This document shows, one piece after another, positions 1 to 64,000 of a stretch of 64,000 bases of DNA. Origin of the DNA: a virus (lineage: Duplodnaviria > Heunggongvirae > Uroviricota > Caudoviricetes); IMG/VR virus record IMGVR_UViG_3300046355_000236; one strand, 5' to 3'. Made by a program: the position numbers and the translations under genes. The notes beneath the pieces were generated by a model that was not told the DNA's origin, did no database searches, and saw nothing but the letters and a program-made list of their open reading frames with translations. The number at the start of each line of letters is the position of its first letter. Position 1 is the first letter of the stretch.

Positions 1-1598
1 AATCTGGCTAGTTCGGGATTGTTAGATGTAGGGTCTCTATGTCCAGCCTTTACAAGAGCTTGGGCGACCGTAATGTCTTCGCCTCTCTTGGCTGCCTGGT
101 TAACAGCAATAGCTCCACCGGCACCGATGTAGTGAGCCATGTACATATTACCTGGTGTAGGAGCAACGCCAGCACCCTGCAAAGTATTTTTGTTCTGTTG
201 TTGGAGGATGTCATTCATCTTCTCTTGGTTGGCAGGTGAGAACTTATCGTTCATACTCAATCCTGCTTTTTCAACCAAACCACCTTTACCGAACAATGTG
301 TTAGGCATGAACTGATACTTACCTACAGCACCTGTTCCTTGTTTTTGGAAGTTACGAGTCGTTTGGAATCGCTGTACTTCTGCAAGTGTCATTTCGGAAA
401 GGCTTTTACCGCCAAACTCTTTAGCGGTAACCAAACCAATACTGTTGGAAATTTCACCAGACTGTTTATCAGCTCTATCCCCGAACGCTACATCATAGTT
501 GTTACCAGACTCTGCAGCTCCGATACCACCTGTACCGCTTACACCAGGACGCATCCCAGGTACTGGCTTGGCATCATAGACAGGTGCAAGACCGTTAGCG
601 ATAGCAACTTGGTTTTCAATTGTGTCAGCATCAGGTGTGTTGACTTCGTTTCCATTAGAATCCAAATATGTGCGCTGGCTACCTCTTCCAGCACCTGCAG
701 TAGAAAGACTCTTTGGTATAATAGGAGCTGGAATTTTAACTGGCTTCTTGTCAGGAATGACTTCGCCAACAGTCTCTAGGTACTTTTTACGCAGTGCTGG
801 TGAGCATTTGTCTATAATGTAGTATAGATCTGCTTCTGGTGAAAATTCACGGATAAAGGCAGCGGCTTGAGCGCCGTTCCATTTTTCCTTTATCAATACG
901 CTCATGATGTCATCAGCGACACCCTGTGTAATAGTTGATCTAGCCTTTAAAGCTTCGCGCTGGTTCATTGCCCCCGCTTCACGAAGATTCGTCGCTTCTC
1001 CGCGTCTTACACGGTTAATAGGAGCACTTCTTGCACTAGGATCTTCCAACCCTCTATTGGCAAGGAACTTAGCAACTGCAGCCAGCACACCCGTCACTAG
1101 ACCACCAACAACAAGAGGACTCGATAACGCTCTGATTAAACCAGCTCCTCTTGCCGCATCTCCAAGCAGCCCACCTTCTTTGTTGCCGCCTGCTATCTTT
1201 TCAAGTGTTGCTTCTTCGCTTATTGCTTGCTCACGAGACTTTGCAATTCTCATGTCACGTCGTGTTTGTTCCATCGACGTTAATTGTGCATTCAATATAC
1301 CAGCAATGTTGTAGAGATTATCGGATACATTCTGAGCAATGATCTCTACTCTCATCATAGTAGCTGCCATTTGCTGTTGGGTTTGCAGAACAGTTGCACC
1401 CATCATTCCACGTTGATCAACCTTACCAAACATCTTTTCTGACGTGGATTGCATAACACGTCCAACAAGACTACCACCAAAAGCATTGCCGATTACTTGG
1501 TGGGATTTTTCAGCGGCGTATTCTTTAGCAACAGATTTAATAGACTCTGCTGTCTGTTTAATTACAGAGTTGTTGCCTTTGGTTTTTTTCGTGGCCAT
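1..1598 (-). CDS. Baseplate hub / tape-measure-like protein (positional gp29 analogue) with lysozyme-like muramidase/transglycosylase domain; runs off window start
   Basis: Not in the ORF track because it has no stop in the window. Hand translation from ATG 1598 (MATKKTKGNNSVIKQ...) is open to base 1 and contains AAESGNNYDVAFG...LSEMTLAEVQRFQ...GAVGKYQFMPNTL...FSPANQEKM...MYMAHYIGAGGA (lysozyme-like motifs, about nt 120-520). Lies downstream of the gp26/gp51-like gene. Confidence 0.75.
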   Translation of the reverse strand, partial: MATKKTKGNNSVIKQTAESIKSVAKEYAAEKSHQVIGNAFGGSLVGRVMQSTSEKMFGKVDQRGMMGATVLQTQQQMAATMMRVEIIAQNVSDNLYNIAGILNAQLTSMEQTRRDMRIAKSREQAISEEATLEKIAGGNKEGGLLGDAARGAGLIRALSSPLVVGGLVTGVLAAVAKFLANRGLEDPSARSAPINRVRRGEATNLREAGAMNQREALKARSTITQGVADDIMSVLIKEKWNGAQAAAFIREFSPEADLYYIIDKCSPALRKKYLETVGEVIPDKKPVKIPAPIIPKSLSTAGAGRGSQRTYLDSNGNEVNTPDADTIENQVAIANGLAPVYDAKPVPGMRPGVSGTGGIGAAESGNNYDVAFGDRADKQSGEISNSIGLVTAKEFGGKSLSEMTLAEVQRFQTTRNFQKQGTGAVGKYQFMPNTLFGKGGLVEKAGLSMNDKFSPANQEKMNDILQQQNKNTLQGAGVAPTPGNMYMAHYIGAGGAIAVNQAAKRGEDITVAQALVKAGHRDPTSNNPELAR

Positions 1599-1775
1599 TT
1601 AACTGTTTAGTCTTTGTTGTTCTTGTTCTAGGTAATCCTTGAGCATATCGACATACAAATCGCGTTCGTATGGGTACATATGTTCAATTTCAGTTAATGA
1701 GTATTTATGGTGCTGGATCAGGCTAAAACACAACGTATAGTAATTGGGCACACTATTGTGGTTTAGCCCAACGAG
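1599..1775 (-). CDS. 58-codon -1-frame extension of the upstream baseplate hub chaperone (LVGLNHNSVPNYYTLCFSLIQHHKYSLTEIEHMYPYERDLYVDML...)
   Basis: Open frame directly after the slippery heptamer, ending in TAA (1601-1599) that abuts the next ATG (1598). I recognise the QHHKYSLTEIE.M.P.ERD.Y motif as the small conserved ORF that follows this gene in T4-like phages. Confidence 0.7.
   Translation of the reverse strand, partial: LVGLNHNSVPNYYTLCFSLIQHHKYSLTEIEHMYPYERDLYVDMLKDYLEQEQQRLNS
1702..1709 (-). promoter_or_regulatory. T4-type late promoter variant CATAAATA embedded in the H-K-Y codons
   Basis: Plus-strand TATTTATG at 1702-1709, about 100 nt upstream of the ATG at 1598. Confidence 0.5.
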
Positions 1776-2473
1776 AAAAAATCTTGTAAGTTTCTTAGAA
1801 CAATTTCACGTTGGTTGCCCAGCTTATTGACATACTCAATTTTATGTTCAATCTTTGGCATGTTGTCAAAGAATGCTTGAATCTTCTCAAATGTCTTAAC
1901 ATCTAAATCGTTGAGAAATTCTTCCATCTCTTTTGCGGTGTAGTCGGAGGCCTTAAAAACCTCATCAGATGTGTATACCTTATCTACACATTGCTTCATA
2001 AGCTCGAATGTGAAATCTGTCATGGTATCGACGTTACCCATCTTTTCTGTGACACCAATTTGAGGGTATTTCAACACGATACCTAAATCATCGTTTACGG
2101 TGATTGTATTGGTAGTGTTTGTAGAAGATGTTACCTCGATATCTTCGAGATCAATATCAAATGAATATACTTCTTCATCCTCAGCATCGCGGTAGCTAAG
2201 TGTTACGATATTGTTAACAGACTTAGAGCGCAGCTTCAAAAAGAAATACTCAAGATCAAATGTGGTAAAAGATTCCACATCCACTTTATCAGTGACGATA
2301 CAATTGTTGATAACTTGTTTGATTGCGCGTAACGTCTCCGCCACATCATTAGCCGCTTGCGCAACAAGAAGAATCTTTTCTTCTTTGACTAAAAATGGAC
2401 GATATGTAATCTGCTGCTGTGTTGATGGTAATGTCAATACAAAAGTTGGGTGTTCTAGTTTTGGTAGTCCCAC
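1763..2473 (-). CDS. T4 baseplate hub subunit / assembly chaperone (gp26/gp51 family)
   Basis: MGLPKLEHPTFVLTLPS...YRPFLVKEEKILL...FDLEYFFLKLRSKSV and terminal L..LQDFF are typical of this family; synteny with gp54. Confidence 0.8.
   Translation of the reverse strand: MGLPKLEHPTFVLTLPSTQQQITYRPFLVKEEKILLVAQAANDVAETLRAIKQVINNCIVTDKVDVESFTTFDLEYFFLKLRSKSVNNIVTLSYRDAEDEEVYSFDIDLEDIEVTSSTNTTNTITVNDDLGIVLKYPQIGVTEKMGNVDTMTDFTFELMKQCVDKVYTSDEVFKASDYTAKEMEEFLNDLDVKTFEKIQAFFDNMPKIEHKIEYVNKLGNQREIVLRNLQDFFSLG
1775..1781 (-). other. Putative -1 ribosomal frameshift heptamer T TTT TTC
   Basis: Minus strand reads GAT TTT TTC TCG TTG GGC TAA in the 236-aa frame, an X XXY YYZ pattern four codons before the stop. 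Confidence 0.65.
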
Positions 2474-2490
2474 AATTCACTCCTAATAAT

Positions 2491-3315
2491 TTAAAATAAG
2501 TTTTTTACCGTCGACGCTGAGCTCAATGCTTGTTGTACGTTGGAAGGACGCTTCAAAGATGAGATTACTTGCACTGCTGTGCCAATCTTTACCAGCTTTT
2601 GTAGTAGAGACAGCTCCTGGATACCGTTGCCCGTATCTGCAATAGGAGGATCTTCTGCGTTTCGTAGTTGTGCGGTTCTAAAGGTAAACTGCACACTGAA
2701 TTCCATCATCCCTTCACCACCCCAATCCAGATCGACCTCTGTAATGTTTATAGGGTATGCGCTGATTAAACGGTTGATCAGGACTTCCTTGCCCTGCTCG
2801 TTGTATGTGTTGATATCAATGTCGGTGGCATAGTCTTCTCTGAAATCAACCTCAAATGCTTCCTTAGCGTTGCTGTCAGTTTGACCATAAAGAGCGCTAT
2901 AGTCGCCTCTTACAATGTTCTGGATCCAGTTGTAGAAGAATTTGTAGACTTCACCCTTACCATCGCCGATAAACTTGATTGTTATATCGTTGTGTTCGAT
3001 GCCGTATGCAAATTTATCAGAGACGCCATAGCCGTAGCGCTTTACACTGCTCGTTTGAATGTAGTATCCAGGGAGTTGTGCTGCGTGACCAAAAAGAGAT
3101 ATCTTTGCTGCTGCATCAGCCTTCTTTCCGATCAATACTTTTGGCGCATTGATCGTTACATCGAAAAGGTTTGTTCGAGCAACAGAGGAGCTTCTTACCT
3201 GAGCAAGAAACTCATTCATCTTACCTGATGAGCTACCTTTTGGCTTTTCACCAAAAAGAGATTTAAGTGCTGCCACTGTTCCGACAGCATTCATTGCTGT
3301 ATTAAGCAAAGCCAT
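2491..3315 (-). CDS. gp54: Baseplate-tail tube initiator, gp54-like
   Basis: ARTNLFDV, AQLPG, YP..I..V.LDW and F.VQFTF motifs of the tube-initiator fold; synteny. Confidence 0.7.
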   Translation of the reverse strand: MALLNTAMNAVGTVAALKSLFGEKPKGSSSGKMNEFLAQVRSSSVARTNLFDVTINAPKVLIGKKADAAAKISLFGHAAQLPGYYIQTSSVKRYGYGVSDKFAYGIEHNDITIKFIGDGKGEVYKFFYNWIQNIVRGDYSALYGQTDSNAKEAFEVDFREDYATDIDINTYNEQGKEVLINRLISAYPINITEVDLDWGGEGMMEFSVQFTFRTAQLRNAEDPPIADTGNGIQELSLLQKLVKIGTAVQVISSLKRPSNVQQALSSASTVKNLF

Positions 3316-3317
3316 TT

Positions 3318-3920
3318 TTATCCTCGTACTTTATTTCGACTATCTCTATACACTTGCTGCTTCGAGGCACCGACGAATCGTTCAAGAGGAAGAAACAGCA
3401 CTCTATCCCATGCATCAGCGGGCACAGAAATAAAGCGTGACCGGACGTGGCTATTTAGGTAGTGCTTTACACATGGAGTAAAATACTTAAACTTAGATGC
3501 GCTGTTCAGAATGTTATAGGACAACTTTAACTTCATTGAATCGTCAAAGTTAAGGTTGTTTGCTAACGAATACAATTGATCCATTAGCTTTGCACGGAGC
3601 AAAGGTGGAAGGTAGTGCATATTGATACCGTAGAAACCACCCTTTACACGTCGGAAAGGAAAGATAAGTGGGAACTTATCATAGTACGGTAGATCTTCTT
3701 TTGTTTTAGGGTCGTATGCAAATAGATACATGCGGCCGACTGTAATTTGTGATACTAGACGGTCTTCGGCAATATTGACAATACGCTGTGGAGACACTTG
3801 CGAAAGCGAACGTGAAGTCTGTTGTGTCAACCACTCAACAGATTTGCTGGTGGCTGTCTTTGGATCCGCTGTAGTATTCAGCAGGTCCTGATATATCTGT
3901 TGTTGTTTAGAGATTGTCAT
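3318..3920 (-). CDS. gp2: DNA end protector protein
   Basis: GRMYLFAYDPKTKEDLPYYDKFPLIF...GINMHYLPP...CVKHYL motif; adjacent to gp4. Confidence 0.85.
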   Translation of the reverse strand: MTISKQQQIYQDLLNTTADPKTATSKSVEWLTQQTSRSLSQVSPQRIVNIAEDRLVSQITVGRMYLFAYDPKTKEDLPYYDKFPLIFPFRRVKGGFYGINMHYLPPLLRAKLMDQLYSLANNLNFDDSMKLKLSYNILNSASKFKYFTPCVKHYLNSHVRSRFISVPADAWDRVLFLPLERFVGASKQQVYRDSRNKVRG

Positions 3921-4360
3921 TAGAATTTAATTCCGAGTTCGTGTTCGGTCATTATTAGAAACGTCCATTTACGGTCAGCACAGAATTGTCTAGCCGCTTC
4001 CCATTTAGCGCTGTTTATACCCCATGTGTAAACTTCACGGATGTATTGTTTAGTCTGCTTTGTTTGTGGTGTTGGTGCCTTTGTTTCCTTATAAGGCTTT
4101 ATTTCCACTACGACTCTTTCTATTTTACCATCAGCGTTCTGCTTTTTCAACAAAAAGTCCGGAAAATATCTATGGATCTTGTTGTCAATTGGCGAGCGAT
4201 ATGGTATTGAAAACTCCTCACTAGACCATTCCAATACATCTTGGTGGGAGTCTAAATAACCCATAAACTTCAATTCCCACCGGCTTCGGTAGATAATGTT
4301 TAATGGATCGCCCTGGTATTTTGCAGGATTGCGCGGTTTGAAGAAGCCTTTATAACTCAT
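3920..4360 (-). CDS. gp4: Head completion nuclease
   Basis: YKGFFKPRNPAKYQGDP..IIYRSRWE, WSSEE, RYFPDF, EIKP, N.AKWEAA motifs. Confidence 0.92.
   Translation of the reverse strand: MSYKGFFKPRNPAKYQGDPLNIIYRSRWELKFMGYLDSHQDVLEWSSEEFSIPYRSPIDNKIHRYFPDFLLKKQNADGKIERVVVEIKPYKETKAPTPQTKQTKQYIREVYTWGINSAKWEAARQFCADRKWTFLIMTEHELGIKF
4252..4258 (+). promoter_or_regulatory. Late promoter variant CTAAATA inside gp4, facing gp48
   Basis: Motif match; gp4 and gp48 diverge with only 13 nt between them. Confidence 0.35.
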
Positions 4361-4366
4361 AGGAAA

Positions 4367-4374
4367 TATTTATA
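4367..4374 (-). promoter_or_regulatory. T4 late promoter TATAAATA upstream of gp4
   Basis: Plus-strand TATTTATA, an exact reverse complement of the consensus. Confidence 0.6.
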
Positions 4375-5390
4375 TGTCTGATCCGTCTGGCTTATATAGC
4401 ACGGCTTCAACAATTGCGGATAAAATGGGCATTCAAAAGATATCAGACGCACTCAAATCCGGTGTTGGAAAGATATCTGATGCTTTAGGTAGCGCTACAA
4501 AGAAAGCAACATCGTTTCCAGTAAACGATAAGAAAGCAACCGCACCAACATCTTCGAGCCAAAAGCGCCCGGAAGAAGTCCGCCCTGTGAAATATCAAGG
4601 AGCATTGACGTTCCCTGCTGAGTTGAAATACTTCACGATGTTTACTTTCAAGAAGTATAAACGTGTTGATATTTTCGAAGATAAAAAGGAATTGTCAGAT
4701 GTCACCATCATCCTCCCAGTTCCTAGCAACATTTCTGAAAACTTTGGTGTAACATACGACACACCAGCACTGGGACCTATTGCTGGTCAGCTTGGTGATA
4801 CCGCTATTGCGATTGGTCGTGAAATGGCCGGGCAGGGTGGGACACAGGACTTTAGACAGCGTATCCAAGACACCAATGCTGCGATGGCGAAGCTAAGTGG
4901 TGCTCAGGGTGCCTATGTGTTGGCGCGTGGCGCTGTTACGTCTGGTAATGAAACTGGTATTTTGGATCGAGCACTAGGTGTTATTCCTAACCCTCATCTT
5001 GCTACAGTGTTCAGTAACGTGGGGCTACGCCAACATTCATTCTCATACCGTCTGATTCCTTCTAACGCTAAAGAGCTGGAGACGATCAAGAAGATTATTT
5101 ATAACTTCAAAACAAGAATGCTTCCAGGTCTATTGAATGACTCAAACTTCCTGTTTACCTTTCCTGCAACATGCGAAATTAAAATGATTGCTGGTAACAA
5201 AGACATTGTGAAGATGAAAGAATGCGTGCTCGAAAGTTTGAATATCAACTACTCACCAAATGGACCGGCTTTTTTCAAAACAGGTGATCCTGTTGAAGTA
5301 ATTATCGATATGGTATTCAAAGAAGTGAGTGTATTTACTCGTGAAGATGTCGAACCTTTAACAACAATGCAAGACGCACCGAACCCATAA
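4374..5390 (+). CDS. gp48: Baseplate tail tube cap
   Basis: I.LPVP..I.E, NPH...F..V.LR.HSFSY.L.P.N..E...I..II..FK..MLP, CVLES..INYSPNG motifs. Confidence 0.8.
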   Translation: MSDPSGLYSTASTIADKMGIQKISDALKSGVGKISDALGSATKKATSFPVNDKKATAPTSSSQKRPEEVRPVKYQGALTFPAELKYFTMFTFKKYKRVDIFEDKKELSDVTIILPVPSNISENFGVTYDTPALGPIAGQLGDTAIAIGREMAGQGGTQDFRQRIQDTNAAMAKLSGAQGAYVLARGAVTSGNETGILDRALGVIPNPHLATVFSNVGLRQHSFSYRLIPSNAKELETIKKIIYNFKTRMLPGLLNDSNFLFTFPATCEIKMIAGNKDIVKMKECVLESLNINYSPNGPAFFKTGDPVEVIIDMVFKEVSVFTREDVEPLTTMQDAPNP

Positions 5391-5391
5391 T

Positions 5392-6207
5392 ATGTCTAGT
5401 TTCTTTTCATACTTCCCATCGCTGATATATGATGACAAGGCAGTAACAAATGTTATTGCAAAGGTCAAATTCAAAGAAAGCATTATTCGTAACGCAGCTT
5501 TGTTTTATCCATATACCGTTATCGATAATGAACGCCCAGATCAAATTGCTGAGCGGTATTATAATGACTCATCATATGATTGGGTGATCTATATGGCTAA
5601 CGACATTACAGATCCATACTATGAGTGGCCCCGTAGTGATGATGAAGTCAATAATCTTTTGATTACTAAGTTTGGTAATGTGGCAAACTCACAAGCACAA
5701 ATATCACATTATATGATTAACTACACAACTGATGATAGGGTGATATCAACAGCTGCATATGATGCTCTAGCTACAAATGTCAAGAAATACTGGCAACCAA
5801 TCATTGGTTACAATGACACGATTATCAACTATCAGCGGAAACCGCTTGATATGTTTGTTGAAACTAATAGAGTGGTAGGATTAACTGGTACGTTCAGCAA
5901 TGTGTATGTAAATGATATCATCACACAAAGCAGTGCTCGTGGAACAGTTGCGTTTGCAAATACAACCAATTTGACTATTAGACACGTGACAGGAACATTT
6001 GCAAACGGATCTATTAGCCAAGGCAATATCACAAACACGACAGTGATTAGTGAAACTATTCCTTTGGATGAGTTTGCGTACTGGACTCCTGTGTCTGCTT
6101 ATGAAGCGGCCCACATGGAAAATGAGAGCCGTAAAACTATCCGTGTGTTATCGCCATCCTACTTAGATGTGGTTGAGCGTGATATGAAAGAGTTGTTGAC
6201 AGCATGA
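5392..6207 (+). CDS. gp53: Baseplate wedge subunit with a sequon-rich insertion
   Basis: FFSYFP, ERPDQIAERYY, YDWVI..ANDI.DPYYEWP LysM-like motif, C-terminal E.NE.RK.IRVL. Confidence 0.85.
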   Translation: MSSFFSYFPSLIYDDKAVTNVIAKVKFKESIIRNAALFYPYTVIDNERPDQIAERYYNDSSYDWVIYMANDITDPYYEWPRSDDEVNNLLITKFGNVANSQAQISHYMINYTTDDRVISTAAYDALATNVKKYWQPIIGYNDTIINYQRKPLDMFVETNRVVGLTGTFSNVYVNDIITQSSARGTVAFANTTNLTIRHVTGTFANGSISQGNITNTTVISETIPLDEFAYWTPVSAYEAAHMENESRKTIRVLSPSYLDVVERDMKELLTA

Positions 6208-7445
6208 AGCGCGTAGAAAACGGTGACGTTAAGCTCCTTAAATTGGAGATGACGAATAAAAATATCAGCGCCGGGGTCAATATACTTGACCAAGTGCAAG
6301 GGTTCGATGTGTTTGAAGACATGACGAAACCTACAATGTACGCGTTGTTTTTCATGACGGATTCTATCGGTCTGTTCACCTCGTTCCCGATTATTGGTGA
6401 AGAGACTATCACCGTTGAGTATGGTACGCCTGGTCTAAAACCAACTCGTCAACAATTTAGATGTTTTGAAGTAGCTAACATTGTTCGTTCAGAAAACGGA
6501 AAGCTAATGCACTACATGTTGAAATGTGTAAGTGAGGAACATCTTAACAACGGTACGAATGTCGTAGCTCACAGTTTCAATCAGGCGCTGAGCTCTACTG
6601 TTAGCGATCTTCTGACAACGTTTTTGAAGACTAAAAAGAAGCTAATTGTAGATGACACTAAGGGAACACAGAATATTGTATTCCCAAGAATGGCACCACT
6701 GGTAGCAATTGATATGTGCCGCAGACGCGCGGTTAGTATCTCATATGCATCATCATCATATGTGTTTTTCGAAAACCAACAAGGGTTCAACTTCAAGACA
6801 GTTGAAGGTCTTATCGATGATGGCAAAAAGAGCATCGGCTCTCGTGTGTTCAATTTTAACGAATCGCCAACATCAGATAAGGAAAGTCAGTTTCTATCAA
6901 ACCGCACCGTATTGAGCTTTGAAAATATTACGAGCGTTGATACTGTAAGAAACCTTAATGATGGCATGCACTATGCGGTTGCTGATGTATTCGATATCAA
7001 GCAGAAAAAGTTTTCAACAACAACATTTAAACTGAAAGATGCTTTTGGTAAATTCCAAAAGACTAATGACAAAGACAAAAACGTTAACACTGATGCCTTT
7101 GTATCAGAGTTTGCTAGCACATCGCCACGTCGATTCTTTATACCAAAAGACACATCCCGCCCAGATCAGTTTATCGAGGACATGCTGCCAGTACGTAACT
7201 CATATGTCATGCTGCTGAATCAAAACGTTACACGTATTTTAATTCATGGTGATTCTGGTCTAAAGGCAGGTGATGTAATACGTCTGGAAGCGCCGGAAGC
7301 AACTGGTACAACAGGTAAGAAAAAGCAGGATGAAGTATTAACAGGCAACTATATGATTACTAGATTGCGTCACATGGTGACAAATAGCACAGTACCTAAA
7401 CACGAAGTTGTGTTTGATTGTGTACGAGTTGGAGCAGCAACATGA
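6204..7445 (+). CDS. Baseplate hub protein (gp27-like)
   Basis: FED...P......D..GL...FPIIGEE.I, Y.FFEN..GFNF and G.Y.IT.LRH motifs; located between gp53 and gp5. Confidence 0.7.
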   Translation: MKRVENGDVKLLKLEMTNKNISAGVNILDQVQGFDVFEDMTKPTMYALFFMTDSIGLFTSFPIIGEETITVEYGTPGLKPTRQQFRCFEVANIVRSENGKLMHYMLKCVSEEHLNNGTNVVAHSFNQALSSTVSDLLTTFLKTKKKLIVDDTKGTQNIVFPRMAPLVAIDMCRRRAVSISYASSSYVFFENQQGFNFKTVEGLIDDGKKSIGSRVFNFNESPTSDKESQFLSNRTVLSFENITSVDTVRNLNDGMHYAVADVFDIKQKKFSTTTFKLKDAFGKFQKTNDKDKNVNTDAFVSEFASTSPRRFFIPKDTSRPDQFIEDMLPVRNSYVMLLNQNVTRILIHGDSGLKAGDVIRLEAPEATGTTGKKKQDEVLTGNYMITRLRHMVTNSTVPKHEVVFDCVRVGAAT

Positions 7446-8269
7446 CAACAAAGAGCATGGGTACTGAGGGCTTTAGATGGTTCGTCGGAGTTGTTGAAAA
7501 TAGAGATGACCCCGAGCAGCTTGGCCGTGTGCAGGTACGTGCATATGGATTTCATGGTGATGAGGTTGATACGCCTACCAAGGATTTGCAATGGGCAGTA
7601 TCAATGATGCCAGTGACTACGTCCGGAACCAAGCAAGTTGGTGTTTCGCCTACAGGTATTCAAGTGGGTTCAACAGTAATCGGCTTTTTCATGGATGGCA
7701 ATGAAATGCAAATTCCTGTAATCATGGGAACTTTGTATGGTGCACCTGATAATGTCAATGATATTTCAAAGCTAGCTCTAGGAGCAATGAGTTTAAACAA
7801 GACTCAACTCGGCCCAGAGCCTCCGTCTGCTTACAGTGCGTTTTATCCGTACAACAAAGTAATGCAATCAGAGTCAGGTCACGTAATAGAGGTGGATGAC
7901 ACACCAAATTACGAACGTCTACACGTGTATCATCGCACTGGCACATACATGGAAGTAGATGCTAGTGGCCAGCGCGTAAACAAGATCGTAGGTAATGATT
8001 TTGAAATTATCCAAAAGGATAAAACGGTGTATGTGCAAGGCAATGTTGAAGTTGTTGTAAAAGGCAATGTCAATATCAAAGTGGATGGGTCTTACAACTT
8101 AGACGTCAAAGGACCTATTACTATTCAGGGATCCACTATCAACCTGAACAATGGCACAATGGGTGCGGCACGTATTGGGGATTCTACACTTGATGATGAT
8201 ACAGAAAAGAATGGTCCAGACAACGGTACGATTAATTCTGGTTCCGGCACGGTTATCATAGGAGACTGA
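7442..8269 (+). CDS. gp5: Baseplate central spike (OB-fold + beta-helix), no lysozyme domain, PAAR-like C-terminal tip
   Basis: FRWFVGVVENRDDPEQLGRVQVRAYG, YPYNKVMQSESGHVIEVDDTP..ERLH.YHRTGTY. Start placed at ATG 7442. Confidence 0.9.
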   Translation: MTTKSMGTEGFRWFVGVVENRDDPEQLGRVQVRAYGFHGDEVDTPTKDLQWAVSMMPVTTSGTKQVGVSPTGIQVGSTVIGFFMDGNEMQIPVIMGTLYGAPDNVNDISKLALGAMSLNKTQLGPEPPSAYSAFYPYNKVMQSESGHVIEVDDTPNYERLHVYHRTGTYMEVDASGQRVNKIVGNDFEIIQKDKTVYVQGNVEVVVKGNVNIKVDGSYNLDVKGPITIQGSTINLNNGTMGAARIGDSTLDDDTEKNGPDNGTINSGSGTVIIGD

Positions 8270-8270
8270 C

Positions 8271-8699
8271 ATGGCTATCGTCAGACAAACAGCACAAGAC
8301 ACACTACAAAGTAAACAACCTGAGTTGTTTTCAGACTTCTTAACAGACTTTGACTCTCATCCAGTTAAAAAAGATTTGGTAAAATACACGAACGAAAACG
8401 CCGTCAAACAATCCATAAAGAGTTTAGTGCTCACCAATCGAGGTGAGCGCTTCTTTAACTACTCTTTGGGATGTGATGTGCGCACAATGCTTTTCGAGCA
8501 GTTAACGCCAGCAACAGAGCTTGTTGTGGCAGACCTGATCAAAACGACAATTGAAAATTATGAACCCAGAGCAAGGGTGATTGACGTCGCAGCTAGTGGG
8601 GATTACGACACAGGGACAGTTTTTGTCACTATTGTTTTCTCAATCATAAATAAACAAGAACCTATAACTCTCGAACTAATTCTCGATAGGATCAGATAA
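8271..8699 (+). CDS. gp25: Baseplate wedge subunit / sheath initiator
   Basis: NENAVKQSI..LVLT..GERFF, IENYEPRA motifs. Confidence 0.9.
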   Translation: MAIVRQTAQDTLQSKQPELFSDFLTDFDSHPVKKDLVKYTNENAVKQSIKSLVLTNRGERFFNYSLGCDVRTMLFEQLTPATELVVADLIKTTIENYEPRARVIDVAASGDYDTGTVFVTIVFSIINKQEPITLELILDRIR

Positions 8700-10487
8700 A
8701 TGGCGAATACCAATATCGACCTAGTTGGACTTGACTTTGCGTCAATGAAGTCAAATCTAAAGTCGTTTCTCAAAAATAACACCCAATTCAAAGACATTGA
8801 CTTCGAGGGATCGAACATCAATGTGTTGCTAGATTTACTGGCATATAACACATACCTAAATGGTTTTTATACCAACATGGTAGCTAGTGAGATGTTCCTC
8901 GACACCGCACAGCTCCGTGACAGTGTCGTGTCTCATGCAAAAGAACTCAACTATACCCCACGTTCGTTTACTGCTGCTAAAGCAAAAATAACTGTTGACA
9001 TTACTCCAGCATACGATGTATCGTCCGTTGTGGTTCCGAAATTTACTTCCTTCACTTCTAAAGTAGGATCTAATACATATTCGTTTACCACAAATGAAAC
9101 GTTGGTGGCTACTAATCTGGTGAATAGTAAGTTTACACTAGACGTAGATGTGTACGAGGGTGTTGTAACAACAGAATCTTTTGTCGTCAATAATCAAAGC
9201 ACAAGACAGCGTTTTGTTATTTCTAACCCCACTGTTGATGCGTCTATTTTAGATGTTACGGTGTATGAAGACAACGGACAGACATCTACAACATTTACAC
9301 CAGTATCCAAGATTATCAATCTGACGAGCACTTCCCCAGTGTACTTTGTTCAAGCTGCAGAAAACCAACAGTTTGAAATTTTGTTTGGTGATGGTGTATT
9401 CGGTCGCCGTCCAAAGGACGGCTCTACGGTAGTTGTGCGATACAGAGCATGTTCCGGCGAGTTGCCGAACGGGGCGCTGCGCTTTATTTCAGACGGACCT
9501 ATCGACGGACACTCATCTGTAGCTGTTACAACAGTCAGTGCTGCTACTGGTGGTGCTGTTGCTGAAACGGTCGAATCCATTCGCTTCAATGCTCCACGTT
9601 CTTTCCAATCACAAAACAGAGCAGTTACATCTTCTGACTATGAAACATTGTTGTTGACCAAGTTTCCTGAGATCCAATCAATCAGTGTTTACGGTGGTGA
9701 AGAAGCAGACCCACCACAGTACGGTCGTGTGTTTGTTTCCGTTGACGTTGCAGATGCTGACGGTGCACCACAGTCCCGTAAAGATGTGTTCTATGATTAT
9801 ATCAAAGACAGAACGCCGCTGACGATCGATGTCAACTTCGTAAACCCAGACTTTTTGTATGTCCGGGTACAGTCTGATGTTTTGTATGATGTTACAAAGA
9901 CAAGCAAAACGACGGCAGATATTAAGTCGCTTGTTCAAGCATCCATCAGTGATTACAACAACGTAGAGCTCGAAGATTTCAAGACGACATTATTCTATAG
10001 TGCATTGTGCAGTGCAATCGATGGTGCCGATTCAAGTATCCTTTCTAATGATACAACGTTGACTGTGATTAAGCGTGTAGCTCCTAAGCTAGGTCAATCA
10101 ACAGATATCAACTTTAGTATCGGTAATGCTCTATCAACTGAAACAGGTAAAAAGTTGAACGTCAGTGAGGCTCACTACGGCCACACTCTTACAACCACAA
10201 CTTTTACATACCAGAACGCATCATGTACCTTGGTAGACGATACCTTGGGTAATGTTTTTGTTGCTGCACAGCAAGCTGACTCTATTCAAATTATTAAGAA
10301 GGTCGGTAATATTGATTATATCACAGGCAAGATCGCAATATCTGGTTTAAATATTGCTGCTTATTCTGGTTCATACATTGAGTTCAGACTTAAAACTGCA
10401 TCAAAAAATATCAGCAGTTTGAAAAACATGATTATTAAGATTGATCCTGCAGATGTAACTGTTAACGTTGCCGGCGCTAAGCTATGA
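8700..10487 (+). CDS. gp6: Baseplate wedge subunit
   Basis: LDF...K.NLK.FL, DFEGSNINVLLDLLAYNTY, E.FLDTAQLRDSVVSHAK.LNY.PRS, RAVT..DY motifs. Confidence 0.93.
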   Translation: MANTNIDLVGLDFASMKSNLKSFLKNNTQFKDIDFEGSNINVLLDLLAYNTYLNGFYTNMVASEMFLDTAQLRDSVVSHAKELNYTPRSFTAAKAKITVDITPAYDVSSVVVPKFTSFTSKVGSNTYSFTTNETLVATNLVNSKFTLDVDVYEGVVTTESFVVNNQSTRQRFVISNPTVDASILDVTVYEDNGQTSTTFTPVSKIINLTSTSPVYFVQAAENQQFEILFGDGVFGRRPKDGSTVVVRYRACSGELPNGALRFISDGPIDGHSSVAVTTVSAATGGAVAETVESIRFNAPRSFQSQNRAVTSSDYETLLLTKFPEIQSISVYGGEEADPPQYGRVFVSVDVADADGAPQSRKDVFYDYIKDRTPLTIDVNFVNPDFLYVRVQSDVLYDVTKTSKTTADIKSLVQASISDYNNVELEDFKTTLFYSALCSAIDGADSSILSNDTTLTVIKRVAPKLGQSTDINFSIGNALSTETGKKLNVSEAHYGHTLTTTTFTYQNASCTLVDDTLGNVFVAAQQADSIQIIKKVGNIDYITGKIAISGLNIAAYSGSYIEFRLKTASKNISSLKNMIIKIDPADVTVNVAGAKL

Positions 10488-13102
10488 AAAATATTGAAAG
10501 CCTAATTACGCCACTAGTACAGACTCAGTTTCCTGAATTCTATCAGGAGCATGGTCCAAAGTTTATTGACTTTGTCCAGCAGTATTATGCATGGATGGAA
10601 ACCAATAATCAAGCACTACATGTATCACGTAGTTTGTTTGACATTCGTGATATTGATAAGACCTCGGACGACTTTGTCACGCACTTTAAACAGAAATACT
10701 TAAACGGTATTACGTTTGCTTCTGAGGCAGATTCACGTTTGCTTACAAAGAACTCTTTAAGTCTCTATCAAAATAAAGGTACAGGTGACAGTGTTAGTAC
10801 TACTATTCGTGCTTTGTTTGACCAAGAGGCCACGATATATTATCCAAAGAATGATATTTTAAAGTCATCTCACGGAACATGGGTGCGCCCATTATATCTT
10901 GAGTTATCTATGTCCACGAAGACTCGTACCCTTGTTGGTCATGAAATTATCGGTAGTATCACAGGTGCCAAAGCCTTTGCAGAAAGTTTGGTACGTAGAC
11001 GCATCGGTACAAAGTTCATTGATATCTTATATTTGAGTGATATACGGGGCGACTTTACAACAGGTGAGCTGATCACTCTTTCATCTGATACGGTAATAGA
11101 CGATGCTCCCACAATCGTAGGATCGATGACAGAAGTTACTGTGGTAACAGGTGGGGCCAACTTTAAGGTCGGTGATGTGTTTACTGTTGAGTCTGAAAAC
11201 GGCCGACAAGGTAAAGCTCGTGTTACGGAAGTATCAAATCAAACCGGTAAGGTTAATTTTATTTTTACTACACCACTTGAGAGCGGTGGTTGGGGTTATG
11301 CGCTCGATTCTGAAGTGATCGTATCTGATAAGGTACTAAATGTTACAAACATAACAAACAGCAACACACAAATCACAGATTTCAGTAGACTTGAAACAGT
11401 TGTACAGCGATTAGCAAATATTAGTTATACAACTGCAACGCCAAACAATGCCGGCTTCGCTCCTGGCACGGTGATTGAAAACTATCACGCAAACGGCGTC
11501 GTATCTGCTAATGCTATCGTTGTATCCTCATCTACAACAAACAGCACAGCTGGCTACATTATCGTTGCTCCGTATTCTGGAAACATTGTTTCTGTAGATA
11601 CTACGTTTGCCATTAAAGGCAACACAACAACTGCAGTTGTTGGTTCCTATGCTGACCGCACGACAAATGCTGTAATTGTTGGCACCAACACTGATTTTGT
11701 TGGTGTTTATAACATTACTGGAAGTGTATTTGTTAAAACACCGTATGCTAACCTAGTCGGTCTGACAACTAACACGACAGCTACCATCGCAAACATTAGT
11801 ATTGGCACAGATGCAGGATTCTCTATCGGTTATCTAACCGACACTGAATCTGTATTATTAACACCCGACTTCCTGTATAGCAACAACACATCCAACGTCG
11901 TTTTCAGCACGATTAATCTAACTGGAAATAACTCTGGTGCGTCGTTGCAGTACGGTACCGCGCAAGCAATTACAGGTGGTTTCGCATATGGTGGATTTGG
12001 TTTTGTCAAATATCCTGGCTCTAACATAGATAGTATTTTGTTTGATTGTTTGAGATTCGATACGACAACCATTGGATCAATTGCATCACTGGTATCGATC
12101 AATCCTGGTAATGACTACAACGTTGATCCATTTGTTGCTGTGGTTGAGCCACGTGTAACAGGATATGATCGACATGATTATCTAATGAACATTACACCAC
12201 AGACTGGTGTGTTTATTTACGGGGAGCAGATCCAACAAACATATGACCTACCTGCTGTTCAGTTGACTGTAAATAACTTCTCCGGAACTGCTGCAAACGG
12301 TACACCCACAACAACTGTTGTAGTCAATGAATTTGTGTATCAATCAAATGCTACAGCCAATGTGGCGGCTAGTGGATATGTGTTAGAGGCTGGCATATCA
12401 GGTGGTGCTGGCACGATTAAAGTTGCTAACACGTTTGGTACGTTTGTAGTGAGTGGAACATATAAATTAAAATCGTTGAATACTGGTGGCACTGCAAACG
12501 TGTCTGCAGTGGCTGCAACCACATATGCAACTGTTGCTCGTGGTATTGTAAAGAGTGGATCAAATACATCACTTCTTAAACTGAAGCGTATTAACCTTGA
12601 AAACACATTTACTACTGGTGGCACTGTTATTGGTCGTTCTTCCGGTGCGACGGCTATTATTGCTAACATTGATCAGGACAAGACAACCCTACCTGTTGGT
12701 TTGAATGCAAACATTGTTGCAAACGTACAGACAGCAAACGGAGTAGTAACACGTATGGCGGTTGTTGATTCAGGCTTCGGTTATATTCAAAACGAAACAG
12801 TGACTCTGATTAAAGAAGATAGCCCTTTTGAAGTAACTGCTATAGTCGATCTAGGTAAACAAGGACAAGGTAATGGTTACTTCTCAAGCACTAAAGGCTT
12901 CCTCGATTCAGATAAAAAGATCCATGATAACGATTACTATCAAGAATACAGCTATGAAGTTCAAACAAAAATTCCGTTTGACAGATATATCGACGTGTTG
13001 AAGCAAATTACACACGTCGCTGGTACAAAAGCATTTGGACGTGTTGTATCCATTTCGGAAGTAGATACTCCAATTAGCATCATAAATAGTATTACTTACT
13101 AA
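10484..13102 (+). CDS. gp7: Baseplate wedge initiator
   Basis: QFPEFY.E.GP.FI.F...YY.WME at the N-terminus; K.IHDNDYYQEYSYEV at the C-terminus; synteny. Confidence 0.75.
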   Translation: MKNIESLITPLVQTQFPEFYQEHGPKFIDFVQQYYAWMETNNQALHVSRSLFDIRDIDKTSDDFVTHFKQKYLNGITFASEADSRLLTKNSLSLYQNKGTGDSVSTTIRALFDQEATIYYPKNDILKSSHGTWVRPLYLELSMSTKTRTLVGHEIIGSITGAKAFAESLVRRRIGTKFIDILYLSDIRGDFTTGELITLSSDTVIDDAPTIVGSMTEVTVVTGGANFKVGDVFTVESENGRQGKARVTEVSNQTGKVNFIFTTPLESGGWGYALDSEVIVSDKVLNVTNITNSNTQITDFSRLETVVQRLANISYTTATPNNAGFAPGTVIENYHANGVVSANAIVVSSSTTNSTAGYIIVAPYSGNIVSVDTTFAIKGNTTTAVVGSYADRTTNAVIVGTNTDFVGVYNITGSVFVKTPYANLVGLTTNTTATIANISIGTDAGFSIGYLTDTESVLLTPDFLYSNNTSNVVFSTINLTGNNSGASLQYGTAQAITGGFAYGGFGFVKYPGSNIDSILFDCLRFDTTTIGSIASLVSINPGNDYNVDPFVAVVEPRVTGYDRHDYLMNITPQTGVFIYGEQIQQTYDLPAVQLTVNNFSGTAANGTPTTTVVVNEFVYQSNATANVAASGYVLEAGISGGAGTIKVANTFGTFVVSGTYKLKSLNTGGTANVSAVAATTYATVARGIVKSGSNTSLLKLKRINLENTFTTGGTVIGRSSGATAIIANIDQDKTTLPVGLNANIVANVQTANGVVTRMAVVDSGFGYIQNETVTLIKEDSPFEVTAIVDLGKQGQGNGYFSSTKGFLDSDKKIHDNDYYQEYSYEVQTKIPFDRYIDVLKQITHVAGTKAFGRVVSISEVDTPISIINSITY
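13081..13088 (+). promoter_or_regulatory. Late promoter variant CATAAATA upstream of gp8
   Basis: Motif 25 nt before the gp8 start. Confidence 0.45.
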
Positions 13103-13112
13103 AACGAAACAA

Positions 13113-14885
13113 ATGTCAAAGCAACTAATATCTAATTACTTTCGTCTACACAATGTGAAGCAGTTTATCGAGTCTATTAACGAAACTGCTAATAGCGTGT
13201 ATTATGTCTATGCAGGACGCCACCAAGTTTATCCATCAGGAGATACTGTCGTTCCGGATATTATAAACAGCGTCGATGAAACATTATATACATCTTATAA
13301 TGAAATGCTATTTGGTAAGCGTGTAGGGCCTACAGATGTAGTACCTATGGTGCCACGTTATGATTGGTCAACTAATACTAGTTACTCAGCGTACCGTAGC
13401 TCGGAAGACTTAACAGATAAACAATTCTATGTTGTTGTTAACGACACCACATATGATGTGTTTAAGTGTTTGGATAACAACAGCAACACCCCGTCGACTG
13501 TTGCACCAAAATTAAGCGAAACATCAGCAGCAGATGAGTTCTATAGCACGTCTGATGGATATGTGTGGAAATATATGTATTCTGTGGATTCCACCACGTT
13601 TAATAAATTTGCAACACAAACATCGATGCCTGTTATTGCAAATAACGACGTTGTTGCTAATGCAGTTTCCGGTGCTGTTGATGTTATATTGACCGCATAC
13701 CCAGGATCTAATTACAACACGTATTTGTCTAATACTTTTTTATCTTCTGACATTCGCGTTGGTGGTGATGCGCTAAAATACAACATTGCTAATAACGCAA
13801 CATCATCAAATAACTTTTATACGGGCAGTTTCATTTACATTAAAAATGGAACCGGTAACGGTCAGGGTCGTAGAATCGTTGATTATACCGTAATCGGTAG
13901 TACTAAAACGATCGAGCTTGACACAGCATTTAATGTTGCGCCAGATGTAACATCACAGTACGAAATTACACCAGCCGTTGTCATTACCGGTGATGGAACA
14001 GGTGCTATTGCGCGAGCGCTCGTAAACACTGCCTCTTCTAATTCAATCTCTCAAGTTGAGATTGTTACGCGTGGCAGCGGATACACATATGCATCAGCCC
14101 GTGTTACTGGTAATACCTCGGGTACTACAAACACTGCTGTGTTGGGTATTGTACTTGGACCAAAAAATGGTCACGGATCAGACCCATCATATGAACTTGG
14201 TAGCACATCTTTGTGCATCAGCACTACATTTGCAAATTCGGAAGTTGGCACCATTCCTGTTACCAACGACTACCGCTCGATAGGCCTTGTTAAAGATCCA
14301 TTATTTGCAAACGTGCAATTTACCGTCGGTTCTCTGACTGGTGTATTCAGTATTGGTGAAACTGTTACGCAACCAACGACAGGTGCTGTCGGTATCGTTA
14401 CTGAATTTGACAACATTAACACCCTCACTCTTACGAACGTTAGTGGTATCTTTCTAACAGGTAATTCTACTGTGAACCCCCTACAAGGTGGGTCGTCGGG
14501 TGCAACCTCATCATTAGTATCTTACCAGATTAACGGTCAAGCAAAGAATTTTAATACCTTTGATCAGCGCAACCGTTTCACATTCACACCGATAGTAGGA
14601 TCATTTATTCCTGATGAAGAGGTATACCAGACTGACGTACAGTTGGCAAACGCTGTGTTTCACAGCAATACGTCCGCTAACATTTATTTGACGCATGTAA
14701 GAGGCACACTAAATACAGGTAACAGTATTATCGGCCAATTGAGTGGCGCATCTGCAACGCTTGTTTATGCCTACCCGCCTGATCTGGTCATCGGCTCTGG
14801 AGAAGTGCTCTACGTTGAAAACGGAAGTGCCATTTCACGCTCCAACAGCCAATCCGAAACAGTAAAGATTATTCTGCAGTTTTAA
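13113..14885 (+). CDS. gp8: Baseplate wedge subunit
   Basis: VPRYDW, FYV......VFKCLDN, DGYVWKYMYS, NGHGSDP..ELG, SGEVLYVEN...R...Q.E.VKIILQF motifs. Confidence 0.85.
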   Translation: MSKQLISNYFRLHNVKQFIESINETANSVYYVYAGRHQVYPSGDTVVPDIINSVDETLYTSYNEMLFGKRVGPTDVVPMVPRYDWSTNTSYSAYRSSEDLTDKQFYVVVNDTTYDVFKCLDNNSNTPSTVAPKLSETSAADEFYSTSDGYVWKYMYSVDSTTFNKFATQTSMPVIANNDVVANAVSGAVDVILTAYPGSNYNTYLSNTFLSSDIRVGGDALKYNIANNATSSNNFYTGSFIYIKNGTGNGQGRRIVDYTVIGSTKTIELDTAFNVAPDVTSQYEITPAVVITGDGTGAIARALVNTASSNSISQVEIVTRGSGYTYASARVTGNTSGTTNTAVLGIVLGPKNGHGSDPSYELGSTSLCISTTFANSEVGTIPVTNDYRSIGLVKDPLFANVQFTVGSLTGVFSIGETVTQPTTGAVGIVTEFDNINTLTLTNVSGIFLTGNSTVNPLQGGSSGATSSLVSYQINGQAKNFNTFDQRNRFTFTPIVGSFIPDEEVYQTDVQLANAVFHSNTSANIYLTHVRGTLNTGNSIIGQLSGASATLVYAYPPDLVIGSGEVLYVENGSAISRSNSQSETVKIILQF

Positions 14886-14894
14886 GAGAAAAAC

Positions 14895-17800
14895 ATGCCA
14901 TTAGAAAACACACTTAGCGCTAGCCCATATTTTGACGATTATGATCAGGCTAAAGAATTTTATAAAGTTCTTTTTAAACCTGGCGTTGCGTTACAAACGC
15001 GCGAGTTGAATCAGCTACAAAGCATTCTGCAAAACCAGATCGAGCGATTTGGTAACCATGTATTCAAGTCTGGCACCATTATCAGTGGTGTCAACTTTTC
15101 ATACATCCCAACATACACATACGTCAAGATTCTTGACACAGAGACTAGCGGCACACCGTCTCTTCCATCTTCATATGTTGACTACTTCGTCAAGAGTGAT
15201 CTAAACCTGACTGCTCGTATCGTCAATTATGAAGATGGTTTGGAATCAAAATCTCCTGATTTGAAGACATTGTATCTTCAATATACTAACAGCTCACAAC
15301 CTGACACTGCTAATGGTAATGCGATCTATACTACATTTAGACCTGATCAGTTGTTGACTGTTTATAGCAAAGACAACAACCTATTCAGCGTCACTGTTAA
15401 TAACGGTGGTCTGGGCTTTTCTAACGCAGATGCTGTTGTAGTAACGAGTGCGATCACCATTACTGGCAACACTATTGCGTTTGCAAATGGTGAGACTATT
15501 ACACAGTCTACTACCGGTGCAAAAGCTGTTATTGCTTCCGTCAATACAACCGCAATTGCAAACACAACAATTTTGAAAATTAAGCCACGCACGGCTGATT
15601 TGACTAACACATCGGTAAGTGCTAATGCGTGGACAATGTCGACTGGTTACAACGTTGTCGGTGGAACTAGTGGTGCAACAGCAAACGTTGTGTCGCTGAT
15701 TGGTAGTGGCGCAGTTGGTCTGGTTTCTACAGATACACAGGGTATTGTTCAGACACTTACACTAGCTGATGGTGGTGCTGGTTATGACTTCCTTCCTCAC
15801 GTTACCCTAAAAACAGCTAACTCGACAGCAACTGTTAATAACCTTGACTTGCAACCAAGCAACTTCAAGGCTCTGATCACTGTTGCTAATACCAGCACAA
15901 ACGCCATCGGAACTGGATATGCATTTGGTGTGTCCGAAGGTATCATCTACCAAAAAGGTTACTTCCTTAAAGTAGAACCACAAGTTATCACAGTTGATAA
16001 GTTTACAACTGCACCAGATAGCGTTGCTGTTGGTTTTAAGACTGTTGAAACCATTGTTGATGCTTATACAGATGAGTCTCTGTATGATAACGCTGCTAAC
16101 ACAACCAATTATACAGCTCCTGGTGCTGATCGTCTAACGCTTACTCCTGTTCTTACGTTGATGACGACAGCAGAAGCTCAGGCTAACGTAGACTTCTTTG
16201 CATTGGCTGAATGGAAAGAAGGGTTCCCATATAAGGAAAACCGTGTTTCTGTATACTCTAACCTTGCTGATGAACTAGCGCGCCGTACACGTGAGGCACA
16301 AGGTAACTTTGTTGTTGATTCATTCCAGGTTGGTACGAAAGAAAAGGCAACGCCAAACACATCAACTGTACAGACAGTTATTGACCCTGGTCTGGCATAC
16401 ATCTCTGGTTACCGTGTTCAGACATCGTACAACAACTACCTTGATGTTGATCGCTCCACAACGAAGACTTCGTTGAGCAACCAAAGTATTACTGTTAACT
16501 ACGGTAACTACGTCAAGGTCAAAGAACTAGCTGGCTTGTTTAACTTCAAAGCTGGTGATACAGTCAGTCTTTATGATACAGCAAAACAATATGTGTCAGC
16601 ATCTACTATTAGTACAAACGGATCAATTGCACCTGCAGGTACCCAAATTGGTACTGCCCGCATTCGTTCACTAGTTATTGATTCTGGCAGCCCAGGCACA
16701 CCAGACTGTGTATACAGAATGTATTTGTTTGATGTTGTAATGACTCCTGGACACTCTTTCCGTCAAGCGAGAAGCATATTTTTCGATGGTACTGTTCAAG
16801 ACGGTATCGCTGATATTGCTCTTGAGTATGATGCTACAACATCAGCAAACCTAGCATTCTTGAATGATGTGAATAACGATCAGTTGATATTCAATATCGG
16901 TCAACCAGCGGTCGCTACACTAAGCGATCTTTCATATCAATATAGAACAGTATCCGATGCTACACTACAACTAACGTCTGGTGGCCAAGTTGTTATTGGT
17001 CCGTTGGGATCAGGCCTATCATTCCCATATAGTGATGGCACGCTTTCTTCAACACAGGAACGCGACTTCATCGTATTCCCAATTGCAAACACGCAAGCTG
17101 CAGCAAATATTGGTGGGTCATTAGCAGTCAATGCAAGCAACACTATCATTGTTGGAACAAGCACGACGTTTGCAAGTGATCTACGTGTTGGTGACCATGT
17201 TAAGTTACTTGCCGCTAACGGATCCAGCATTGTTAGACAGGTTTCTTCAATTGCAAATAACACATACCTGACGCTGACGTCTAACGCATCTGTTTCGTTT
17301 ACAGCAAACGCTGTAATATTCTATCCCGCTCTTTATCCGTTGGATATTGAAAACAGAAGCGACCGCACCATCACTGTTTCTGCTAGTAGCAAGACTGTTA
17401 CCATCAACATCAACAAAACGCTGGCCGGAACCGCTAACGTTATTGCTGTTTACAATATTAAGTCTACCGCAGCAACTCCTGTTACTAAAACAATCAAACG
17501 CGATATCTTTGTTAAGCTACACACAAGCAACAACGTGTCAAGCAACACCGGTCCTTGGGCACTTGGTCTTCCTGGTGCCGCTCGATTGAAGAAGGTGTTT
17601 TTGGGTACAGATGCTGCTGTTAACACATCGAGCACAGATGTAACAAAATACTTCTATGTAGATTCTGGTGATGATGAAAACGCATACCGCACTTCTCGTT
17701 TGGTATTGAACACTGGTGCAAATCTTGCTGTTAATACCAACCAGTATATCATGGCTCAGCTTGATGTATTTACAAATAACGGTCAAGAAGGTTTCTTTAC

Positions 17801-19634
17801 TGTTGGTTCGTACAACATCGATGATACGAAGACTCTGGCAGCTTCAAACACCACAATTAACACACTGGAAATTCCAGAAACGATCACAAACAAAGGCATT
17901 TATTATGACCAGCGTGATGTTATCGATTTCCGTCCATACGGTACTGCAACCGCTAACCTATCCACGACTGTGGCTGGCGCGACTGTCAATCCTGCAAATA
18001 CGTTTGCATTGAGTGGTGACGACCAGTTCTTCCCTGTACCAGACTCCGCTGTTACGTTTGGTGTTGAATACTACAACACACGTATGGACCGCGTCGTTGT
18101 ACGTCAAGACTCCACGTTCGAAGTGTTGAGTGGCGTGTCAACACTATCACAGCCTGTTCCACCCCGCGCACCAGCTGATGCTGTTACGTTGGCGTTGTTG
18201 ACTATTCCTCCATATCCTTCACTACCATCTGCATTCAACTCTACCACACTAGAGTTTGTTTCAAAAGGAGTTGGTAGCTCTAAAGGACCAATTTCAAAAC
18301 GAACTGCTGATTATAAGATTAACACACGTGCATCCAAAGGTACACGTAACGAGCAGCCTCGTAGATACACTATGCAGGATCTTGGCGCTATTGAGCGTCG
18401 ACTTACCAACGTAGAGTATGCTGTCTCTTTGAGTCAAGTAGAATCTGCAATTAAAGATGTGGTTATCCCTAGCGGAATTACACCAACAACCAGCCGCTTC
18501 AAGAATGGCTTCTTCGTTGAGCCTTTTGATGACTACACAAAAGTCGATCTATCGAGCCGCGAATATGCTGCAACAATTGACCAGCAAAAAGGGTTTTTGA
18601 AACCACCTACAAAGCAGATTAACTTTGAAGCATGCTTTGATTTGACAGATACTGCTACAGCTAACTCCGTTGTGACTGGTAATACCCTGATGTTGCCTTT
18701 TACTGATGAGTTGCTGATCGATCAAAGTATCAAGAGCTCTGTCGTAGGGGTTGACGGTCACCGCATTCAATTCAACGGCGAAGGTACAATTACTCCTTCC
18801 TCCTTCTCCATTCAGACACGTGGCGAAGTCACGGTTGTGGAGGATCCGCCACCACTTCCACCACCTAACTATGGTGGTCCAGGCGATGATAGTGGATTCT
18901 TCGAGGGTCTAGTTGAGGGTGTGGGTGATTTGGTTGACGGTATTCTTTCGCCTATATCTGATGGCGATTGCTTCACACCTGAAACAATCATCTTTATGGC
19001 TGATGGATCATCCAAGCAAATTAAAGACGTTAAGGCTGGTGAACGTGTACTTGCATCTGATATGAAAACAGTCAACACTGTTCGTTATATTGAGATGTTG
19101 CGTAAGACGTCATGGGATTCATTGTATTCTCCATCACCATCGTTTAAGCCTTTTGTCACTGTTAACCACCCACTGATCATTAACGGTGAATTGGTGTCTG
19201 TTGACCCTAATGAGACATACATGAGATATCCATGGTTAGGTATGTCCGTCAGCATTGATAAATATACCGATCACGTTGAAATGATTCCATCTGATAACCG
19301 ACCAGTATATAACTTGTGGGTTGACGGGGACGGTACATATATTGTTAACGGCTTTGGTACCACATCGATCGTCGGTCACGGCTACGCGTTGGCTGGTGCA
19401 GTTCTACGTGGCAGTATCAATCACGATCAAACGATGGAGATTATGCGTAGATTCACCTCAGATGGCCGCGAACTACAATATGGGTCATACATCGTAAACA
19501 AGGTGCTTGATAAACTAAACATTAAATGGGTAAATGACATGCTATTTGCAGTTGCCTTGCAGGACGGTGTTGCTAAGAAGGCACTATTCGGCATCACCAG
19601 ATTCATTGGTACACTAGCCTGGATGGCAAAGTAA
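14895..19634 (+). CDS. Large baseplate/tail-associated protein (DUF4815/VrlC-like N-terminal part) with C-terminal Hint domain
   Basis: SPYFDDYD..K.FYKVLFKPGVALQTRELNQLQSILQ.QIERFG, APGADR, RYTM.D.G.IERR...VEY..SLS..E, RFKNGFFV.PF motifs; Hint region at 18969-19367. Confidence 0.8.
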   Translation: MPLENTLSASPYFDDYDQAKEFYKVLFKPGVALQTRELNQLQSILQNQIERFGNHVFKSGTIISGVNFSYIPTYTYVKILDTETSGTPSLPSSYVDYFVKSDLNLTARIVNYEDGLESKSPDLKTLYLQYTNSSQPDTANGNAIYTTFRPDQLLTVYSKDNNLFSVTVNNGGLGFSNADAVVVTSAITITGNTIAFANGETITQSTTGAKAVIASVNTTAIANTTILKIKPRTADLTNTSVSANAWTMSTGYNVVGGTSGATANVVSLIGSGAVGLVSTDTQGIVQTLTLADGGAGYDFLPHVTLKTANSTATVNNLDLQPSNFKALITVANTSTNAIGTGYAFGVSEGIIYQKGYFLKVEPQVITVDKFTTAPDSVAVGFKTVETIVDAYTDESLYDNAANTTNYTAPGADRLTLTPVLTLMTTAEAQANVDFFALAEWKEGFPYKENRVSVYSNLADELARRTREAQGNFVVDSFQVGTKEKATPNTSTVQTVIDPGLAYISGYRVQTSYNNYLDVDRSTTKTSLSNQSITVNYGNYVKVKELAGLFNFKAGDTVSLYDTAKQYVSASTISTNGSIAPAGTQIGTARIRSLVIDSGSPGTPDCVYRMYLFDVVMTPGHSFRQARSIFFDGTVQDGIADIALEYDATTSANLAFLNDVNNDQLIFNIGQPAVATLSDLSYQYRTVSDATLQLTSGGQVVIGPLGSGLSFPYSDGTLSSTQERDFIVFPIANTQAAANIGGSLAVNASNTIIVGTSTTFASDLRVGDHVKLLAANGSSIVRQVSSIANNTYLTLTSNASVSFTANAVIFYPALYPLDIENRSDRTITVSASSKTVTININKTLAGTANVIAVYNIKSTAATPVTKTIKRDIFVKLHTSNNVSSNTGPWALGLPGAARLKKVFLGTDAAVNTSSTDVTKYFYVDSGDDENAYRTSRLVLNTGANLAVNTNQYIMAQLDVFTNNGQEGFFTVGSYNIDDTKTLAASNTTINTLEIPETITNKGIYYDQRDVIDFRPYGTATANLSTTVAGATVNPANTFALSGDDQFFPVPDSAVTFGVEYYNTRMDRVVVRQDSTFEVLSGVSTLSQPVPPRAPADAVTLALLTIPPYPSLPSAFNSTTLEFVSKGVGSSKGPISKRTADYKINTRASKGTRNEQPRRYTMQDLGAIERRLTNVEYAVSLSQVESAIKDVVIPSGITPTTSRFKNGFFVEPFDDYTKVDLSSREYAATIDQQKGFLKPPTKQINFEACFDLTDTATANSVVTGNTLMLPFTDELLIDQSIKSSVVGVDGHRIQFNGEGTITPSSFSIQTRGEVTVVEDPPPLPPPNYGGPGDDSGFFEGLVEGVGDLVDGILSPISDGDCFTPETIIFMADGSSKQIKDVKAGERVLASDMKTVNTVRYIEMLRKTSWDSLYSPSPSFKPFVTVNHPLIINGELVSVDPNETYMRYPWLGMSVSIDKYTDHVEMIPSDNRPVYNLWVDGDGTYIVNGFGTTSIVGHGYALAGAVLRGSINHDQTMEIMRRFTSDGRELQYGSYIVNKVLDKLNIKWVNDMLFAVALQDGVAKKALFGITRFIGTLAWMAK
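18969..19367 (+). other. Hint (Hedgehog/intein) domain, non-splicing type
   Basis: CFTPETIIFMADGSSKQIKDVKAGERVL (block A, Cys1359), VTVNHP (TxxH), VYNLWVDGDGTYIVNGFGTTS (terminal HN replaced by TS). Confidence 0.85.
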
Positions 19635-19643
19635 AGGTAAAAA

Positions 19644-20066
19644 ATGCCGAAGAAAATTAATCCTCGTCTATTCTTTCTGGCACGTGAGCAGGTATTTCGT
19701 TTTGAAGTATCTTCTCTGATGCCGTCGACATATCATAACTTTTTCTTTGAAAGACAGAAAGTTGACGCTTCAAAAATTAAGCCCGTTGGCGGTAAGATCG
19801 GTGATCCGATAATCACCGACGCAGACGGTAAGGTATCGTTTGACTATTACTATGATTCAGGTCTCACATCAGACGCAACAGCAGTTGATCAAGCACAACA
19901 AAAAGCGAATAGTGTAGCTGGCAACAAAGAAGTAATCGTTGCTGCCTCAGCAATAGACACACTTGCAAACGACTTCGAATCGACGGTGTTGTCTTATTTT
20001 AGATCACATATCCGCATACAGGTATACGTTGTGCCGGAAAGTGACTATGCAGAAGTCAAACAATAA
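19644..20066 (+). CDS. DUF4815-like structural protein, middle segment
   Basis: L.P.TYH.FFFE...I.P.GG..GDPIITDADGKV resembles an internal segment of VrlC-like proteins. Confidence 0.5.
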   Translation: MPKKINPRLFFLAREQVFRFEVSSLMPSTYHNFFFERQKVDASKIKPVGGKIGDPIITDADGKVSFDYYYDSGLTSDATAVDQAQQKANSVAGNKEVIVAASAIDTLANDFESTVLSYFRSHIRIQVYVVPESDYAEVKQ

Positions 20067-20086
20067 CAAATACGACAGGAACAAAT

Positions 20087-22123
20087 ATGCTAGGGTTTGA
20101 TTTAGCACAGACATTTTATCTGGACAAAGACGCTGTCCAAGGAGCCGATCAGGCTTTCTTGACAGCCGTCGATCTTTACTTCTACCGAAAGCCTGTAGCC
20201 GGAAAAACAAAATCCGGTATCAGAGGCCCAGGTGCATCGGTGTATCTGTGCCCCGTTTTGGAGAACGGTACACCAGATCTTAACTTAGTGCATCACACGT
20301 TTGGTGCTCGTGTAGAATATGCAGATATTGCTACGAGCACGAGTGGAACAGAGGCTACAACGTTTACGTTTCGTCAACCTATTCCAGTACCAACAGCACG
20401 TAGTTATGGTATTTTAATTAAGTTTGATGGTAGTGACTCAGACTTCCAATTGTGGTACAACAAGTCAGGTGATAACGTACTTGGAACAACTACACAAACA
20501 CAGGTATCGTCTGGTAAAGTTGATGGTTTCTTTTACAAGATTACTAACGGTAAAGAACTGACTCCAGAACGTGATGCTGATCTTTCGTTCCGCTTGAAAG
20601 TTGCTAAATTTTTATCAACATCATCAACGTTCAAGATTAAAAACCGTCCTTACGAGATCTTGAAACTCAATGCTAACACCAGTTCGTTCAAAGGTGGTGA
20701 AGACATTTACCAACAACGCGCAAACGCTGCTGGTACTGTCAGCATTACTACCACTGGCGTGTCTGTTGTCGGTACTGGAACAGCGTTCAACTCAACATTG
20801 CTTCAAGGTGATAAAGTTATCTTGACGGATGGTACTGCTGGTAACACAGACGTACGTACAGTTGTTTCGGTTGCAAATGCAACTTACATGACGGTAGACG
20901 TTGAACCATCATTTACTGCTGCCTCTGGTACATATTACAAGACAGTTGTTGGTAAAGTTTTCCAGTCTGATGGCATCACCGACTACCTTGTGATTCAAGA
21001 TGCTAATTCGAACAGTAGTTTGTACCTTACAACAGGTACGACCATTACAGGTGTTGACTCGCTAGCTTCTGCAAACATTGTTTCTATTTACGATTATGCT
21101 ATCAACAGCATCGTCCCTGGATTTAACGTCAAAGCACCGTCAGGAACATCTGTATCCACTACAGTCAACTTTGCTAATGCTGATTACCAATTTACTTCTT
21201 CAACAGTTGCTAGTGTTGATTTGGGCCGTCGTAGAATGTTGAATGAATATGCAGCTGTTCTGGCATCGAGCACTAACGAACAAACTGCAGCAACACCTGT
21301 TCGCTCTTTTAACGGTACGTTGACTCTTACGACAAGCAATCCTTACGTTTCACCATACGTTCGTCAAGAAAACTTGGACTTGTTTGCAGAGCGTTATGAA
21401 ATTAACAACGATGCTACAGATGAGTACAAAGGCAATGGTAATGCAAAGGCCCGCTACATCTCAAAAACTATTGCTCTTGCAGAAGATCAAAAAGCAGAAG
21501 ATTTGAAAGTGTTTGTGCGAGCATATAAACCTGCCAACACATCTATCCTTGTTTATGCAAAGCTGCGTAACTCGGAAGATACAGAATCTTTTGATGTCAA
21601 AGATTGGACCGAGCTGACTGTTAACAACAATGTAACGATCGTCAGCAACCCAGCCAACATCTTTGATAGAATTGAGCTAGCATATGATGTACCGTTCACT
21701 ACGACGAGTACTCTTGTTGATGGTCAGTTCACTACAACATCTGCATGCACCGTCATCACAGGTACGTCCGGTACAGTTAACACATCGATCCAAGTAGGGG
21801 ATGTTGTTCGTGTGTCGTATCCTGCCTCAACAACGACGTACTTCACTGATACAGTTGTTGCTGCTAACTCGACAACCATCACTATTGCAAACCCTGTTTC
21901 CAACTCTAGCTTGATTGGTCCAGGTTATTTGGTGAATGTCGTGGATCGTCCAAATAGTGGATACCTGGACATTCAACAACAAAACGTATTAACATATTAC
22001 AACCGCGCACTGTCTAAATTCCAGACATTCGATTCGTTCGCCATTAAGATTGTTCTTCTGTCTGAGGATGGCGTAAAGATTCCTTATGTGGATGATGTGC
22101 GTGCAATTGCTGTTTCTGCATGA
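20087..22123 (+). CDS. DUF4815-like structural protein, C-terminal segment
   Basis: LAQTFY...FLTAVDLYF..KP, ARYISK.I.L...AEDLKVF.RAYKP, FAIKIVL motifs. Confidence 0.6.
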   Translation: MLGFDLAQTFYLDKDAVQGADQAFLTAVDLYFYRKPVAGKTKSGIRGPGASVYLCPVLENGTPDLNLVHHTFGARVEYADIATSTSGTEATTFTFRQPIPVPTARSYGILIKFDGSDSDFQLWYNKSGDNVLGTTTQTQVSSGKVDGFFYKITNGKELTPERDADLSFRLKVAKFLSTSSTFKIKNRPYEILKLNANTSSFKGGEDIYQQRANAAGTVSITTTGVSVVGTGTAFNSTLLQGDKVILTDGTAGNTDVRTVVSVANATYMTVDVEPSFTAASGTYYKTVVGKVFQSDGITDYLVIQDANSNSSLYLTTGTTITGVDSLASANIVSIYDYAINSIVPGFNVKAPSGTSVSTTVNFANADYQFTSSTVASVDLGRRRMLNEYAAVLASSTNEQTAATPVRSFNGTLTLTTSNPYVSPYVRQENLDLFAERYEINNDATDEYKGNGNAKARYISKTIALAEDQKAEDLKVFVRAYKPANTSILVYAKLRNSEDTESFDVKDWTELTVNNNVTIVSNPANIFDRIELAYDVPFTTTSTLVDGQFTTTSACTVITGTSGTVNTSIQVGDVVRVSYPASTTTYFTDTVVAANSTTITIANPVSNSSLIGPGYLVNVVDRPNSGYLDIQQQNVLTYYNRALSKFQTFDSFAIKIVLLSEDGVKIPYVDDVRAIAVSA

Positions 22124-22341
22124 CGCCACTACAAAAAACTGAAGATGCGCGGTTTGCTCGTGATAAGCATAGTACAGCTATCCTAAATATAGACAAAGCT
22201 GGCTACCAACAATTTAAGATGGAACGTGACCGCGCACTACAACTGCAACACGCTGTAGAGCAGGTTAGTGTTTTGCAGAGTGAGATGAGGGATATTAAAC
22301 AGCTGCTTCAACAATTAGTAAACGGAAAAACAAATGGCTAG
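22120..22341 (+). CDS. Small conserved hypothetical protein (coiled-coil C-terminus)
   Basis: 73 aa, translationally coupled (ATGA overlap); RD..S.AILN.D...Y motif seen in T4-like virion modules. Confidence 0.6.
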   Translation: MTPLQKTEDARFARDKHSTAILNIDKAGYQQFKMERDRALQLQHAVEQVSVLQSEMRDIKQLLQQLVNGKTNG

Positions 22342-23644
22342 AAGTATAGCAAACGTAGTAATCGCGACAGATTCATTCGCTTCATGGGTGGGTATCACCA
22401 ACCAGATGGCGGATACCTTTACCAATTATGCGCTGACGGCAAACTCATCTGTAACAGGAGCTACTGTAACAGGTAACTCACAGCTGATTGGTATCTTCGC
22501 GGCCAATACGGTTGCTGTTGGTACTGCTCTTCGCGGAGGATCTGTTAACGTATCATCCAATCTGAATGTTACATCCAATCTGATCGTTACAGGAGCAACG
22601 GTAAACATTGCAAGTAACGTAGCAATCGTTGGCACCAACACATATATCAACGCAGTTACCACATATGTTAACGGCGGCCTTGCAAACGTTACCTCGAATG
22701 TAAGTATTGTCAACACAAACACCTCAATCAACGCAGCTGTGACCTATGTTGCAGGTGGACTTGCAAACGTTACATCTAATGTCAGCATTGTTAACACAAA
22801 TACATCAATTAGTTCAGCAGTAACATACGTTGCTGGCGGTCTTGCAAACGTTACGTCTAACGTTTCGGTCCAAAACGCAAACACATATATCAACGCGACA
22901 GCGTTTGGTGTTGCGGGCGTGTCTACCCTAACAGGTACAACAACGCTGAAAGCTAACACAACGCTAACTAACGTTGTCTTATCTTCAAATGCAACTGTTA
23001 GCAACCTTCAAATCAGTGTAAACGCCCTAAACATTGTAGCTACAGCAAATATTAATGGTAGTCTGAGCGTATCATCGTTAAACTCTGTAGGTAACGCTGT
23101 TGTTAACGGTGCATTTACTGTCAACAACACAGCTGCTGTAGGTAATACGACAATTACAGGATTTGCCAACGTATCCACAACATTACAGGTTGATGGCAAT
23201 ACTACGCTGAATGCAACGTTAATTGCAAATAATATTGTAGCCAACGGCACCACAACCCTTTCAAATACAAACTTGAATGGTGTAACATTACTTGCTAATA
23301 ACGTCGTGTTGTCTGTTGTTGCTAATACGAACATTGGAAACGCTAATACCCTTGGAGCCTTTACAGCTGTAGAGGTTGCCAGCTTTCCTATTGCATCCTA
23401 CACAGGGGCAAAGATCACATCAAAAGTATCATCATTGAGTGGTGCTAGCAACCAAGTGCAGGAATTGCTAATTGCGCAAAACACAACAGATGTTTACATG
23501 ACCGTGTATGGTACTGTTGCTGCACCAGCAACAGCAAACCTTGGTGTATTCACAGCATCTATAAATACTACAGCTATATCAATCAAGTTCTTGCAAACGA
23601 GCGCCAATTCGAGCGTTAAGATGTTTGCGCAATACATCAAATAA
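22334..23644 (+). CDS. Tail fibre-like beta-rich protein with three 27-aa repeats
   Basis: N-terminal I...D.F..W...TN; rich in N/T/S/V/A; no Trp or Cys in the shaft. Confidence 0.65.
   Translation: MARSIANVVIATDSFASWVGITNQMADTFTNYALTANSSVTGATVTGNSQLIGIFAANTVAVGTALRGGSVNVSSNLNVTSNLIVTGATVNIASNVAIVGTNTYINAVTTYVNGGLANVTSNVSIVNTNTSINAAVTYVAGGLANVTSNVSIVNTNTSISSAVTYVAGGLANVTSNVSVQNANTYINATAFGVAGVSTLTGTTTLKANTTLTNVVLSSNATVSNLQISVNALNIVATANINGSLSVSSLNSVGNAVVNGAFTVNNTAAVGNTTITGFANVSTTLQVDGNTTLNATLIANNIVANGTTTLSNTNLNGVTLLANNVVLSVVANTNIGNANTLGAFTAVEVASFPIASYTGAKITSKVSSLSGASNQVQELLIAQNTTDVYMTVYGTVAAPATANLGVFTASINTTAISIKFLQTSANSSVKMFAQYIK
22664..22906 (+). repeat. 3 x 81-nt coding repeat (YV.GGLANVTSNVS.VN.NT.I..AVT)
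   Basis: Copies start at 22664, 22745 and 22826. Confidence 0.9.
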
Positions 23645-23652
23645 GGTAAGTA

Positions 23653-24627
23653 ATGGCTGCAGGCAATACACAGTTTAAAGCGGAGAATGGACTCTTTGTA
23701 CAGGGGACTGCTAACGTTGCTGGAGATTTGAAGGTCGATGGCAACCTTCTTGTCACAGGTAACATTGTGTCTTCAGGTACCGCTGCTGGTGACTTCATTC
23801 CTTTAAACAATACATACTCACTTGGAAATACCACATCCCGATGGTCTTTGTTGGGTGTAGATGGCAATTTCTCCGGCAACCTAACTGTAAGCACAGTTAC
23901 TACTCTCAGCGATACTGCATCATCCAACCTTATTCCAACAGTAAACAACGCACCTTTAGGATCAGCAACACGTCGTTGGGCGATTACTGCTAATACAGGT
24001 GACTTTCTAAACATTACGACGACACAGGCAATTGCTACTGTTAACCTAACATCAAACGGTACATTGTCTGCAGGTGTGTTGGTTGCAAATGCTACTCATG
24101 TCGTTATAACAAACGGAACACTGAGTGTAAATACTGGTTCGAAGACATCGATCTCTGCAACTGGCAACTCCACTTATAGTAGCCTTTCCCTTAATAACGA
24201 TGTAACATCTATCGGCGGCAATGTTGCTTTTGATACAGATCTTGTTGTTATCGATGCGGTCAACAACCGTATTGGTTTAAAAGCAACGACACTATCCTCT
24301 AGTGCTCTTGCTACAATCACTGGTAACGTTGAATTCAGCACTGCAAACACAGGTATTCGTTTACAGACATCAAACGCAACGCATAATGCATCCATTGTTA
24401 TGGTTGCGGCCAACACCAGTAACAGTCGCTTGACATTCTCAACATATGATACATCTAATTCTACAGTAGAGAACGGTGGTTTCGTATTTGGTGGTATGGT
24501 GAATAGCACATCAACACAGACGTTGTTATCATTTAGTAACGCTTCTATCAAATATAAAACTGGTAACGTCGCTCACGCAGGCAACTTCGGGATTTACGAT
24601 GTAAACGGCACACGCTTAGGACCATAA
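23653..24627 (+). CDS. Tail fibre-like protein
   Basis: F...NGL, G...P..N..Y.LG....RW fibre motifs; N/T/S-rich. Confidence 0.6.
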   Translation: MAAGNTQFKAENGLFVQGTANVAGDLKVDGNLLVTGNIVSSGTAAGDFIPLNNTYSLGNTTSRWSLLGVDGNFSGNLTVSTVTTLSDTASSNLIPTVNNAPLGSATRRWAITANTGDFLNITTTQAIATVNLTSNGTLSAGVLVANATHVVITNGTLSVNTGSKTSISATGNSTYSSLSLNNDVTSIGGNVAFDTDLVVIDAVNNRIGLKATTLSSSALATITGNVEFSTANTGIRLQTSNATHNASIVMVAANTSNSRLTFSTYDTSNSTVENGGFVFGGMVNSTSTQTLLSFSNASIKYKTGNVAHAGNFGIYDVNGTRLGP

Positions 24628-24628
24628 A

Positions 24629-26128
24629 ATGGCAAGACCACTGCGCGCGGTATACGCGAACACCACATACAGTAACGGTGTGCGGGAGATGTCTGATAGC
24701 GAACTTAATGATCTCGTCGCTCCTCTGATACTAACTTATGTAACATCGAACCCTAGTGTTGCGTATAGTACATCGCTGCGTATCAATACAGCAGGATTAT
24801 ACGATGTCAATGTAGGGGTTACAAACGATACTCGCAGCGATATTGTCGGTGCACACCCAGCATCAAACTCTACCATAAGCACATACACTTTATATCAGAG
24901 TGCGCGACCAATGGCTTTGAGCCTGAGTGCTCGCCCTGTTGCATATGTTCAGGTCGGTGATGAGTGGCAAATCAAATCGATGTCTGATCAAGAAATGATT
25001 GATCAGGTTGTGCCTTCTATTGTTCAGACCATGATCACTGGTGGCCAAGGTGCTTATTATATTGGACCAACATCAAGTGGAGCTCCTGTAGGGGGAACGT
25101 GGACGTCGTATGGAAATATGACCGACACATATTATGTTAACAGCACACTAACAACAGAACAGTATACGTTATGGCAGCGTACGTCTGGAACAACTGCTGG
25201 TACTATTAGACCTCTTAAAGTTGATTTGTCTGGCAACCTAGTCGAAATGACTAACGCTGATATAACCCAGCTGTACCAGGCTGTCGGTGAGTATATTCGT
25301 ACAACGGGCATTGGTCAATACGTCATCCAACCAATTGCGCCGTCTACAGGTACATGGATGCAGCGTGGATACTTTACAAATACGGTAAACAACTTACAAG
25401 ACACCGCTTATAACGGTTCATACATTGGGTCGTTTACGAGTCCATATACACGTGCGTTTACAGGCACGTATAATAGTGCATTCACAGGAAATTACACTGG
25501 TGCATATTCGCGTATTTTTACAGGCGCATATGCTGGTGGGTATAATAACACGTTTACAGGGTTATACAACCAGGCATTTACTGGTGCGTTCAGTGGTGGA
25601 TATGTAGGTACGTTCTCTGGAATTTATTCAAAGCTGTTCACAGGCGCGTATACAGGAGTGTATGCGGGTGCGTATAATGGCTTTTTCACTGGGACGTATA
25701 TTACTAATATTTCTAAATCGTACCAGAACCCATTCTCTGGTGTGTGGTATACTGGTTCTTACGCCAATTATTATAGTGGTAGTTATGCAAGCGCGTTTAC
25801 AGGTTTGTATACTGGTGCATACTCAGGATCATACCAAGGCAATTTCACTGGCGTATACAATACAACATTTACCGGCGTGTATAACCGATCGTTTACAGGA
25901 TCATTCACAGGAATATACACAGGAACTTTTAGTGGTTTATACACTGGTGGATACACCAGTGCATTTACAGGAATATATGCTGGAGCATATACAGGTGCAT
26001 TTAGCGGCGCATATAGCGGAGCGTTTACTGGACTATATAACACTTCATTCACCGGAGCCTACACTGGTTTGACTGTACTAAATACAACATCGACCACAGT
26101 ATACAAACTGTGGGTTAGAACAGCCTAA
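24629..26128 (+). CDS. Virion fibre-like protein A: three-module base plus ~218-aa x-G-x-[YF] tract
   Basis: Three internal RP[LV]...MS[DN].[ED]...GTW...G...[DN]T...LWQR modules; tetrapeptide tract at aa 261-478. Confidence 0.7.
   Translation: MARPLRAVYANTTYSNGVREMSDSELNDLVAPLILTYVTSNPSVAYSTSLRINTAGLYDVNVGVTNDTRSDIVGAHPASNSTISTYTLYQSARPMALSLSARPVAYVQVGDEWQIKSMSDQEMIDQVVPSIVQTMITGGQGAYYIGPTSSGAPVGGTWTSYGNMTDTYYVNSTLTTEQYTLWQRTSGTTAGTIRPLKVDLSGNLVEMTNADITQLYQAVGEYIRTTGIGQYVIQPIAPSTGTWMQRGYFTNTVNNLQDTAYNGSYIGSFTSPYTRAFTGTYNSAFTGNYTGAYSRIFTGAYAGGYNNTFTGLYNQAFTGAFSGGYVGTFSGIYSKLFTGAYTGVYAGAYNGFFTGTYITNISKSYQNPFSGVWYTGSYANYYSGSYASAFTGLYTGAYSGSYQGNFTGVYNTTFTGVYNRSFTGSFTGIYTGTFSGLYTGGYTSAFTGIYAGAYTGAFSGAYSGAFTGLYNTSFTGAYTGLTVLNTTSTTVYKLWVRTA
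25409..26062 (+). repeat. Tetrapeptide [TSANV]-G-x-[YF] coding repeat with central NPFSG turn
   Basis: Seen directly in the translation. Confidence 0.9.
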
Positions 26129-26147
26129 AAAGATATGTTGTGTCGGC

Positions 26148-29100
26148 ATGCCAGTAAAACCATTAAAATACATTGAAATAAGCGGATCACCATCAACTCA
26201 GATTATGTCCAACACGGACATTACTGACTATGTGGCAAAATTAATAGGTACCGAATTTGCTAGCACCACAGGTGTTGGTTCCCTCGGTGTTGGTTCGCTG
26301 GCCAATGGAACATCTATTGGTACATGGGTGGACACGTACTATCCAAACGCAATCGGCGACCATCCCATTGACCCTGCTGCGGTCACAGTTTCAAACACAA
26401 CACTTTATCAAGACGTCTCTAACGGATCGTTGACGGGTATTTTTTCACGCCCTGTTGGTTGGGATACTTCAAACAACGTACCACAACTCTTATCCGATTC
26501 CGACATCGACACAAGCATCACGTCTGTTATTGCTAACTATGTTGTTAATGGTGGTGTTGGTTCATATGTCCTACAACCAACTGCTCCAGCAACAGGAACA
26601 TGGGTTTCACGTGGAACACTTACAAACACACAAGCACCTAGTGTAACCAACACGACTACGTTGTGGCAGAAGACAGCTGAATCTACAGGATCTGCTGTAC
26701 GTTTGTTGAAACTGGCAAACGGTGGCTTCCAGCAGTTTTCTGATGCTGATATTCGAAACCTGACGTTTAAACTCCGCAATTACATTGTTAATAGCGGCAT
26801 TGGCAAATATGTCCTTTCAACGACCACGCCAGTAACTCCTGGTACATGGGTGCAAGCAGGCACTGGTTTTGACGATATACGTCTATCACTTGAAGATGGA
26901 TTTTACGCTGGTGCATATAACAGTACGTTCACTGGCGGTTATACTGCTACATACTCTGGTAATTACAACAACACCTTCTCTAGTGCATTTACCAGCACAT
27001 ATTCATCTTCTTATTCAGGTGCATATAACTCGGCATTTAGCAGAGCCTACACAAGTGTGTATACAGGCGCCTTTACCGGACAATATAACCAAGCGTTCAC
27101 TGGTGCGTTCAGTAGAGCGTTTACCGGCGCCTTTACCGGACAATATAACCAAGCGTTTACTGGTAACTTTACTGGTGTATATGCTAACGCGTTCACGGGA
27201 CAGTACTCTGGTAATTATGTTGGCGCATTCAGTACAGTTTTTAGCGGTGCATATACTGGTGCATACAATCAGACATTTACCGGGTCGTACATTGGTACGT
27301 ACCTAAGCAACTATACAGGAGCTTTCAGTGGAGCCTATGCCTCTACGTTCACTGGAACTTTTACTGGCGCATACACAGCAGCTTACAGTGCTGTGTTCAC
27401 TGGTCAATACTCTGGTGGCTACACAAGTGCATTTACTGGTAGCTATACTTCAGCATATACGACTGCATACACGGGTGCCTACACAGGAGCATATTCGAAC
27501 GTATTTTCTGGTGCCTACACAGGCGGTTATACTACAACGTTTACTGGTCTGTATTCAGGCGCATATTCAAGAACGTTCACTGGCGCATATGCTGGCTCTT
27601 ATACGGGCGTTTTTAATCAGACATTCACTGGTTCGTACCTAGGTGGTTATGTAGGATCATTTACCGGCGCATATGCTGGTGCTTACTCACGTGTGTTTTC
27701 AGGATCCTACACTGGCATATATTCTGGTGGATATACTGGTGCGTTTTCTGGATCATATACTGGTATCTACACTGCTGCATATACAGGTTTATATTCAGGT
27801 GGGTACACAGGAGCGTTTACTGGGATCTACACTGGTGCATATACTGGTGCATTCAATCAAAGCTTTAGTGGTTTGTATTCCGGTTCATATACAAGTGCGT
27901 TTACTGGTCTGTATTCCGGTACATACACAAGTGCATTCTCAGGATCATATACGGGCGCGTATACAGGCGCATATAGCCAAGTGTTCACTGGTTCATATTC
28001 TGGTGGATATGTTGGCACATTTACAGGCGCGTATGCTGGTGCGTATTCACGTGTATTCACAGGATCGTACACTGGTGCATATACAGGAACATACAACCAA
28101 ACGTTTACTGGATCATATTCTGGTGGGTACGTAGGATCATTTACTGGTGCTTATGCCGGCGCTTATTCGCGTGTGTTTACTGGATCATACACAGGTGCAT
28201 ACACGGGCATTTATAACCAAACCTTTACTGGATCTTATTCTGGTGGGTACGTAGGATCATTTACTGGTGCTTATGCTGGTGCTTATTCTCGCGTTTTCAC
28301 TGGATCGTATTCTGGTATCTACACCGGCGTATATAATCAGACGTTTACTGGATCATATTCTGGTGGGTATGTTGGTTCATTTACTGGTGCTTATGCTGGC
28401 GCTTATTCACGAGTATTCACTGGCTCTTACACAGGCGCATACACAGGCGTATACAATCAGACATTTACTGGATCGTATTCTGGTGGATACACTCGAGCGT
28501 TTACTGGCGCATATGTTGGTGCTTACTCGCGTGTGTTCTCAGGATCATATACTGGCCTCTACACAGGATTATATACTGGCATATACACTGGACTATATTC
28601 TGGTGGATATGTAGGATCATTTACAGGTCTATACTCCGGCACATATTCAAGAATATTCTCTGGATCTTACACAGGTTTATACTCTGGTGTGTATCAGAAT
28701 ACATTTACTGGCTTGTACTCTGGTGTGTATCAAAGCACATTTACAGGTGCATACTCTGGTAACTACACTCGTGCATTTACTGGTAGTTATGCTGGTAACT
28801 ATATTGCATCATATGCTGGTGCATATGCTGGTACGTACAATACAGGTTATATTGGTTATTATGCACCCGGCGGTGCTGTGTACTACACTGGTTTATATAC
28901 TGGCTTTTATTCTGCATATTATGCTGGTAACTATATAAACCCTTTTAATGGAGCTACGTATACTGGTGGCTATTTGGGATCACGAGCTCGTAGTTTTGCT
29001 GGTGGATATACAGCTGGCGCTGGTTATGCTGGAACATACACAGGTTTCTATGCTGCTGGCTATCTCGGGTCCTATCTTGGATACTATGGTGGCTCACGTG

Positions 29101-31259
29101 CCCGAGCATATAGAAACCCATATAATGCTGTATGGTACACGGGTTACTATGCTGCTGGTTACGCTGGTTGGTATTCTGGCTATTATGCTGGCTCACGTGC
29201 ACGTAGTTATACTGGATACTACGCTGGATCGCGCGCGCTTACATTTACAAGAGCGTTTACTGGTAGCTACACTGGATACTACAACAGAACATTTACTGGT
29301 GCTTATAGCGGCGCCTATAACGGTGCATTCACGGGAATTTATTCTGGTGGATATATTGGATCCTTTACTGGCGCATATTCCGGTGGCTACATTGGCTCAT
29401 TTACAGGGGCATATGCCGGTGCGTATGCTGGCAGCTACCAAGGAAACTTTACGGGTGCGTACTCTGGCGCATACAATAACACCTTCACTGGCATTTACTC
29501 TGGTGGATATGCAGGAGCGTACGCTGGTGCATACGCTGGCGCGTATGTTGGAAACTACACTGGATCGTTTAGCGGTATATACAGTGGTGCATACAACCAA
29601 ACGTTCACAGGAGCATATTCAGGTGGTTATGTAGGTGCGTTCACTGGTGTTTGGGCGGGTGCATATGCTGGTAATTACTCCGGATCATTCAGTGGATTGT
29701 ATAGTGGAGCATACAACCAAACATTTACAGGGGCATATTCTGGTGGATATGTAGGCGCATTTACCGGTGCCTGGGCTGGTGCTTATGCGGGCAATTACTC
29801 CGGATCATTTAGCGGTCTATACTCTGGTGCGTATAACAACACCTTCACCGGTGCATACTCAGGTGGATACGTTGGTGCGTTTACCGGTGTTTGGGCAGGG
29901 GCATATGCAGGTAATTACTCTGGATCATTCAGCGGCCTGTTTTCAGGTGCATACAACCAAACATTCACTGGAGCTTATTCAGGTGGATACGTAGGTGCAT
30001 TTACCGGAGTTTGGGCAGGAGCATATGCAGGTAATTACTCCGGTTCGTTTAGTGGTTTATACAGCGGAGCATATAACCAAACGTTTACTGGTGCATATGC
30101 TGGTGGTTATGTTGGTACATTCTCCGGTATTTACTCTGGCAACTTCGTTGGATCGTATTCGAATTCGTTCACTGGCGCTTTTGCTGGAGCATACAATCAA
30201 GCGTTCACTGGCGCTTTCGCTGGTAACTACACAGGCGTATTCTCAGGAATATATTCTGGTGGGTACTCTGGATCATACAACCAGGTATTCTCTGGTGCAT
30301 ATTCTGGTACCTACAATACAGGATACTCTGGCGCATATGTTGGAAATTACAACAGCGTTTTCACTGGCGCTTTTGCTGGCGCATATGTAGGCAACTACTC
30401 AGGTTCCTTTACCGGATTGTACAGCGGAGCATACACTCAAACATTTACAGGTGCATATGCAGGTGGATACACTGGTGCATTCACAGGGGTTTGGACTGGA
30501 TTCTACTCTGGCGGTTATGTTGGAACGTTTACTGGTGCATATGCTGGTGGTTATAATTCCACATTCTCCGGCATATATGTCGGTGGTTATGCTAACACGT
30601 TCTCTGGTGTTTATAGCGGATCTTACAACACAACCTACACTGCAGTATATTCAGGTGCATATAACCAAACATTCTCTGGTGCATACTCTGGTGGTTATAC
30701 TGGATCGTTTAGTACAGCATACACTGGTGGATATTCATCAGGGTTTACTGGTGCGTTTACTGGCCTATACAACCAAACGTTCACCGGTAACTTCTCTGGT
30801 GCATATGCAGGTGGATACACCGGCACATTCTCTGGCGCATATGTCGGTGGGTATGGCAACACATTCTCTCGCACATTTACAGGAATATACACCGGCGTGT
30901 ATAGTAACGTATTTACAGGCGTTTATAACCAAGCATTCACTAGCCAATTTACCGGTGTATACAATCAAGCATTTACTGGTGCGTTTAGTAGTGCATTTAC
31001 AGGTCAGTTCACTGGTCAATATGCGCAACAATTTACAAGCGTATACACTGCTGCATACACAGGCGCGTTTACAGGATCATATACATCAGCATATACTGGC
31101 CAGTATACTCAAATGTTTACAGGAACATTTACCGGCGTTTATTCCGCAACTTACACCGGTCTATATACAAGAGCATATGTAGGAACATACACAGGACTGA
31201 CAATTGTTTCTACACCACAAACAGTTGCGACACTTAAACTTTGGGTACGGACATCATGA
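26148..31259 (+). CDS. Virion fibre-like protein B (1703 aa): paralog of A with ~1430-aa x-G-x-[YF] tract
   Basis: Same modular N-terminus (KPL...MS..DI, G.HP, GTW) and C-terminus (TGLT.V...LKLWVRT) as protein A. Confidence 0.75.
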   Translation: MPVKPLKYIEISGSPSTQIMSNTDITDYVAKLIGTEFASTTGVGSLGVGSLANGTSIGTWVDTYYPNAIGDHPIDPAAVTVSNTTLYQDVSNGSLTGIFSRPVGWDTSNNVPQLLSDSDIDTSITSVIANYVVNGGVGSYVLQPTAPATGTWVSRGTLTNTQAPSVTNTTTLWQKTAESTGSAVRLLKLANGGFQQFSDADIRNLTFKLRNYIVNSGIGKYVLSTTTPVTPGTWVQAGTGFDDIRLSLEDGFYAGAYNSTFTGGYTATYSGNYNNTFSSAFTSTYSSSYSGAYNSAFSRAYTSVYTGAFTGQYNQAFTGAFSRAFTGAFTGQYNQAFTGNFTGVYANAFTGQYSGNYVGAFSTVFSGAYTGAYNQTFTGSYIGTYLSNYTGAFSGAYASTFTGTFTGAYTAAYSAVFTGQYSGGYTSAFTGSYTSAYTTAYTGAYTGAYSNVFSGAYTGGYTTTFTGLYSGAYSRTFTGAYAGSYTGVFNQTFTGSYLGGYVGSFTGAYAGAYSRVFSGSYTGIYSGGYTGAFSGSYTGIYTAAYTGLYSGGYTGAFTGIYTGAYTGAFNQSFSGLYSGSYTSAFTGLYSGTYTSAFSGSYTGAYTGAYSQVFTGSYSGGYVGTFTGAYAGAYSRVFTGSYTGAYTGTYNQTFTGSYSGGYVGSFTGAYAGAYSRVFTGSYTGAYTGIYNQTFTGSYSGGYVGSFTGAYAGAYSRVFTGSYSGIYTGVYNQTFTGSYSGGYVGSFTGAYAGAYSRVFTGSYTGAYTGVYNQTFTGSYSGGYTRAFTGAYVGAYSRVFSGSYTGLYTGLYTGIYTGLYSGGYVGSFTGLYSGTYSRIFSGSYTGLYSGVYQNTFTGLYSGVYQSTFTGAYSGNYTRAFTGSYAGNYIASYAGAYAGTYNTGYIGYYAPGGAVYYTGLYTGFYSAYYAGNYINPFNGATYTGGYLGSRARSFAGGYTAGAGYAGTYTGFYAAGYLGSYLGYYGGSRARAYRNPYNAVWYTGYYAAGYAGWYSGYYAGSRARSYTGYYAGSRALTFTRAFTGSYTGYYNRTFTGAYSGAYNGAFTGIYSGGYIGSFTGAYSGGYIGSFTGAYAGAYAGSYQGNFTGAYSGAYNNTFTGIYSGGYAGAYAGAYAGAYVGNYTGSFSGIYSGAYNQTFTGAYSGGYVGAFTGVWAGAYAGNYSGSFSGLYSGAYNQTFTGAYSGGYVGAFTGAWAGAYAGNYSGSFSGLYSGAYNNTFTGAYSGGYVGAFTGVWAGAYAGNYSGSFSGLFSGAYNQTFTGAYSGGYVGAFTGVWAGAYAGNYSGSFSGLYSGAYNQTFTGAYAGGYVGTFSGIYSGNFVGSYSNSFTGAFAGAYNQAFTGAFAGNYTGVFSGIYSGGYSGSYNQVFSGAYSGTYNTGYSGAYVGNYNSVFTGAFAGAYVGNYSGSFTGLYSGAYTQTFTGAYAGGYTGAFTGVWTGFYSGGYVGTFTGAYAGGYNSTFSGIYVGGYANTFSGVYSGSYNTTYTAVYSGAYNQTFSGAYSGGYTGSFSTAYTGGYSSGFTGAFTGLYNQTFTGNFSGAYAGGYTGTFSGAYVGGYGNTFSRTFTGIYTGVYSNVFTGVYNQAFTSQFTGVYNQAFTGAFSSAFTGQFTGQYAQQFTSVYTAAYTGAFTGSYTSAYTGQYTQMFTGTFTGVYSATYTGLYTRAYVGTYTGLTIVSTPQTVATLKLWVRTS
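26904..31190 (+). repeat. Tetrapeptide coding repeat with higher-order 120-nt (40-aa) duplications in both halves
   Basis: N-arm units at 27639, 27999, 28119, 28239, 28359, 28479, 28599; C-arm units at 29475, 29595, 29715, 29835, 29955, 30075, 30435. Confidence 0.92.
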
Positions 31260-31696
31260 AGAGAACTATTAAAAATCCACACTGGACAAACAACGCACGT
31301 ACTGTCCTTTCTGCTGAATTCCATTATGAAGATGGGCGCGTGCTTACAGCTACGATCAGTGATTCAGATAAGGGCAATCCAGATCTGGTTGAAATTTTGG
31401 CGAACTTTACGGCTGAGGAGCTAGAAGCAAACACTGCTAGAGCTATCAAGCGCCAAAGTCAGGAAATGGAATCCAGACGCCGCCAAGAAGAAGCAATGGC
31501 AGAAAAAGCACTGCAAGAGGAACTGTTTGCAGTTAAACTAAAAGCTTTCGAGCTAGATGTTGTCAAAGGTACAACTAACCGTGCCTTGAAATCACAAATT
31601 CGCCGAGCAAAGAGTGTATTTGAGGTGTACGCATACACAGCAGCCTTGATTCTTGACAACCAACAAAACCCACCAACTGATTCGACTGCGGAGTAA
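31256..31696 (+). CDS. Putative fibre assembly chaperone
   Basis: MKRTIKNPHWTNNARTVLSAEF resembles tail-fibre-assembly N-termini; followed by a coiled coil; ATGA-coupled to fibre B. Confidence 0.45.
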   Translation: MKRTIKNPHWTNNARTVLSAEFHYEDGRVLTATISDSDKGNPDLVEILANFTAEELEANTARAIKRQSQEMESRRRQEEAMAEKALQEELFAVKLKAFELDVVKGTTNRALKSQIRRAKSVFEVYAYTAALILDNQQNPPTDSTAE

Positions 31697-31699
31697 ATA

Positions 31700-32410
31700 A
31701 TGGATATTGATAATGGATTTCTTCTCGTGGCATCGGTCACGGAAGATTATGTGAAGTCTGCAAATTATTCGGCTGATAGCATCCGCGATTATTATCCAGA
31801 TGCTCATATTACTTTATTCGTGCCGCCTGCACTTCGTCACTTGGCAGATGATTCTGCATTTGATTTGATTGTATCAGACCCAGATGTACCAAATCACACA
31901 CGGACAAAATTGTATGCTTTGTCTCGTACTCCATATAAGAATTTAACTGTATATGTGGATGCTGACATGGAATGCATGCACGAAGACGTTCAAAACATTT
32001 GGAACGAAATGCCCGACGACTGTGATATCTTGATCACCAAGATCAGACCATACAATGGTAAGATTTCAAAATGGGCAACAGGTGAAATGATCTACCATGG
32101 TGGTTTCTTCATGTACCGCACCAATCCAAAGACAATTGATTTTATGGATCGTTGGTGGGTGGACTACCATAAACAACGTGCAGAGCCATGGCCATATGAT
32201 GAAAGCGAGATTCCAGTCACACTAAGACCATGGGACCAGTTTACATTTTGGAAGCTGCTAAATATTGACAAACTAGATACAAATGTTCAAGTGTTTAAAG
32301 ACGATGCTCGATGGAACTTTGTTAACGGTTATCGCTTGAACGAAAACAAAGACCCAATCGTTTTCTACCACCACACTATTCCATCCAGACGCGAGGACAC
32401 TAAAAAATGA
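31700..32410 (+). CDS. GT-A-fold glycosyltransferase-like protein
   Basis: RTKLYAL..TPY...TVYVDAD (DxD), HGG.F.Y, W...W, WDQF, D.RWNF, HH motifs. Confidence 0.75.
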   Translation: MDIDNGFLLVASVTEDYVKSANYSADSIRDYYPDAHITLFVPPALRHLADDSAFDLIVSDPDVPNHTRTKLYALSRTPYKNLTVYVDADMECMHEDVQNIWNEMPDDCDILITKIRPYNGKISKWATGEMIYHGGFFMYRTNPKTIDFMDRWWVDYHKQRAEPWPYDESEIPVTLRPWDQFTFWKLLNIDKLDTNVQVFKDDARWNFVNGYRLNENKDPIVFYHHTIPSRREDTKK

Positions 32411-33027
32411 AATCAATTGATATTGTAAACCTAGAATTAAAAAACATCCTTGACGAGTTTATGGCTGTCCTGCAGAACTGCGATCGCTCGGAATATCCGT
32501 ATGGAAATTGGACAGATATTACTCCTGACTATGCATGTGGTATGGAATACCTAGAACATATGCAGGGTAAAAAGGTTGATGGCTTTCCGGAAAAAACACT
32601 AGGGGTTGATCTATCACGCTTTACTCCACCACAAGAGTCGTTGCGCAAAGCTCTTACCAAACTCGATCATGATTTGATTGCATGGTCCGGCTCTCGAAAC
32701 AATGCGGTCAAGATGTTGTATCCTAAGGGTGGTTACATGGGCTGGCACCACAATGCAAACGCAGCTGGTTACAATATTCTGTTGTCCTGGTCCAAAGATG
32801 GTAAAGGCTACTTCCGGTACCAGGATCCAATCACAAAGGAAATTGTTACAATGCAGGATACGCCTGGTTGGACATGCAAGGTTGGGTACTACGGACCATG
32901 GCATGAAAAAGACCGTATTTACTGGCACTGTGCTAATGCAGCACACGAAGAAAGATTCACGCTAGGCTACATTATTCCTCATGAAGGAATGTGGCAAGAT
33001 ATGTGTGACGATATTCAGAGCAAATAA
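32407..33027 (+). CDS. 2OG-Fe(II) oxygenase-like protein
   Basis: YPKGGYMGWHHN...YWHC......R.TLG double-stranded beta-helix signature (HxN...H triad, Arg for 2OG). Confidence 0.75.
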   Translation: MKSIDIVNLELKNILDEFMAVLQNCDRSEYPYGNWTDITPDYACGMEYLEHMQGKKVDGFPEKTLGVDLSRFTPPQESLRKALTKLDHDLIAWSGSRNNAVKMLYPKGGYMGWHHNANAAGYNILLSWSKDGKGYFRYQDPITKEIVTMQDTPGWTCKVGYYGPWHEKDRIYWHCANAAHEERFTLGYIIPHEGMWQDMCDDIQSK

Positions 33028-33752
33028 TAATCTGAATAAGACTGATAATCCCGTGGCGTTGTTGGACCATTCAACAGTACCACGGGAATTTTTTTGACTA
33101 TTTCAATAAACTTGCTTGGGCGGTATCCAAAATCAACTGGATCGTGTTGCTCATTCATATTGTGATCGACGCCGTACATATGTGAATAGAACTTCATCGC
33201 TGGAAAGTATTCTGTAGATGATCCTGCTGAGTGGTGTTCATAAAACATAAACGAATCCATTCCCCAATAGTACTTGGTCATAAACTTTTCAGGGTCTTTG
33301 ATAAAATGATCCCATATTGGTCTGGCTAGTGGCGACCTCCATGTCATACAGCTGCTGTTGAAAGGGTGGTGGTGCTCAATAGTATGGTATTGATGTTTTT
33401 TACGCCACACAGCATTGATAACTGTAAGAGCTCCACTGTTTGTATCAATGAGGTCGTCAATGTTTGATTTAATAACAAGGTCTAAATCGAAGTACATACG
33501 TGGACCATTGGGTAGTTGGCTATCAAACTGCTCACTGAACATGAACAGCTTGTTATACACAATTACATCGAGCCCGTGATCCACATAGTCAATACACGCT
33601 ATGTTTTTATCAACACCAGTCTTGTCGTCTGTGTAACAAAAGAAGTTGAACGGCCTACTGATATTCTTCTGACACATTCTAAATAGGTTGTTGACCATAG
33701 ATGTGTCATATTTACGGCCAAGTTTAACGCATATAATGTTTAGAGATTCCAT
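33015..33752 (-). CDS. GT-A-fold glycosyltransferase-like protein (inverted orientation)
   Basis: IICVK.G.KY....VN.L..M...N....F.F.C.TDD, KL.MF, YFDLD.VI (DxD), FNSS.M.W motifs. Confidence 0.8.
   Translation of the reverse strand: MESLNIICVKLGRKYDTSMVNNLFRMCQKNISRPFNFFCYTDDKTGVDKNIACIDYVDHGLDVIVYNKLFMFSEQFDSQLPNGPRMYFDLDLVIKSNIDDLIDTNSGALTVINAVWRKKHQYHTIEHHHPFNSSCMTWRSPLARPIWDHFIKDPEKFMTKYYWGMDSFMFYEHHSAGSSTEYFPAMKFYSHMYGVDHNMNEQHDPVDFGYRPSKFIEIVKKIPVVLLNGPTTPRDYQSYSDYYLL
33679..33685 (+). promoter_or_regulatory. Late promoter variant CTAAATA inside the inverted GT, facing the methyltransferase
   Basis: Motif match about 70 nt upstream of ATG 33754. Confidence 0.35.
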
Positions 33753-33753
33753 A

Positions 33754-34332
33754 ATGTATCAGTATTTAACTTCTTTGTCAGGTGTTTTGAGATCTGGTGC
33801 AAATGTGGATGATATTGCAGACTCGTTAAGCGATACACAATATAGATCAAAATTATGGCTCGTTGAAACGTTGGCAAAGCAATCGTTCCCTGCAAATCCC
33901 AGAGTACTTATTCTCGGTGGTTGGTATGGTAGTTATTTGGTGCCAATGCTTAACGAGCACATAAAACCATCTCACATATTCTTGAACGATATTAATGTGG
34001 ATGTGTTGAAAGTAGCCAAAGCTCTTCACAAGAATACACCGAACTGCTCTGTAGAACACTTCGATGCAACTTACCAATATCACAGGTACGATGTTGATAT
34101 TGTGATCAATACATCATGTGAGCATATGAGCTATTATGGATATATGCTTGGGGAACCTTCAAATGTTCTTTACGTGTTGCAATCATGTGATAACAATAAT
34201 GATCCCGGCCATGTCAACACAGCATCGAGTACAGATGATTTTGCGGCTAAATTGAACTTGAAACAAATAGTTTTCGCTGGAAGACAGGCGCTTGGACACA
34301 AAAACAGGTTTATGATCATTGGTCACAACTAG
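33754..34332 (+). CDS. Class I SAM-dependent methyltransferase-like protein
   Basis: SK.WL, VLILGGWYG (motif I), DIN, DIVINTSCEHM, LQS, H.N motifs. Start placed at ATG 33754. Confidence 0.75.
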   Translation: MYQYLTSLSGVLRSGANVDDIADSLSDTQYRSKLWLVETLAKQSFPANPRVLILGGWYGSYLVPMLNEHIKPSHIFLNDINVDVLKVAKALHKNTPNCSVEHFDATYQYHRYDVDIVINTSCEHMSYYGYMLGEPSNVLYVLQSCDNNNDPGHVNTASSTDDFAAKLNLKQIVFAGRQALGHKNRFMIIGHN

Positions 34333-34344
34333 GTTTAGCAGTTT

Positions 34345-34352
34345 TATAAATA
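34345..34352 (+). promoter_or_regulatory. T4 late promoter TATAAATA
   Basis: Exact consensus in intergenic DNA, 30 nt before the next ATG. Confidence 0.8.
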
Positions 34353-34382
34353 GAGCAGAATAACAATAACATCGGTTGAAAA

Positions 34383-34712
34383 ATGGCGATCAAGGCAAAT
34401 CTCATTATAGATCAGGGAGTCGACTACTCAACCACCATTGAATTAACAAATGATAATGGTGAAGCAGTTAGTCTTTCTGGATACTCAGCACAGGCACAGA
34501 TGCGTAAAACGTACACGTCATTGAATGCTGTGAGTTTTAGTGTTACCTTAGCGGATTCGCTAGGAGCGGTTATATTGGGGCTGTCAGCTAATACGACAGC
34601 CAATATGACGCCAGGTCGTTTTGTTTATGATGTACTACTAACGAATAATATTGGTGTCAAATCCCGTATCGTTGAAGGCATCGTGACACTTACTCCAAGA
34701 GTGACCAAATGA
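34383..34712 (+). CDS. Conserved virion protein (beta-sandwich, baseplate/fibre-adaptor-like)
   Basis: NL.IDQG.D....I.L....G....L.GY.A.AQMRK.Y...G...YD motif common in T4-like fibre loci. Confidence 0.6.
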   Translation: MAIKANLIIDQGVDYSTTIELTNDNGEAVSLSGYSAQAQMRKTYTSLNAVSFSVTLADSLGAVILGLSANTTANMTPGRFVYDVLLTNNIGVKSRIVEGIVTLTPRVTK

Positions 34713-34930
34713 CAAATATTGTTGTTAAATTCAATCCTGGTGGTGGACTGCAACAGACGTCCACCCCAATCACGTTAAAAAATACCATTGATACGAGTCA
34801 GAGGCTTGATAGGCTATTTGACGTCGTAGCTGATACGGATAGTACACCGTCAGGCAGCACCCTTGTTTATGATCCGGTAACAGACAAGTACATAGTAAAA
34901 CTGCTCGACCTAGATGGGGGATCTTTCTAA
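34709..34930 (+). CDS. Small virion protein ending in LDGGSF
   Basis: 73 aa; the DGG.F terminus is shared with the next gene. Confidence 0.55.
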   Translation: MTNIVVKFNPGGGLQQTSTPITLKNTIDTSQRLDRLFDVVADTDSTPSGSTLVYDPVTDKYIVKLLDLDGGSF

Positions 34931-36877
34931 ATGGCAAACTTAATTCAAGTAAAAAGAAGTGCGTTAACCGCAGTTCCAACAACAACTACCGACATCGTTT
35001 ATGGTGAGTTAGCATATTCCTTCGAGGGAACGTCTAATTCGCTGTTTATTGGTAACTCCTCTAACGTCGCCGTACGTATTGCTGGTGGTAAGTATCCTTG
35101 GCTGCACAATGCAAACGTTACTGCTCCCGGTACGCTTGTTGCAAACGCTGTCGTCATTACGGATGCTAACTCGTTCGTCAACGAACTGCGCACACCAAAA
35201 CTAACGATCAATACATCTGGTACGACGACTACCTTTATTAATACGTTTGGTTTAGCAGCTAACTCAACACAGCTTGGTGGAACTGTTGGTGGCTCAAACA
35301 CCGAAATCGTTTCTTCTTGGGCTATTAAGACATATGTTGATGGTAAGACTGGTGCTCTTGGTGGCAGCATTACCAACACACAGATCGTATACAGCAATAG
35401 TGGTACGCTAACCGGCTCTGCAGATTACACGTTCAACAACGTAAGTAACACAATTGCAATTGGTAGTGGTGGTGTTGTCGGTATCAGTTTGACAGGTTCT
35501 AACGGCTTTATTAACACAAAAGGTGAAGTCAGATCCAATACCATTATGCAAGTGTTGGCAGGTGGCACACCTCTGACAGTTACCAACGGTCTGTTCATGT
35601 CAACAGCAAACGTTGATAACTACGCACAAATTGGTATTCAGAACAAAGGTGGTGCAACAACTGCTAATACATCTTCTGATATTGTAGCATACGTTGCTGG
35701 TGCACTTGCATCTGATTCAACTGGCTTTGTTGACATGGGTATTACTGCTAACGGTTTCAACCAAGCAGCATACTCTGTTACACAAGGTTCAGAAGGTTAC
35801 ATCTTCTCATCTGCACTATCTGGTTCGCTGGGTTCTGGTTCTCTTGTTCTAGCAACAGATTCCACAGGTACCAACAACAGTATCCGTTTCTATGTTAACG
35901 GCTTTAACCAAGCAGTCACAAGCGCTGCGATGGTTATTGCTAGCAACACGAACGTCGGTATCGGTAACAATGCTCCTGCCCACAAGTTAGTTGTTGGCGG
36001 CACAATGAAGGTTAATGGTAACACCACATTCGATGGTACCACAGCACATACCGGTGCAGCAACGTTCTCTAACACCACCTCACACACCGGTGCAGCAACG
36101 TTCTCTAACACCGTACAGATGAACGGTTCTGGTGCCAACGTTGCTGGTACACTTGGTGTTGCAGGGGCGGCTGCACTAGCCTCTAGCGTAACCTTAGGTA
36201 CGACATCGGCTGATGTATTGACTCTAAATGCACGTCTTGGCACATCCATTGTCCCATCTGCTAACATTACTGTTGATCTAGGTACATCAAACCTACGCTG
36301 GGCTACGGTTTACACTCAAGATCTTAATATCGGTCGTGATTTGTCTGTCTCTGGTAACTTGACTGTTTCTGGTACCCTGACCACGATCTCTTCAACAAAC
36401 TTGACTGTCACTGATCCGTTGATTAAGGTTGCTAACGGCAACACAACAACAGACATTCTCGACGTTGGTATCTTTGGCGCATTTGGTAACGTAACAACAA
36501 CATCATATACTGGTTTGTTCCGTGACGCCACAGACTCACGTTACAAGTTGTTTACAGGTAACATTCCTGAACCAACGACTACCGTCGATACAGCGAACGT
36601 AAACTTTGCATATGCTGACTTGCAAGTTGGTACGCTGTTTGCTAATAAGGTAAGCACAGCAAACGCACAGATTACTGGCGGTTCAATCACTGGTATCGTA
36701 GATCTAGCTGTTGCAGATGGTGGTACAGGTCAATCAACCTTTACCAGCAATGGTATTTTGTTTGGTAACAATGGCAACGCCCTGCAAGTTACTGCAGCAG
36801 GTACACAAGGCCAAGTTCTTCAAGCCGGTTCCGGCGGCGTGCCAGCATTTGGTACTTTGGACGGCGGCACGTTTTAA
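34931..36877 (+). CDS. Tail fibre protein (IQVKRS...GELA N-terminal fibre-attachment motif)
   Basis: MANLIQVKRS...YGELAYS, DPLIKVA.GN, L.VADGGTG, terminal LDGGTF. Confidence 0.75.
   Translation: MANLIQVKRSALTAVPTTTTDIVYGELAYSFEGTSNSLFIGNSSNVAVRIAGGKYPWLHNANVTAPGTLVANAVVITDANSFVNELRTPKLTINTSGTTTTFINTFGLAANSTQLGGTVGGSNTEIVSSWAIKTYVDGKTGALGGSITNTQIVYSNSGTLTGSADYTFNNVSNTIAIGSGGVVGISLTGSNGFINTKGEVRSNTIMQVLAGGTPLTVTNGLFMSTANVDNYAQIGIQNKGGATTANTSSDIVAYVAGALASDSTGFVDMGITANGFNQAAYSVTQGSEGYIFSSALSGSLGSGSLVLATDSTGTNNSIRFYVNGFNQAVTSAAMVIASNTNVGIGNNAPAHKLVVGGTMKVNGNTTFDGTTAHTGAATFSNTTSHTGAATFSNTVQMNGSGANVAGTLGVAGAAALASSVTLGTTSADVLTLNARLGTSIVPSANITVDLGTSNLRWATVYTQDLNIGRDLSVSGNLTVSGTLTTISSTNLTVTDPLIKVANGNTTTDILDVGIFGAFGNVTTTSYTGLFRDATDSRYKLFTGNIPEPTTTVDTANVNFAYADLQVGTLFANKVSTANAQITGGSITGIVDLAVADGGTGQSTFTSNGILFGNNGNALQVTAAGTQGQVLQAGSGGVPAFGTLDGGTF
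36047..36112 (+). repeat. 2 x 36-nt tandem coding repeat (HTGAATFSNTTS)
   Basis: Near-identical copies at 36047 and 36083. Confidence 0.85.
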
Positions 36878-36896
36878 TTAATTTTTGGAATATATT

Positions 36897-37247
36897 ATGG
36901 AAACTGATTTTATAAACCTTTTTGTTCAAAAGCAAAAAGATATGATTAATGATTTGATAGCACGGGTAGTGATGTTGGACACAAGAGCATCACTATCCGA
37001 AGCAAAGGTTCAAAAATTAGCTGAGGCAGAAGAGTTAGTAACATCTCTTCGTAGCCAGCTGAATAATACTGTTATTGAACGGGATGCTAAAAGCGCTGTT
37101 GTCGATTTGAAGGTTCAGAAGATAAATGAACTAGAGGAACGGATGGCTACAGTTAGCAGCCAGCTCAGTGACGTTGTTACAGAACGCGACGCTTTGAAGC
37201 AACAAATTGTAGCGTTAAGAAAAGCTGCTAAATCAATTAGCGAATAA
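36897..37247 (+). CDS. Coiled-coil hypothetical protein
   Basis: Heptad-rich, 116 aa from ATG 36897. Confidence 0.6.
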   Translation: METDFINLFVQKQKDMINDLIARVVMLDTRASLSEAKVQKLAEAEELVTSLRSQLNNTVIERDAKSAVVDLKVQKINELEERMATVSSQLSDVVTERDALKQQIVALRKAAKSISE

Positions 37248-37254
37248 ACAAAAC

Positions 37255-37277
37255 AAGGGCGTATATACGCCCTTTTC
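37255..37277 (+). terminator. Rho-independent terminator
   Basis: Perfect palindrome AAGGGCGTAT/ATACGCCCTT followed by TT in intergenic DNA. Confidence 0.7.
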
Positions 37278-37293
37278 TCCTACATAGGAACAT

Positions 37294-37959
37294 ATGGCAA
37301 ACAATAAACTACAGATCAAGCGCACCACTGTTACTGGCCGCGCACCTAACACAACGTCCAGCTCAAACACCACATACATCGATGCTGGTGAACTAGCAAT
37401 TAACCTGACAGATAAGAAGCTGTTTTCATCAGATGGTACCAGCATTATTGAGTTCGGTACAGGAACACCTGTGTATGATGAAAACGGTACACTGATCACG
37501 ACGACGTATGTGACACAGGCCCAAAATGGTCCAGCGTTTTCAGCATATCCGAACTCAAGCATTCAGCAGACTATCTCTTCAGGGTCCCAACAAAAGGTCT
37601 TGTTCCAGTTAGAAGAGTATGACACTAACAACAACTTTGCTAGTTCAAGATTCACACCAACAGTCGCTGGTTACTATCAACTAAATGCTACTGTCCGTAT
37701 GAGCGGTACTATGGGCACCGGTGAAAATATGCTTGTGATTTGGAAAAATGGATCAGAGTATAAGCGCGGATGGAATGCTAGTGGCACAGAAGTGGGTGCT
37801 AGCTTCTTTGCAATGGGCGTCAACACTGTAGCGTATGCTAATGGAGCAGGGGATTACTTTGAAGTATATGTACAGCAAGGTAGTGGAGGAAACAGAGACG
37901 TTACTGTGGCTGGTGGCAATATAACATGGTTTAACGGCGCAATGGTGAGAAGTGCGTAA
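37294..37959 (+). CDS. Short fibre/decoration protein with C-terminal C1q/TNF-like domain
   Basis: LQIKR...GELAIN..DKKLF N-terminus; AFSA...V.F....YD....F..SRFT..VAGYY......GDY.EVY C1q-like pattern. Confidence 0.65.
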   Translation: MANNKLQIKRTTVTGRAPNTTSSSNTTYIDAGELAINLTDKKLFSSDGTSIIEFGTGTPVYDENGTLITTTYVTQAQNGPAFSAYPNSSIQQTISSGSQQKVLFQLEEYDTNNNFASSRFTPTVAGYYQLNATVRMSGTMGTGENMLVIWKNGSEYKRGWNASGTEVGASFFAMGVNTVAYANGAGDYFEVYVQQGSGGNRDVTVAGGNITWFNGAMVRSA

Positions 37960-37972
37960 CGAACTCCTGCTG

Positions 37973-37980
37973 TATAAATA
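37973..37980 (+). promoter_or_regulatory. T4 late promoter TATAAATA upstream of gp13
   Basis: Exact consensus. Confidence 0.8.
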
Positions 37981-37998
37981 ATAACAAAAGGAAACACC

Positions 37999-38742
37999 AT
38001 GGCCGTCCCAACATCAAGAGCAGAGTTTAAAGAATATTGCCTACGCAAGCTAGGCAAGCCCGTCATCGAAATTAACGTGGACGATGATCAAGTAGAAGAC
38101 CGTATCGACGAGGCTTTGCGATACTATTGGGATTACCACTTCGATGGTTCTGATAAGGTGTACTACAAACATCAGATTACATCCACAGATATTACCAATC
38201 GATACATTACACTTCCAGAAAATATCATCGGTGCTGTTCGTGTATTCCCTATCGGTGATCCATCTATCCGTTCTGATGATATGTTTAACATTCGTTATCA
38301 GATCGCTCTGAACGATTTGTACACATTGACTGCATACTCGATGCTACCGTACTTTATGGCAATGCAGCATCTTTCTTTGATCTCGGAAATGTTGGTCGGC
38401 CAACAGCCAATTAGATACAACCGTCATATGAATCGTTTATATGTTGATACAAAGTGGGAAAACTACAATGTAGGTGAGTATCTTCTGGTTGAAGCATATC
38501 AAGTCATCGACCCTAATGTTTACACAGATGCGTGGGCTGACCGTTGGTTGCAGAACTACTCAACTGCCAAGATCAAATACCAATGGGGTACAAACCTGAC
38601 AAAGTTTACAGGTATGCAGCTTCCTGGCGGCGTCCAGTTCAATGGTGAAAAGATTTTGGACGATGCAGAGAAAGAGATTGAAAAGATGGAAGAGGAAATG
38701 ATTAACAGTTATTCTCTACCAGTCGCGGACCTCATAGGGTAA
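37999..38742 (+). CDS. gp13: Neck protein
   Basis: PTSR.EFKEYCLRKLGKPVIEINVDDDQVEDRIDEAL, K.QWG.NL.KF.G.QLPGGV motifs. Confidence 0.93.
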   Translation: MAVPTSRAEFKEYCLRKLGKPVIEINVDDDQVEDRIDEALRYYWDYHFDGSDKVYYKHQITSTDITNRYITLPENIIGAVRVFPIGDPSIRSDDMFNIRYQIALNDLYTLTAYSMLPYFMAMQHLSLISEMLVGQQPIRYNRHMNRLYVDTKWENYNVGEYLLVEAYQVIDPNVYTDAWADRWLQNYSTAKIKYQWGTNLTKFTGMQLPGGVQFNGEKILDDAEKEIEKMEEEMINSYSLPVADLIG

Positions 38743-38744
38743 GT

Positions 38745-39179
38745 ATGGATAGTATTGCTAAAGCACTTGGTATAACTCCTCAACCGCAAGTATTTTTCGA
38801 AGACCTCGAAAAAACATGCAGCACGATGTCGTGTAGCTCTGTGGATGTCTCACCCTTTAATTCAGAGTGGTTTAAACCGATTCGAGTAGAGAATGGTAAG
38901 AACAGTAACCTGGTTAAAGAGTGGAATGGATCCACTCAGCAAAAGGAGTTCTTACAGAGAACTTTAAAAAATAGAAAGATTAATTGGGGTGATCAGATTA
39001 CTAATGCAAAAAGCCACGGTCCATACTCAATCGACTTGGACGGTGTGCTTTTTACTACACTAAGTATTAACAAATTTGCTAAAGAACACGGCTTGAATTT
39101 TTCTTCTTTGAGAAATTCTTTATCCACTAAGCAACCTGTTAGAAGTAAGAATCATACCGTTACAGTGATAAAAGCATAA
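38745..39179 (+). CDS. Hypothetical basic protein inserted between gp13 and gp14; possible homing-endonuclease-type DNA-binding remnant
   Basis: 144 aa; C-terminal S...FAKEHGLN.SSLR helix-turn-helix-like motif; no recognisable catalytic motif. Confidence 0.5.
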   Translation: MDSIAKALGITPQPQVFFEDLEKTCSTMSCSSVDVSPFNSEWFKPIRVENGKNSNLVKEWNGSTQQKEFLQRTLKNRKINWGDQITNAKSHGPYSIDLDGVLFTTLSINKFAKEHGLNFSSLRNSLSTKQPVRSKNHTVTVIKA

Positions 39180-39901
39180 TGGCGACAAACTTCTTTTTTA
39201 ATAACTTTCAAAACAGCCAAGAGCAGCTGTTGATTGAAGATTTGATCATCGAATCTATTAAGATTTATGGTCATGATGTGTATTTCATTCCAAGAAACCC
39301 TGTAAGCATCGATCAGATCTACGGGGAAGATCCTTTGCATGAATATATCCATGCCGTTCCTGTTGAAATGTTTATTAAGAACATCGAGGGATTTGCTGGT
39401 GAAGGAGACTTCCTTTCTAAGTTCAATATTCAGATCAGAGACCAGATTACATTCACGATCGCACGTAGGTCATTCAACAACGAAGTTGGTCAATTGGAAT
39501 TCCTGAACCGTCCTCGTGAAGGGGATCTGATTTTCTTCCCATTGAATTCGAAAATATTCGAGATCAAGTTTGTGGAGCATGAAGCAATCTTCTATCAACT
39601 TGGTGCTTTGCAAACATATGATTTGAAGTGTGAGCTGTTCGAGTACAGTAACGAATATTTTAGTACAGGTATCGAAGCAGTTGATAAGCTGAGCCAAAAC
39701 TATTCACTAGATCAATCAGTACATGGTATTCTAACGGAAAATGGGCTGCTTCTGACGGATGAGGAAGAGTACCACATCCTCCAAGAAGTAAGTGATATCA
39801 ACTTGAATGATGTTACAGCTAACAACGATGAAATCGAAACAGAAGCAGATTCGTTCATTGATTTCACAGAACGCGATCCGTTCAGCGAAGGGACATATTA
39901 A
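39179..39901 (+). CDS. gp14: Neck protein
   Basis: EQ.LIEDLIIESIKIYG.DVYFIPR, RPREGDLIFFP, FEIKFVEHE..FYQLG motifs. Confidence 0.93.
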   Translation: MATNFFFNNFQNSQEQLLIEDLIIESIKIYGHDVYFIPRNPVSIDQIYGEDPLHEYIHAVPVEMFIKNIEGFAGEGDFLSKFNIQIRDQITFTIARRSFNNEVGQLEFLNRPREGDLIFFPLNSKIFEIKFVEHEAIFYQLGALQTYDLKCELFEYSNEYFSTGIEAVDKLSQNYSLDQSVHGILTENGLLLTDEEEYHILQEVSDINLNDVTANNDEIETEADSFIDFTERDPFSEGTY

Positions 39902-40704
39902 TGTTCGGACATACCTTTTACCACGGAACTATCAGACGTTACGTTACCCTTTTTGGTACGTTGTTCAACGACATTTACATTAACCGTCCCGATCTAACGC
40001 ATAATCAGATAAAGACGATTAAGGTGCCGATTGCATATGGTCCAAAAGAAAAGACACTTGCAAGATTGACAGCAGATCCTAACCTCGACAGAATGCCGGC
40101 AATTGTACTACCTCGTATGTCGTTTGAGATTAAAGATATGCAGTATGCACCAACTCGCAAACTGAACACTATCAACAGAAGACGTCATAAAGATACAACA
40201 AATCAAGATGTACTGAAACACCAGTACAACCCAGTTCCTTATGATATTAATTTTACTTTGTCGATCATGGTAAAGAATACCGATGATGGAACACGTATTA
40301 TTGAGCAGATCCTTCCTTTCTTTACACCAGAGTGGACTGCAACAGTTCAGTTGATTCCAGAAATGGATATCAACATGGACATTCCTGTAATTTTGAATAC
40401 CGTTAATGTTTCGGATACATATGAAAGCGATTTTGAAACTCGCCGTGTGTTGACGTGGGAACTGACGTTTACGTTAAAAGGATATTTGTTCGGTCCAGTT
40501 AAAAGTCAAGGTGTTATTAAGTTTGCCGATACAAACATCTTCAATTCACTCACTGCTAATACGCCTCTAGTGAATATTACAACAGAACCTGGACTAACAT
40601 CCGAAGGCTTACCGACATCCAATGCTGAGCTTAGTATCGATAACTCGTTGATATTCGCAGATGATGATTATGGCTACATTATAACAACAACAGAAAATGA
40701 ATGA
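39901..40704 (+). CDS. gp15: Tail sheath stabiliser / completion protein
   Basis: MFG..FYH.TIRRYV.LFGTLFNDI, KVPIAYGPK.K, PRMSFE, EQILPFF.PE motifs. Confidence 0.93.
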   Translation: MFGHTFYHGTIRRYVTLFGTLFNDIYINRPDLTHNQIKTIKVPIAYGPKEKTLARLTADPNLDRMPAIVLPRMSFEIKDMQYAPTRKLNTINRRRHKDTTNQDVLKHQYNPVPYDINFTLSIMVKNTDDGTRIIEQILPFFTPEWTATVQLIPEMDINMDIPVILNTVNVSDTYESDFETRRVLTWELTFTLKGYLFGPVKSQGVIKFADTNIFNSLTANTPLVNITTEPGLTSEGLPTSNAELSIDNSLIFADDDYGYIITTTENE

Positions 40705-41092
40705 TCCAATTGCAACAACTCTCGGCCTAACTCCTCTTGAAGAGGTAAGACAGCACGAACTACTACCTGCAAAGTCTAGCGATAACCAAATCGTGGATGA
40801 CTTTGAGTATGCCCGTGGCAACTTAATTTCTGCTATTGAAAAGGGCCAGGAAGCATTGTCAGGTATCCTGGATGTCGCTGCCCAATCCCAACATCCACGT
40901 TCGTATGAAGTTGTCGCTACGTTGTTAAAAGCTGTGTCCGATGCGAACAAGGATCTGTTAGAGCTGCAAAAGCGCAGAGGTGATTTAACTGGTGAAAAAG
41001 CTTCACCAACAACAGTTAACAATAATCTCTTTGTCGGTAGCACTGCAGAGTTGCAGCAATTGATAAAGAAACAAAATGAGCAAAATAAATGA
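40697..41092 (+). CDS. gp16: Terminase small subunit
   Basis: DDFEYAR.NL, A.QSQHPRSYEV, NNNLFVGSTAELQ motifs. Confidence 0.92.
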   Translation: MNDPIATTLGLTPLEEVRQHELLPAKSSDNQIVDDFEYARGNLISAIEKGQEALSGILDVAAQSQHPRSYEVVATLLKAVSDANKDLLELQKRRGDLTGEKASPTTVNNNLFVGSTAELQQLIKKQNEQNK

Positions 41093-42755
41093 AGCGTACC
41101 TTGGCAATCAGAACTTAAAACGTTCGAATGTCAAGCACGAGTGGACATCACAGCAAGTATCTGAATGGATGAAGTGTGCACAGGATCCTGTGTACTTTAT
41201 TGAAACATACATTAAGATTGTAAACATTGACCAGGGTTTGGTCAACTTTTCGTTGTATGATTACCAGCAAGACATTGTCGAGCTTGCTGTTCTCGAGCGC
41301 TTCGTTATTTGTAAAATGCCACGTCAGTGTGGAAAGACCACAACGATTGCTGGTGTGTTGCTATGGTACATTCTTTTTCATGAGCGATACAACATCGCTA
41401 TCTTGGCTAACAAATTAGCCCAGGCTCGAGAAATTCTTTCACGTATTCAACTTGCATACGAACACTTACCTAAATGGTTGCAACAAGGTATTGTTGAATG
41501 GAACAAAGGTAATATCGAGCTAGAAAACGGCTCCAAGATTCTTGCTTCTGCAACATCATCCAGCGCTATTCGTGGTGGATCGTTCAACCTTGTATATCTT
41601 GATGAATTTGCATTCGTTGAAAACAACATGCAAGAAGACTTCTTTGCTTCTGTTTACCCAACAATTTCATCGGGTAAGACATCGAAGGTACTGATTACAT
41701 CTACTCCTAACGGTCTGAATATGTTCTACAAGATCTGGACAGACAGCGAAGAGAAAAAGAACAGTTACAAACGTATCGACGTTCATTGGAGCCAGGTGCC
41801 TGGCCGTGACCAGAAGTGGAAAGAAGAAACGATTCGCAACACAAGCGAAGAACAGTTCCGTGTTGAGTTTGAATGTGAATTCATTGGTTCATCTAACACT
41901 TTGATTAGTCCGTCAAAACTAAGACTGTTGAGATCGATAGATCCACAGCTAAAGAATGACGACACACGAATATACGAACAGCCAGAGCCAGGAAGGCAGT
42001 ACTTCATGACGGTGGATACATCACGAGGGGTGCAGGGTGATTACTCCGCATTCGTGGTGTATGACGTGTCAGAACTACCATACAAAGTCGTAGCTACATA
42101 TAAGAACAATGCAATATCGCCATTGATCTACCCAAACATTGTTTTCCAACTAGCAAGACACTACAACAGTGCATATGTGCTAGTTGAAACTAACGACATC
42201 GGTGAACAGATTGCAAACATCTTGCAATACGATCTCGAATACGATCACCTTCTTACAACTATTAATAACGGAAGAAGTGGTCAGGTAATTTCACCAGGCT
42301 TTGCTCAAGCACCTCGTCTAGGCGTCAAAACAACCAAGCAAGTTAAACGTATTGGTTGTGCAAGTCTTAAAACGCAGGTTGAGAGCGACAAGCTACTAAT
42401 TAATGATGATCGTATTTTATACGAACTATTCCGTTTTGTTAACATTGGTGATAGTTACGAAGCAGAAGAAGGTCACGATGACCTCGTAATGTGTTGTGTT
42501 TTGTTTGCTTGGGCAATGAACCAAGAGTATGTTCGTGAATTAACTAGCGTTGACCTACGTAAGCGCTTGGAAATGGAACATGCACAAGAACTCGAACAAG
42601 ATATGATGCCATTCGGAATTATTGACCGGGGCGAAGCGTTTGCTGTTATTCCAATTGCGGCAAAAAAAGGAAGTGATGCGTGGTTATTTGCAGGTGATGA
42701 CGACTATGACATGGCGCAGATGGAGAGGCACGAGAGCTCTTCATACTACCATTAG
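41076..42755 (+). CDS. gp17: Terminase large subunit
   Basis: YLGNQNLKR, RQCGKTTT (Walker A), LDEFAF, STPNG.N.FY, DTSRG, HDD.VM motifs. Confidence 0.97.
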   Translation: MSKINEAYLGNQNLKRSNVKHEWTSQQVSEWMKCAQDPVYFIETYIKIVNIDQGLVNFSLYDYQQDIVELAVLERFVICKMPRQCGKTTTIAGVLLWYILFHERYNIAILANKLAQAREILSRIQLAYEHLPKWLQQGIVEWNKGNIELENGSKILASATSSSAIRGGSFNLVYLDEFAFVENNMQEDFFASVYPTISSGKTSKVLITSTPNGLNMFYKIWTDSEEKKNSYKRIDVHWSQVPGRDQKWKEETIRNTSEEQFRVEFECEFIGSSNTLISPSKLRLLRSIDPQLKNDDTRIYEQPEPGRQYFMTVDTSRGVQGDYSAFVVYDVSELPYKVVATYKNNAISPLIYPNIVFQLARHYNSAYVLVETNDIGEQIANILQYDLEYDHLLTTINNGRSGQVISPGFAQAPRLGVKTTKQVKRIGCASLKTQVESDKLLINDDRILYELFRFVNIGDSYEAEEGHDDLVMCCVLFAWAMNQEYVRELTSVDLRKRLEMEHAQELEQDMMPFGIIDRGEAFAVIPIAAKKGSDAWLFAGDDDYDMAQMERHESSSYYH

Positions 42756-42767
42756 AAACCCCGGAAA

Positions 42768-42775
42768 TATAAATA
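42768..42775 (+). promoter_or_regulatory. T4 late promoter TATAAATA upstream of gp18
   Basis: Exact consensus. Confidence 0.85.
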
Positions 42776-42828
42776 CAAGGAACAAAACTTCGTTCCTATA
42801 AAAAATAAACCTCAGAGGGGAGATAAAC

Positions 42829-44907
42829 ATGCCATTTCAAGTTAGTCCTGGCGTAAATGTATCTGAAATTGACTTAACTACAGTTGTCCCCGCAGTGTCT
42901 ACAACCGAAGGTGCCCTAGCTGGTGTGTTCCGTTGGGGTCCTGTGGAAAAGCGTACACTTGTCGATTCAGAAGCGGTTTTGGCCGCACGCTTTGGTAAGC
43001 CAACCAATTTTAACGCAGAAACATTCTTTACTGCAGCAAACTTCCTGTCATACGGGAACAAGTTGTATATCGCACGTGCTGCAAACACCACATCTGCTGA
43101 TGCAAACGTTGTGGTGCGTAACGCTGTTGCTAACGTAGCAGCTATTTCCGATCTAAACGACTTCATTGTTAAGAACAGCGACGACTATCAAGTCAAGTTG
43201 GATAACGGTGATTTTGCACAAGACCTGGACGCAATGTATATTGCAAAATACCCAGGTGACCTTGGTAACTCGTTGAAGATTTCTGTCTGTGATTCAGCAG
43301 CAGGATACTCTTCATTGGCTAACCTGGATAATGGTGGTGGTAACCTAAGCACAACGCTTGGTAACGTTAGCATCTCTGTCGGCTCTAGCAACGTCGTTGT
43401 TAACATTGCTGTCGGTAACGGTGTTATCGCTAACGCAACTACATATGCAACTGCTGTTGCTGCTGGTCTGACGGTTGGTGATTACATCGAAGTTGGTAAC
43501 ACAACCATCGGTAAGCAATACATGAAGGTATCTTCTGTATCTGCTGTTACAAACACATCTACTGTTGCAACATTCACAATCGTTACATCTGATGTATACG
43601 GTCTTGCACAAGACTACACAACAACTGCTGGCTTCACGCGTAAGTGGGAATACTTCAACAATGTTGATAAAGCTCCAGGCACTTCTGCATACCAAACCAG
43701 CTTTGGTAACGCATCTGCTGTTGATGAGTTGCACGTTGTTGTAGCAGATCAAGACGGTGCTTTCACTGGTACACCAGGCACAATTTTGGAAATCTACCAA
43801 GGTTTGTCTCGCGCAACCAATGCTAAGACACAAGATGGTGCTACTAATTACTACCGTGATGTTGTTAACCAATCATCCAATTACATTTGGCACGCTAACC
43901 CACGCAGCGGTGCAACAAGCACAACTGCAGCTAGCCTGACAAGTGCATCAACAACCGCTCCATTGACGCTATCTTTCCAAGGTGGTACAGATGGTGCTGA
44001 TGAAAACAACGCTGCTTTGGGTAACATCCTTGGTGCATACGACCTGTTCGCATCTGCAGAAGATGTTGATGTGTCGTTGGTTCTAACCGGTGTATCACGT
44101 GGTGGTACAAATGGTGAACAGATTGCAAACTACCTAATCGATAACGTTGCTGAAAAGCGTAAAGATTGCGTCGTATTTGTTTCACCACAAAAAGCTGACG
44201 TTGTTAACAATGCTGGTGATGAGGCTAATGATGTTGTTACTTTCCGTAACAGCCTACGTAGCACTTCTTACGCAGTAATGGATTCTGGTTACAAGTACCA
44301 GTATGACAAGTACAACGACCTGTACCGTTGGGTTCCTCTGAACGGCGACACAGCTGGTCTGTGCGTACGTACTGATGACCAACGTGATTCATGGTGGTCT
44401 CCAGCTGGTTTCAACCGCGGTCAAATTAAGAACATCGTCAAGCTGGCGTTTAACCCACGTCAAGCTGACCGTGATGTTCTGTACAAGGCAGGCGTTAACC
44501 CAGTTGTTACGTTCCCAGGTCAAGGTACTGTTCTTTACGGTGACAAGACTCTGTTGGCAAAGCCAAGCGCTTTTGATCGTATCAACGTACGTCGTTTGTT
44601 CATTACCTTGGAAAAGGCAATTGCAACAGCTACTAAGTTTACACTGTTTGAATTCAACGACGACTTCACACGTGCTCAGTTCCGCAACTTGGTTGAACCG
44701 TTCCTGCGTGATGTTCAAGGTCGCCGCGGCATCTATGACTTCAAGGTTGTTTGCGATACAACAAACAACACAGGCGAAGTTATCGATGGTAACAGATTCG
44801 TTGGTGACATCTATATTAAACCAGCTAAGAGCATCAACTTCATTCAATTGAACTTTGTTGCTGTTAGAACGGGTGTTGAGTTCTCCGAAGTTGTCGGTCA
44901 GTTTTAA
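42829..44907 (+). CDS. gp18: Tail sheath protein
   Basis: FQVSPGVNVSEIDLT, WWSPAGFNRG, SAFDRINVRRLF, IKPAKSINFI.LNFVA motifs. Confidence 0.97.
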   Translation: MPFQVSPGVNVSEIDLTTVVPAVSTTEGALAGVFRWGPVEKRTLVDSEAVLAARFGKPTNFNAETFFTAANFLSYGNKLYIARAANTTSADANVVVRNAVANVAAISDLNDFIVKNSDDYQVKLDNGDFAQDLDAMYIAKYPGDLGNSLKISVCDSAAGYSSLANLDNGGGNLSTTLGNVSISVGSSNVVVNIAVGNGVIANATTYATAVAAGLTVGDYIEVGNTTIGKQYMKVSSVSAVTNTSTVATFTIVTSDVYGLAQDYTTTAGFTRKWEYFNNVDKAPGTSAYQTSFGNASAVDELHVVVADQDGAFTGTPGTILEIYQGLSRATNAKTQDGATNYYRDVVNQSSNYIWHANPRSGATSTTAASLTSASTTAPLTLSFQGGTDGADENNAALGNILGAYDLFASAEDVDVSLVLTGVSRGGTNGEQIANYLIDNVAEKRKDCVVFVSPQKADVVNNAGDEANDVVTFRNSLRSTSYAVMDSGYKYQYDKYNDLYRWVPLNGDTAGLCVRTDDQRDSWWSPAGFNRGQIKNIVKLAFNPRQADRDVLYKAGVNPVVTFPGQGTVLYGDKTLLAKPSAFDRINVRRLFITLEKAIATATKFTLFEFNDDFTRAQFRNLVEPFLRDVQGRRGIYDFKVVCDTTNNTGEVIDGNRFVGDIYIKPAKSINFIQLNFVAVRTGVEFSEVVGQF

Positions 44908-44935
44908 TAATAAATAAAAGACAAGGAGAACAAAC

Positions 44936-45487
44936 ATGGCGTTTAATGTAAACGAGATTAGAAGTCAATTAGCGCTGGGGGGAGCACGCGGCTCCCTTTT
45001 CCAGGTTACTTTTTCTAACCCTGCAAACAGCATTGCTGATATTAAAGTACCTTTCATGGTACGTTCAGCACAGATCCCAGAATCATCTCTTGGCCTGATT
45101 GAAGTTCCATACTTCGGTCGTAAGGTTAAGTTGGCTGGTGATCGTACTTTCGGCGATTGGACAGTCACAGTTATTAACGACGAAGACTTCCTGATCCGCA
45201 ATGCAATGGAAGAATGGTCTAGCAAGATCAATTCGAACCAAACAAACCTACGTGCGTTTGGCTCAGCTTCACCTCTACTATATAAGTCAACGGCAGAAGT
45301 AACTCAGTTCTCAAAGACTGGTGTGCCAATCCGCTCTTATAAATTTAATGGCATTTTCCCGACAAACATCTCATCGATTGATTTGAACTGGGGTGATACG
45401 GATTCTATTGAAGAATTCCAAGTCACCTTCCAATACGATTGGTGGGAGGTAAGTGGTGGCGTCACCGGCAACGGCGGCGGAGCTTAA
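44936..45487 (+). CDS. gp19: Tail tube protein
   Basis: GGAR..LFQV, IEVPYFGR.VKLAGDRTF.DWTVTVINDEDF, IEEF.VTF.YDWW motifs. Confidence 0.96.
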   Translation: MAFNVNEIRSQLALGGARGSLFQVTFSNPANSIADIKVPFMVRSAQIPESSLGLIEVPYFGRKVKLAGDRTFGDWTVTVINDEDFLIRNAMEEWSSKINSNQTNLRAFGSASPLLYKSTAEVTQFSKTGVPIRSYKFNGIFPTNISSIDLNWGDTDSIEEFQVTFQYDWWEVSGGVTGNGGGA

Positions 45488-45494
45488 TAAGAAC

Positions 45495-45520
45495 GAGCGA
45501 CAATAGTCGCTCTTCTCTTT
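45495..45520 (+). terminator. Rho-independent terminator after gp19
   Basis: GAGCGAC-AATA-GTCGCTC stem-loop followed by TTCTCTTT. Confidence 0.7.
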
Positions 45521-45550
45521 ACTGAGTACGGGAATTAAAAGGACTACACA

Positions 45551-47122
45551 ATGAATCTATTTGGCTTCGAAATCCTCCGCAAGGTGGATCGCCAGACCGA
45601 AGAAAAAAATCAACCCACATTTGCGCCCGAGGTCACTGACGACGGTGCTCTTATGGTTGCAGCTGGTGGTGTATACGGAACATACATTGACCTACAAGGC
45701 GCTGCTCGCACAGAGGCAGAGCTAGTCACTAAGTACCGTGAAATGGCAGGCCACCCAGAGGTGGAAAATGCTGTTGATGATATTGTCAATGAGGCTATTG
45801 TCGTTGAAGACAATAAGAAGATCGTTGATATCAACTTAGACAACACAAAATTTTCATCGAATATCAAGAAACTGATTCAGGATGAGTATGATCGTGTCCT
45901 GACTTTGCTCGAGTTTGATAAAATGGCTTTCGAGCTGTTTAGACGTTGGTACATCGACGGTCGTTTGTACTACCACGCAGTTATCGATGTCACAAAGCCC
46001 GAAGAAGGTATTAAAGAGTTGCGCTATATCGATCCACGTAAACTACGTAAAGTGCGTGAGATCTCAAAGAAGCGTGACAACAAGAATCAAGCACTGGCTA
46101 CGAAGACAGTGCAGGAATACTTCCTTTACAATGATAAAGGGTTCCAAAATAAAGCAGGTGAAGTTGGTACCAACTCTGCTGCTGCAGGTCTAAAGATTGC
46201 TGCTGATAGTATCGTTCATGTTACATCCGGTATCTTGGATCCGAACAATACAATTGTTCTTTCACACCTCCACAAAGCAATCAAGCCTCTCAACCAATTG
46301 AGAGCTCTTGAAGATGCTACAATCATTTACCGCATTTCCCGCGCGCCAGAACGCCGTATCTTCTACATCGACGTAGGTAACCTACCAAAGATGAAGGCCG
46401 AGCAGTATATGCGTGATATGATGCAACGACACAAGAATAAAGTTGTGTACGATGCATCGACTGGTGAGATCCGTGACGATCGCAAGTTTATGACAATGCT
46501 TGAAGATTACTGGTTGCCACGTCGTGAAGGTGGCCGTGGCACGGAAATTGACACATTACCAGCAGGTCAGAACCTTGGCGAGCTGTCAGATGTTGAGTAC
46601 TTCCAAAAGAATATGTACAAATCTTTGAACGTCCCTTCTTCACGTCTGGACTCAGAGAGCACATTTAACTTTGGTGATGATCAATCTCTTTCACGTGATG
46701 AAGTTAAGTTCAGCAAATTCGTTGATCGCTTGAAGATGCGTTTTAACCAATTGTTCCTTGACACAGTCAAGAAGCAGGTTGTGTTGAAAAAGGTTATGTC
46801 GGTTGAAGAGTGGGAAGAACAGCAAACAGCTATTACTTTTGACTACGCAAAAGACAACTACTTCTCACAGCAAAAAGAAATTGCAATCCTTAAAGAGCGT
46901 ATGTCTATTATGCCAATGGTAGATCCATACGTTGGTCGCTATTACTCACACGAGTGGGTTCGTAAGAACATTCTACAGCAGACTGACAAAGAGATCAAAG
47001 AGATTGACAAGCAGACACAAGAAGAGATGAAGGATCCACTATATCAGATGAATATGGGCCCTGATGAAAATTCTAACGAGCCGCCTGCTCCTGTTGTACC
47101 AACAACAAAAGCGCCGGTTTGA
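45551..47122 (+). CDS. gp20: Portal protein
   Basis: WYIDGRLYYH, LRYIDPRK, IYRISRAPERRIFYIDVGNLPK.KAEQY, EDYWLPRREGGRGTEI motifs. Confidence 0.97.
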   Translation: MNLFGFEILRKVDRQTEEKNQPTFAPEVTDDGALMVAAGGVYGTYIDLQGAARTEAELVTKYREMAGHPEVENAVDDIVNEAIVVEDNKKIVDINLDNTKFSSNIKKLIQDEYDRVLTLLEFDKMAFELFRRWYIDGRLYYHAVIDVTKPEEGIKELRYIDPRKLRKVREISKKRDNKNQALATKTVQEYFLYNDKGFQNKAGEVGTNSAAAGLKIAADSIVHVTSGILDPNNTIVLSHLHKAIKPLNQLRALEDATIIYRISRAPERRIFYIDVGNLPKMKAEQYMRDMMQRHKNKVVYDASTGEIRDDRKFMTMLEDYWLPRREGGRGTEIDTLPAGQNLGELSDVEYFQKNMYKSLNVPSSRLDSESTFNFGDDQSLSRDEVKFSKFVDRLKMRFNQLFLDTVKKQVVLKKVMSVEEWEEQQTAITFDYAKDNYFSQQKEIAILKERMSIMPMVDPYVGRYYSHEWVRKNILQQTDKEIKEIDKQTQEEMKDPLYQMNMGPDENSNEPPAPVVPTTKAPV

Positions 47123-47148
47123 AAAAAACTAAATAATTGGAGAAAAAC

Positions 47149-47385
47149 ATGAGTGAAAACACATTTACCATCGCAGATATGATCAGAGCAGCTCGAGACG
47201 AAAGTCCGAGTGAATTCCAAGCAGCTTTCAATCAGCTAGTTGTGGACAGAGTTGCAGACGTTGTTGATGCAGAGCGCATCACCGTAGCACAAACATATTT
47301 CGGTGATGTGGCACAGGATGATACTCAACCACAAAACGCAGACATAGAGGACGCAACCGATGAAAACGCTGAAACAAGTAATTGA
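47149..47385 (+). CDS. Small acidic prohead core protein (positional gp67 analogue)
   Basis: Position after the portal; acidic composition. Confidence 0.55.
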   Translation: MSENTFTIADMIRAARDESPSEFQAAFNQLVVDRVADVVDAERITVAQTYFGDVAQDDTQPQNADIEDATDENAETSN

Positions 47386-48229
47386 AGCAAAGAAGGCTGA
47401 GGTGCCTGCACCTACAGCTCCCATCGAGCCTGATTCAGTAACTTCGTACGTTCCTAAGACGAAGGATGAAAAACGCTTCATGGATAAGCACGTAATCGTA
47501 AAAACAGATGACGCAAATGGCAATGGTGATGATCATTTCCGTGCAAGCAACATCGATACGTATGTGCGCAATACACACCACCATGGATATGCACGCGGCC
47601 AAGACCAGGCTGTTTATGAAGGAGCCGGTATGAAAACACTTTCCCAGATTCTATCTGAAAAGCACTTGACAGCCGCTGAGCTAAGCAAGCGCGAAGAAAT
47701 TGCTCAAGCAATGGAGCGCGAAACTCCTGGTATGAAGAAGGCCAAGAAAATGGCGATCGCTACTGCTACTGCAAAGCGCGTTGCCGAAGAAGTTGAAACA
47801 CTTGAAGAAGGTGAAGTAGCTCACGCACAGTATCTACAGTATCACGGTGATACAAAGAAGATGTTGGATAAGATCGGCAAGGGACTCGATACACATGCTA
47901 AGCACGTCTCGAGTAAGGACGGCTACAATGGCGGTCAGGCACACTGGGGTCATGTTGGTGATATGAAAGACTTTCACCGTCGTGTGCAGGATCTTCACGA
48001 TGCTGTACTACAACAAGGTGAGTATGCAGCTCCTCCAAAAGTTACAAAGCTGAAAGAAGAAGTTGATTTTGAAGTCAACCCGTTTGATGTATTCGGTGAC
48101 CAAGGTGCACTGGCTGCAGAAGTCTTTGAATCTCTAACTCCAGAAAACCGCGAAGTGTTTGTTGGTATGATGGAGCAAGGTCTAATGGAAGAGTTGTCAG
48201 AAATCATTAGCGAGGCAGGAGCAGAATAA
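47360..48229 (+). CDS. Prohead core / internal head protein (positional gp68 analogue), modular
   Basis: Position; KHLT.AE..KREEIA.AM module; several L-x-E gp21-type sites. Confidence 0.5.
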   Translation: MKTLKQVIEAKKAEVPAPTAPIEPDSVTSYVPKTKDEKRFMDKHVIVKTDDANGNGDDHFRASNIDTYVRNTHHHGYARGQDQAVYEGAGMKTLSQILSEKHLTAAELSKREEIAQAMERETPGMKKAKKMAIATATAKRVAEEVETLEEGEVAHAQYLQYHGDTKKMLDKIGKGLDTHAKHVSSKDGYNGGQAHWGHVGDMKDFHRRVQDLHDAVLQQGEYAAPPKVTKLKEEVDFEVNPFDVFGDQGALAAEVFESLTPENREVFVGMMEQGLMEELSEIISEAGAE

Positions 48230-48519
48230 TGTCTAATCCAGTTAAAATTCTTGGCACAGAAGTAACGCTGAGCAGCTCCGTTGCTAATAATGTTGGCAAC
48301 GCAAAGTTAGTACGTGTTATTAACCTAGCTGACTCACCAAACGATGTGGTTATTACTCTTGCATATGCTAATGGTACAGCAAAGGGCACATTTACATTGG
48401 GTCACGATGCAACAGGCTTTAGCGCGATCGATCTGATGAAAGATCCTACAGACACGTTGATGGCCGGTACAGCAAACTCTACTGTAATCACACGAGCTGT
48501 GTCAATTGCTTACACCTAA
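48229..48519 (+). CDS. Small hypothetical head-associated protein
   Basis: 96 aa beta-rich ORF coupled between the core gene and the protease. Confidence 0.55.
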   Translation: MSNPVKILGTEVTLSSSVANNVGNAKLVRVINLADSPNDVVITLAYANGTAKGTFTLGHDATGFSAIDLMKDPTDTLMAGTANSTVITRAVSIAYT

Positions 48520-48527
48520 GGACTAAC

Positions 48528-49187
48528 ATGAAGTTAATTACCGAATTAAACGAAGACGTTAAATACGTTGTCGAAGAAAAAGAAGGCAAGAAGCACGTCT
48601 TCATCGAAGGTATTATCATGCAAGGTGAGATCGAGAACCGTAACGGTCGCTTGTATCGCATCGACACACTTGAAAAAGAAATGAATCGCTACAACGAGCA
48701 ATATGTCTCAAAGAACAGAGCATATGGTGAGTTGGGACATCCAGCAGGACCTACCATTAACCTTGAACGCGCATGTATTATGTTCAAGAAGCTGTACCGT
48801 GAAGGTAACAACGTTATGGGTAAAGCAAAAGTACTAGATACTCCGATGGGTAACATCGTTAAGGGATTGATTGGTGAAGGTGCTTCACTTGGTATCTCTT
48901 CACGTGGCATGGGCAGTATCAAAGAAAATGCCAATGGCATTATGGAAGTCCAGAACGATTTCCACCTAGCTACTGCTGGTGATATTGTTGCTGATCCGTC
49001 TGCTCCAGATGCTTTTGTCCGTGGTATCATGGAAGGTGTCGAGTGGGTATGGGATAACGGTATCCTTAAAGCACAGCGTTTGGAACAATATAAAGAACAA
49101 ATCGAGCGCGGTGTTCGCTCAAGAATGAACGAAGAAACTGCAATTAATGTGTTCAAACAGTTTCTTTCTGATATTTCGAAAAGCTAA
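48528..49187 (+). CDS. gp21: Prohead protease
   Basis: N.NGR.Y, GELGHP.GP.INL, GISSRGMGS, DIVADPSAPDAFV motifs. Confidence 0.96.
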   Translation: MKLITELNEDVKYVVEEKEGKKHVFIEGIIMQGEIENRNGRLYRIDTLEKEMNRYNEQYVSKNRAYGELGHPAGPTINLERACIMFKKLYREGNNVMGKAKVLDTPMGNIVKGLIGEGASLGISSRGMGSIKENANGIMEVQNDFHLATAGDIVADPSAPDAFVRGIMEGVEWVWDNGILKAQRLEQYKEQIERGVRSRMNEETAINVFKQFLSDISKS

Positions 49188-49190
49188 TTT

Positions 49191-49198
49191 TATAAATA
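49191..49198 (+). promoter_or_regulatory. T4 late promoter TATAAATA upstream of gp22
   Basis: Exact consensus. Confidence 0.85.
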
Positions 49199-49221
49199 AA
49201 TAAAAGTACAAGGAGCCTTAA

Positions 49222-50214
49222 ATGACTATTAAAAAACAACTGGACGAAAAGATCCAAACTGGTGGCGGTGCTACTGGTGTTGCTCATACTGTTGACCCAG
49301 TTGCAAAGAATGCAACTTTGCCAGCATCCAATTTGAACAACGGTGAGTCCATGAACACGATCGACAAGATCACCCCAGGTCAAGCTGAACAAGACACCGA
49401 TACTGCTAACAACGTCAAAGCTGTCTCTGCTACTGCAGGTGGCAACAAGTCTTCCGTTGCAATGAAGCCTAGCGCTGCATCTGCATCTATGAAGGAAGAC
49501 GTTGATGCAATGTTTAGCGGTGAAGAATTGTCAGAGACTTTCAAAGAGAAAGCAACAGTTATTTTCGAAGCAGCTGTTACAGCTCGTATCAACGAAATCA
49601 CTGCTGACCTTGAAGAACAATACAACACAGCTCTTGCAGAAGAAGTTGCTGGTGTTGAAGAAGCCCTGCAAGATAAACTAGACCAGTACTTGGAATATGT
49701 TGCTGAGCAGTGGATGGAAGAAAACCGTGTTGCTGTACAAGCTTCACTGAAAACTGAAATTACCGAATCGTTCATCGAAAGCCTAAAGGGTCTATTCGCT
49801 GAGCACTACATTACTGTTCCAGAAGAAAAATTCGACGTCGTCGAAGGCATGCAGGAACAAATCGAAGAAATTCAAGCTCACCTAGATAGCGTAATGGAAG
49901 AAAACATTGCATTGAAGGGTGAATTGAGCGAGTCTACTCGTGAGAAGGTTCTTTCTACTGTTGCCGAAGGTCTGACAGCTACTCAAGCTGAAAAACTGGC
50001 TACATTGGCAGAAGGCGTTGAATTTGATTCAGCCGCTAACTTCCAAAAGAAACTGGAGATCGTTAAGGAAAGCTATTTCCATACCGACAAGTCTAGCAAG
50101 CCACAAAACCTGCTTGAAGAGCTGAACGAAGAAGTCAGCCAAACGAATGCTGCGCCTACTAATTCCGCCGTTGCACAATATGCATCAGCAATTAGCAGAA
50201 CGCTGAAAAAGTAA
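49222..50214 (+). CDS. gp22: Prohead scaffold protein
   Basis: GEELSE.FK.KA.VIFEAAV, YL.YV.E.WM.EN, LF.EHYI.VPEEK motifs. Confidence 0.93.
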   Translation: MTIKKQLDEKIQTGGGATGVAHTVDPVAKNATLPASNLNNGESMNTIDKITPGQAEQDTDTANNVKAVSATAGGNKSSVAMKPSAASASMKEDVDAMFSGEELSETFKEKATVIFEAAVTARINEITADLEEQYNTALAEEVAGVEEALQDKLDQYLEYVAEQWMEENRVAVQASLKTEITESFIESLKGLFAEHYITVPEEKFDVVEGMQEQIEEIQAHLDSVMEENIALKGELSESTREKVLSTVAEGLTATQAEKLATLAEGVEFDSAANFQKKLEIVKESYFHTDKSSKPQNLLEELNEEVSQTNAAPTNSAVAQYASAISRTLKK

Positions 50215-50218
50215 TTCC

Positions 50219-50226
50219 TATAAATA
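50219..50226 (+). promoter_or_regulatory. T4 late promoter TATAAATA upstream of gp23
   Basis: Exact consensus. Confidence 0.85.
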
Positions 50227-50267
50227 AATTCATTCCAACTAACTAAACCAAGAAGGGGATAGAGAAA

Positions 50268-51617
50268 ATGTACCTTAATGAAGAAATTCAACAAAAGTGG
50301 GCTCCTGTACTAGAGCACGCTGATCTTCCAAAGATCGAAAATGCTCACAAGCGTGGCGTAGTAGCTACTTTGCTTGAGAACACAGAAAAGGCTTTGATGG
50401 AAGCTAGCCACCAGTCCGCTGGTAGCCAGTACCTGTCTGAGTCGCCAGTTCCAGTTAACTCCGGCGTTGCTGGTGGTGCTGGTAACTACGCTACTTTCGA
50501 TCCAGTGTTGATTAGCTTGGTTCGCCGTGCTATGCCTAACCTGATCGCTTATGACATCTGCGGTGTCCAGCCTATGACTGGTCCTACAGGTCTGATCTTC
50601 GCAATGCGTGCACAATACGCAAACACTACAGCTCTGACTGGTGAAACCTTCTACAACGAAGTTGACACCGCATTCAGCTCTGTTACATCTGGCGCTAACA
50701 CCTTCGGTCAAAAGAACGTCGGTACTGTTCCTGGTTCTACTAGCCAAACCATTAACTTGGCTTCTTCTGGTGTTTACAACACTGGTTCCGGTATGTCTAC
50801 TGCTCAAGCAGAAGCATTGGGTACCACAAGTAACACAGCTTTCCCACAAATGGGTTTCAGCATCGACAAAGTTACGGTTACTGCAAAGAGCCGTGCATTG
50901 AAGGCTGAATACACCATGGAACTTGCACAAGACTTGAAGGCAATTCACGGTCTTGATGCTGAGACAGAATTGTCCAACATTCTGACAGGCGAAATCCTGG
51001 CTGAAATCAACCGTGAAGTTGTTCGTACGATCAACATTACAGCTCAACGTGGTGCTTCTACTGGTACTGCTACTGCTGGCGTGTTTGACTTGGACGTTGA
51101 CTCTAACGGTCGTTGGTCTGTTGAAAAGTTCAAGGGCTTGATGTTCCAAATCGAACGTGAAGCTAACCAGATCGCTAAGAACACCCGTCGTGGTAAGGGT
51201 AACATCATCATCTGCTCTTCGGACGTCGCTTCCGCATTGCAAATGGCTGGTGTCCTAGACTACACTCCTGCTTTGAACAGCAACAACCTGCAAATCGACG
51301 ATACAGGTAACACTTTCGCTGGTGTCCTGAACGGTCGTATGAAGGTTTACATCGACCCATATGCAACTGGCAACTACATGACCATCGGTTATAAGGGTTC
51401 CAGCGCATTTGACGCCGGTCTGTTCTACTGCCCATACGTTCCTTTGCAAATGGTTCGTGCTGTTGATCAAGACAGCTTCGCACCTAAGATTGGTTTCAAG
51501 ACTCGCTACGGCATGGTCGCAAACCCATTCGCAGAAGGTATCACAGTTGGTGCAGGTGCACTGAACAAGGATAGTAACGTTTACTACCGCCGTATCATCG
51601 TTGAAAACTTGCTGTAA
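50268..51617 (+). CDS. gp23: Major capsid protein
   Basis: LVRRAMPNLIAYDICGVQPMTGPTGLIFAMR, SRALKAEYTMELAQDLKAIHGLDAE, FYCPYVPL motifs. Confidence 0.98.
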   Translation: MYLNEEIQQKWAPVLEHADLPKIENAHKRGVVATLLENTEKALMEASHQSAGSQYLSESPVPVNSGVAGGAGNYATFDPVLISLVRRAMPNLIAYDICGVQPMTGPTGLIFAMRAQYANTTALTGETFYNEVDTAFSSVTSGANTFGQKNVGTVPGSTSQTINLASSGVYNTGSGMSTAQAEALGTTSNTAFPQMGFSIDKVTVTAKSRALKAEYTMELAQDLKAIHGLDAETELSNILTGEILAEINREVVRTINITAQRGASTGTATAGVFDLDVDSNGRWSVEKFKGLMFQIEREANQIAKNTRRGKGNIIICSSDVASALQMAGVLDYTPALNSNNLQIDDTGNTFAGVLNGRMKVYIDPYATGNYMTIGYKGSSAFDAGLFYCPYVPLQMVRAVDQDSFAPKIGFKTRYGMVANPFAEGITVGAGALNKDSNVYYRRIIVENLL

Positions 51618-51648
51618 TAAAAACAATAAGACAGCAATCGATGCTTCT

Positions 51649-51673
51649 AAAGGGACCTCCGGGTCCCTTTTTT
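51649..51673 (+). terminator. Rho-independent terminator after gp23
   Basis: AAAGGGACC-TCCG-GGTCCCTTT followed by TTT. Confidence 0.9.
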
Positions 51674-51677
51674 ATTG

Positions 51678-51685
51678 CCTAAATA
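51678..51685 (+). promoter_or_regulatory. Late promoter variant CCTAAATA upstream of gp3
   Basis: Motif immediately after the terminator. Confidence 0.45.
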
Positions 51686-51700
51686 GATCGAGGAGCTATT

Positions 51701-52219
51701 ATGAGCGTACTATCAGATCAACCATCTAATCCAAGTTTTCTGTCTCCGTTAGGATTCAGGCTACAAATCAATAAAACCCCCGCGGTTAATTACTTCGTGC
51801 AAGGTGTGACCCTGCCGAGCGTATCTCTTGCTACAGCAGACGTTGATACTCCCTTTACAAAGATTCCATTCCCTGGCACACGTCTGACATATGGTAATTT
51901 ACGTATCACATTCAAGGTCGATGAAGACATGCAGAACTACCTTGAAATCTACAACTGGCTAAAAGGTATTGGTTTTCCAGACAACTTTGCCCAGTATGCA
52001 GGTACTAGCACACCAGGTGCAATAGACGACATCTTCTCTGACATTACATTGACTGTCCTTACCAGTGCAATGAATCCTCAGACAGAAATTACGTTTTATG
52101 ATTGCTTCCCTGTTGACCTATCAGAGCTTTTGTTTGATAGTACATCTGCTGATGTGGAATATCTAACTGCTACTGTTACATTTGCAAATAGACGATTTGA
52201 AGTAAAACCTGTGATTTAA
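51701..52219 (+). CDS. gp3: Tail tube terminator / tail completion protein
   Basis: N..FLSP.GFR, V.YF.Q..TLP, F.VDEDM.NY.EI..W, F.D.FP..LS motifs. Confidence 0.85.
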   Translation: MSVLSDQPSNPSFLSPLGFRLQINKTPAVNYFVQGVTLPSVSLATADVDTPFTKIPFPGTRLTYGNLRITFKVDEDMQNYLEIYNWLKGIGFPDNFAQYAGTSTPGAIDDIFSDITLTVLTSAMNPQTEITFYDCFPVDLSELLFDSTSADVEYLTATVTFANRRFEVKPVI

Positions 52220-52225
52220 TTTGTT

Positions 52226-52660
52226 ATGAAACTTGATGATATTATGAATGCTTGGGAGCAAGACTCGAGCATGGATGAAACCGAGCTGGGCACCGAGAGC
52301 GTAAAGACGCCATACCTCCACCATAAGTACTTTAAGATGTACACGCAGGAGGGGATCGCCCTCAAGAATCTTCAATACGAGCAAAAGATGCTCTACAAAT
52401 TGAAATACCAATATTACATGGGTATTTTAGATGAAGAGACGATGAAAGAAAAGGGGTGGGAACCAAATCCCCTCAAAATTCTCAAACAAGATATGTCAAT
52501 GTATCTTGAAAGCGATCCAGACCTGCAGATATTCAGCAAGAGGATGGATATTCAAGAGCAAAAACTTACGTTCCTGGAGTCCGTCATTAAAGTTATTATG
52601 AACCGCACATTCGTGATCAAGAACGCGATTGAGTGGAACCGGTTTAAGGCAGGTGGATGA
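52226..52660 (+). CDS. uvsY: Recombination mediator
   Basis: W..DS..D...L..ES...P.LH.KY, R.F.IKNAIEW.RF.AG motifs. Confidence 0.88.
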   Translation: MKLDDIMNAWEQDSSMDETELGTESVKTPYLHHKYFKMYTQEGIALKNLQYEQKMLYKLKYQYYMGILDEETMKEKGWEPNPLKILKQDMSMYLESDPDLQIFSKRMDIQEQKLTFLESVIKVIMNRTFVIKNAIEWNRFKAGG

Positions 52661-54126
52661 CCGACACGTTATACATATCAAAATACAACGACGTACACAT
52701 AAAGATACAGTCAGATGCTGGGATTGCATATGAGCTAAGTGAATACTTCACATTCATGGTCCCAGCTGCTAAGTTTTCCCCAGCATTTAAAAACAAGGTC
52801 TGGGACGGTAAGATCCGTTTGTTCAATACGCTCCGCCGTACACTATACTTCGGTCTCACGTTTGCAGTAGAAAAGTTTGCAAAGGATCGTGGGTATAATG
52901 TTGAGTATGTTGAACCAAATGATTTTGCCAAGGTAGAATTCTCAATCAGCGAAGCTGATCAGTTCGTAGAGAAGTTGAAACTACCATTCAAGCCCCGCGA
53001 ATACCAAATGGAAGCATTTGTACATGCTGTCCGCAATCGCCGAGCAATCCTAATATCTCCTACAGGCTCTGGTAAGTCATTGATTGCTTATCTGTTGGCG
53101 CGTCTGTATGCGCGCAACAAGGTCTTGATCATCGTTCCAAACATTGGTCTGGTAAACCAGCTTGCATCGGACTTCATCAACGACTACGGTTGCCCGCCAG
53201 AAATGATCCACAAGATTTTCTCTGGTCAAGAAAAGTCAACAGATGCACCTTTCGTTATTACTACATGGCAAAGTATCTACAAATTACCAGAGAAGTGGTT
53301 TGAGCCTTATGGCGCAATCATCGGTGATGAGGTTCACGGATTCAAATCCAAAAGTCTTATTACTATCATGGAAAATCTGAACAAGTGCAAGTACCGATTT
53401 GGTTTAACTGGTACGTTGGATGGCACTCAGACAAATAAGCTGGTGTTAGAAGGGTTATTTGGCGCCGTAAAGCAGGTAACGACAACGTCAAAGCTGATAG
53501 AAGAGAAGACGCTTGCTCAACTGTCTATTAAGGCAATCGTATTGAGCTACGATGATACAACTCGTCATATGTTTGGTAAGGGCAAACCGAACTACAAAGA
53601 CGAATTGAAATATCTAATGGATAACAAGGACCGCAACAAGTTCATCGTTAATCTAGTTAATTCATTAAAAAATAACACGTTGCTGTTGTTTAATAATATT
53701 GCTCATGGTAAAATACTATACCAAGCAATTAAAGAGCAAAATCCTGATAAGGACGTGTTCTTTGTTTATGGTGGTGTAGAGGGTGACGAACGTGAAGAAA
53801 TTCGTAAGTATGCAGAGAACAATAACAACGTTATTATCATTGCTTCATACAAAACATTCTCTACTGGTATCAACATTAAGAACATACATAACGTAATATT
53901 CGGCACTCCAAGTAAGTCTCGTATCCGCGTATTCCAATCTATTGGTCGTGGACTGCGTACTAAAGAAGGTAAACTGGATGCTGCGTTGTATGATATTGCT
54001 GATGATATATCATGGAAGTCGTATAAGAATCATACGATCCAACATTTCAACGAACGTATTCAAATGTATGTTCAAGAAAAGTTTGACTATAAGATATACA
54101 CAATCAAACTAAAGAGGGACCAATGA
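52657..54126 (+). CDS. uvsW: SF2 DNA helicase
   Basis: WDGKIRLF, SPTGSGKS, DEVH, GLTGT, QSIGRGLR motifs. Confidence 0.95.
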   Translation: MTDTLYISKYNDVHIKIQSDAGIAYELSEYFTFMVPAAKFSPAFKNKVWDGKIRLFNTLRRTLYFGLTFAVEKFAKDRGYNVEYVEPNDFAKVEFSISEADQFVEKLKLPFKPREYQMEAFVHAVRNRRAILISPTGSGKSLIAYLLARLYARNKVLIIVPNIGLVNQLASDFINDYGCPPEMIHKIFSGQEKSTDAPFVITTWQSIYKLPEKWFEPYGAIIGDEVHGFKSKSLITIMENLNKCKYRFGLTGTLDGTQTNKLVLEGLFGAVKQVTTTSKLIEEKTLAQLSIKAIVLSYDDTTRHMFGKGKPNYKDELKYLMDNKDRNKFIVNLVNSLKNNTLLLFNNIAHGKILYQAIKEQNPDKDVFFVYGGVEGDEREEIRKYAENNNNVIIIASYKTFSTGINIKNIHNVIFGTPSKSRIRVFQSIGRGLRTKEGKLDAALYDIADDISWKSYKNHTIQHFNERIQMYVQEKFDYKIYTIKLKRDQ

Positions 54127-54503
54127 TATCAATTGTAAAACTAACAAGCGGAACCGAAATCGTAGGTAGTGTGGAACACGAAAACAGTCATGAAATTGTT
54201 CTCGGTAATCCATTGCAAATCAACTATCGATACTTTACTGGACCTGTACCGTCTGTTTCTTTTGTAAGATATATTATGTTTGCTCAGGCTGAATCGGTCA
54301 CGTTTGATAAAATGCATGTGTTGCACGTGGTGCAAGCAAGGGAGTCATTTGCCAAGTTCTATGGTACTGCTGTAAAGCAATTCTCAAAAGACGTAGTGCA
54401 AATGATTGATGATGAACTAAGTGATATACCGACAGAAGTGTCCAGTGATCAACTGGAAAGTGCACTTGAAAGCATGTCGGTGGAAGGTATGACAGTTAAC
54501 TAA
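54123..54503 (+). CDS. Conserved hypothetical protein (Sm-like, UvsW.1 position)
   Basis: IVKL.SG.EI.G motif; synteny. Confidence 0.6.
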   Translation: MISIVKLTSGTEIVGSVEHENSHEIVLGNPLQINYRYFTGPVPSVSFVRYIMFAQAESVTFDKMHVLHVVQARESFAKFYGTAVKQFSKDVVQMIDDELSDIPTEVSSDQLESALESMSVEGMTVN

Positions 54504-54504
54504 T

Positions 54505-55062
54505 ATGGCTACACATTATGTAGATAACAAGCAACTATTTGCTGTTATCATTGAATACAAAGCAGCTATTGCAAAAGCGATAGAGGAAGATAAACCGAAG
54601 CCTGTCATTCCCAACTATGTTGGTGAGTGCATTCTAATGATTGCAAAGAGGCTATCAACAAAACCCAACTTTGTTAACTACTCTTACCGTGATGAGATGA
54701 TTAGTGATGGAATTGAAAACTGTATCTCTTATTTTGATAATTTTGATCCTAGCAAATCAGATAATCCATTCGCTTACTTTACGCAAATTATCTACTTCGC
54801 ATTCCTCCGCAGAATCCAAAAAGAAAAGAAGCAAATCTACATCAAGCATAAAACAGCAGAAAACAGTATGCTGTTCAACGAGCTGGTGGAGCAAGGTGAA
54901 GGGGAAGACTTTGTCTTTAATCCGATGGACTTTGACAGTGAAAACGTTTCTGACTTCATCAAGGCGTTCGAAGAAAACATAGACAAGAAAAAGATCAAAC
55001 GCAAAAAGGGTATCGACTTGTTTATTGAAGAGGAATCAGATGAAACTGGCCTTACTGGGTGA
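54505..55062 (+). CDS. gp55: Late transcription sigma factor
   Basis: HYVDNK, YVGECIL.IA..LS.KPNF.NYSYRDEMISDGIENC, NPFAYFTQI.YFAFLRRI.KEKKQ motifs. Confidence 0.96.
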   Translation: MATHYVDNKQLFAVIIEYKAAIAKAIEEDKPKPVIPNYVGECILMIAKRLSTKPNFVNYSYRDEMISDGIENCISYFDNFDPSKSDNPFAYFTQIIYFAFLRRIQKEKKQIYIKHKTAENSMLFNELVEQGEGEDFVFNPMDFDSENVSDFIKAFEENIDKKKIKRKKGIDLFIEEESDETGLTG

Positions 55063-56113
55063 CACACATTTCGGGGCTCGTAATGACAGCCCTGCTTTCC
55101 ATAAACTATTTGCACGATTCTACAACGAAGTTTTCTTCCCATATCTCGAAAAAGAAAACATTCTCCACGTAGTTCAACTCGGAGATGTTTTCGATCGACG
55201 CAAATATATCAACTTCCAGACCTTAAAAAGTAGCCGAGAATACTTTTTCGAGCGTCTGAACAAAGACTACACATCATGGTTGTTTGTTGGCAATCACGAC
55301 ACATACTACAAAAACACCAATGATGTTAATTCGCCAGAGCTCCTTCTTGGTGAATACCACAACATCAACACTGTCAACACACCCACAGAGATAGATTTTG
55401 AGGGCGTTAAGTTCTTAATGATTCCTTGGTGGTGCGAAGGTAACAGCGACGAGATTAGTCGAACGATTGCAGAATCAAAAGCAAACGTTGTCGCCGGTCA
55501 CCTGGAGTTGGATGGTTTTGAGATGTATAGTGGCGTGTCGCATCAAGGTGGAACGTCACCAAAGATCTTTGAAAACTTTGAGATGGTTGTTTCTGGTCAC
55601 TTTCATCACAAGTCAACACATGGTAATATCAACTATTTGGGTACACCATATGAGATGACATGGTCGGACTATAACGATCCAAAAGGGTTCCACATCTACG
55701 ATACAGACACTCGTGAATTGACGTTTATTGAGAATCCTATACGGATGTTCCATAAGATCCACTACGATGACATGGATCAGCAGACGTCAGACGTGTTAAA
55801 CGTGGATTTTAGCGCTTATAAAGAGACATACGTCAAGTTGATAGTACGCAACAAAACAAACCCGTATACGTTCGATTTATTCGTTACAAAGCTGGAAGAA
55901 GCTGGTGTGTATAACGTACAGGTAGTTGAAGACCATTTCAATCTCGATATTGAAACGGATGATGAGATTGTTCAGCAAGCAGAAGATACTTTGTCTCTGT
56001 TGACAAAGTATGTCAAACAGATGGATGATTCGATCGATAAGCCTCGTCTTGATACATTGATGAGATCTCTATATCAGGAAGCATTGAGTGTAGAATCACT
56101 AAACGTGGAGTAA
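55040..56113 (+). CDS. gp47: Recombination endonuclease (Mre11/SbcD-like)
   Basis: GDTHFG, LGDVFDRRK, GNHD, GHLE, SGHFH motifs. Confidence 0.95.
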   Translation: MKLALLGDTHFGARNDSPAFHKLFARFYNEVFFPYLEKENILHVVQLGDVFDRRKYINFQTLKSSREYFFERLNKDYTSWLFVGNHDTYYKNTNDVNSPELLLGEYHNINTVNTPTEIDFEGVKFLMIPWWCEGNSDEISRTIAESKANVVAGHLELDGFEMYSGVSHQGGTSPKIFENFEMVVSGHFHHKSTHGNINYLGTPYEMTWSDYNDPKGFHIYDTDTRELTFIENPIRMFHKIHYDDMDQQTSDVLNVDFSAYKETYVKLIVRNKTNPYTFDLFVTKLEEAGVYNVQVVEDHFNLDIETDDEIVQQAEDTLSLLTKYVKQMDDSIDKPRLDTLMRSLYQEALSVESLNVE

Positions 56114-56116
56114 TTT

Positions 56117-57835
56117 GTGATTGTTTTTAAGAAGATACGCTGGAAGAACCTTCTCAGCACTGGTGATGTATGGACGGAAGTTTCTCTGAACACACATGGG
56201 CAGACGCTGATTGTTGGTGATAATGGCGCAGGTAAATCAACAATCCTGGATGCTCTTTCGTTTGCTCTATATGGTAAGCCTTTCCGTAAGGTTAATAAAG
56301 GCCAACTGCTCAACTCTATCAACAAAAAAGGTCTGGTCGTTGAGTGTGAGTTTGCTGTTGGTACATATTCTTACCTCGTGCGTAGAGGTATCAAACCAAA
56401 CGTCTTTGAAATCTACCAAAACGATAATCTGATCAACCTGGACGCTGCGTCTGGCGACTACCAAGAGCTCTTGGATAAACAGATTCTCAAGCTCAACCAG
56501 AAGTCGTTTTCACAGATTGTCGTCCTCGGTAGTGCATCGTTTGTTCCTTTCATGCAGCTATCTGCTGCTCACCGACGTGAAGTTATCGAAGATTTGCTCG
56601 GCATTGAAGTGTTTACAGTGATGAATTCCTTATTGAAAGATAAGGTTGCGTCTAACAAGACAAGTATCATGCAGGCAGACATGACACTTCGTAGTATCGC
56701 TGATAAGATTCAGATTGAAAACCAACATCTGGAAGTGTTGCAGACAAACAACGACGAACAGATCAAAGATAAGCAGTCGCAGATCGATGTCCTTGAAGCA
56801 AACATTAAGCGTAAAGAAGCGCAGCGCAAGAAGGTTGTTCAGAAGCTGGATGCTTTTGATGATCTCGATAGCGCACAGACAGATGTAATTACCAAGCAGA
56901 CTAGCTTTGTTCAGCAGTTGCGTGAATTGAATTCATGGACTTCGACACATAAGAAAGACATTGGCTTCTTCCACCAACATGATGATTGTCCTGTGTGTAA
57001 GCAGAGCATCGATCAAGATTTCAAGCAAAGTGCGATTAAAGACAAGCAAACGCAGATTGATGAGTTTGAAGAACAGAAGCAAAAGTACGAAGCTGAGTTG
57101 GAAAAGCTGATTGCCAGCCTTGATGGCATTCGCACGCAGATCAAGATTCGCGAACAGCACAGAACGCAAGAAAAGGAAATGTCAGCCGATATTATTCTTT
57201 GGCAACGTCAGATCAAGAGCTTGCAAAAAGACATCAGCTCACTGAATGCTAATGTTGGTCACATCGAGGACAACAAACAGCGTCTAAAAGATCTGAAAAC
57301 GCAGATGAAAGAGCAACTCACAGATCGTGAAGCTCTTGGCAAATATAAGAGTGTTTTGGAAGTTGCAGCGGCAATGTTGAAGGATTCTGGTATAAAAACC
57401 AAGATTATTCGTCAATATATACCTGTAATCAACAAATTGATTAATAAGTATCTGGCTGCAATGGACTTCTTTGTCAACTTCCAAATCGATGAGTCCTTTG
57501 AAGAAAAGATCAAATCGAGATTCCGTGATGAGTTTAGTTACGCATCCTTTTCCGAGGGTGAAAAGTCTCGCTTAGATTTGGCACTGCTGTTTACATGGCG
57601 AACAATTGCCAGACTGAGAAACAGTACCAGTACTAATCTCTTGATCCTCGATGAAGTATTCGATGGATCGTTAGACGGTCAAGGTAATGAAGAGTTGTTG
57701 AAAATTCTCAATACACTGACTGATGGTAATAATGTTTTTGTGATCTCACATAAAACCGATGCGTACCTTGATAAGTTTGAGCGAGTACTCAAATTTGAAA
57801 AGCAGAAAAACTTTAGTAAAATGGTTACACTATGA
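56117..57835 (+). CDS. gp46: Recombination ATPase (Rad50/SbcC-like)
   Basis: GDNGAGKST, CPVC zinc hook, FSEGEK, LDEVFDGSLD motifs; GTG start. Confidence 0.96.
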   Translation: MIVFKKIRWKNLLSTGDVWTEVSLNTHGQTLIVGDNGAGKSTILDALSFALYGKPFRKVNKGQLLNSINKKGLVVECEFAVGTYSYLVRRGIKPNVFEIYQNDNLINLDAASGDYQELLDKQILKLNQKSFSQIVVLGSASFVPFMQLSAAHRREVIEDLLGIEVFTVMNSLLKDKVASNKTSIMQADMTLRSIADKIQIENQHLEVLQTNNDEQIKDKQSQIDVLEANIKRKEAQRKKVVQKLDAFDDLDSAQTDVITKQTSFVQQLRELNSWTSTHKKDIGFFHQHDDCPVCKQSIDQDFKQSAIKDKQTQIDEFEEQKQKYEAELEKLIASLDGIRTQIKIREQHRTQEKEMSADIILWQRQIKSLQKDISSLNANVGHIEDNKQRLKDLKTQMKEQLTDREALGKYKSVLEVAAAMLKDSGIKTKIIRQYIPVINKLINKYLAAMDFFVNFQIDESFEEKIKSRFRDEFSYASFSEGEKSRLDLALLFTWRTIARLRNSTSTNLLILDEVFDGSLDGQGNEELLKILNTLTDGNNVFVISHKTDAYLDKFERVLKFEKQKNFSKMVTL

Positions 57836-58353
57836 TTTTAGAACTTGTGGGATCTGATGATCCCATCCTGTCACAGAAGACAGAACTCTTTGACTTCTCG
57901 AAACCACCAACAGACCCCCAACAACTAGCACGTGATCTCTATGAGACGATGCTACAGCATAAGGGACTAGGACTTGCAGCACCACAAGTAGGGTTGCCAT
58001 ATCGTGCGTTTGCATTGTATGCTGTTCCTGGTATTGTTTGTTTCAATCCACGTATCGTGGATGAGACGACAGAGCAAATTATGTTGGAAGAGGGATGTCT
58101 TTCCTTCCCACACTTATTTCTCAAAGTCAAACGCCCTCGTAGAATCAAGGTTCGTTATCTTGAGCCAGATGGCAATCCTGTTACAAAGGTGTTGGATGGG
58201 ATGAGTGCTCGTTGCTTTATGCATGAACTCGATCACCTCAACGGTATCACATACACACGTAAAGCAAACAAGATCCACCTGGATCGTGCTATGCGTAAGA
58301 AGAAAGAACTTGACCGTCTGGTCAAAAAAGCTGAGTCGAAAGGTATATTATGA
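57832..58353 (+). CDS. def: Peptide deformylase
   Basis: GLGLAAPQVG, EGCLS, HELDHLNG motifs. Confidence 0.95.
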   Translation: MILELVGSDDPILSQKTELFDFSKPPTDPQQLARDLYETMLQHKGLGLAAPQVGLPYRAFALYAVPGIVCFNPRIVDETTEQIMLEEGCLSFPHLFLKVKRPRRIKVRYLEPDGNPVTKVLDGMSARCFMHELDHLNGITYTRKANKIHLDRAMRKKKELDRLVKKAESKGIL

Positions 58354-59108
58354 ATGTTGTGATTTTTGGTAAGGGCAAGGTCGGTATGGCAACTGATCTT
58401 ACACTGAAAACCAATGCTGATTTCCACGATCCCTATAAGGGATCCTTTATTACCGACTTCGAGAAGTATGATATGGCAATTATTTGCGTCTCTTCTCTGA
58501 ATAACGGTCCATATGACCACCAATCAATTACAGAATGTTTGGTGCAGTTGAGCAATGCAAAATTCCAAGGGTTAGTTGCAATTCGTTGCACCGTAGCTCC
58601 TGTGTTCTTGACTACATGGGCAACACAATTCCCTGAATTGAAGTTGATCCATTTCCCCGAGTTTATGAAGCAGGGAGATGATGACTATCTGGACAGACCA
58701 TGGATTCTTGTGCTGGGTGGTAATGAAGAATACACAAAGCCGTTCGGTGAGTGGATTCTTGAACATGGATATGGTACACGTGAAATGTTGCACTTCTGTA
58801 CTCTCGTCGAAAGTGCACTGATTAAACTGCACCAGAATGCTGGTCTTGCTTTGAAGGTTGTGTATGCTAACATCATGTATGAAACTTGTGAGGCATATGG
58901 TGCCGACTATGAAAAAGTACGTCAGGGTGTTGCTGCTGATGTTCGTGTTGGTCCTGGTCATCTCCAAGTACCTGGAGAGCATGGGTATGGATTTAATGGT
59001 CACTGTCTTCCAAAAGATCTGAGATGTCTCAATGAGGTTGCCGTCAACCGTGGTTTCTGGGATAATATCCTCCGTGTCAATGAACAGTTGAAGGCAAAGA
59101 ATGTCTAA
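58350..59108 (+). CDS. UDP-glucose/GDP-mannose dehydrogenase-family protein (lacking C-terminal domain)
   Basis: GKGKVG Rossmann loop, CTV.P, PEF..QG, K...N..LA.KV..AN, G..GHCLPKD (catalytic Cys). Confidence 0.8.
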   Translation: MNVVIFGKGKVGMATDLTLKTNADFHDPYKGSFITDFEKYDMAIICVSSLNNGPYDHQSITECLVQLSNAKFQGLVAIRCTVAPVFLTTWATQFPELKLIHFPEFMKQGDDDYLDRPWILVLGGNEEYTKPFGEWILEHGYGTREMLHFCTLVESALIKLHQNAGLALKVVYANIMYETCEAYGADYEKVRQGVAADVRVGPGHLQVPGEHGYGFNGHCLPKDLRCLNEVAVNRGFWDNILRVNEQLKAKNV

Positions 59109-60009
59109 AAAATACGCATACTCCGAAATCTTTCACTCTATTCAGGGTGAAGGTGCATACACAGGTCGACCAACAGCATGGTTGCGTTTCTTCCTGTGCA
59201 ACTTGCAATGTGATGGATTCGGTCAAAAGGATCCTACAAACCCAGATACATATGTTCTTCCATATAAGGAAATCAAGGTAGAAGACATTAAACGTCTTGA
59301 AGACTTACCTGTGTGGAAGTTTGGTTGTGATTCGTCTTATTCATGGTCTGCTAAATTCAAACATTTGCAGCACAAACATACAGCAGAAGAGATCTGCGGT
59401 CGTATTCGCGAATCGATGTATCATCCTGCCAACCCAAATGGCAAATTTAATAAACTAGACGGCACGATGCAGCATATGTGTTTCACTGGCGGTGAGCCAT
59501 TGATGAAGCACTCACAACTAGCAACGATTGATATTATTGACCACTTTGTTACAGAGGGTGACTATCCGTTGTTTATGACATGGGAAACGAATGGTACACA
59601 GGAGCTGACATCTGAGTTTACATCGTACTTCGAATCTTATCCTGGTGAGAAGTTCTTCTCTGTGTCACCAAAGCTGCATACCACCTCAGGTGAGAAGCCA
59701 GAAGATGCGATTAAACCAGAGATTGTAAAGACATATGAAAACCTTTCACCTCACGGACAATTAAAGTTCGTTGTGAATGGTACAATAGAATCGTGGAATG
59801 AGCTCGAACTAACAGTCGAGAAATTCCGTGAAGCAGGCGTGACTTATCCTGTTTGGGTAATGGGTGTGGGTGCCACACTTGAAGCACAAAAGGGAACCGA
59901 AGCTGGATATATTGGCGAAGCTCATATTGCAACAGAAGCATATAAGCGAGGCTATAACTATTCCTCACGTGTGCACGTGCACATTTGGGGTAACACAATG
60001 GGAACCTAA
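59101..60009 (+). CDS. queE: 7-carboxy-7-deazaguanine synthase (radical SAM)
   Basis: YSEIF.SIQGEG.YTG, CNLQC.GF...CDS, FTGGEP, ETNGT, SPKL motifs. Confidence 0.9.
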   Translation: MSKKYAYSEIFHSIQGEGAYTGRPTAWLRFFLCNLQCDGFGQKDPTNPDTYVLPYKEIKVEDIKRLEDLPVWKFGCDSSYSWSAKFKHLQHKHTAEEICGRIRESMYHPANPNGKFNKLDGTMQHMCFTGGEPLMKHSQLATIDIIDHFVTEGDYPLFMTWETNGTQELTSEFTSYFESYPGEKFFSVSPKLHTTSGEKPEDAIKPEIVKTYENLSPHGQLKFVVNGTIESWNELELTVEKFREAGVTYPVWVMGVGATLEAQKGTEAGYIGEAHIATEAYKRGYNYSSRVHVHIWGNTMGT

Positions 60010-60010
60010 A

Positions 60011-60529
60011 ATGAAAGCAGAAGATACAGGGCGCTCTGTGCGCCAGTACAAGTTTACCTCGACGAAGGAATATATTGATGCATTTCCTGTCGCATACCGC
60101 CAGTGGAGAGCTGATAGCCATTGCAACTTGATTCATGGTTACAGCTTTTCGATGAAATTCTATTTCGGTACAGATGATCTGGACGTTCGTAACTGGGCAG
60201 CTGATTATGGTGGCTTGAAAGAGTTGAAGGGTGTACTCGAAGATCAATTCGATCATACATTGCTCGTTGCAGAAGATGATCCTGAGTTGGAAACATACAA
60301 ACTACTGCAAGAAAAGAAGATGGCAAAGTTGACCATTCTTCCACGTCTGGGTTGCGAAGGACTTGCAGACCAGTTGTATAAGTTTGTCAACGGTGTCTAC
60401 ATTCCTGACTACTGGGGTCCTGCAGAAGCTAAGCGTCTGTGGTGCTACAAAGTCGAAGTGCGTGAGACACAAGCGAACATGGCTTTCCGTGAAGGACATC
60501 GCGAGTGGAATGAGGATCTGTTCGCATAA
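60011..60529 (+). CDS. queD: 6-carboxy-tetrahydropterin synthase
   Basis: AYRQW.A.SHC..IHGY, FDHT.L.A.DDP, V.V.ET motifs. Start placed at ATG 60011. Confidence 0.85.
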   Translation: MKAEDTGRSVRQYKFTSTKEYIDAFPVAYRQWRADSHCNLIHGYSFSMKFYFGTDDLDVRNWAADYGGLKELKGVLEDQFDHTLLVAEDDPELETYKLLQEKKMAKLTILPRLGCEGLADQLYKFVNGVYIPDYWGPAEAKRLWCYKVEVRETQANMAFREGHREWNEDLFA

Positions 60530-61320
60530 TGAAAAGAATCCTTATCATGGGTCTGCCTGGTGCAGGTAAGACCTATCTCGCTCAACATATCCTCGACCAC
60601 CTCCAACACGAAAAGAAAAAGGTTGGGTGGTTGAACGCTGATGACGTTCGTAGAAAGTATGATGATTGGGATTTTAGTTATGAAGGTCGGATCCGTCAAA
60701 GTAAAAGAATGCGTGACCTAGCAGATAACATGACCGATATGGATTATGTCATTTGCGATTTTGTTGCTCCTTTAGTCGAAATGCGTAACAACTTCAAGGC
60801 CGATTGGACCATTTGGGTAGATACCATTCGCGAAGGCCGATATGCTGACACAAATGCTATGTTTCAAGAACCTGAGCAGTATGATTTTCGTGTGACTGTT
60901 CAGAAGGGCGAGGCATGGGGTGAGCTTATTGCAGGTCACATTTTAGATGGTCGCAGACGTCCTGTATTTGATTGGAAAAAACCAACAGTACAAATGTTAG
61001 GACGCTGGCAACCCTGGCACGATGGCCACCGAGCGTTGTTTGAGCGGCTACTTAAAAAGACGGGTCAAGTAATTATTCAAGTCCGTGATGTTCAGGGATG
61101 GCAAGGAAGCAATCCATTTGACATAGCAAAAGTTAAGAGCTTTATCAAACGTGACCTCGATCCTTTATACCAAGGCCAATATGAAATTCAAATTGTTCCT
61201 AATATCATCCACATTGGATGGGGTCGAGGCGTAGGGTACACTAGTGGCGAAGAAGTTTTTGATGAAAGTGTCACTGACATCAGCGCCACTAAAATTCGAG
61301 AAGTGTTAGGATTACAATAA
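60529..61320 (+). CDS. Adenylylsulfate-kinase-like P-loop domain fused to a HIGH-type nucleotidyltransferase domain
   Basis: IMGLPGAGKT, W.NAD.VR, DFVAP; C-terminal GRWQPWHDGH (HxGH). Confidence 0.75.
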   Translation: MKRILIMGLPGAGKTYLAQHILDHLQHEKKKVGWLNADDVRRKYDDWDFSYEGRIRQSKRMRDLADNMTDMDYVICDFVAPLVEMRNNFKADWTIWVDTIREGRYADTNAMFQEPEQYDFRVTVQKGEAWGELIAGHILDGRRRPVFDWKKPTVQMLGRWQPWHDGHRALFERLLKKTGQVIIQVRDVQGWQGSNPFDIAKVKSFIKRDLDPLYQGQYEIQIVPNIIHIGWGRGVGYTSGEEVFDESVTDISATKIREVLGLQ

Positions 61321-61535
61321 TGGCATTTAAACAATTTCCATGGGTTCCGGATGGTACCTATGATTATCAAGACTTTTTAGTTCGCTATGTCGTTAAAGAT
61401 GGATGCGCAACGCGAGTTATTTCAAAGGGATGGGTTGACATTGGCGGCCCTGATGATGTACCATCTACACTTAAACAACCGTGGGGATCATTTCCAACGT
61501 TCCCACCCAAACCACCTAAGAAACAGGAGAAGTAA
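61320..61535 (+). CDS. Small hypothetical protein
   Basis: 71 aa, coupled to both neighbours by overlapping stop/start codons. Confidence 0.55.
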   Translation: MAFKQFPWVPDGTYDYQDFLVRYVVKDGCATRVISKGWVDIGGPDDVPSTLKQPWGSFPTFPPKPPKKQEK

Positions 61536-62209
61536 TGGAAAAAACTGATGCAGTGCTTGGCGAACAAGTACGTCAACACATGATTAGCGTTGGGCTTGAG
61601 ACCCCTATGATCTACGATAAAGTTCAGCAAAAGAACGAAAAGAAGATCAAGGTCATCGCCAAGCACTTCCAGGCTATTATGGAAGAACTCGGTCTGGATA
61701 TGACTGACGACTCATTGATGGATACCCCTAACCGTGTTGCAAAGATGTATACACGTGAGATCTTCTTTGGTCTGAACTACGACTTCTTCCCAAAGTGTAC
61801 AAAGATTGAAAACAAGATGGGCGAGAACAACAGCTTTGTGTTGGAGCGTAATATCAACGTCCAGTCGAACTGTGAACACCACTTTGTCGTTATTGATGGT
61901 AAGGCAACTGTTGCATACATTCCGAAGAAGACTATCCTTGGTTTGTCAAAGCTGAACCGTATCGTTCAATTCTACTCTAAGCGTCCACAAGTGCAGGAAC
62001 GACTGACGGAGCAGATTTGTGAAGCTATTAAGTTTATCACAGGATCTGATGATGTTGCTGTGTACATCGATGGTTCACACTACTGTGTTAAGTCACGTGG
62101 TATTCAAGACGTGACATCATCCACTATGACTCTTGCTACACGTGGCGCGTTTGCTGAGGTCAATTCTGAACTGCGTCGTGAGTTTTTGAACTCTGCTCGC
62201 ATGAAGTAA
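61535..62209 (+). CDS. folE: GTP cyclohydrolase I
   Basis: DDSL.DTP.RVAKMY, S.CEHH, GLSKLNR, RPQVQERLT.QI, H.CV..RG motifs. Confidence 0.96.
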   Translation: MEKTDAVLGEQVRQHMISVGLETPMIYDKVQQKNEKKIKVIAKHFQAIMEELGLDMTDDSLMDTPNRVAKMYTREIFFGLNYDFFPKCTKIENKMGENNSFVLERNINVQSNCEHHFVVIDGKATVAYIPKKTILGLSKLNRIVQFYSKRPQVQERLTEQICEAIKFITGSDDVAVYIDGSHYCVKSRGIQDVTSSTMTLATRGAFAEVNSELRREFLNSARMK

Positions 62210-62214
62210 TCACT

Positions 62215-62619
62215 ATGGCCAAGGTCTATATGATGGAGTTTACCGATAAAGTAACCGGTAAACAGTTTCATAAGTTTGGCTACACACAACACACGGATGC
62301 TTTGAAGCGTTTTAGTAATACATCTTACAATGACTTCAGCATCCGTTGCGTTGCCAGTATTCCGGGCTCGCTCGAACAAGTGCAGCTCATGGAACATTTC
62401 TTTTTGGCCGCATATCCTAAGAACATTTGGTTAGAGGATTACCTAGGCGACGAAAGAAACTGGAGCTCTTTTTCAGGCATTACGGAAATCGTAAAACTGT
62501 CCGACGAACAAAAGAAGCATGCAACCAGTACCTTCTATAACTTGAAACAACGTGTAAATGCAGTTCAAACATCCCGATTGGTCAACAATCCACCGCCCCC
62601 ATTGGAAACTGATTCTTGA
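62215..62619 (+). CDS. GIY-YIG-like nuclease-family protein
   Basis: KVY.M...KFGYT...KRF...E pattern. Confidence 0.5.
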   Translation: MAKVYMMEFTDKVTGKQFHKFGYTQHTDALKRFSNTSYNDFSIRCVASIPGSLEQVQLMEHFFLAAYPKNIWLEDYLGDERNWSSFSGITEIVKLSDEQKKHATSTFYNLKQRVNAVQTSRLVNNPPPPLETDS

Positions 62620-63160
62620 TAAACATCTCAACCTCGATTCACCGCTAGTGATGTTTGAGGTTGGTTGTTTTGAAGGTAGATCAACGGTCTGGTTTGCAGA
62701 CTATCTCAAATACAATTCTGAATCAGTGATGTATTGCATTGATAACTGGGAGGGCGGTGAAGAAGTTGAGCGAACAGGTCTCCCCTTTGCTATGGAAGAG
62801 ATCTACGACCGGTTTATGTCCAACATAAACGAACACTCGCAACGCCGACAAATTCATCCCATTCGACAAGGGTCAGAGTTAGCTCTGTCTGGATTTGCTC
62901 GTAGTCGTTTCCGCGATGCTGATTTTATCTACTTGGATGGCTCACATACACAACGTGACACGCTAGTGGATCTTGTGCATGCCCTGACGCTGCTGAAACC
63001 AGGTGGAGTAATTATTGTCGATGATTATCTGAACAACATGGCAACCAACAATCCTTTGTTACGTCCTCGTGATGCTGTTGATTTTGTTGTTCGTTCGTTC
63101 GATAATGAGATCGAGTTTTCTTTGACTGCCGAGAGGCAGGCTGTTATTATTAGAAAGTGA
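62558..63160 (+). CDS. Class I SAM-dependent methyltransferase (small-molecule/sugar O-methyltransferase-like)
   Basis: EVGCFEGRST, IDNW, DFIYLDGSH, LKPGGVIIVDDY motifs. Confidence 0.85.
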   Translation: MQFKHPDWSTIHRPHWKLILDKHLNLDSPLVMFEVGCFEGRSTVWFADYLKYNSESVMYCIDNWEGGEEVERTGLPFAMEEIYDRFMSNINEHSQRRQIHPIRQGSELALSGFARSRFRDADFIYLDGSHTQRDTLVDLVHALTLLKPGGVIIVDDYLNNMATNNPLLRPRDAVDFVVRSFDNEIEFSLTAERQAVIIRK

Positions 63161-63162
63161 AT

Positions 63163-63552
63163 ATGGAAAATAAGTCTTTTATTTGGGTTACATTTCAAAA
63201 AGAGGGTATCCATCGATATCCTGCTGCAGGTATTGATCCGAAGCTGAAAACTGGTGACTGGCTGGACGTCAGCTTCTTGTCTGTTCCACATCGTCACATC
63301 TTCCACTTCCGTGTGGAGCTTGGTGTAACACATAGTGATCGCGATGTTGAGTTTATTCAATTTAAACGCGAGCTCGAACGTCTCTACACAGACGGTACAC
63401 TCCAACTTGATTACAAATCATGTGAGATGATGGCAAACGACCTCTCTAATTACATTTTAACTAAATATCCCGATCGTCCACTACGAATAGAGGTAAGCGA
63501 AGATGGTGAAAACGGATGTAGAATGTACTACGAAGGTAAGACCGGGGCCTAA
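63163..63552 (+). CDS. Second QueD/PTPS-like T-fold protein
   Basis: EGIH.YP, HRH.FHFRV, H.DRDVEFIQFKR, SCEM.A, VSEDGENG motifs. Confidence 0.7.
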   Translation: MENKSFIWVTFQKEGIHRYPAAGIDPKLKTGDWLDVSFLSVPHRHIFHFRVELGVTHSDRDVEFIQFKRELERLYTDGTLQLDYKSCEMMANDLSNYILTKYPDRPLRIEVSEDGENGCRMYYEGKTGA

Positions 63553-64000
63553 GCCAAAATATACACAAGAAGAAGCGTATCATCGACAACTTGAGGCTAA
63601 CAAAAGATACAGACAGTCTGCAAGAGGCAAGCTTCAAAAGAAAAAAGATGATGAGAAATATGTTAAAAGTGAGCAAGGCAAACAAACTCGAAGAGCAGCT
63701 CAGGATCGTCATCGCAGGACTGATAAAGGTAAGGAAACTTATCGGAGATACTGGCAATCTGAAAAAGGGCGTGAGCTTCTTCGACAGTATTGGCAATCAC
63801 AGAGAGGTAAATCACTCTCGAGAGCAAATGCTGCGGTTCGTCGTCATTTGATACGTGCACAACGCATAAAGGATTTTTATTATGAAGAAATTAGAAAGTG
63901 GTATGCAGAGTGTCCTACAGGATTCGAAGTCGATCACATTGTGCCCATCAAGCACGTGGATGTGTGTGGACTTCATGTGCCTTGGAATTTTCAATACTTA
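63503..64000 (+). CDS. HNH endonuclease (partial, runs off window end)
   Basis: Hand translation from ATG 63503 (GAGGT RBS) is open to base 64000; basic N-terminus then GFEVDHIVPIKHVDVCGLHVPWNFQYL. Confidence 0.85.
   Translation, partial: MVKTDVECTTKVRPGPKPKYTQEEAYHRQLEANKRYRQSARGKLQKKKDDEKYVKSEQGKQTRRAAQDRHRRTDKGKETYRRYWQSEKGRELLRQYWQSQRGKSLSRANAAVRRHLIRAQRIKDFYYEEIRKWYAECPTGFEVDHIVPIKHVDVCGLHVPWNFQYL

Follow-up and report, generated by a model that had tools for sequence, protein, structure and literature searches.

A giant fibre-like gene of an uncultivated freshwater phage, predicted to encode a single-chain out-and-back hairpin on a three-module base

The window, the whole 64,000-nucleotide stretch of DNA analysed here, comes from an uncultivated, freshwater, T4-like phage. 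Its plus strand carries a single intact open reading frame at 26148-31259, encoding P0001 ('fibre B'), a product of 1703 residues referred to here as the giant. Structurally, this protein combines a repeated base, a very long tract of aromatic residues spaced four apart, and a short closing strand at the C-terminus. Over 4.3 kb, neither the frame nor the period-4 phase is interrupted. The gene is surrounded by baseplate wedge genes and further fibre-like genes, and the synteny around it is repeated in contigs L001, L007 and L008. A locus search based on P0006, the adjacent paralogue, yielded a single syntenic IMG/VR contig, which stops within the giant's orthologue. The features of the locus are as follows.

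24629..26128, plus strand: adjacent paralogue P0006 ('fibre A'), 499 aa, sharing the base and C-terminal strand of P0001, with a 218-aa tract
26148..31259, plus strand: whole gene of the predicted hairpin-fibre protein P0001 ('fibre B'), a single intact open reading frame
26148..26432, plus strand: base module 1, aa 1-95 (module alignment; hhalign against module 2)
26433..26693, plus strand: base module 2, aa 96-182, a full module that includes its closing hairpin GTW...(21 aa)...LWQK (module alignment, hhalign)
26694..26903, plus strand: N-terminal part of base module 3, aa 183-252, ending at the outgoing strand GTWVQAG... (hhalign against module 2, E 3.3e-24)
26904..28862, plus strand: N arm, aa 253-905, 164 x-G-x-[Y/F] tetrads without an indel
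27975..28694, plus strand: N-arm array of 40-aa units, aa 610-849 (TRF, window identities, unit matrix)
28863..29243, plus strand: irregular centre, aa 906-1032, presumed distal tip
29244..31190, plus strand: C arm, aa 1033-1681, 163 tetrads without an indel, in the phase of the N arm
29475..30194, plus strand: C-arm array of 40-aa units, aa 1110-1349 (TRF, window identities, unit matrix, motif starts)
31191..31256, plus strand: C-terminal 22 aa, TGLTIVSTPQTVATLKLWVRTS, predicted returning strand completing module 3 (matches the closing strand of modules 1 and 2 by alignment)
31256..33027, plus strand: three downstream open reading frames of 146, 236 and 206 aa, with orthologues immediately following the fibre genes of L007 and L008

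The three downstream products share 30-48% identity (blastp) with the post-fibre genes of L007 and L008, which are unrelated contigs. The 236-aa product is weakly glycosyltransferase-like, and all Pfam matches within the trio are sub-threshold. The recurrence of these genes suggests that they are candidate assembly or modification partners of the fibre.

The base of the giant consists of three tandem modules of ~85 residues. Modules 1 and 2 match each other by hhalign with a probability of 98.5% (E 1.5e-15), and the last strand of module 3 is found at the other end of the protein. In a MAFFT alignment of the three modules of both window paralogues, the C-terminal 20 residues line up with the strand that ends modules 1 and 2. 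A family-level hhalign comparison of module 2 with a composite of the N-terminal part of module 3 and the C-terminal 22 residues gives a probability of 99.7% (E 5.6e-26) over 76 columns spanning the junction, and leaving out the C-terminus lowers the score from 125 to 111. Additionally, the distance from the tryptophan of GTW to that of LWxR, followed over 107 homologues, is constant at ~21 residues in module 2 and runs from 65 to 1465 residues in module 3. The L, W and R of the C-terminal strand are conserved at 90% or more (107-113 homologues). Judged by these alignments, the tract is an insertion within the last beta-hairpin of module 3, and an insertion in a beta-hairpin of a repeated module means that both ends of the tract must meet.

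The base also contains the three internally repeated sequence modules expected of a beta-prism (hhalign E 1.5e-15 to 5.6e-26). Its best structural matches by VIA are 3tow (Z 7.1), 2qp2 (6.5), 8b6v (6.5) and 6sb1 (5.6), in a Z range that is middling for this tool, with superpositions of 114-121 residues at an rmsd of 3.9-5.5 A and an identity of 7-11%. Matches of module 2 to T4 gp11 and to a KP1 baseplate chain (Z 2.1-2.3) were discarded as too weak.

Structure prediction brings the two ends together. AF2 of P0006 with alignment A1 (113 sequences) reaches a pLDDT of 91-98 at residues 1-265 and of 97-98 at the C-terminal 20 residues, which are placed in the base. The module 3 hairpin of this model has two strands of 24 residues (243-266 and 473-497), twice the length found in modules 1 and 2, and the tract falls below a pLDDT of 50. 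In single-sequence AF2 of P0006, both arms are beta with a pLDDT of 60-73 and the base is poor. For the giant, a split-chain complex prediction of residues 1-285 with residues 1650-1703 gives an ipSAE of 0.96 versus 0.00 for the best control. In calibration, 58 of 80 solved complexes scored this high, as did 2 of 110 mismatched pairs; these counts are approximate here, the alignments being custom. The partner has a pLDDT of 66-84, at least 96% of the contacts agree over three runs, and no similar solved complex was found for this pair. In the model, residues 232-281 contact residues 1653-1703 in antiparallel fashion (i+j about 1934-1936), and the C-terminal 22 residues contact base residues 218-248. 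The contact centre lies near 967.5 and the tract midpoint at 967. The predicted antiparallel contacts reach into the first and last eight tetrads, which is the limit of confident modelling in the giant's arms; a confident model of a full-length hairpin came neither from the AF2 runs on P0006 nor from the split-chain giant. An earlier, sequence-only reading of this DNA had proposed that one chain reverses at mid-length and that its arms pair antiparallel, and the proposal gains support from the insertion topology, the split-chain model and the closure of the base by AF2.

The tract itself is of exceptional regularity. Aromatic residues occupy each fourth position over aa 253-905 (164 tetrads) and aa 1033-1681 (163 tetrads), with zero indels and with one tetrad phase shared by both arms. 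Position 2 of the tetrad is Gly in 71-77% of cases; over the four residue phases, Gly is counted 12, 14, 258 and 44 times and aromatics 347, 6, 7 and 27 times. The x-G-x-[Y/F] tract first described for aa 253-1681, with two arms of ~652 residues, is thus borne out by counting and is gap-free apart from a break at about aa 905-1033. The irregular tip had been set at aa 905-1030; its location stands, and its extent is slightly wider (about aa 905-1033/1045). Residues 253-1681 contain no Asp, Glu, Lys or His, which is unusual for a solvent-exposed two-stranded ribbon, and a tract of this kind may be buried by oligomerisation, bundling or glycosylation.

The irregular centre holds five 8-residue spacings of the turn type (905-913, 942-950, 980-988, 1013-1021 and 1025-1033; the motif was compared with homologues), as well as YY doublets, GSRAR motifs and two NP[FY] motifs. 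Five turn-like motifs make the tip more complex than a single turn and leave the precise register of the arms uncertain. Compared with 2000 shuffles, the breaks of the giant are more central and more mirrored (p = 5e-4). The base-to-tip gradients of Gly and Phe correlate between the arms in the mirror orientation (r = 0.70 and 0.76) and are anticorrelated in the parallel orientation. The mirror signal in composition is weak support for mirroring, since it is confined to the Gly, Phe and Gln/Asn gradients and is absent for seven other features.

Each arm additionally carries an array of 40-residue units. Unit motifs start at aa 498, 618, 658, 698, 738, 778 and 818 in the N arm and at aa 1110, 1150, 1190, 1230, 1270, 1310 and 1430 in the C arm, so that the spacings given earlier, 360 and five times 120 nt in the N arm and five times 120 and then 360 nt in the C arm, prove exact. 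TRF detects a period of 120 at 27931-28628 and 29562-30132. The units are 90-97% identical in protein within the N-arm core (aa 610-790, with an outlying copy at aa 490-529) and 93-100% identical within the C-arm core (aa 1130-1310, with an outlying copy at aa 1430-1469). High similarity is confined to about 4.5 units per arm, the flanking 'units' being 53-88% identical. The two arms had been thought to use different types of unit. This has to be corrected, as the units are homologous and run in the same direction, with 60-70% amino acid identity between arms (NQTF-TG[SA]Y-SGGY-VG[SA]F-...). The Gln-rich outer ends are shared, as claimed: the windows at residues 310 and 1602 are each other's best match, with 70% identity. 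Under the predicted register, the two 180-residue arrays lie within ~14 residues of mirror positions, a placement with an estimated chance of about 6% on its own. Their mirror centre is estimated at 960-980, against 967.5 by the base register.

A gene of such repetitiveness raises the question of whether it is real. Short-read misassembly, or an open but non-coding region of low complexity, could produce a similar picture, and the assemblies of other samples from short reads do break within the gene and show chimeric joints. The joints in these non-source contigs are short-sided, as is common in chimeras induced by repeats. Four other freshwater samples provide contigs that, at 99% identity or more, tile most of the gene, including the tip and both arrays. 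The reads of these four non-source runs give short contigs with no indel or unit-number variant among them, and are uninformative on paired variation. Between units, protein identity is 93-100% but DNA identity only 77-86%, and the differences of 14-23% are mostly synonymous. Protein kept while the DNA diverged indicates an old, selected coding repeat rather than slippage noise or misassembly. Together with the unbroken frame and period, and with full-length homologues of up to 1650 residues and one of 3347 residues in a complete GenBank genome, this makes an artefact scarcely credible.

The giant belongs to a large family. A phmmer search with the N-terminal domain (residues 1-255) finds homologues that form 345 clusters at 50% identity, of which 232 reach E<=1e-10. 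They come from aquatic viral metagenomes and carry no annotation. The C-terminal motif G.T[VI]...LW[VLI]R[TI]A is present in 111 of the 153 proteins examined, including both window paralogues, and the giant ends in it. The giant shares the remaining family traits as well, with a three-module base, the LWxR end, and two near-equal arms of aromatic period 4 about a central turn. In P0006, the arms have 25 and 27 tetrads. A metagenome scan returned relatives at 33% identity only.

The sequence-only reading had asked that arm lengths be compared across homologues, and where the tip is definable they covary. In 15 homologues with a single break, the tetrad counts of the two arms correlate at r = 0.98 (p = 1.6e-10), a value that overstates the number of independent events because homologues share ancestry. 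Ten of these 15 show the exact pattern n [8] n-1, that is, n tetrads, a turn, and n-1 tetrads. P0011, a short member of ~310 residues, is of the form 5 [8] 4. Members with several breaks are palindromic, as in P0055, 5[6]4[6]4[6]4[8]3[6]4[6]4[6]5, and P0026, 3[6]5[6]10[8]8[6]5[6]4. The +2-residue breaks of homologues are mirrored, and all of them keep the aromatics on the same face of the strand. In the shuffle test over the family, 9 of 39 proteins fall at p<0.05, with a combined p of 5.6e-6. Many members have large irregular middles and lie outside the scoring of arm equality.

The default expectation for such a gene, lying in a fibre-gene region, would be a conventional parallel homotrimeric shaft with a distal C-terminus, as in all characterised T4-type fibres, with the mirror layout being coincidental. 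Here this is very improbable. The C-terminal strand shares homology with the strand that closes the base modules, and the predictions dock it at that place. Both ends of the protein are conserved, the extreme C-terminus most of all, and the middle is hypervariable. A parallel shaft would also leave the equal arms and the mirrored breaks unexplained.

A second alternative keeps the closed loop and gives up the extended ribbon, folding the tract into a compact beta-solenoid, a meander with a period of 20-40 residues, or a cohesive or disordered Gly/Tyr mass. The strict 40-residue super-period of the giant, the periods of 22-26 residues in some homologues and the five turn motifs of the centre fit such a loop, as do the low AF2 confidence of the tract with the alignment and the weak VIA matches to pentapeptide-repeat solenoids (Z 2.1-2.8, in a region of low confidence). 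A solenoid, however, needs translational and not mirror symmetry, and the commonest family pattern is n tetrads, a turn and n-1, with breaks palindromic around one centre. The predicted antiparallel pairing also runs from the base on into the tract, and the +2 breaks leave the aromatics on one face, as continuous paired strands would. We consider a compact loop distinctly unlikely.

The giant is best read, with a probability of roughly 0.7, as a virion fibre of a previously undescribed family from T4-like phages known almost entirely through metagenomes, built as a single-chain, out-and-back hairpin on a three-module base. Computation supports this reading through the insertion topology, the closure of the ends, the antiparallel pairing next to the base, and the arm equality and mirrored indels of the family. 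In the proposed structure, the three ~85-residue modules would fold into one compact, beta-prism-like base of pseudo-threefold symmetry, with one beta-hairpin per module. The hairpin of module 3 would be hugely lengthened, the chain leaving the base at residue ~250 to form an outgoing strand of x-G-x-[Y/F] tetrads, ~650 residues long. It would reverse in the irregular, turn-rich tip at mid-chain (aa ~905-1033), run back for ~650 residues, and re-enter the base as its last strand (LWVRTS). The arms would form an antiparallel, in-register, two-stranded beta-ribbon, with alternating Gly and Tyr/Phe as an aromatic zipper on one face and small Thr, Ser and Ala residues on the other. Pairing probably continues along the whole length of both arms (~650 residues each), in which case the extended fibre would measure at most ~200-215 nm. 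The distal, host-facing end would be the middle of the polypeptide. Fibre length would follow from the number of tetrads or 40-residue units that both arms carry, and neither arm could change in length without a matching change in the other. The gene neighbourhood points to attachment at the baseplate or tail, and the putative function is that of a long host-capture fibre, a thin and flexible 'fishing line' enlarging the capture radius in dilute freshwater. The 499-residue paralogue would be a short version of the same fibre.

The fibre may be a trimer or dimer of hairpins, in which each chain reverses and the Gly/Tyr faces pack inward, making a four- or six-stranded rod like an elongated gp37 tip needle. 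The lack of acidic residues, Lys and His in the tract and a face made entirely of Gly plus Tyr/Phe suggest burial; known phage fibres are trimeric, and the T4 gp37 tip is said to be a trimer of chain-reversing strands. The regular +2 or +1 breaks every ~13-26 residues in homologues could be the stutters of a supercoil. Against such a bundle, the base is already a single-chain pseudo-trimer with just one extended hairpin, which removes the usual reason for trimerisation, and His-x-His metal sites like those of gp37 are absent from the tract. A bundle of hairpins is unlikely on this evidence, while being a serious contender, and the pseudo-trimeric base mildly favours a monomer.

In its strongest form, the single-chain hairpin would be a monomeric, two-stranded ribbon ~1 nm thick and up to ~215 nm long, held by a zipper of Tyr/Phe over Gly with no hydrophobic core or partner chains, whose length evolves by compensatory paired indels and expansions. 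We advance this form tentatively, at rather less than even odds. A stage with unequal arms may be survivable on the way, since all tetrads are interchangeable as pairing partners and the turn is free to slide; the five central turn motifs may serve as a buffer for this.

The absence of named relatives is consistent across databases, in agreement with the earlier remark that the architecture was not recognised from a described family. Pfam gives no match for the giant save a sub-threshold Gly-zipper, and PHROG gives none for the base or for P0006. Foldseek against the PDB and against BFVD returns nothing at E<=0.001, and a profile search of PDB sequences finds no relative, its sole match being a chance low-complexity hit to a metacaspase. 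The AFDB clusters contain uncharacterised family members only, and the ESM Atlas unnamed viral clusters only. Among 50,697 phage records, tblastn finds no match to the bases of the giant and of P0048, and one record, Phage C48C1, to the base of P0006 (E 2e-4, 32% identity). The baseplate region has no match at the DNA level in the same records; the phage is known from metagenomes only. Literature searches retrieved no description of Tyr-rich, tetrapeptide-repeat or hairpin phage fibres, and no phage paper for 'C48C1'. The 'Tentaclins' were rejected as relatives, being proteins of C-type lectin plus Ig domains (PMC10743442).

This family matters for the way in which phage adsorption is studied. 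To our knowledge, every phage fibre or tailspike of known structure is a parallel homotrimer. That layout is taken for granted in annotation pipelines, in fibre engineering and in the prediction of host range, which put the receptor-binding part at or near the C-terminus. The hairpin family would depart from both, with a pseudo-trimeric base made from one chain, a shaft that goes out and back, and a host-facing tip encoded in the middle of the gene. As the family is large (345 clusters) and wholly unannotated, a class of adsorption organelle in abundant uncultivated T4-like phages is presently invisible. The equal arms and mirrored two-residue indels make this a rare example of a protein whose topology is legible from comparative sequence alone, and paired indels between arms, if true, would be a protein counterpart of the covariation of RNA helices. 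The tetrad ribbon would be a minimal, length-programmable rod, natural members spanning ~10 nm to ~200 nm, of interest for protein design and materials work; a monomeric ribbon, if true, would be a new class of fibrous protein. The conserved downstream trio, with one glycosyltransferase-like member, suggests a dedicated machinery for assembly or modification.

Among known systems, the T4-type tail fibres (gp34, gp36, gp37 and gp12) have no sequence or profile similarity to the giant (Pfam, PHROG, and tblastn against the 50,697 phage records). Their chains are parallel with a distal C-terminus, whereas the C-terminal strand of the giant is predicted to lie in base module 3. The tip of gp37 is comparable in topology, with no match to the giant in sequence or fold. 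Reportedly a trimer of chain-reversing strands, it resembles the giant as predicted here in that each chain goes out to the distal end and comes back, the tip is not the C-terminus, and the shaft is of antiparallel strands along the fibre axis. However, the gp37 needle is short (~15 nm), an obligate trimer of six strands with His-coordinated iron, and it ends a long parallel trimeric shaft. In the giant, the whole shaft would be a hairpin on a single-chain, three-module base, with a Gly/aromatic tetrad repeat and no His in the tract.

The only GenBank phage record matched, Phage C48C1 (OQ984149, Kyanoviridae), encodes in CDS0201 a 'hypothetical protein' of 3347 residues. Like the giant, it has a three-module base, period-4 [YF] tracts, a C-terminal strand ending in ...ETYTLYVRVA, and a position after baseplate and fibre genes. 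Unlike the giant, it has twice the length, Arg-rich tracts (SR.F, TRxR) and several globular inserts, and it lacks a simple two-arm symmetry, so that its arms cannot be scored as equal. The beta-prisms matched by the base, namely the MABP domain of MVB12B (3tow) and the C-terminal domains of Plu-MACPF (2qp2), Mp2Ba1 (8b6v) and the P2 domain of perforin-2 (6sb1), share its three repeats in one chain and its predicted pseudo-threefold arrangement of hairpins or sheets. The base modules of the window differ in each having an alpha-helix, and the matched prisms in having no extended hairpin; no functional link is implied. Period-3 Gly fibres, whether collagen-like or the polyglycine-II sandwiches of the gp38 type, were excluded since the period is strictly 4. 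A beta-solenoid, such as those of pentapeptide repeats, was set aside because the giant and its homologues have a single mirror centre and not a translational repeat.

The face of the proposed ribbon, with Gly at position 2 and Tyr/Phe at position 4, fits two motifs known on a small scale. One is the 'aromatic rescue of glycine', a cross-strand pairing of an aromatic residue with a glycine, and the other the tryptophan-zipper hairpin. They illustrate how stacking of aromatic rings on one face, above or next to Gly, can stabilise an antiparallel ribbon of two strands. Such aromatic-Gly motifs are local and cover a few residues, whereas the giant has about 160 consecutive tetrads per strand, a length for which the literature searched offered no comparable aromatic-Gly ribbon. 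In overall form, the proposed fibre resembles SasG and Aap of the Gram-positive surface, which are reportedly monomeric, single-layer beta-sheet rods, or 'periscope' proteins of variable length. Like the proposed ribbon, they are long, thin, single-chain beta rods with no conventional hydrophobic core, and the number of near-identical tandem repeats tunes their length. SasG and Aap consist of small domains joined head to tail with the termini at opposite ends, whereas the giant would keep both termini at the base, and could lengthen only if two far-apart segments of its gene changed in step.

The giant fibre protein of 1703 aa is encoded by an intact ORF at 26148-31259 (plus strand). Its x-G-x-[Y/F] repeats, here called tetrads, place 347 aromatic residues on one residue phase and 6, 7 and 27 on the other three, with 258 glycines on the phase two residues from the aromatic one. 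The tract runs from aa 253 to 1681, as the sequence-only reading had it; the tip, which that reading set at 905-1030, is corrected by the arms, which end at 905 and resume at 1033:

aa 253-905: N arm, 164 tetrads, zero indels
aa 906-1032 (28863-29243): irregular centre, five 8-residue turn spacings
aa 1033-1681: C arm, 163 tetrads, zero indels

Asp, Glu, Lys, His and Cys are absent from the tract, whose composition is G 21%, Y 17%, T 14%, A 12%, S 12% and F 8%. A 40-aa super-period is visible when the tract is set in rows of ten tetrads. Recomputed motif starts, with TRF also run, lie at aa 498, 618, 658, 698, 738, 778 and 818 in the N arm and at 1110, 1150, 1190, 1230, 1270, 1310 and 1430 in the C arm, reproducing exactly the unit spacings first claimed. 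Highly similar units number just ~4.5 per arm (aa 610-790 and 1130-1310). The C-arm units had been described as different from those of the N arm; they are in fact homologous, in the same direction, at 60-70% identity. The Gln-rich outer ends, described as shared, are indeed reciprocal best matches. Unit-to-unit identity inside an array is 93-100% for protein and 77-86% for DNA; where the residue is the same, about half of the codons are synonymous variants; units 1150 and 1270 combine 100% protein identity with 83% DNA identity. Protein identity so far above DNA identity indicates old duplications and purifying selection on the unit sequence, and it speaks against misassembly. Further evidence against misassembly comes from four other samples, whose contigs, at least 99% identical, together cover the tip and both arrays.

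A miniature paralogue, P0006 (499 aa, 24629-26128, plus strand), adjoins the giant upstream. It has the same N-terminal ~255 aa, a 218-aa x-G-x-[YF] tract with one irregular centre, and the same C-terminus, ...YKLWVRTA. In both proteins the N-terminal region is built from three ~85-aa modules in tandem, each with the pattern RP[LV]...(E/Q)MSDS(D/E)I...G.G.Y.L...P..GTW...G..(D/N)T...(T)LW.(K/R)T. Modules 1 and 2 have the last two elements side by side, whereas in module 3 the tract sits between them, and the final ~20 residues of the protein align with the closing strand of the modules. A family-level profile of module 2 matched a profile of the module-3 N part joined to the C-terminal 22 aa, spanning the junction (probability 99.7%, E 5.6e-26); leaving out the C-terminal piece lowers the score from 125 to 111. 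Among 107 homologues, Trp(GTW) and Trp(LWxR) lie ~21 aa apart in module 2 (IQR 21-23) and 65-1465 aa apart in module 3 (median 217). The tract is thus inserted inside a hairpin of a repeated module, so its two ends must come together.

Structure prediction agrees with this arrangement. AF2 with a 113-sequence alignment of P0006 gave pLDDT 91-98 for residues 1-265 and 97-98 for the C-terminal 20 residues. In the model a beta-hairpin closes each module, and that of module 3 (strands 243-266 and 473-497) is twice the length of the other two. The tract of P0006 scored below 50 in this run, because the alignment is meaningless over it; in a single-sequence run both arms were beta, at pLDDT 60-73. 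Foldseek of the base against PDB and BFVD returned no match. In an exhaustive VIA-align search the four best matches were beta-prism domains (Mp2Ba1, the MABP domain, the Plu-MACPF C-terminal domain and the perforin-2 P2 domain), at only middling Z of 7.1-5.6 over 114-121 residues, with rmsd 3.9-5.5 A. A pseudo-threefold prism fits the three sequence repeats, and the base is likely, on these models, single-chain, pseudo-trimeric and beta-prism-like.

For the giant itself, residues 1-285 and residues 1650-1703 were folded as separate chains, each with its own alignment, beside three controls. The ipSAE was 0.96, against 0.00 for the best control; in calibration, 58 of 80 solved complexes passed this mark, as did 2 of 110 mismatched pairs, counts that are only a rough guide here, our own alignments having been used. 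The partner had pLDDT 66-84, and the runs shared no fewer than 96% of contacts. With no similar complex solved, the pass does not reproduce a known structure. The confident contacts link residues 232-281 to 1653-1703 at i+j of ~1934-1936, an antiparallel register centred near residue 967.5, the tract midpoint being (253+1681)/2 = 967. The predicted contacts extend into the first and last eight tetrads.

The family offers a separate view of the arms. A phmmer search with residues 1-255 against 1.84 billion representatives found 345 clusters, 232 of them at E<=1e-10; the matches listed range from short contig-end fragments up to 1650 aa, with full-length members from ~280 aa. The C-terminal motif is present in 111 of 153 proteins, both window paralogues included. 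In each insertion we followed the path of the aromatics and noted the run lengths, a scoring that leaves out members with large irregular middles. The commonest layout is n tetrads, one 8-residue spacing and n-1 tetrads (24/23, 14/13, 12/11, 10/9, 8/7, 6/5, 5/4). Arm lengths, whose covariation had been proposed as a check, do covary: in single-break proteins the tetrad counts correlate at r = 0.98 (p = 1.6e-10, n=15, homologues that share ancestry). Multi-break proteins are palindromes of run lengths, as in these three homologues (tetrad counts, with spacings in brackets):

P0055: 5[6]4[6]4[6]4[8]3[6]4[6]4[6]5
P0026: 3[6]5[6]10[8]8[6]5[6]4
P0048: 3[6]5[6]4[6]4[6]11[8]9[6]4[6]5[6]4[6]4

When break positions were shuffled, 9 of 39 proteins reached p<0.05 (combined p = 5.6e-6), and the giant alone gave p = 5e-4. 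On the two arms the +2 insertions stand at matching levels, and they leave the aromatics on the same strand face; judged from sequence, they behave like compensatory change in paired strands. The claim that the arms are one chain reversing antiparallel is supported by the module-3 insertion, the split-chain fold, the equal arms and the mirrored breaks.

Many family members show lattice interruptions at regular intervals. In P0152, P0089, P0137, P0143 and P0048, +1 or +2 shifts break the period-4 lattice every ~10-13 or ~22-26 residues, and in the predicted register of the giant non-Gly tetrads (NQTF and SRVF in the N arm, NQTF in the C arm) would recur every 12-16 residues along the ribbon. 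These interruptions may reflect ribbon twist or a packing partner. The one GenBank member is CDS0201 of Phage C48C1 (112-10155 of OQ984149, a complete Kyanoviridae genome), a 3347-aa "hypothetical protein" with globular inserts and without simple symmetry. Along its C-terminal half, period-4 stretches of ~70-350 aa take turns with five or more globular inserts, strung like beads on the returning arm, and one ~75-aa segment is exactly duplicated (aa ~2010-2085 and 2085-2160).

Within the giant, the base register (i+j ~1934.5) sets the N array, aa 610-790, facing aa 1144-1324; the C array itself occupies 1130-1310 and is thus displaced by ~14 aa out of 180. Near-mirror placement alone would arise by chance in an estimated ~6% of cases. 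Composition changes from base to tip alike in both arms, Gly being scarcer and Phe and Gln more frequent close to the base; the Gly and Phe gradients have mirror correlations of 0.70 and 0.76, against -0.49 and -0.52 in parallel, and the other composition features of the arms gave no mirror signal. Simple homologues have a common turn motif, Y[IT][LR]Y[YF]-[GS]G.x.G[TSY]-Y[TD]G[YT]Y. The turn spacings of the giant are APGGAVY, LGSRARS, GGSRARA, AGSRARS and AGSRALT, and five, an odd number, still gives net chain reversal. The centre is not random, G-S-R-A-R recurring in three of the five spacings, and it holds two NP[FY] motifs similar to that at the P0006 tip. The tip may be a small beta-meander "head" rather than a single turn, or the centre may be a set of alternative turn sites.

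The source of the window is a T4-like myovirus. ORFs at 8700-14885 match the baseplate wedge families gp6, gp7 and gp8, and the giant's ORF lies downstream, within a block of fibre-like genes. The closest cultured relatives are Sinorhizobium phiM7/M12, Caulobacter Cr30 and Pelagibacter HTVC008M, at just 34-40% protein identity; a DNA-level search of 50,697 phage records returned no match. Every public run containing the locus is labelled freshwater metagenome. Gene synteny around the fibre family is kept in three contigs, the IMG/VR contig L001 and the unrelated metagenomic contigs L007 and L008. Beyond the giant lie:

31256-33027, plus strand: ORFs of 146, 236 and 206 aa, directly downstream of the giant's gene
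33015-33752, minus strand: 245-aa ORF, PHROG glycosyltransferase match (1.3e-10)

The first three have orthologues of 30-48% identity right after the fibre gene in L007 and L008, and the 236-aa product is weakly glycosyltransferase-like, with sub-threshold GT2 and nucleotide-sugar transferase matches. They are candidate chaperones or modifiers, and all four ORFs look like a conserved assembly or modification cassette serving the fibre family. The 245-aa ORF has four paralogues in L007. Mtd_N-domain proteins are encoded near the fibre gene in L007 (21194-21656), and six Laminin_G_3 proteins in a run in L008 (1-9363); host-recognition modules thus vary widely around the conserved cassette. After gp8, a 1579-aa DUF4815 protein (14895-19634) carries a Hint/intein-like segment at aa 1356-1393 (sub-threshold Pfam Hint and Hom_end_hint), and together with the next large ORF (20087-22123) it matches the N- and C-terminal parts of phrog_358, which suggests a split or autoprocessing structural protein. 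The ORFs at 22334-23644 (436 aa) and 23653-24627 (324 aa), upstream of the fibres, bear Asn/Thr/Val-rich quasi-repeats typical of beta-helical fibres (e.g. NVTSNVSIVNTNTSI three times). They match no family in PHROG or Pfam, and their orthologues stand in the same order in L001.

We infer the function, virion location and full-length extension of the fibre as follows. One chain would fold a compact three-lobed base, which presumably docks on the baseplate or tail, given the gene context and synteny, and one of its three hairpins would be extended as an antiparallel ribbon of two strands. Tetrad positions 2 and 4 (Gly, Tyr/Phe) would share one face, possibly as a continuous aromatic-over-glycine zipper, and positions 1 and 3 (Thr/Ser; Ala/Ser/Thr/Val) the opposite face. 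Precedents for such a zipper are tryptophan zippers and the well-established "aromatic rescue of glycine" across strands. Taking 3.3 A for each residue, the ribbon of the giant, with ~650 residues in either arm, would measure at most ~215 nm, and that of P0006, with ~109, would measure ~36 nm. The hypervariable mid-chain tip would be a natural candidate for host contact, and so long and thin an appendage could widen the radius over which hosts are caught in dilute water. A monomeric fibre is suggested by the single-chain pseudo-trimer base; the complete absence of acidic residues and Lys argues for burial of the tract by bundling or modification. As to paired expansion, we speculate that, on the nearly uniform period-4 lattice of each arm, 40 aa gained in one arm alone could be accommodated, with the base register intact, by a shift of the turn by ~20 residues, until a unit was gained in the other arm too. 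The several turn motifs at the centre of the giant would be consistent with a buffer of this sort.

The hairpin interpretation is supported, by sequence and model, for topology and for pairing at the base; the fully extended ribbon and its stoichiometry are proposals. The architecture had not been recognised from any described family, and this stands: the family has no model in Pfam or PHROG, neither sequence nor fold searches gave a solved relative, AFDB and the ESM Atlas hold "uncharacterized" entries only, and literature searches found no description. A T4-type parallel trimeric fibre was rejected on the predicted docking of the C-terminus at the base, a period-3 glycine fibre on the aromatic/Gly period of 4, and a solenoid repeat because the giant has a single mirror centre. 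Closest in behaviour is the chain-reversing needle at the T4 gp37 tip, whose defining features fail here: the giant has no His metal sites and no sequence or fold match to it, and its hairpin, unlike that needle, is predicted to be rooted in a monomeric triple-repeat base. There is a substantial chance that the shaft of the giant is a new class of fibrous protein.
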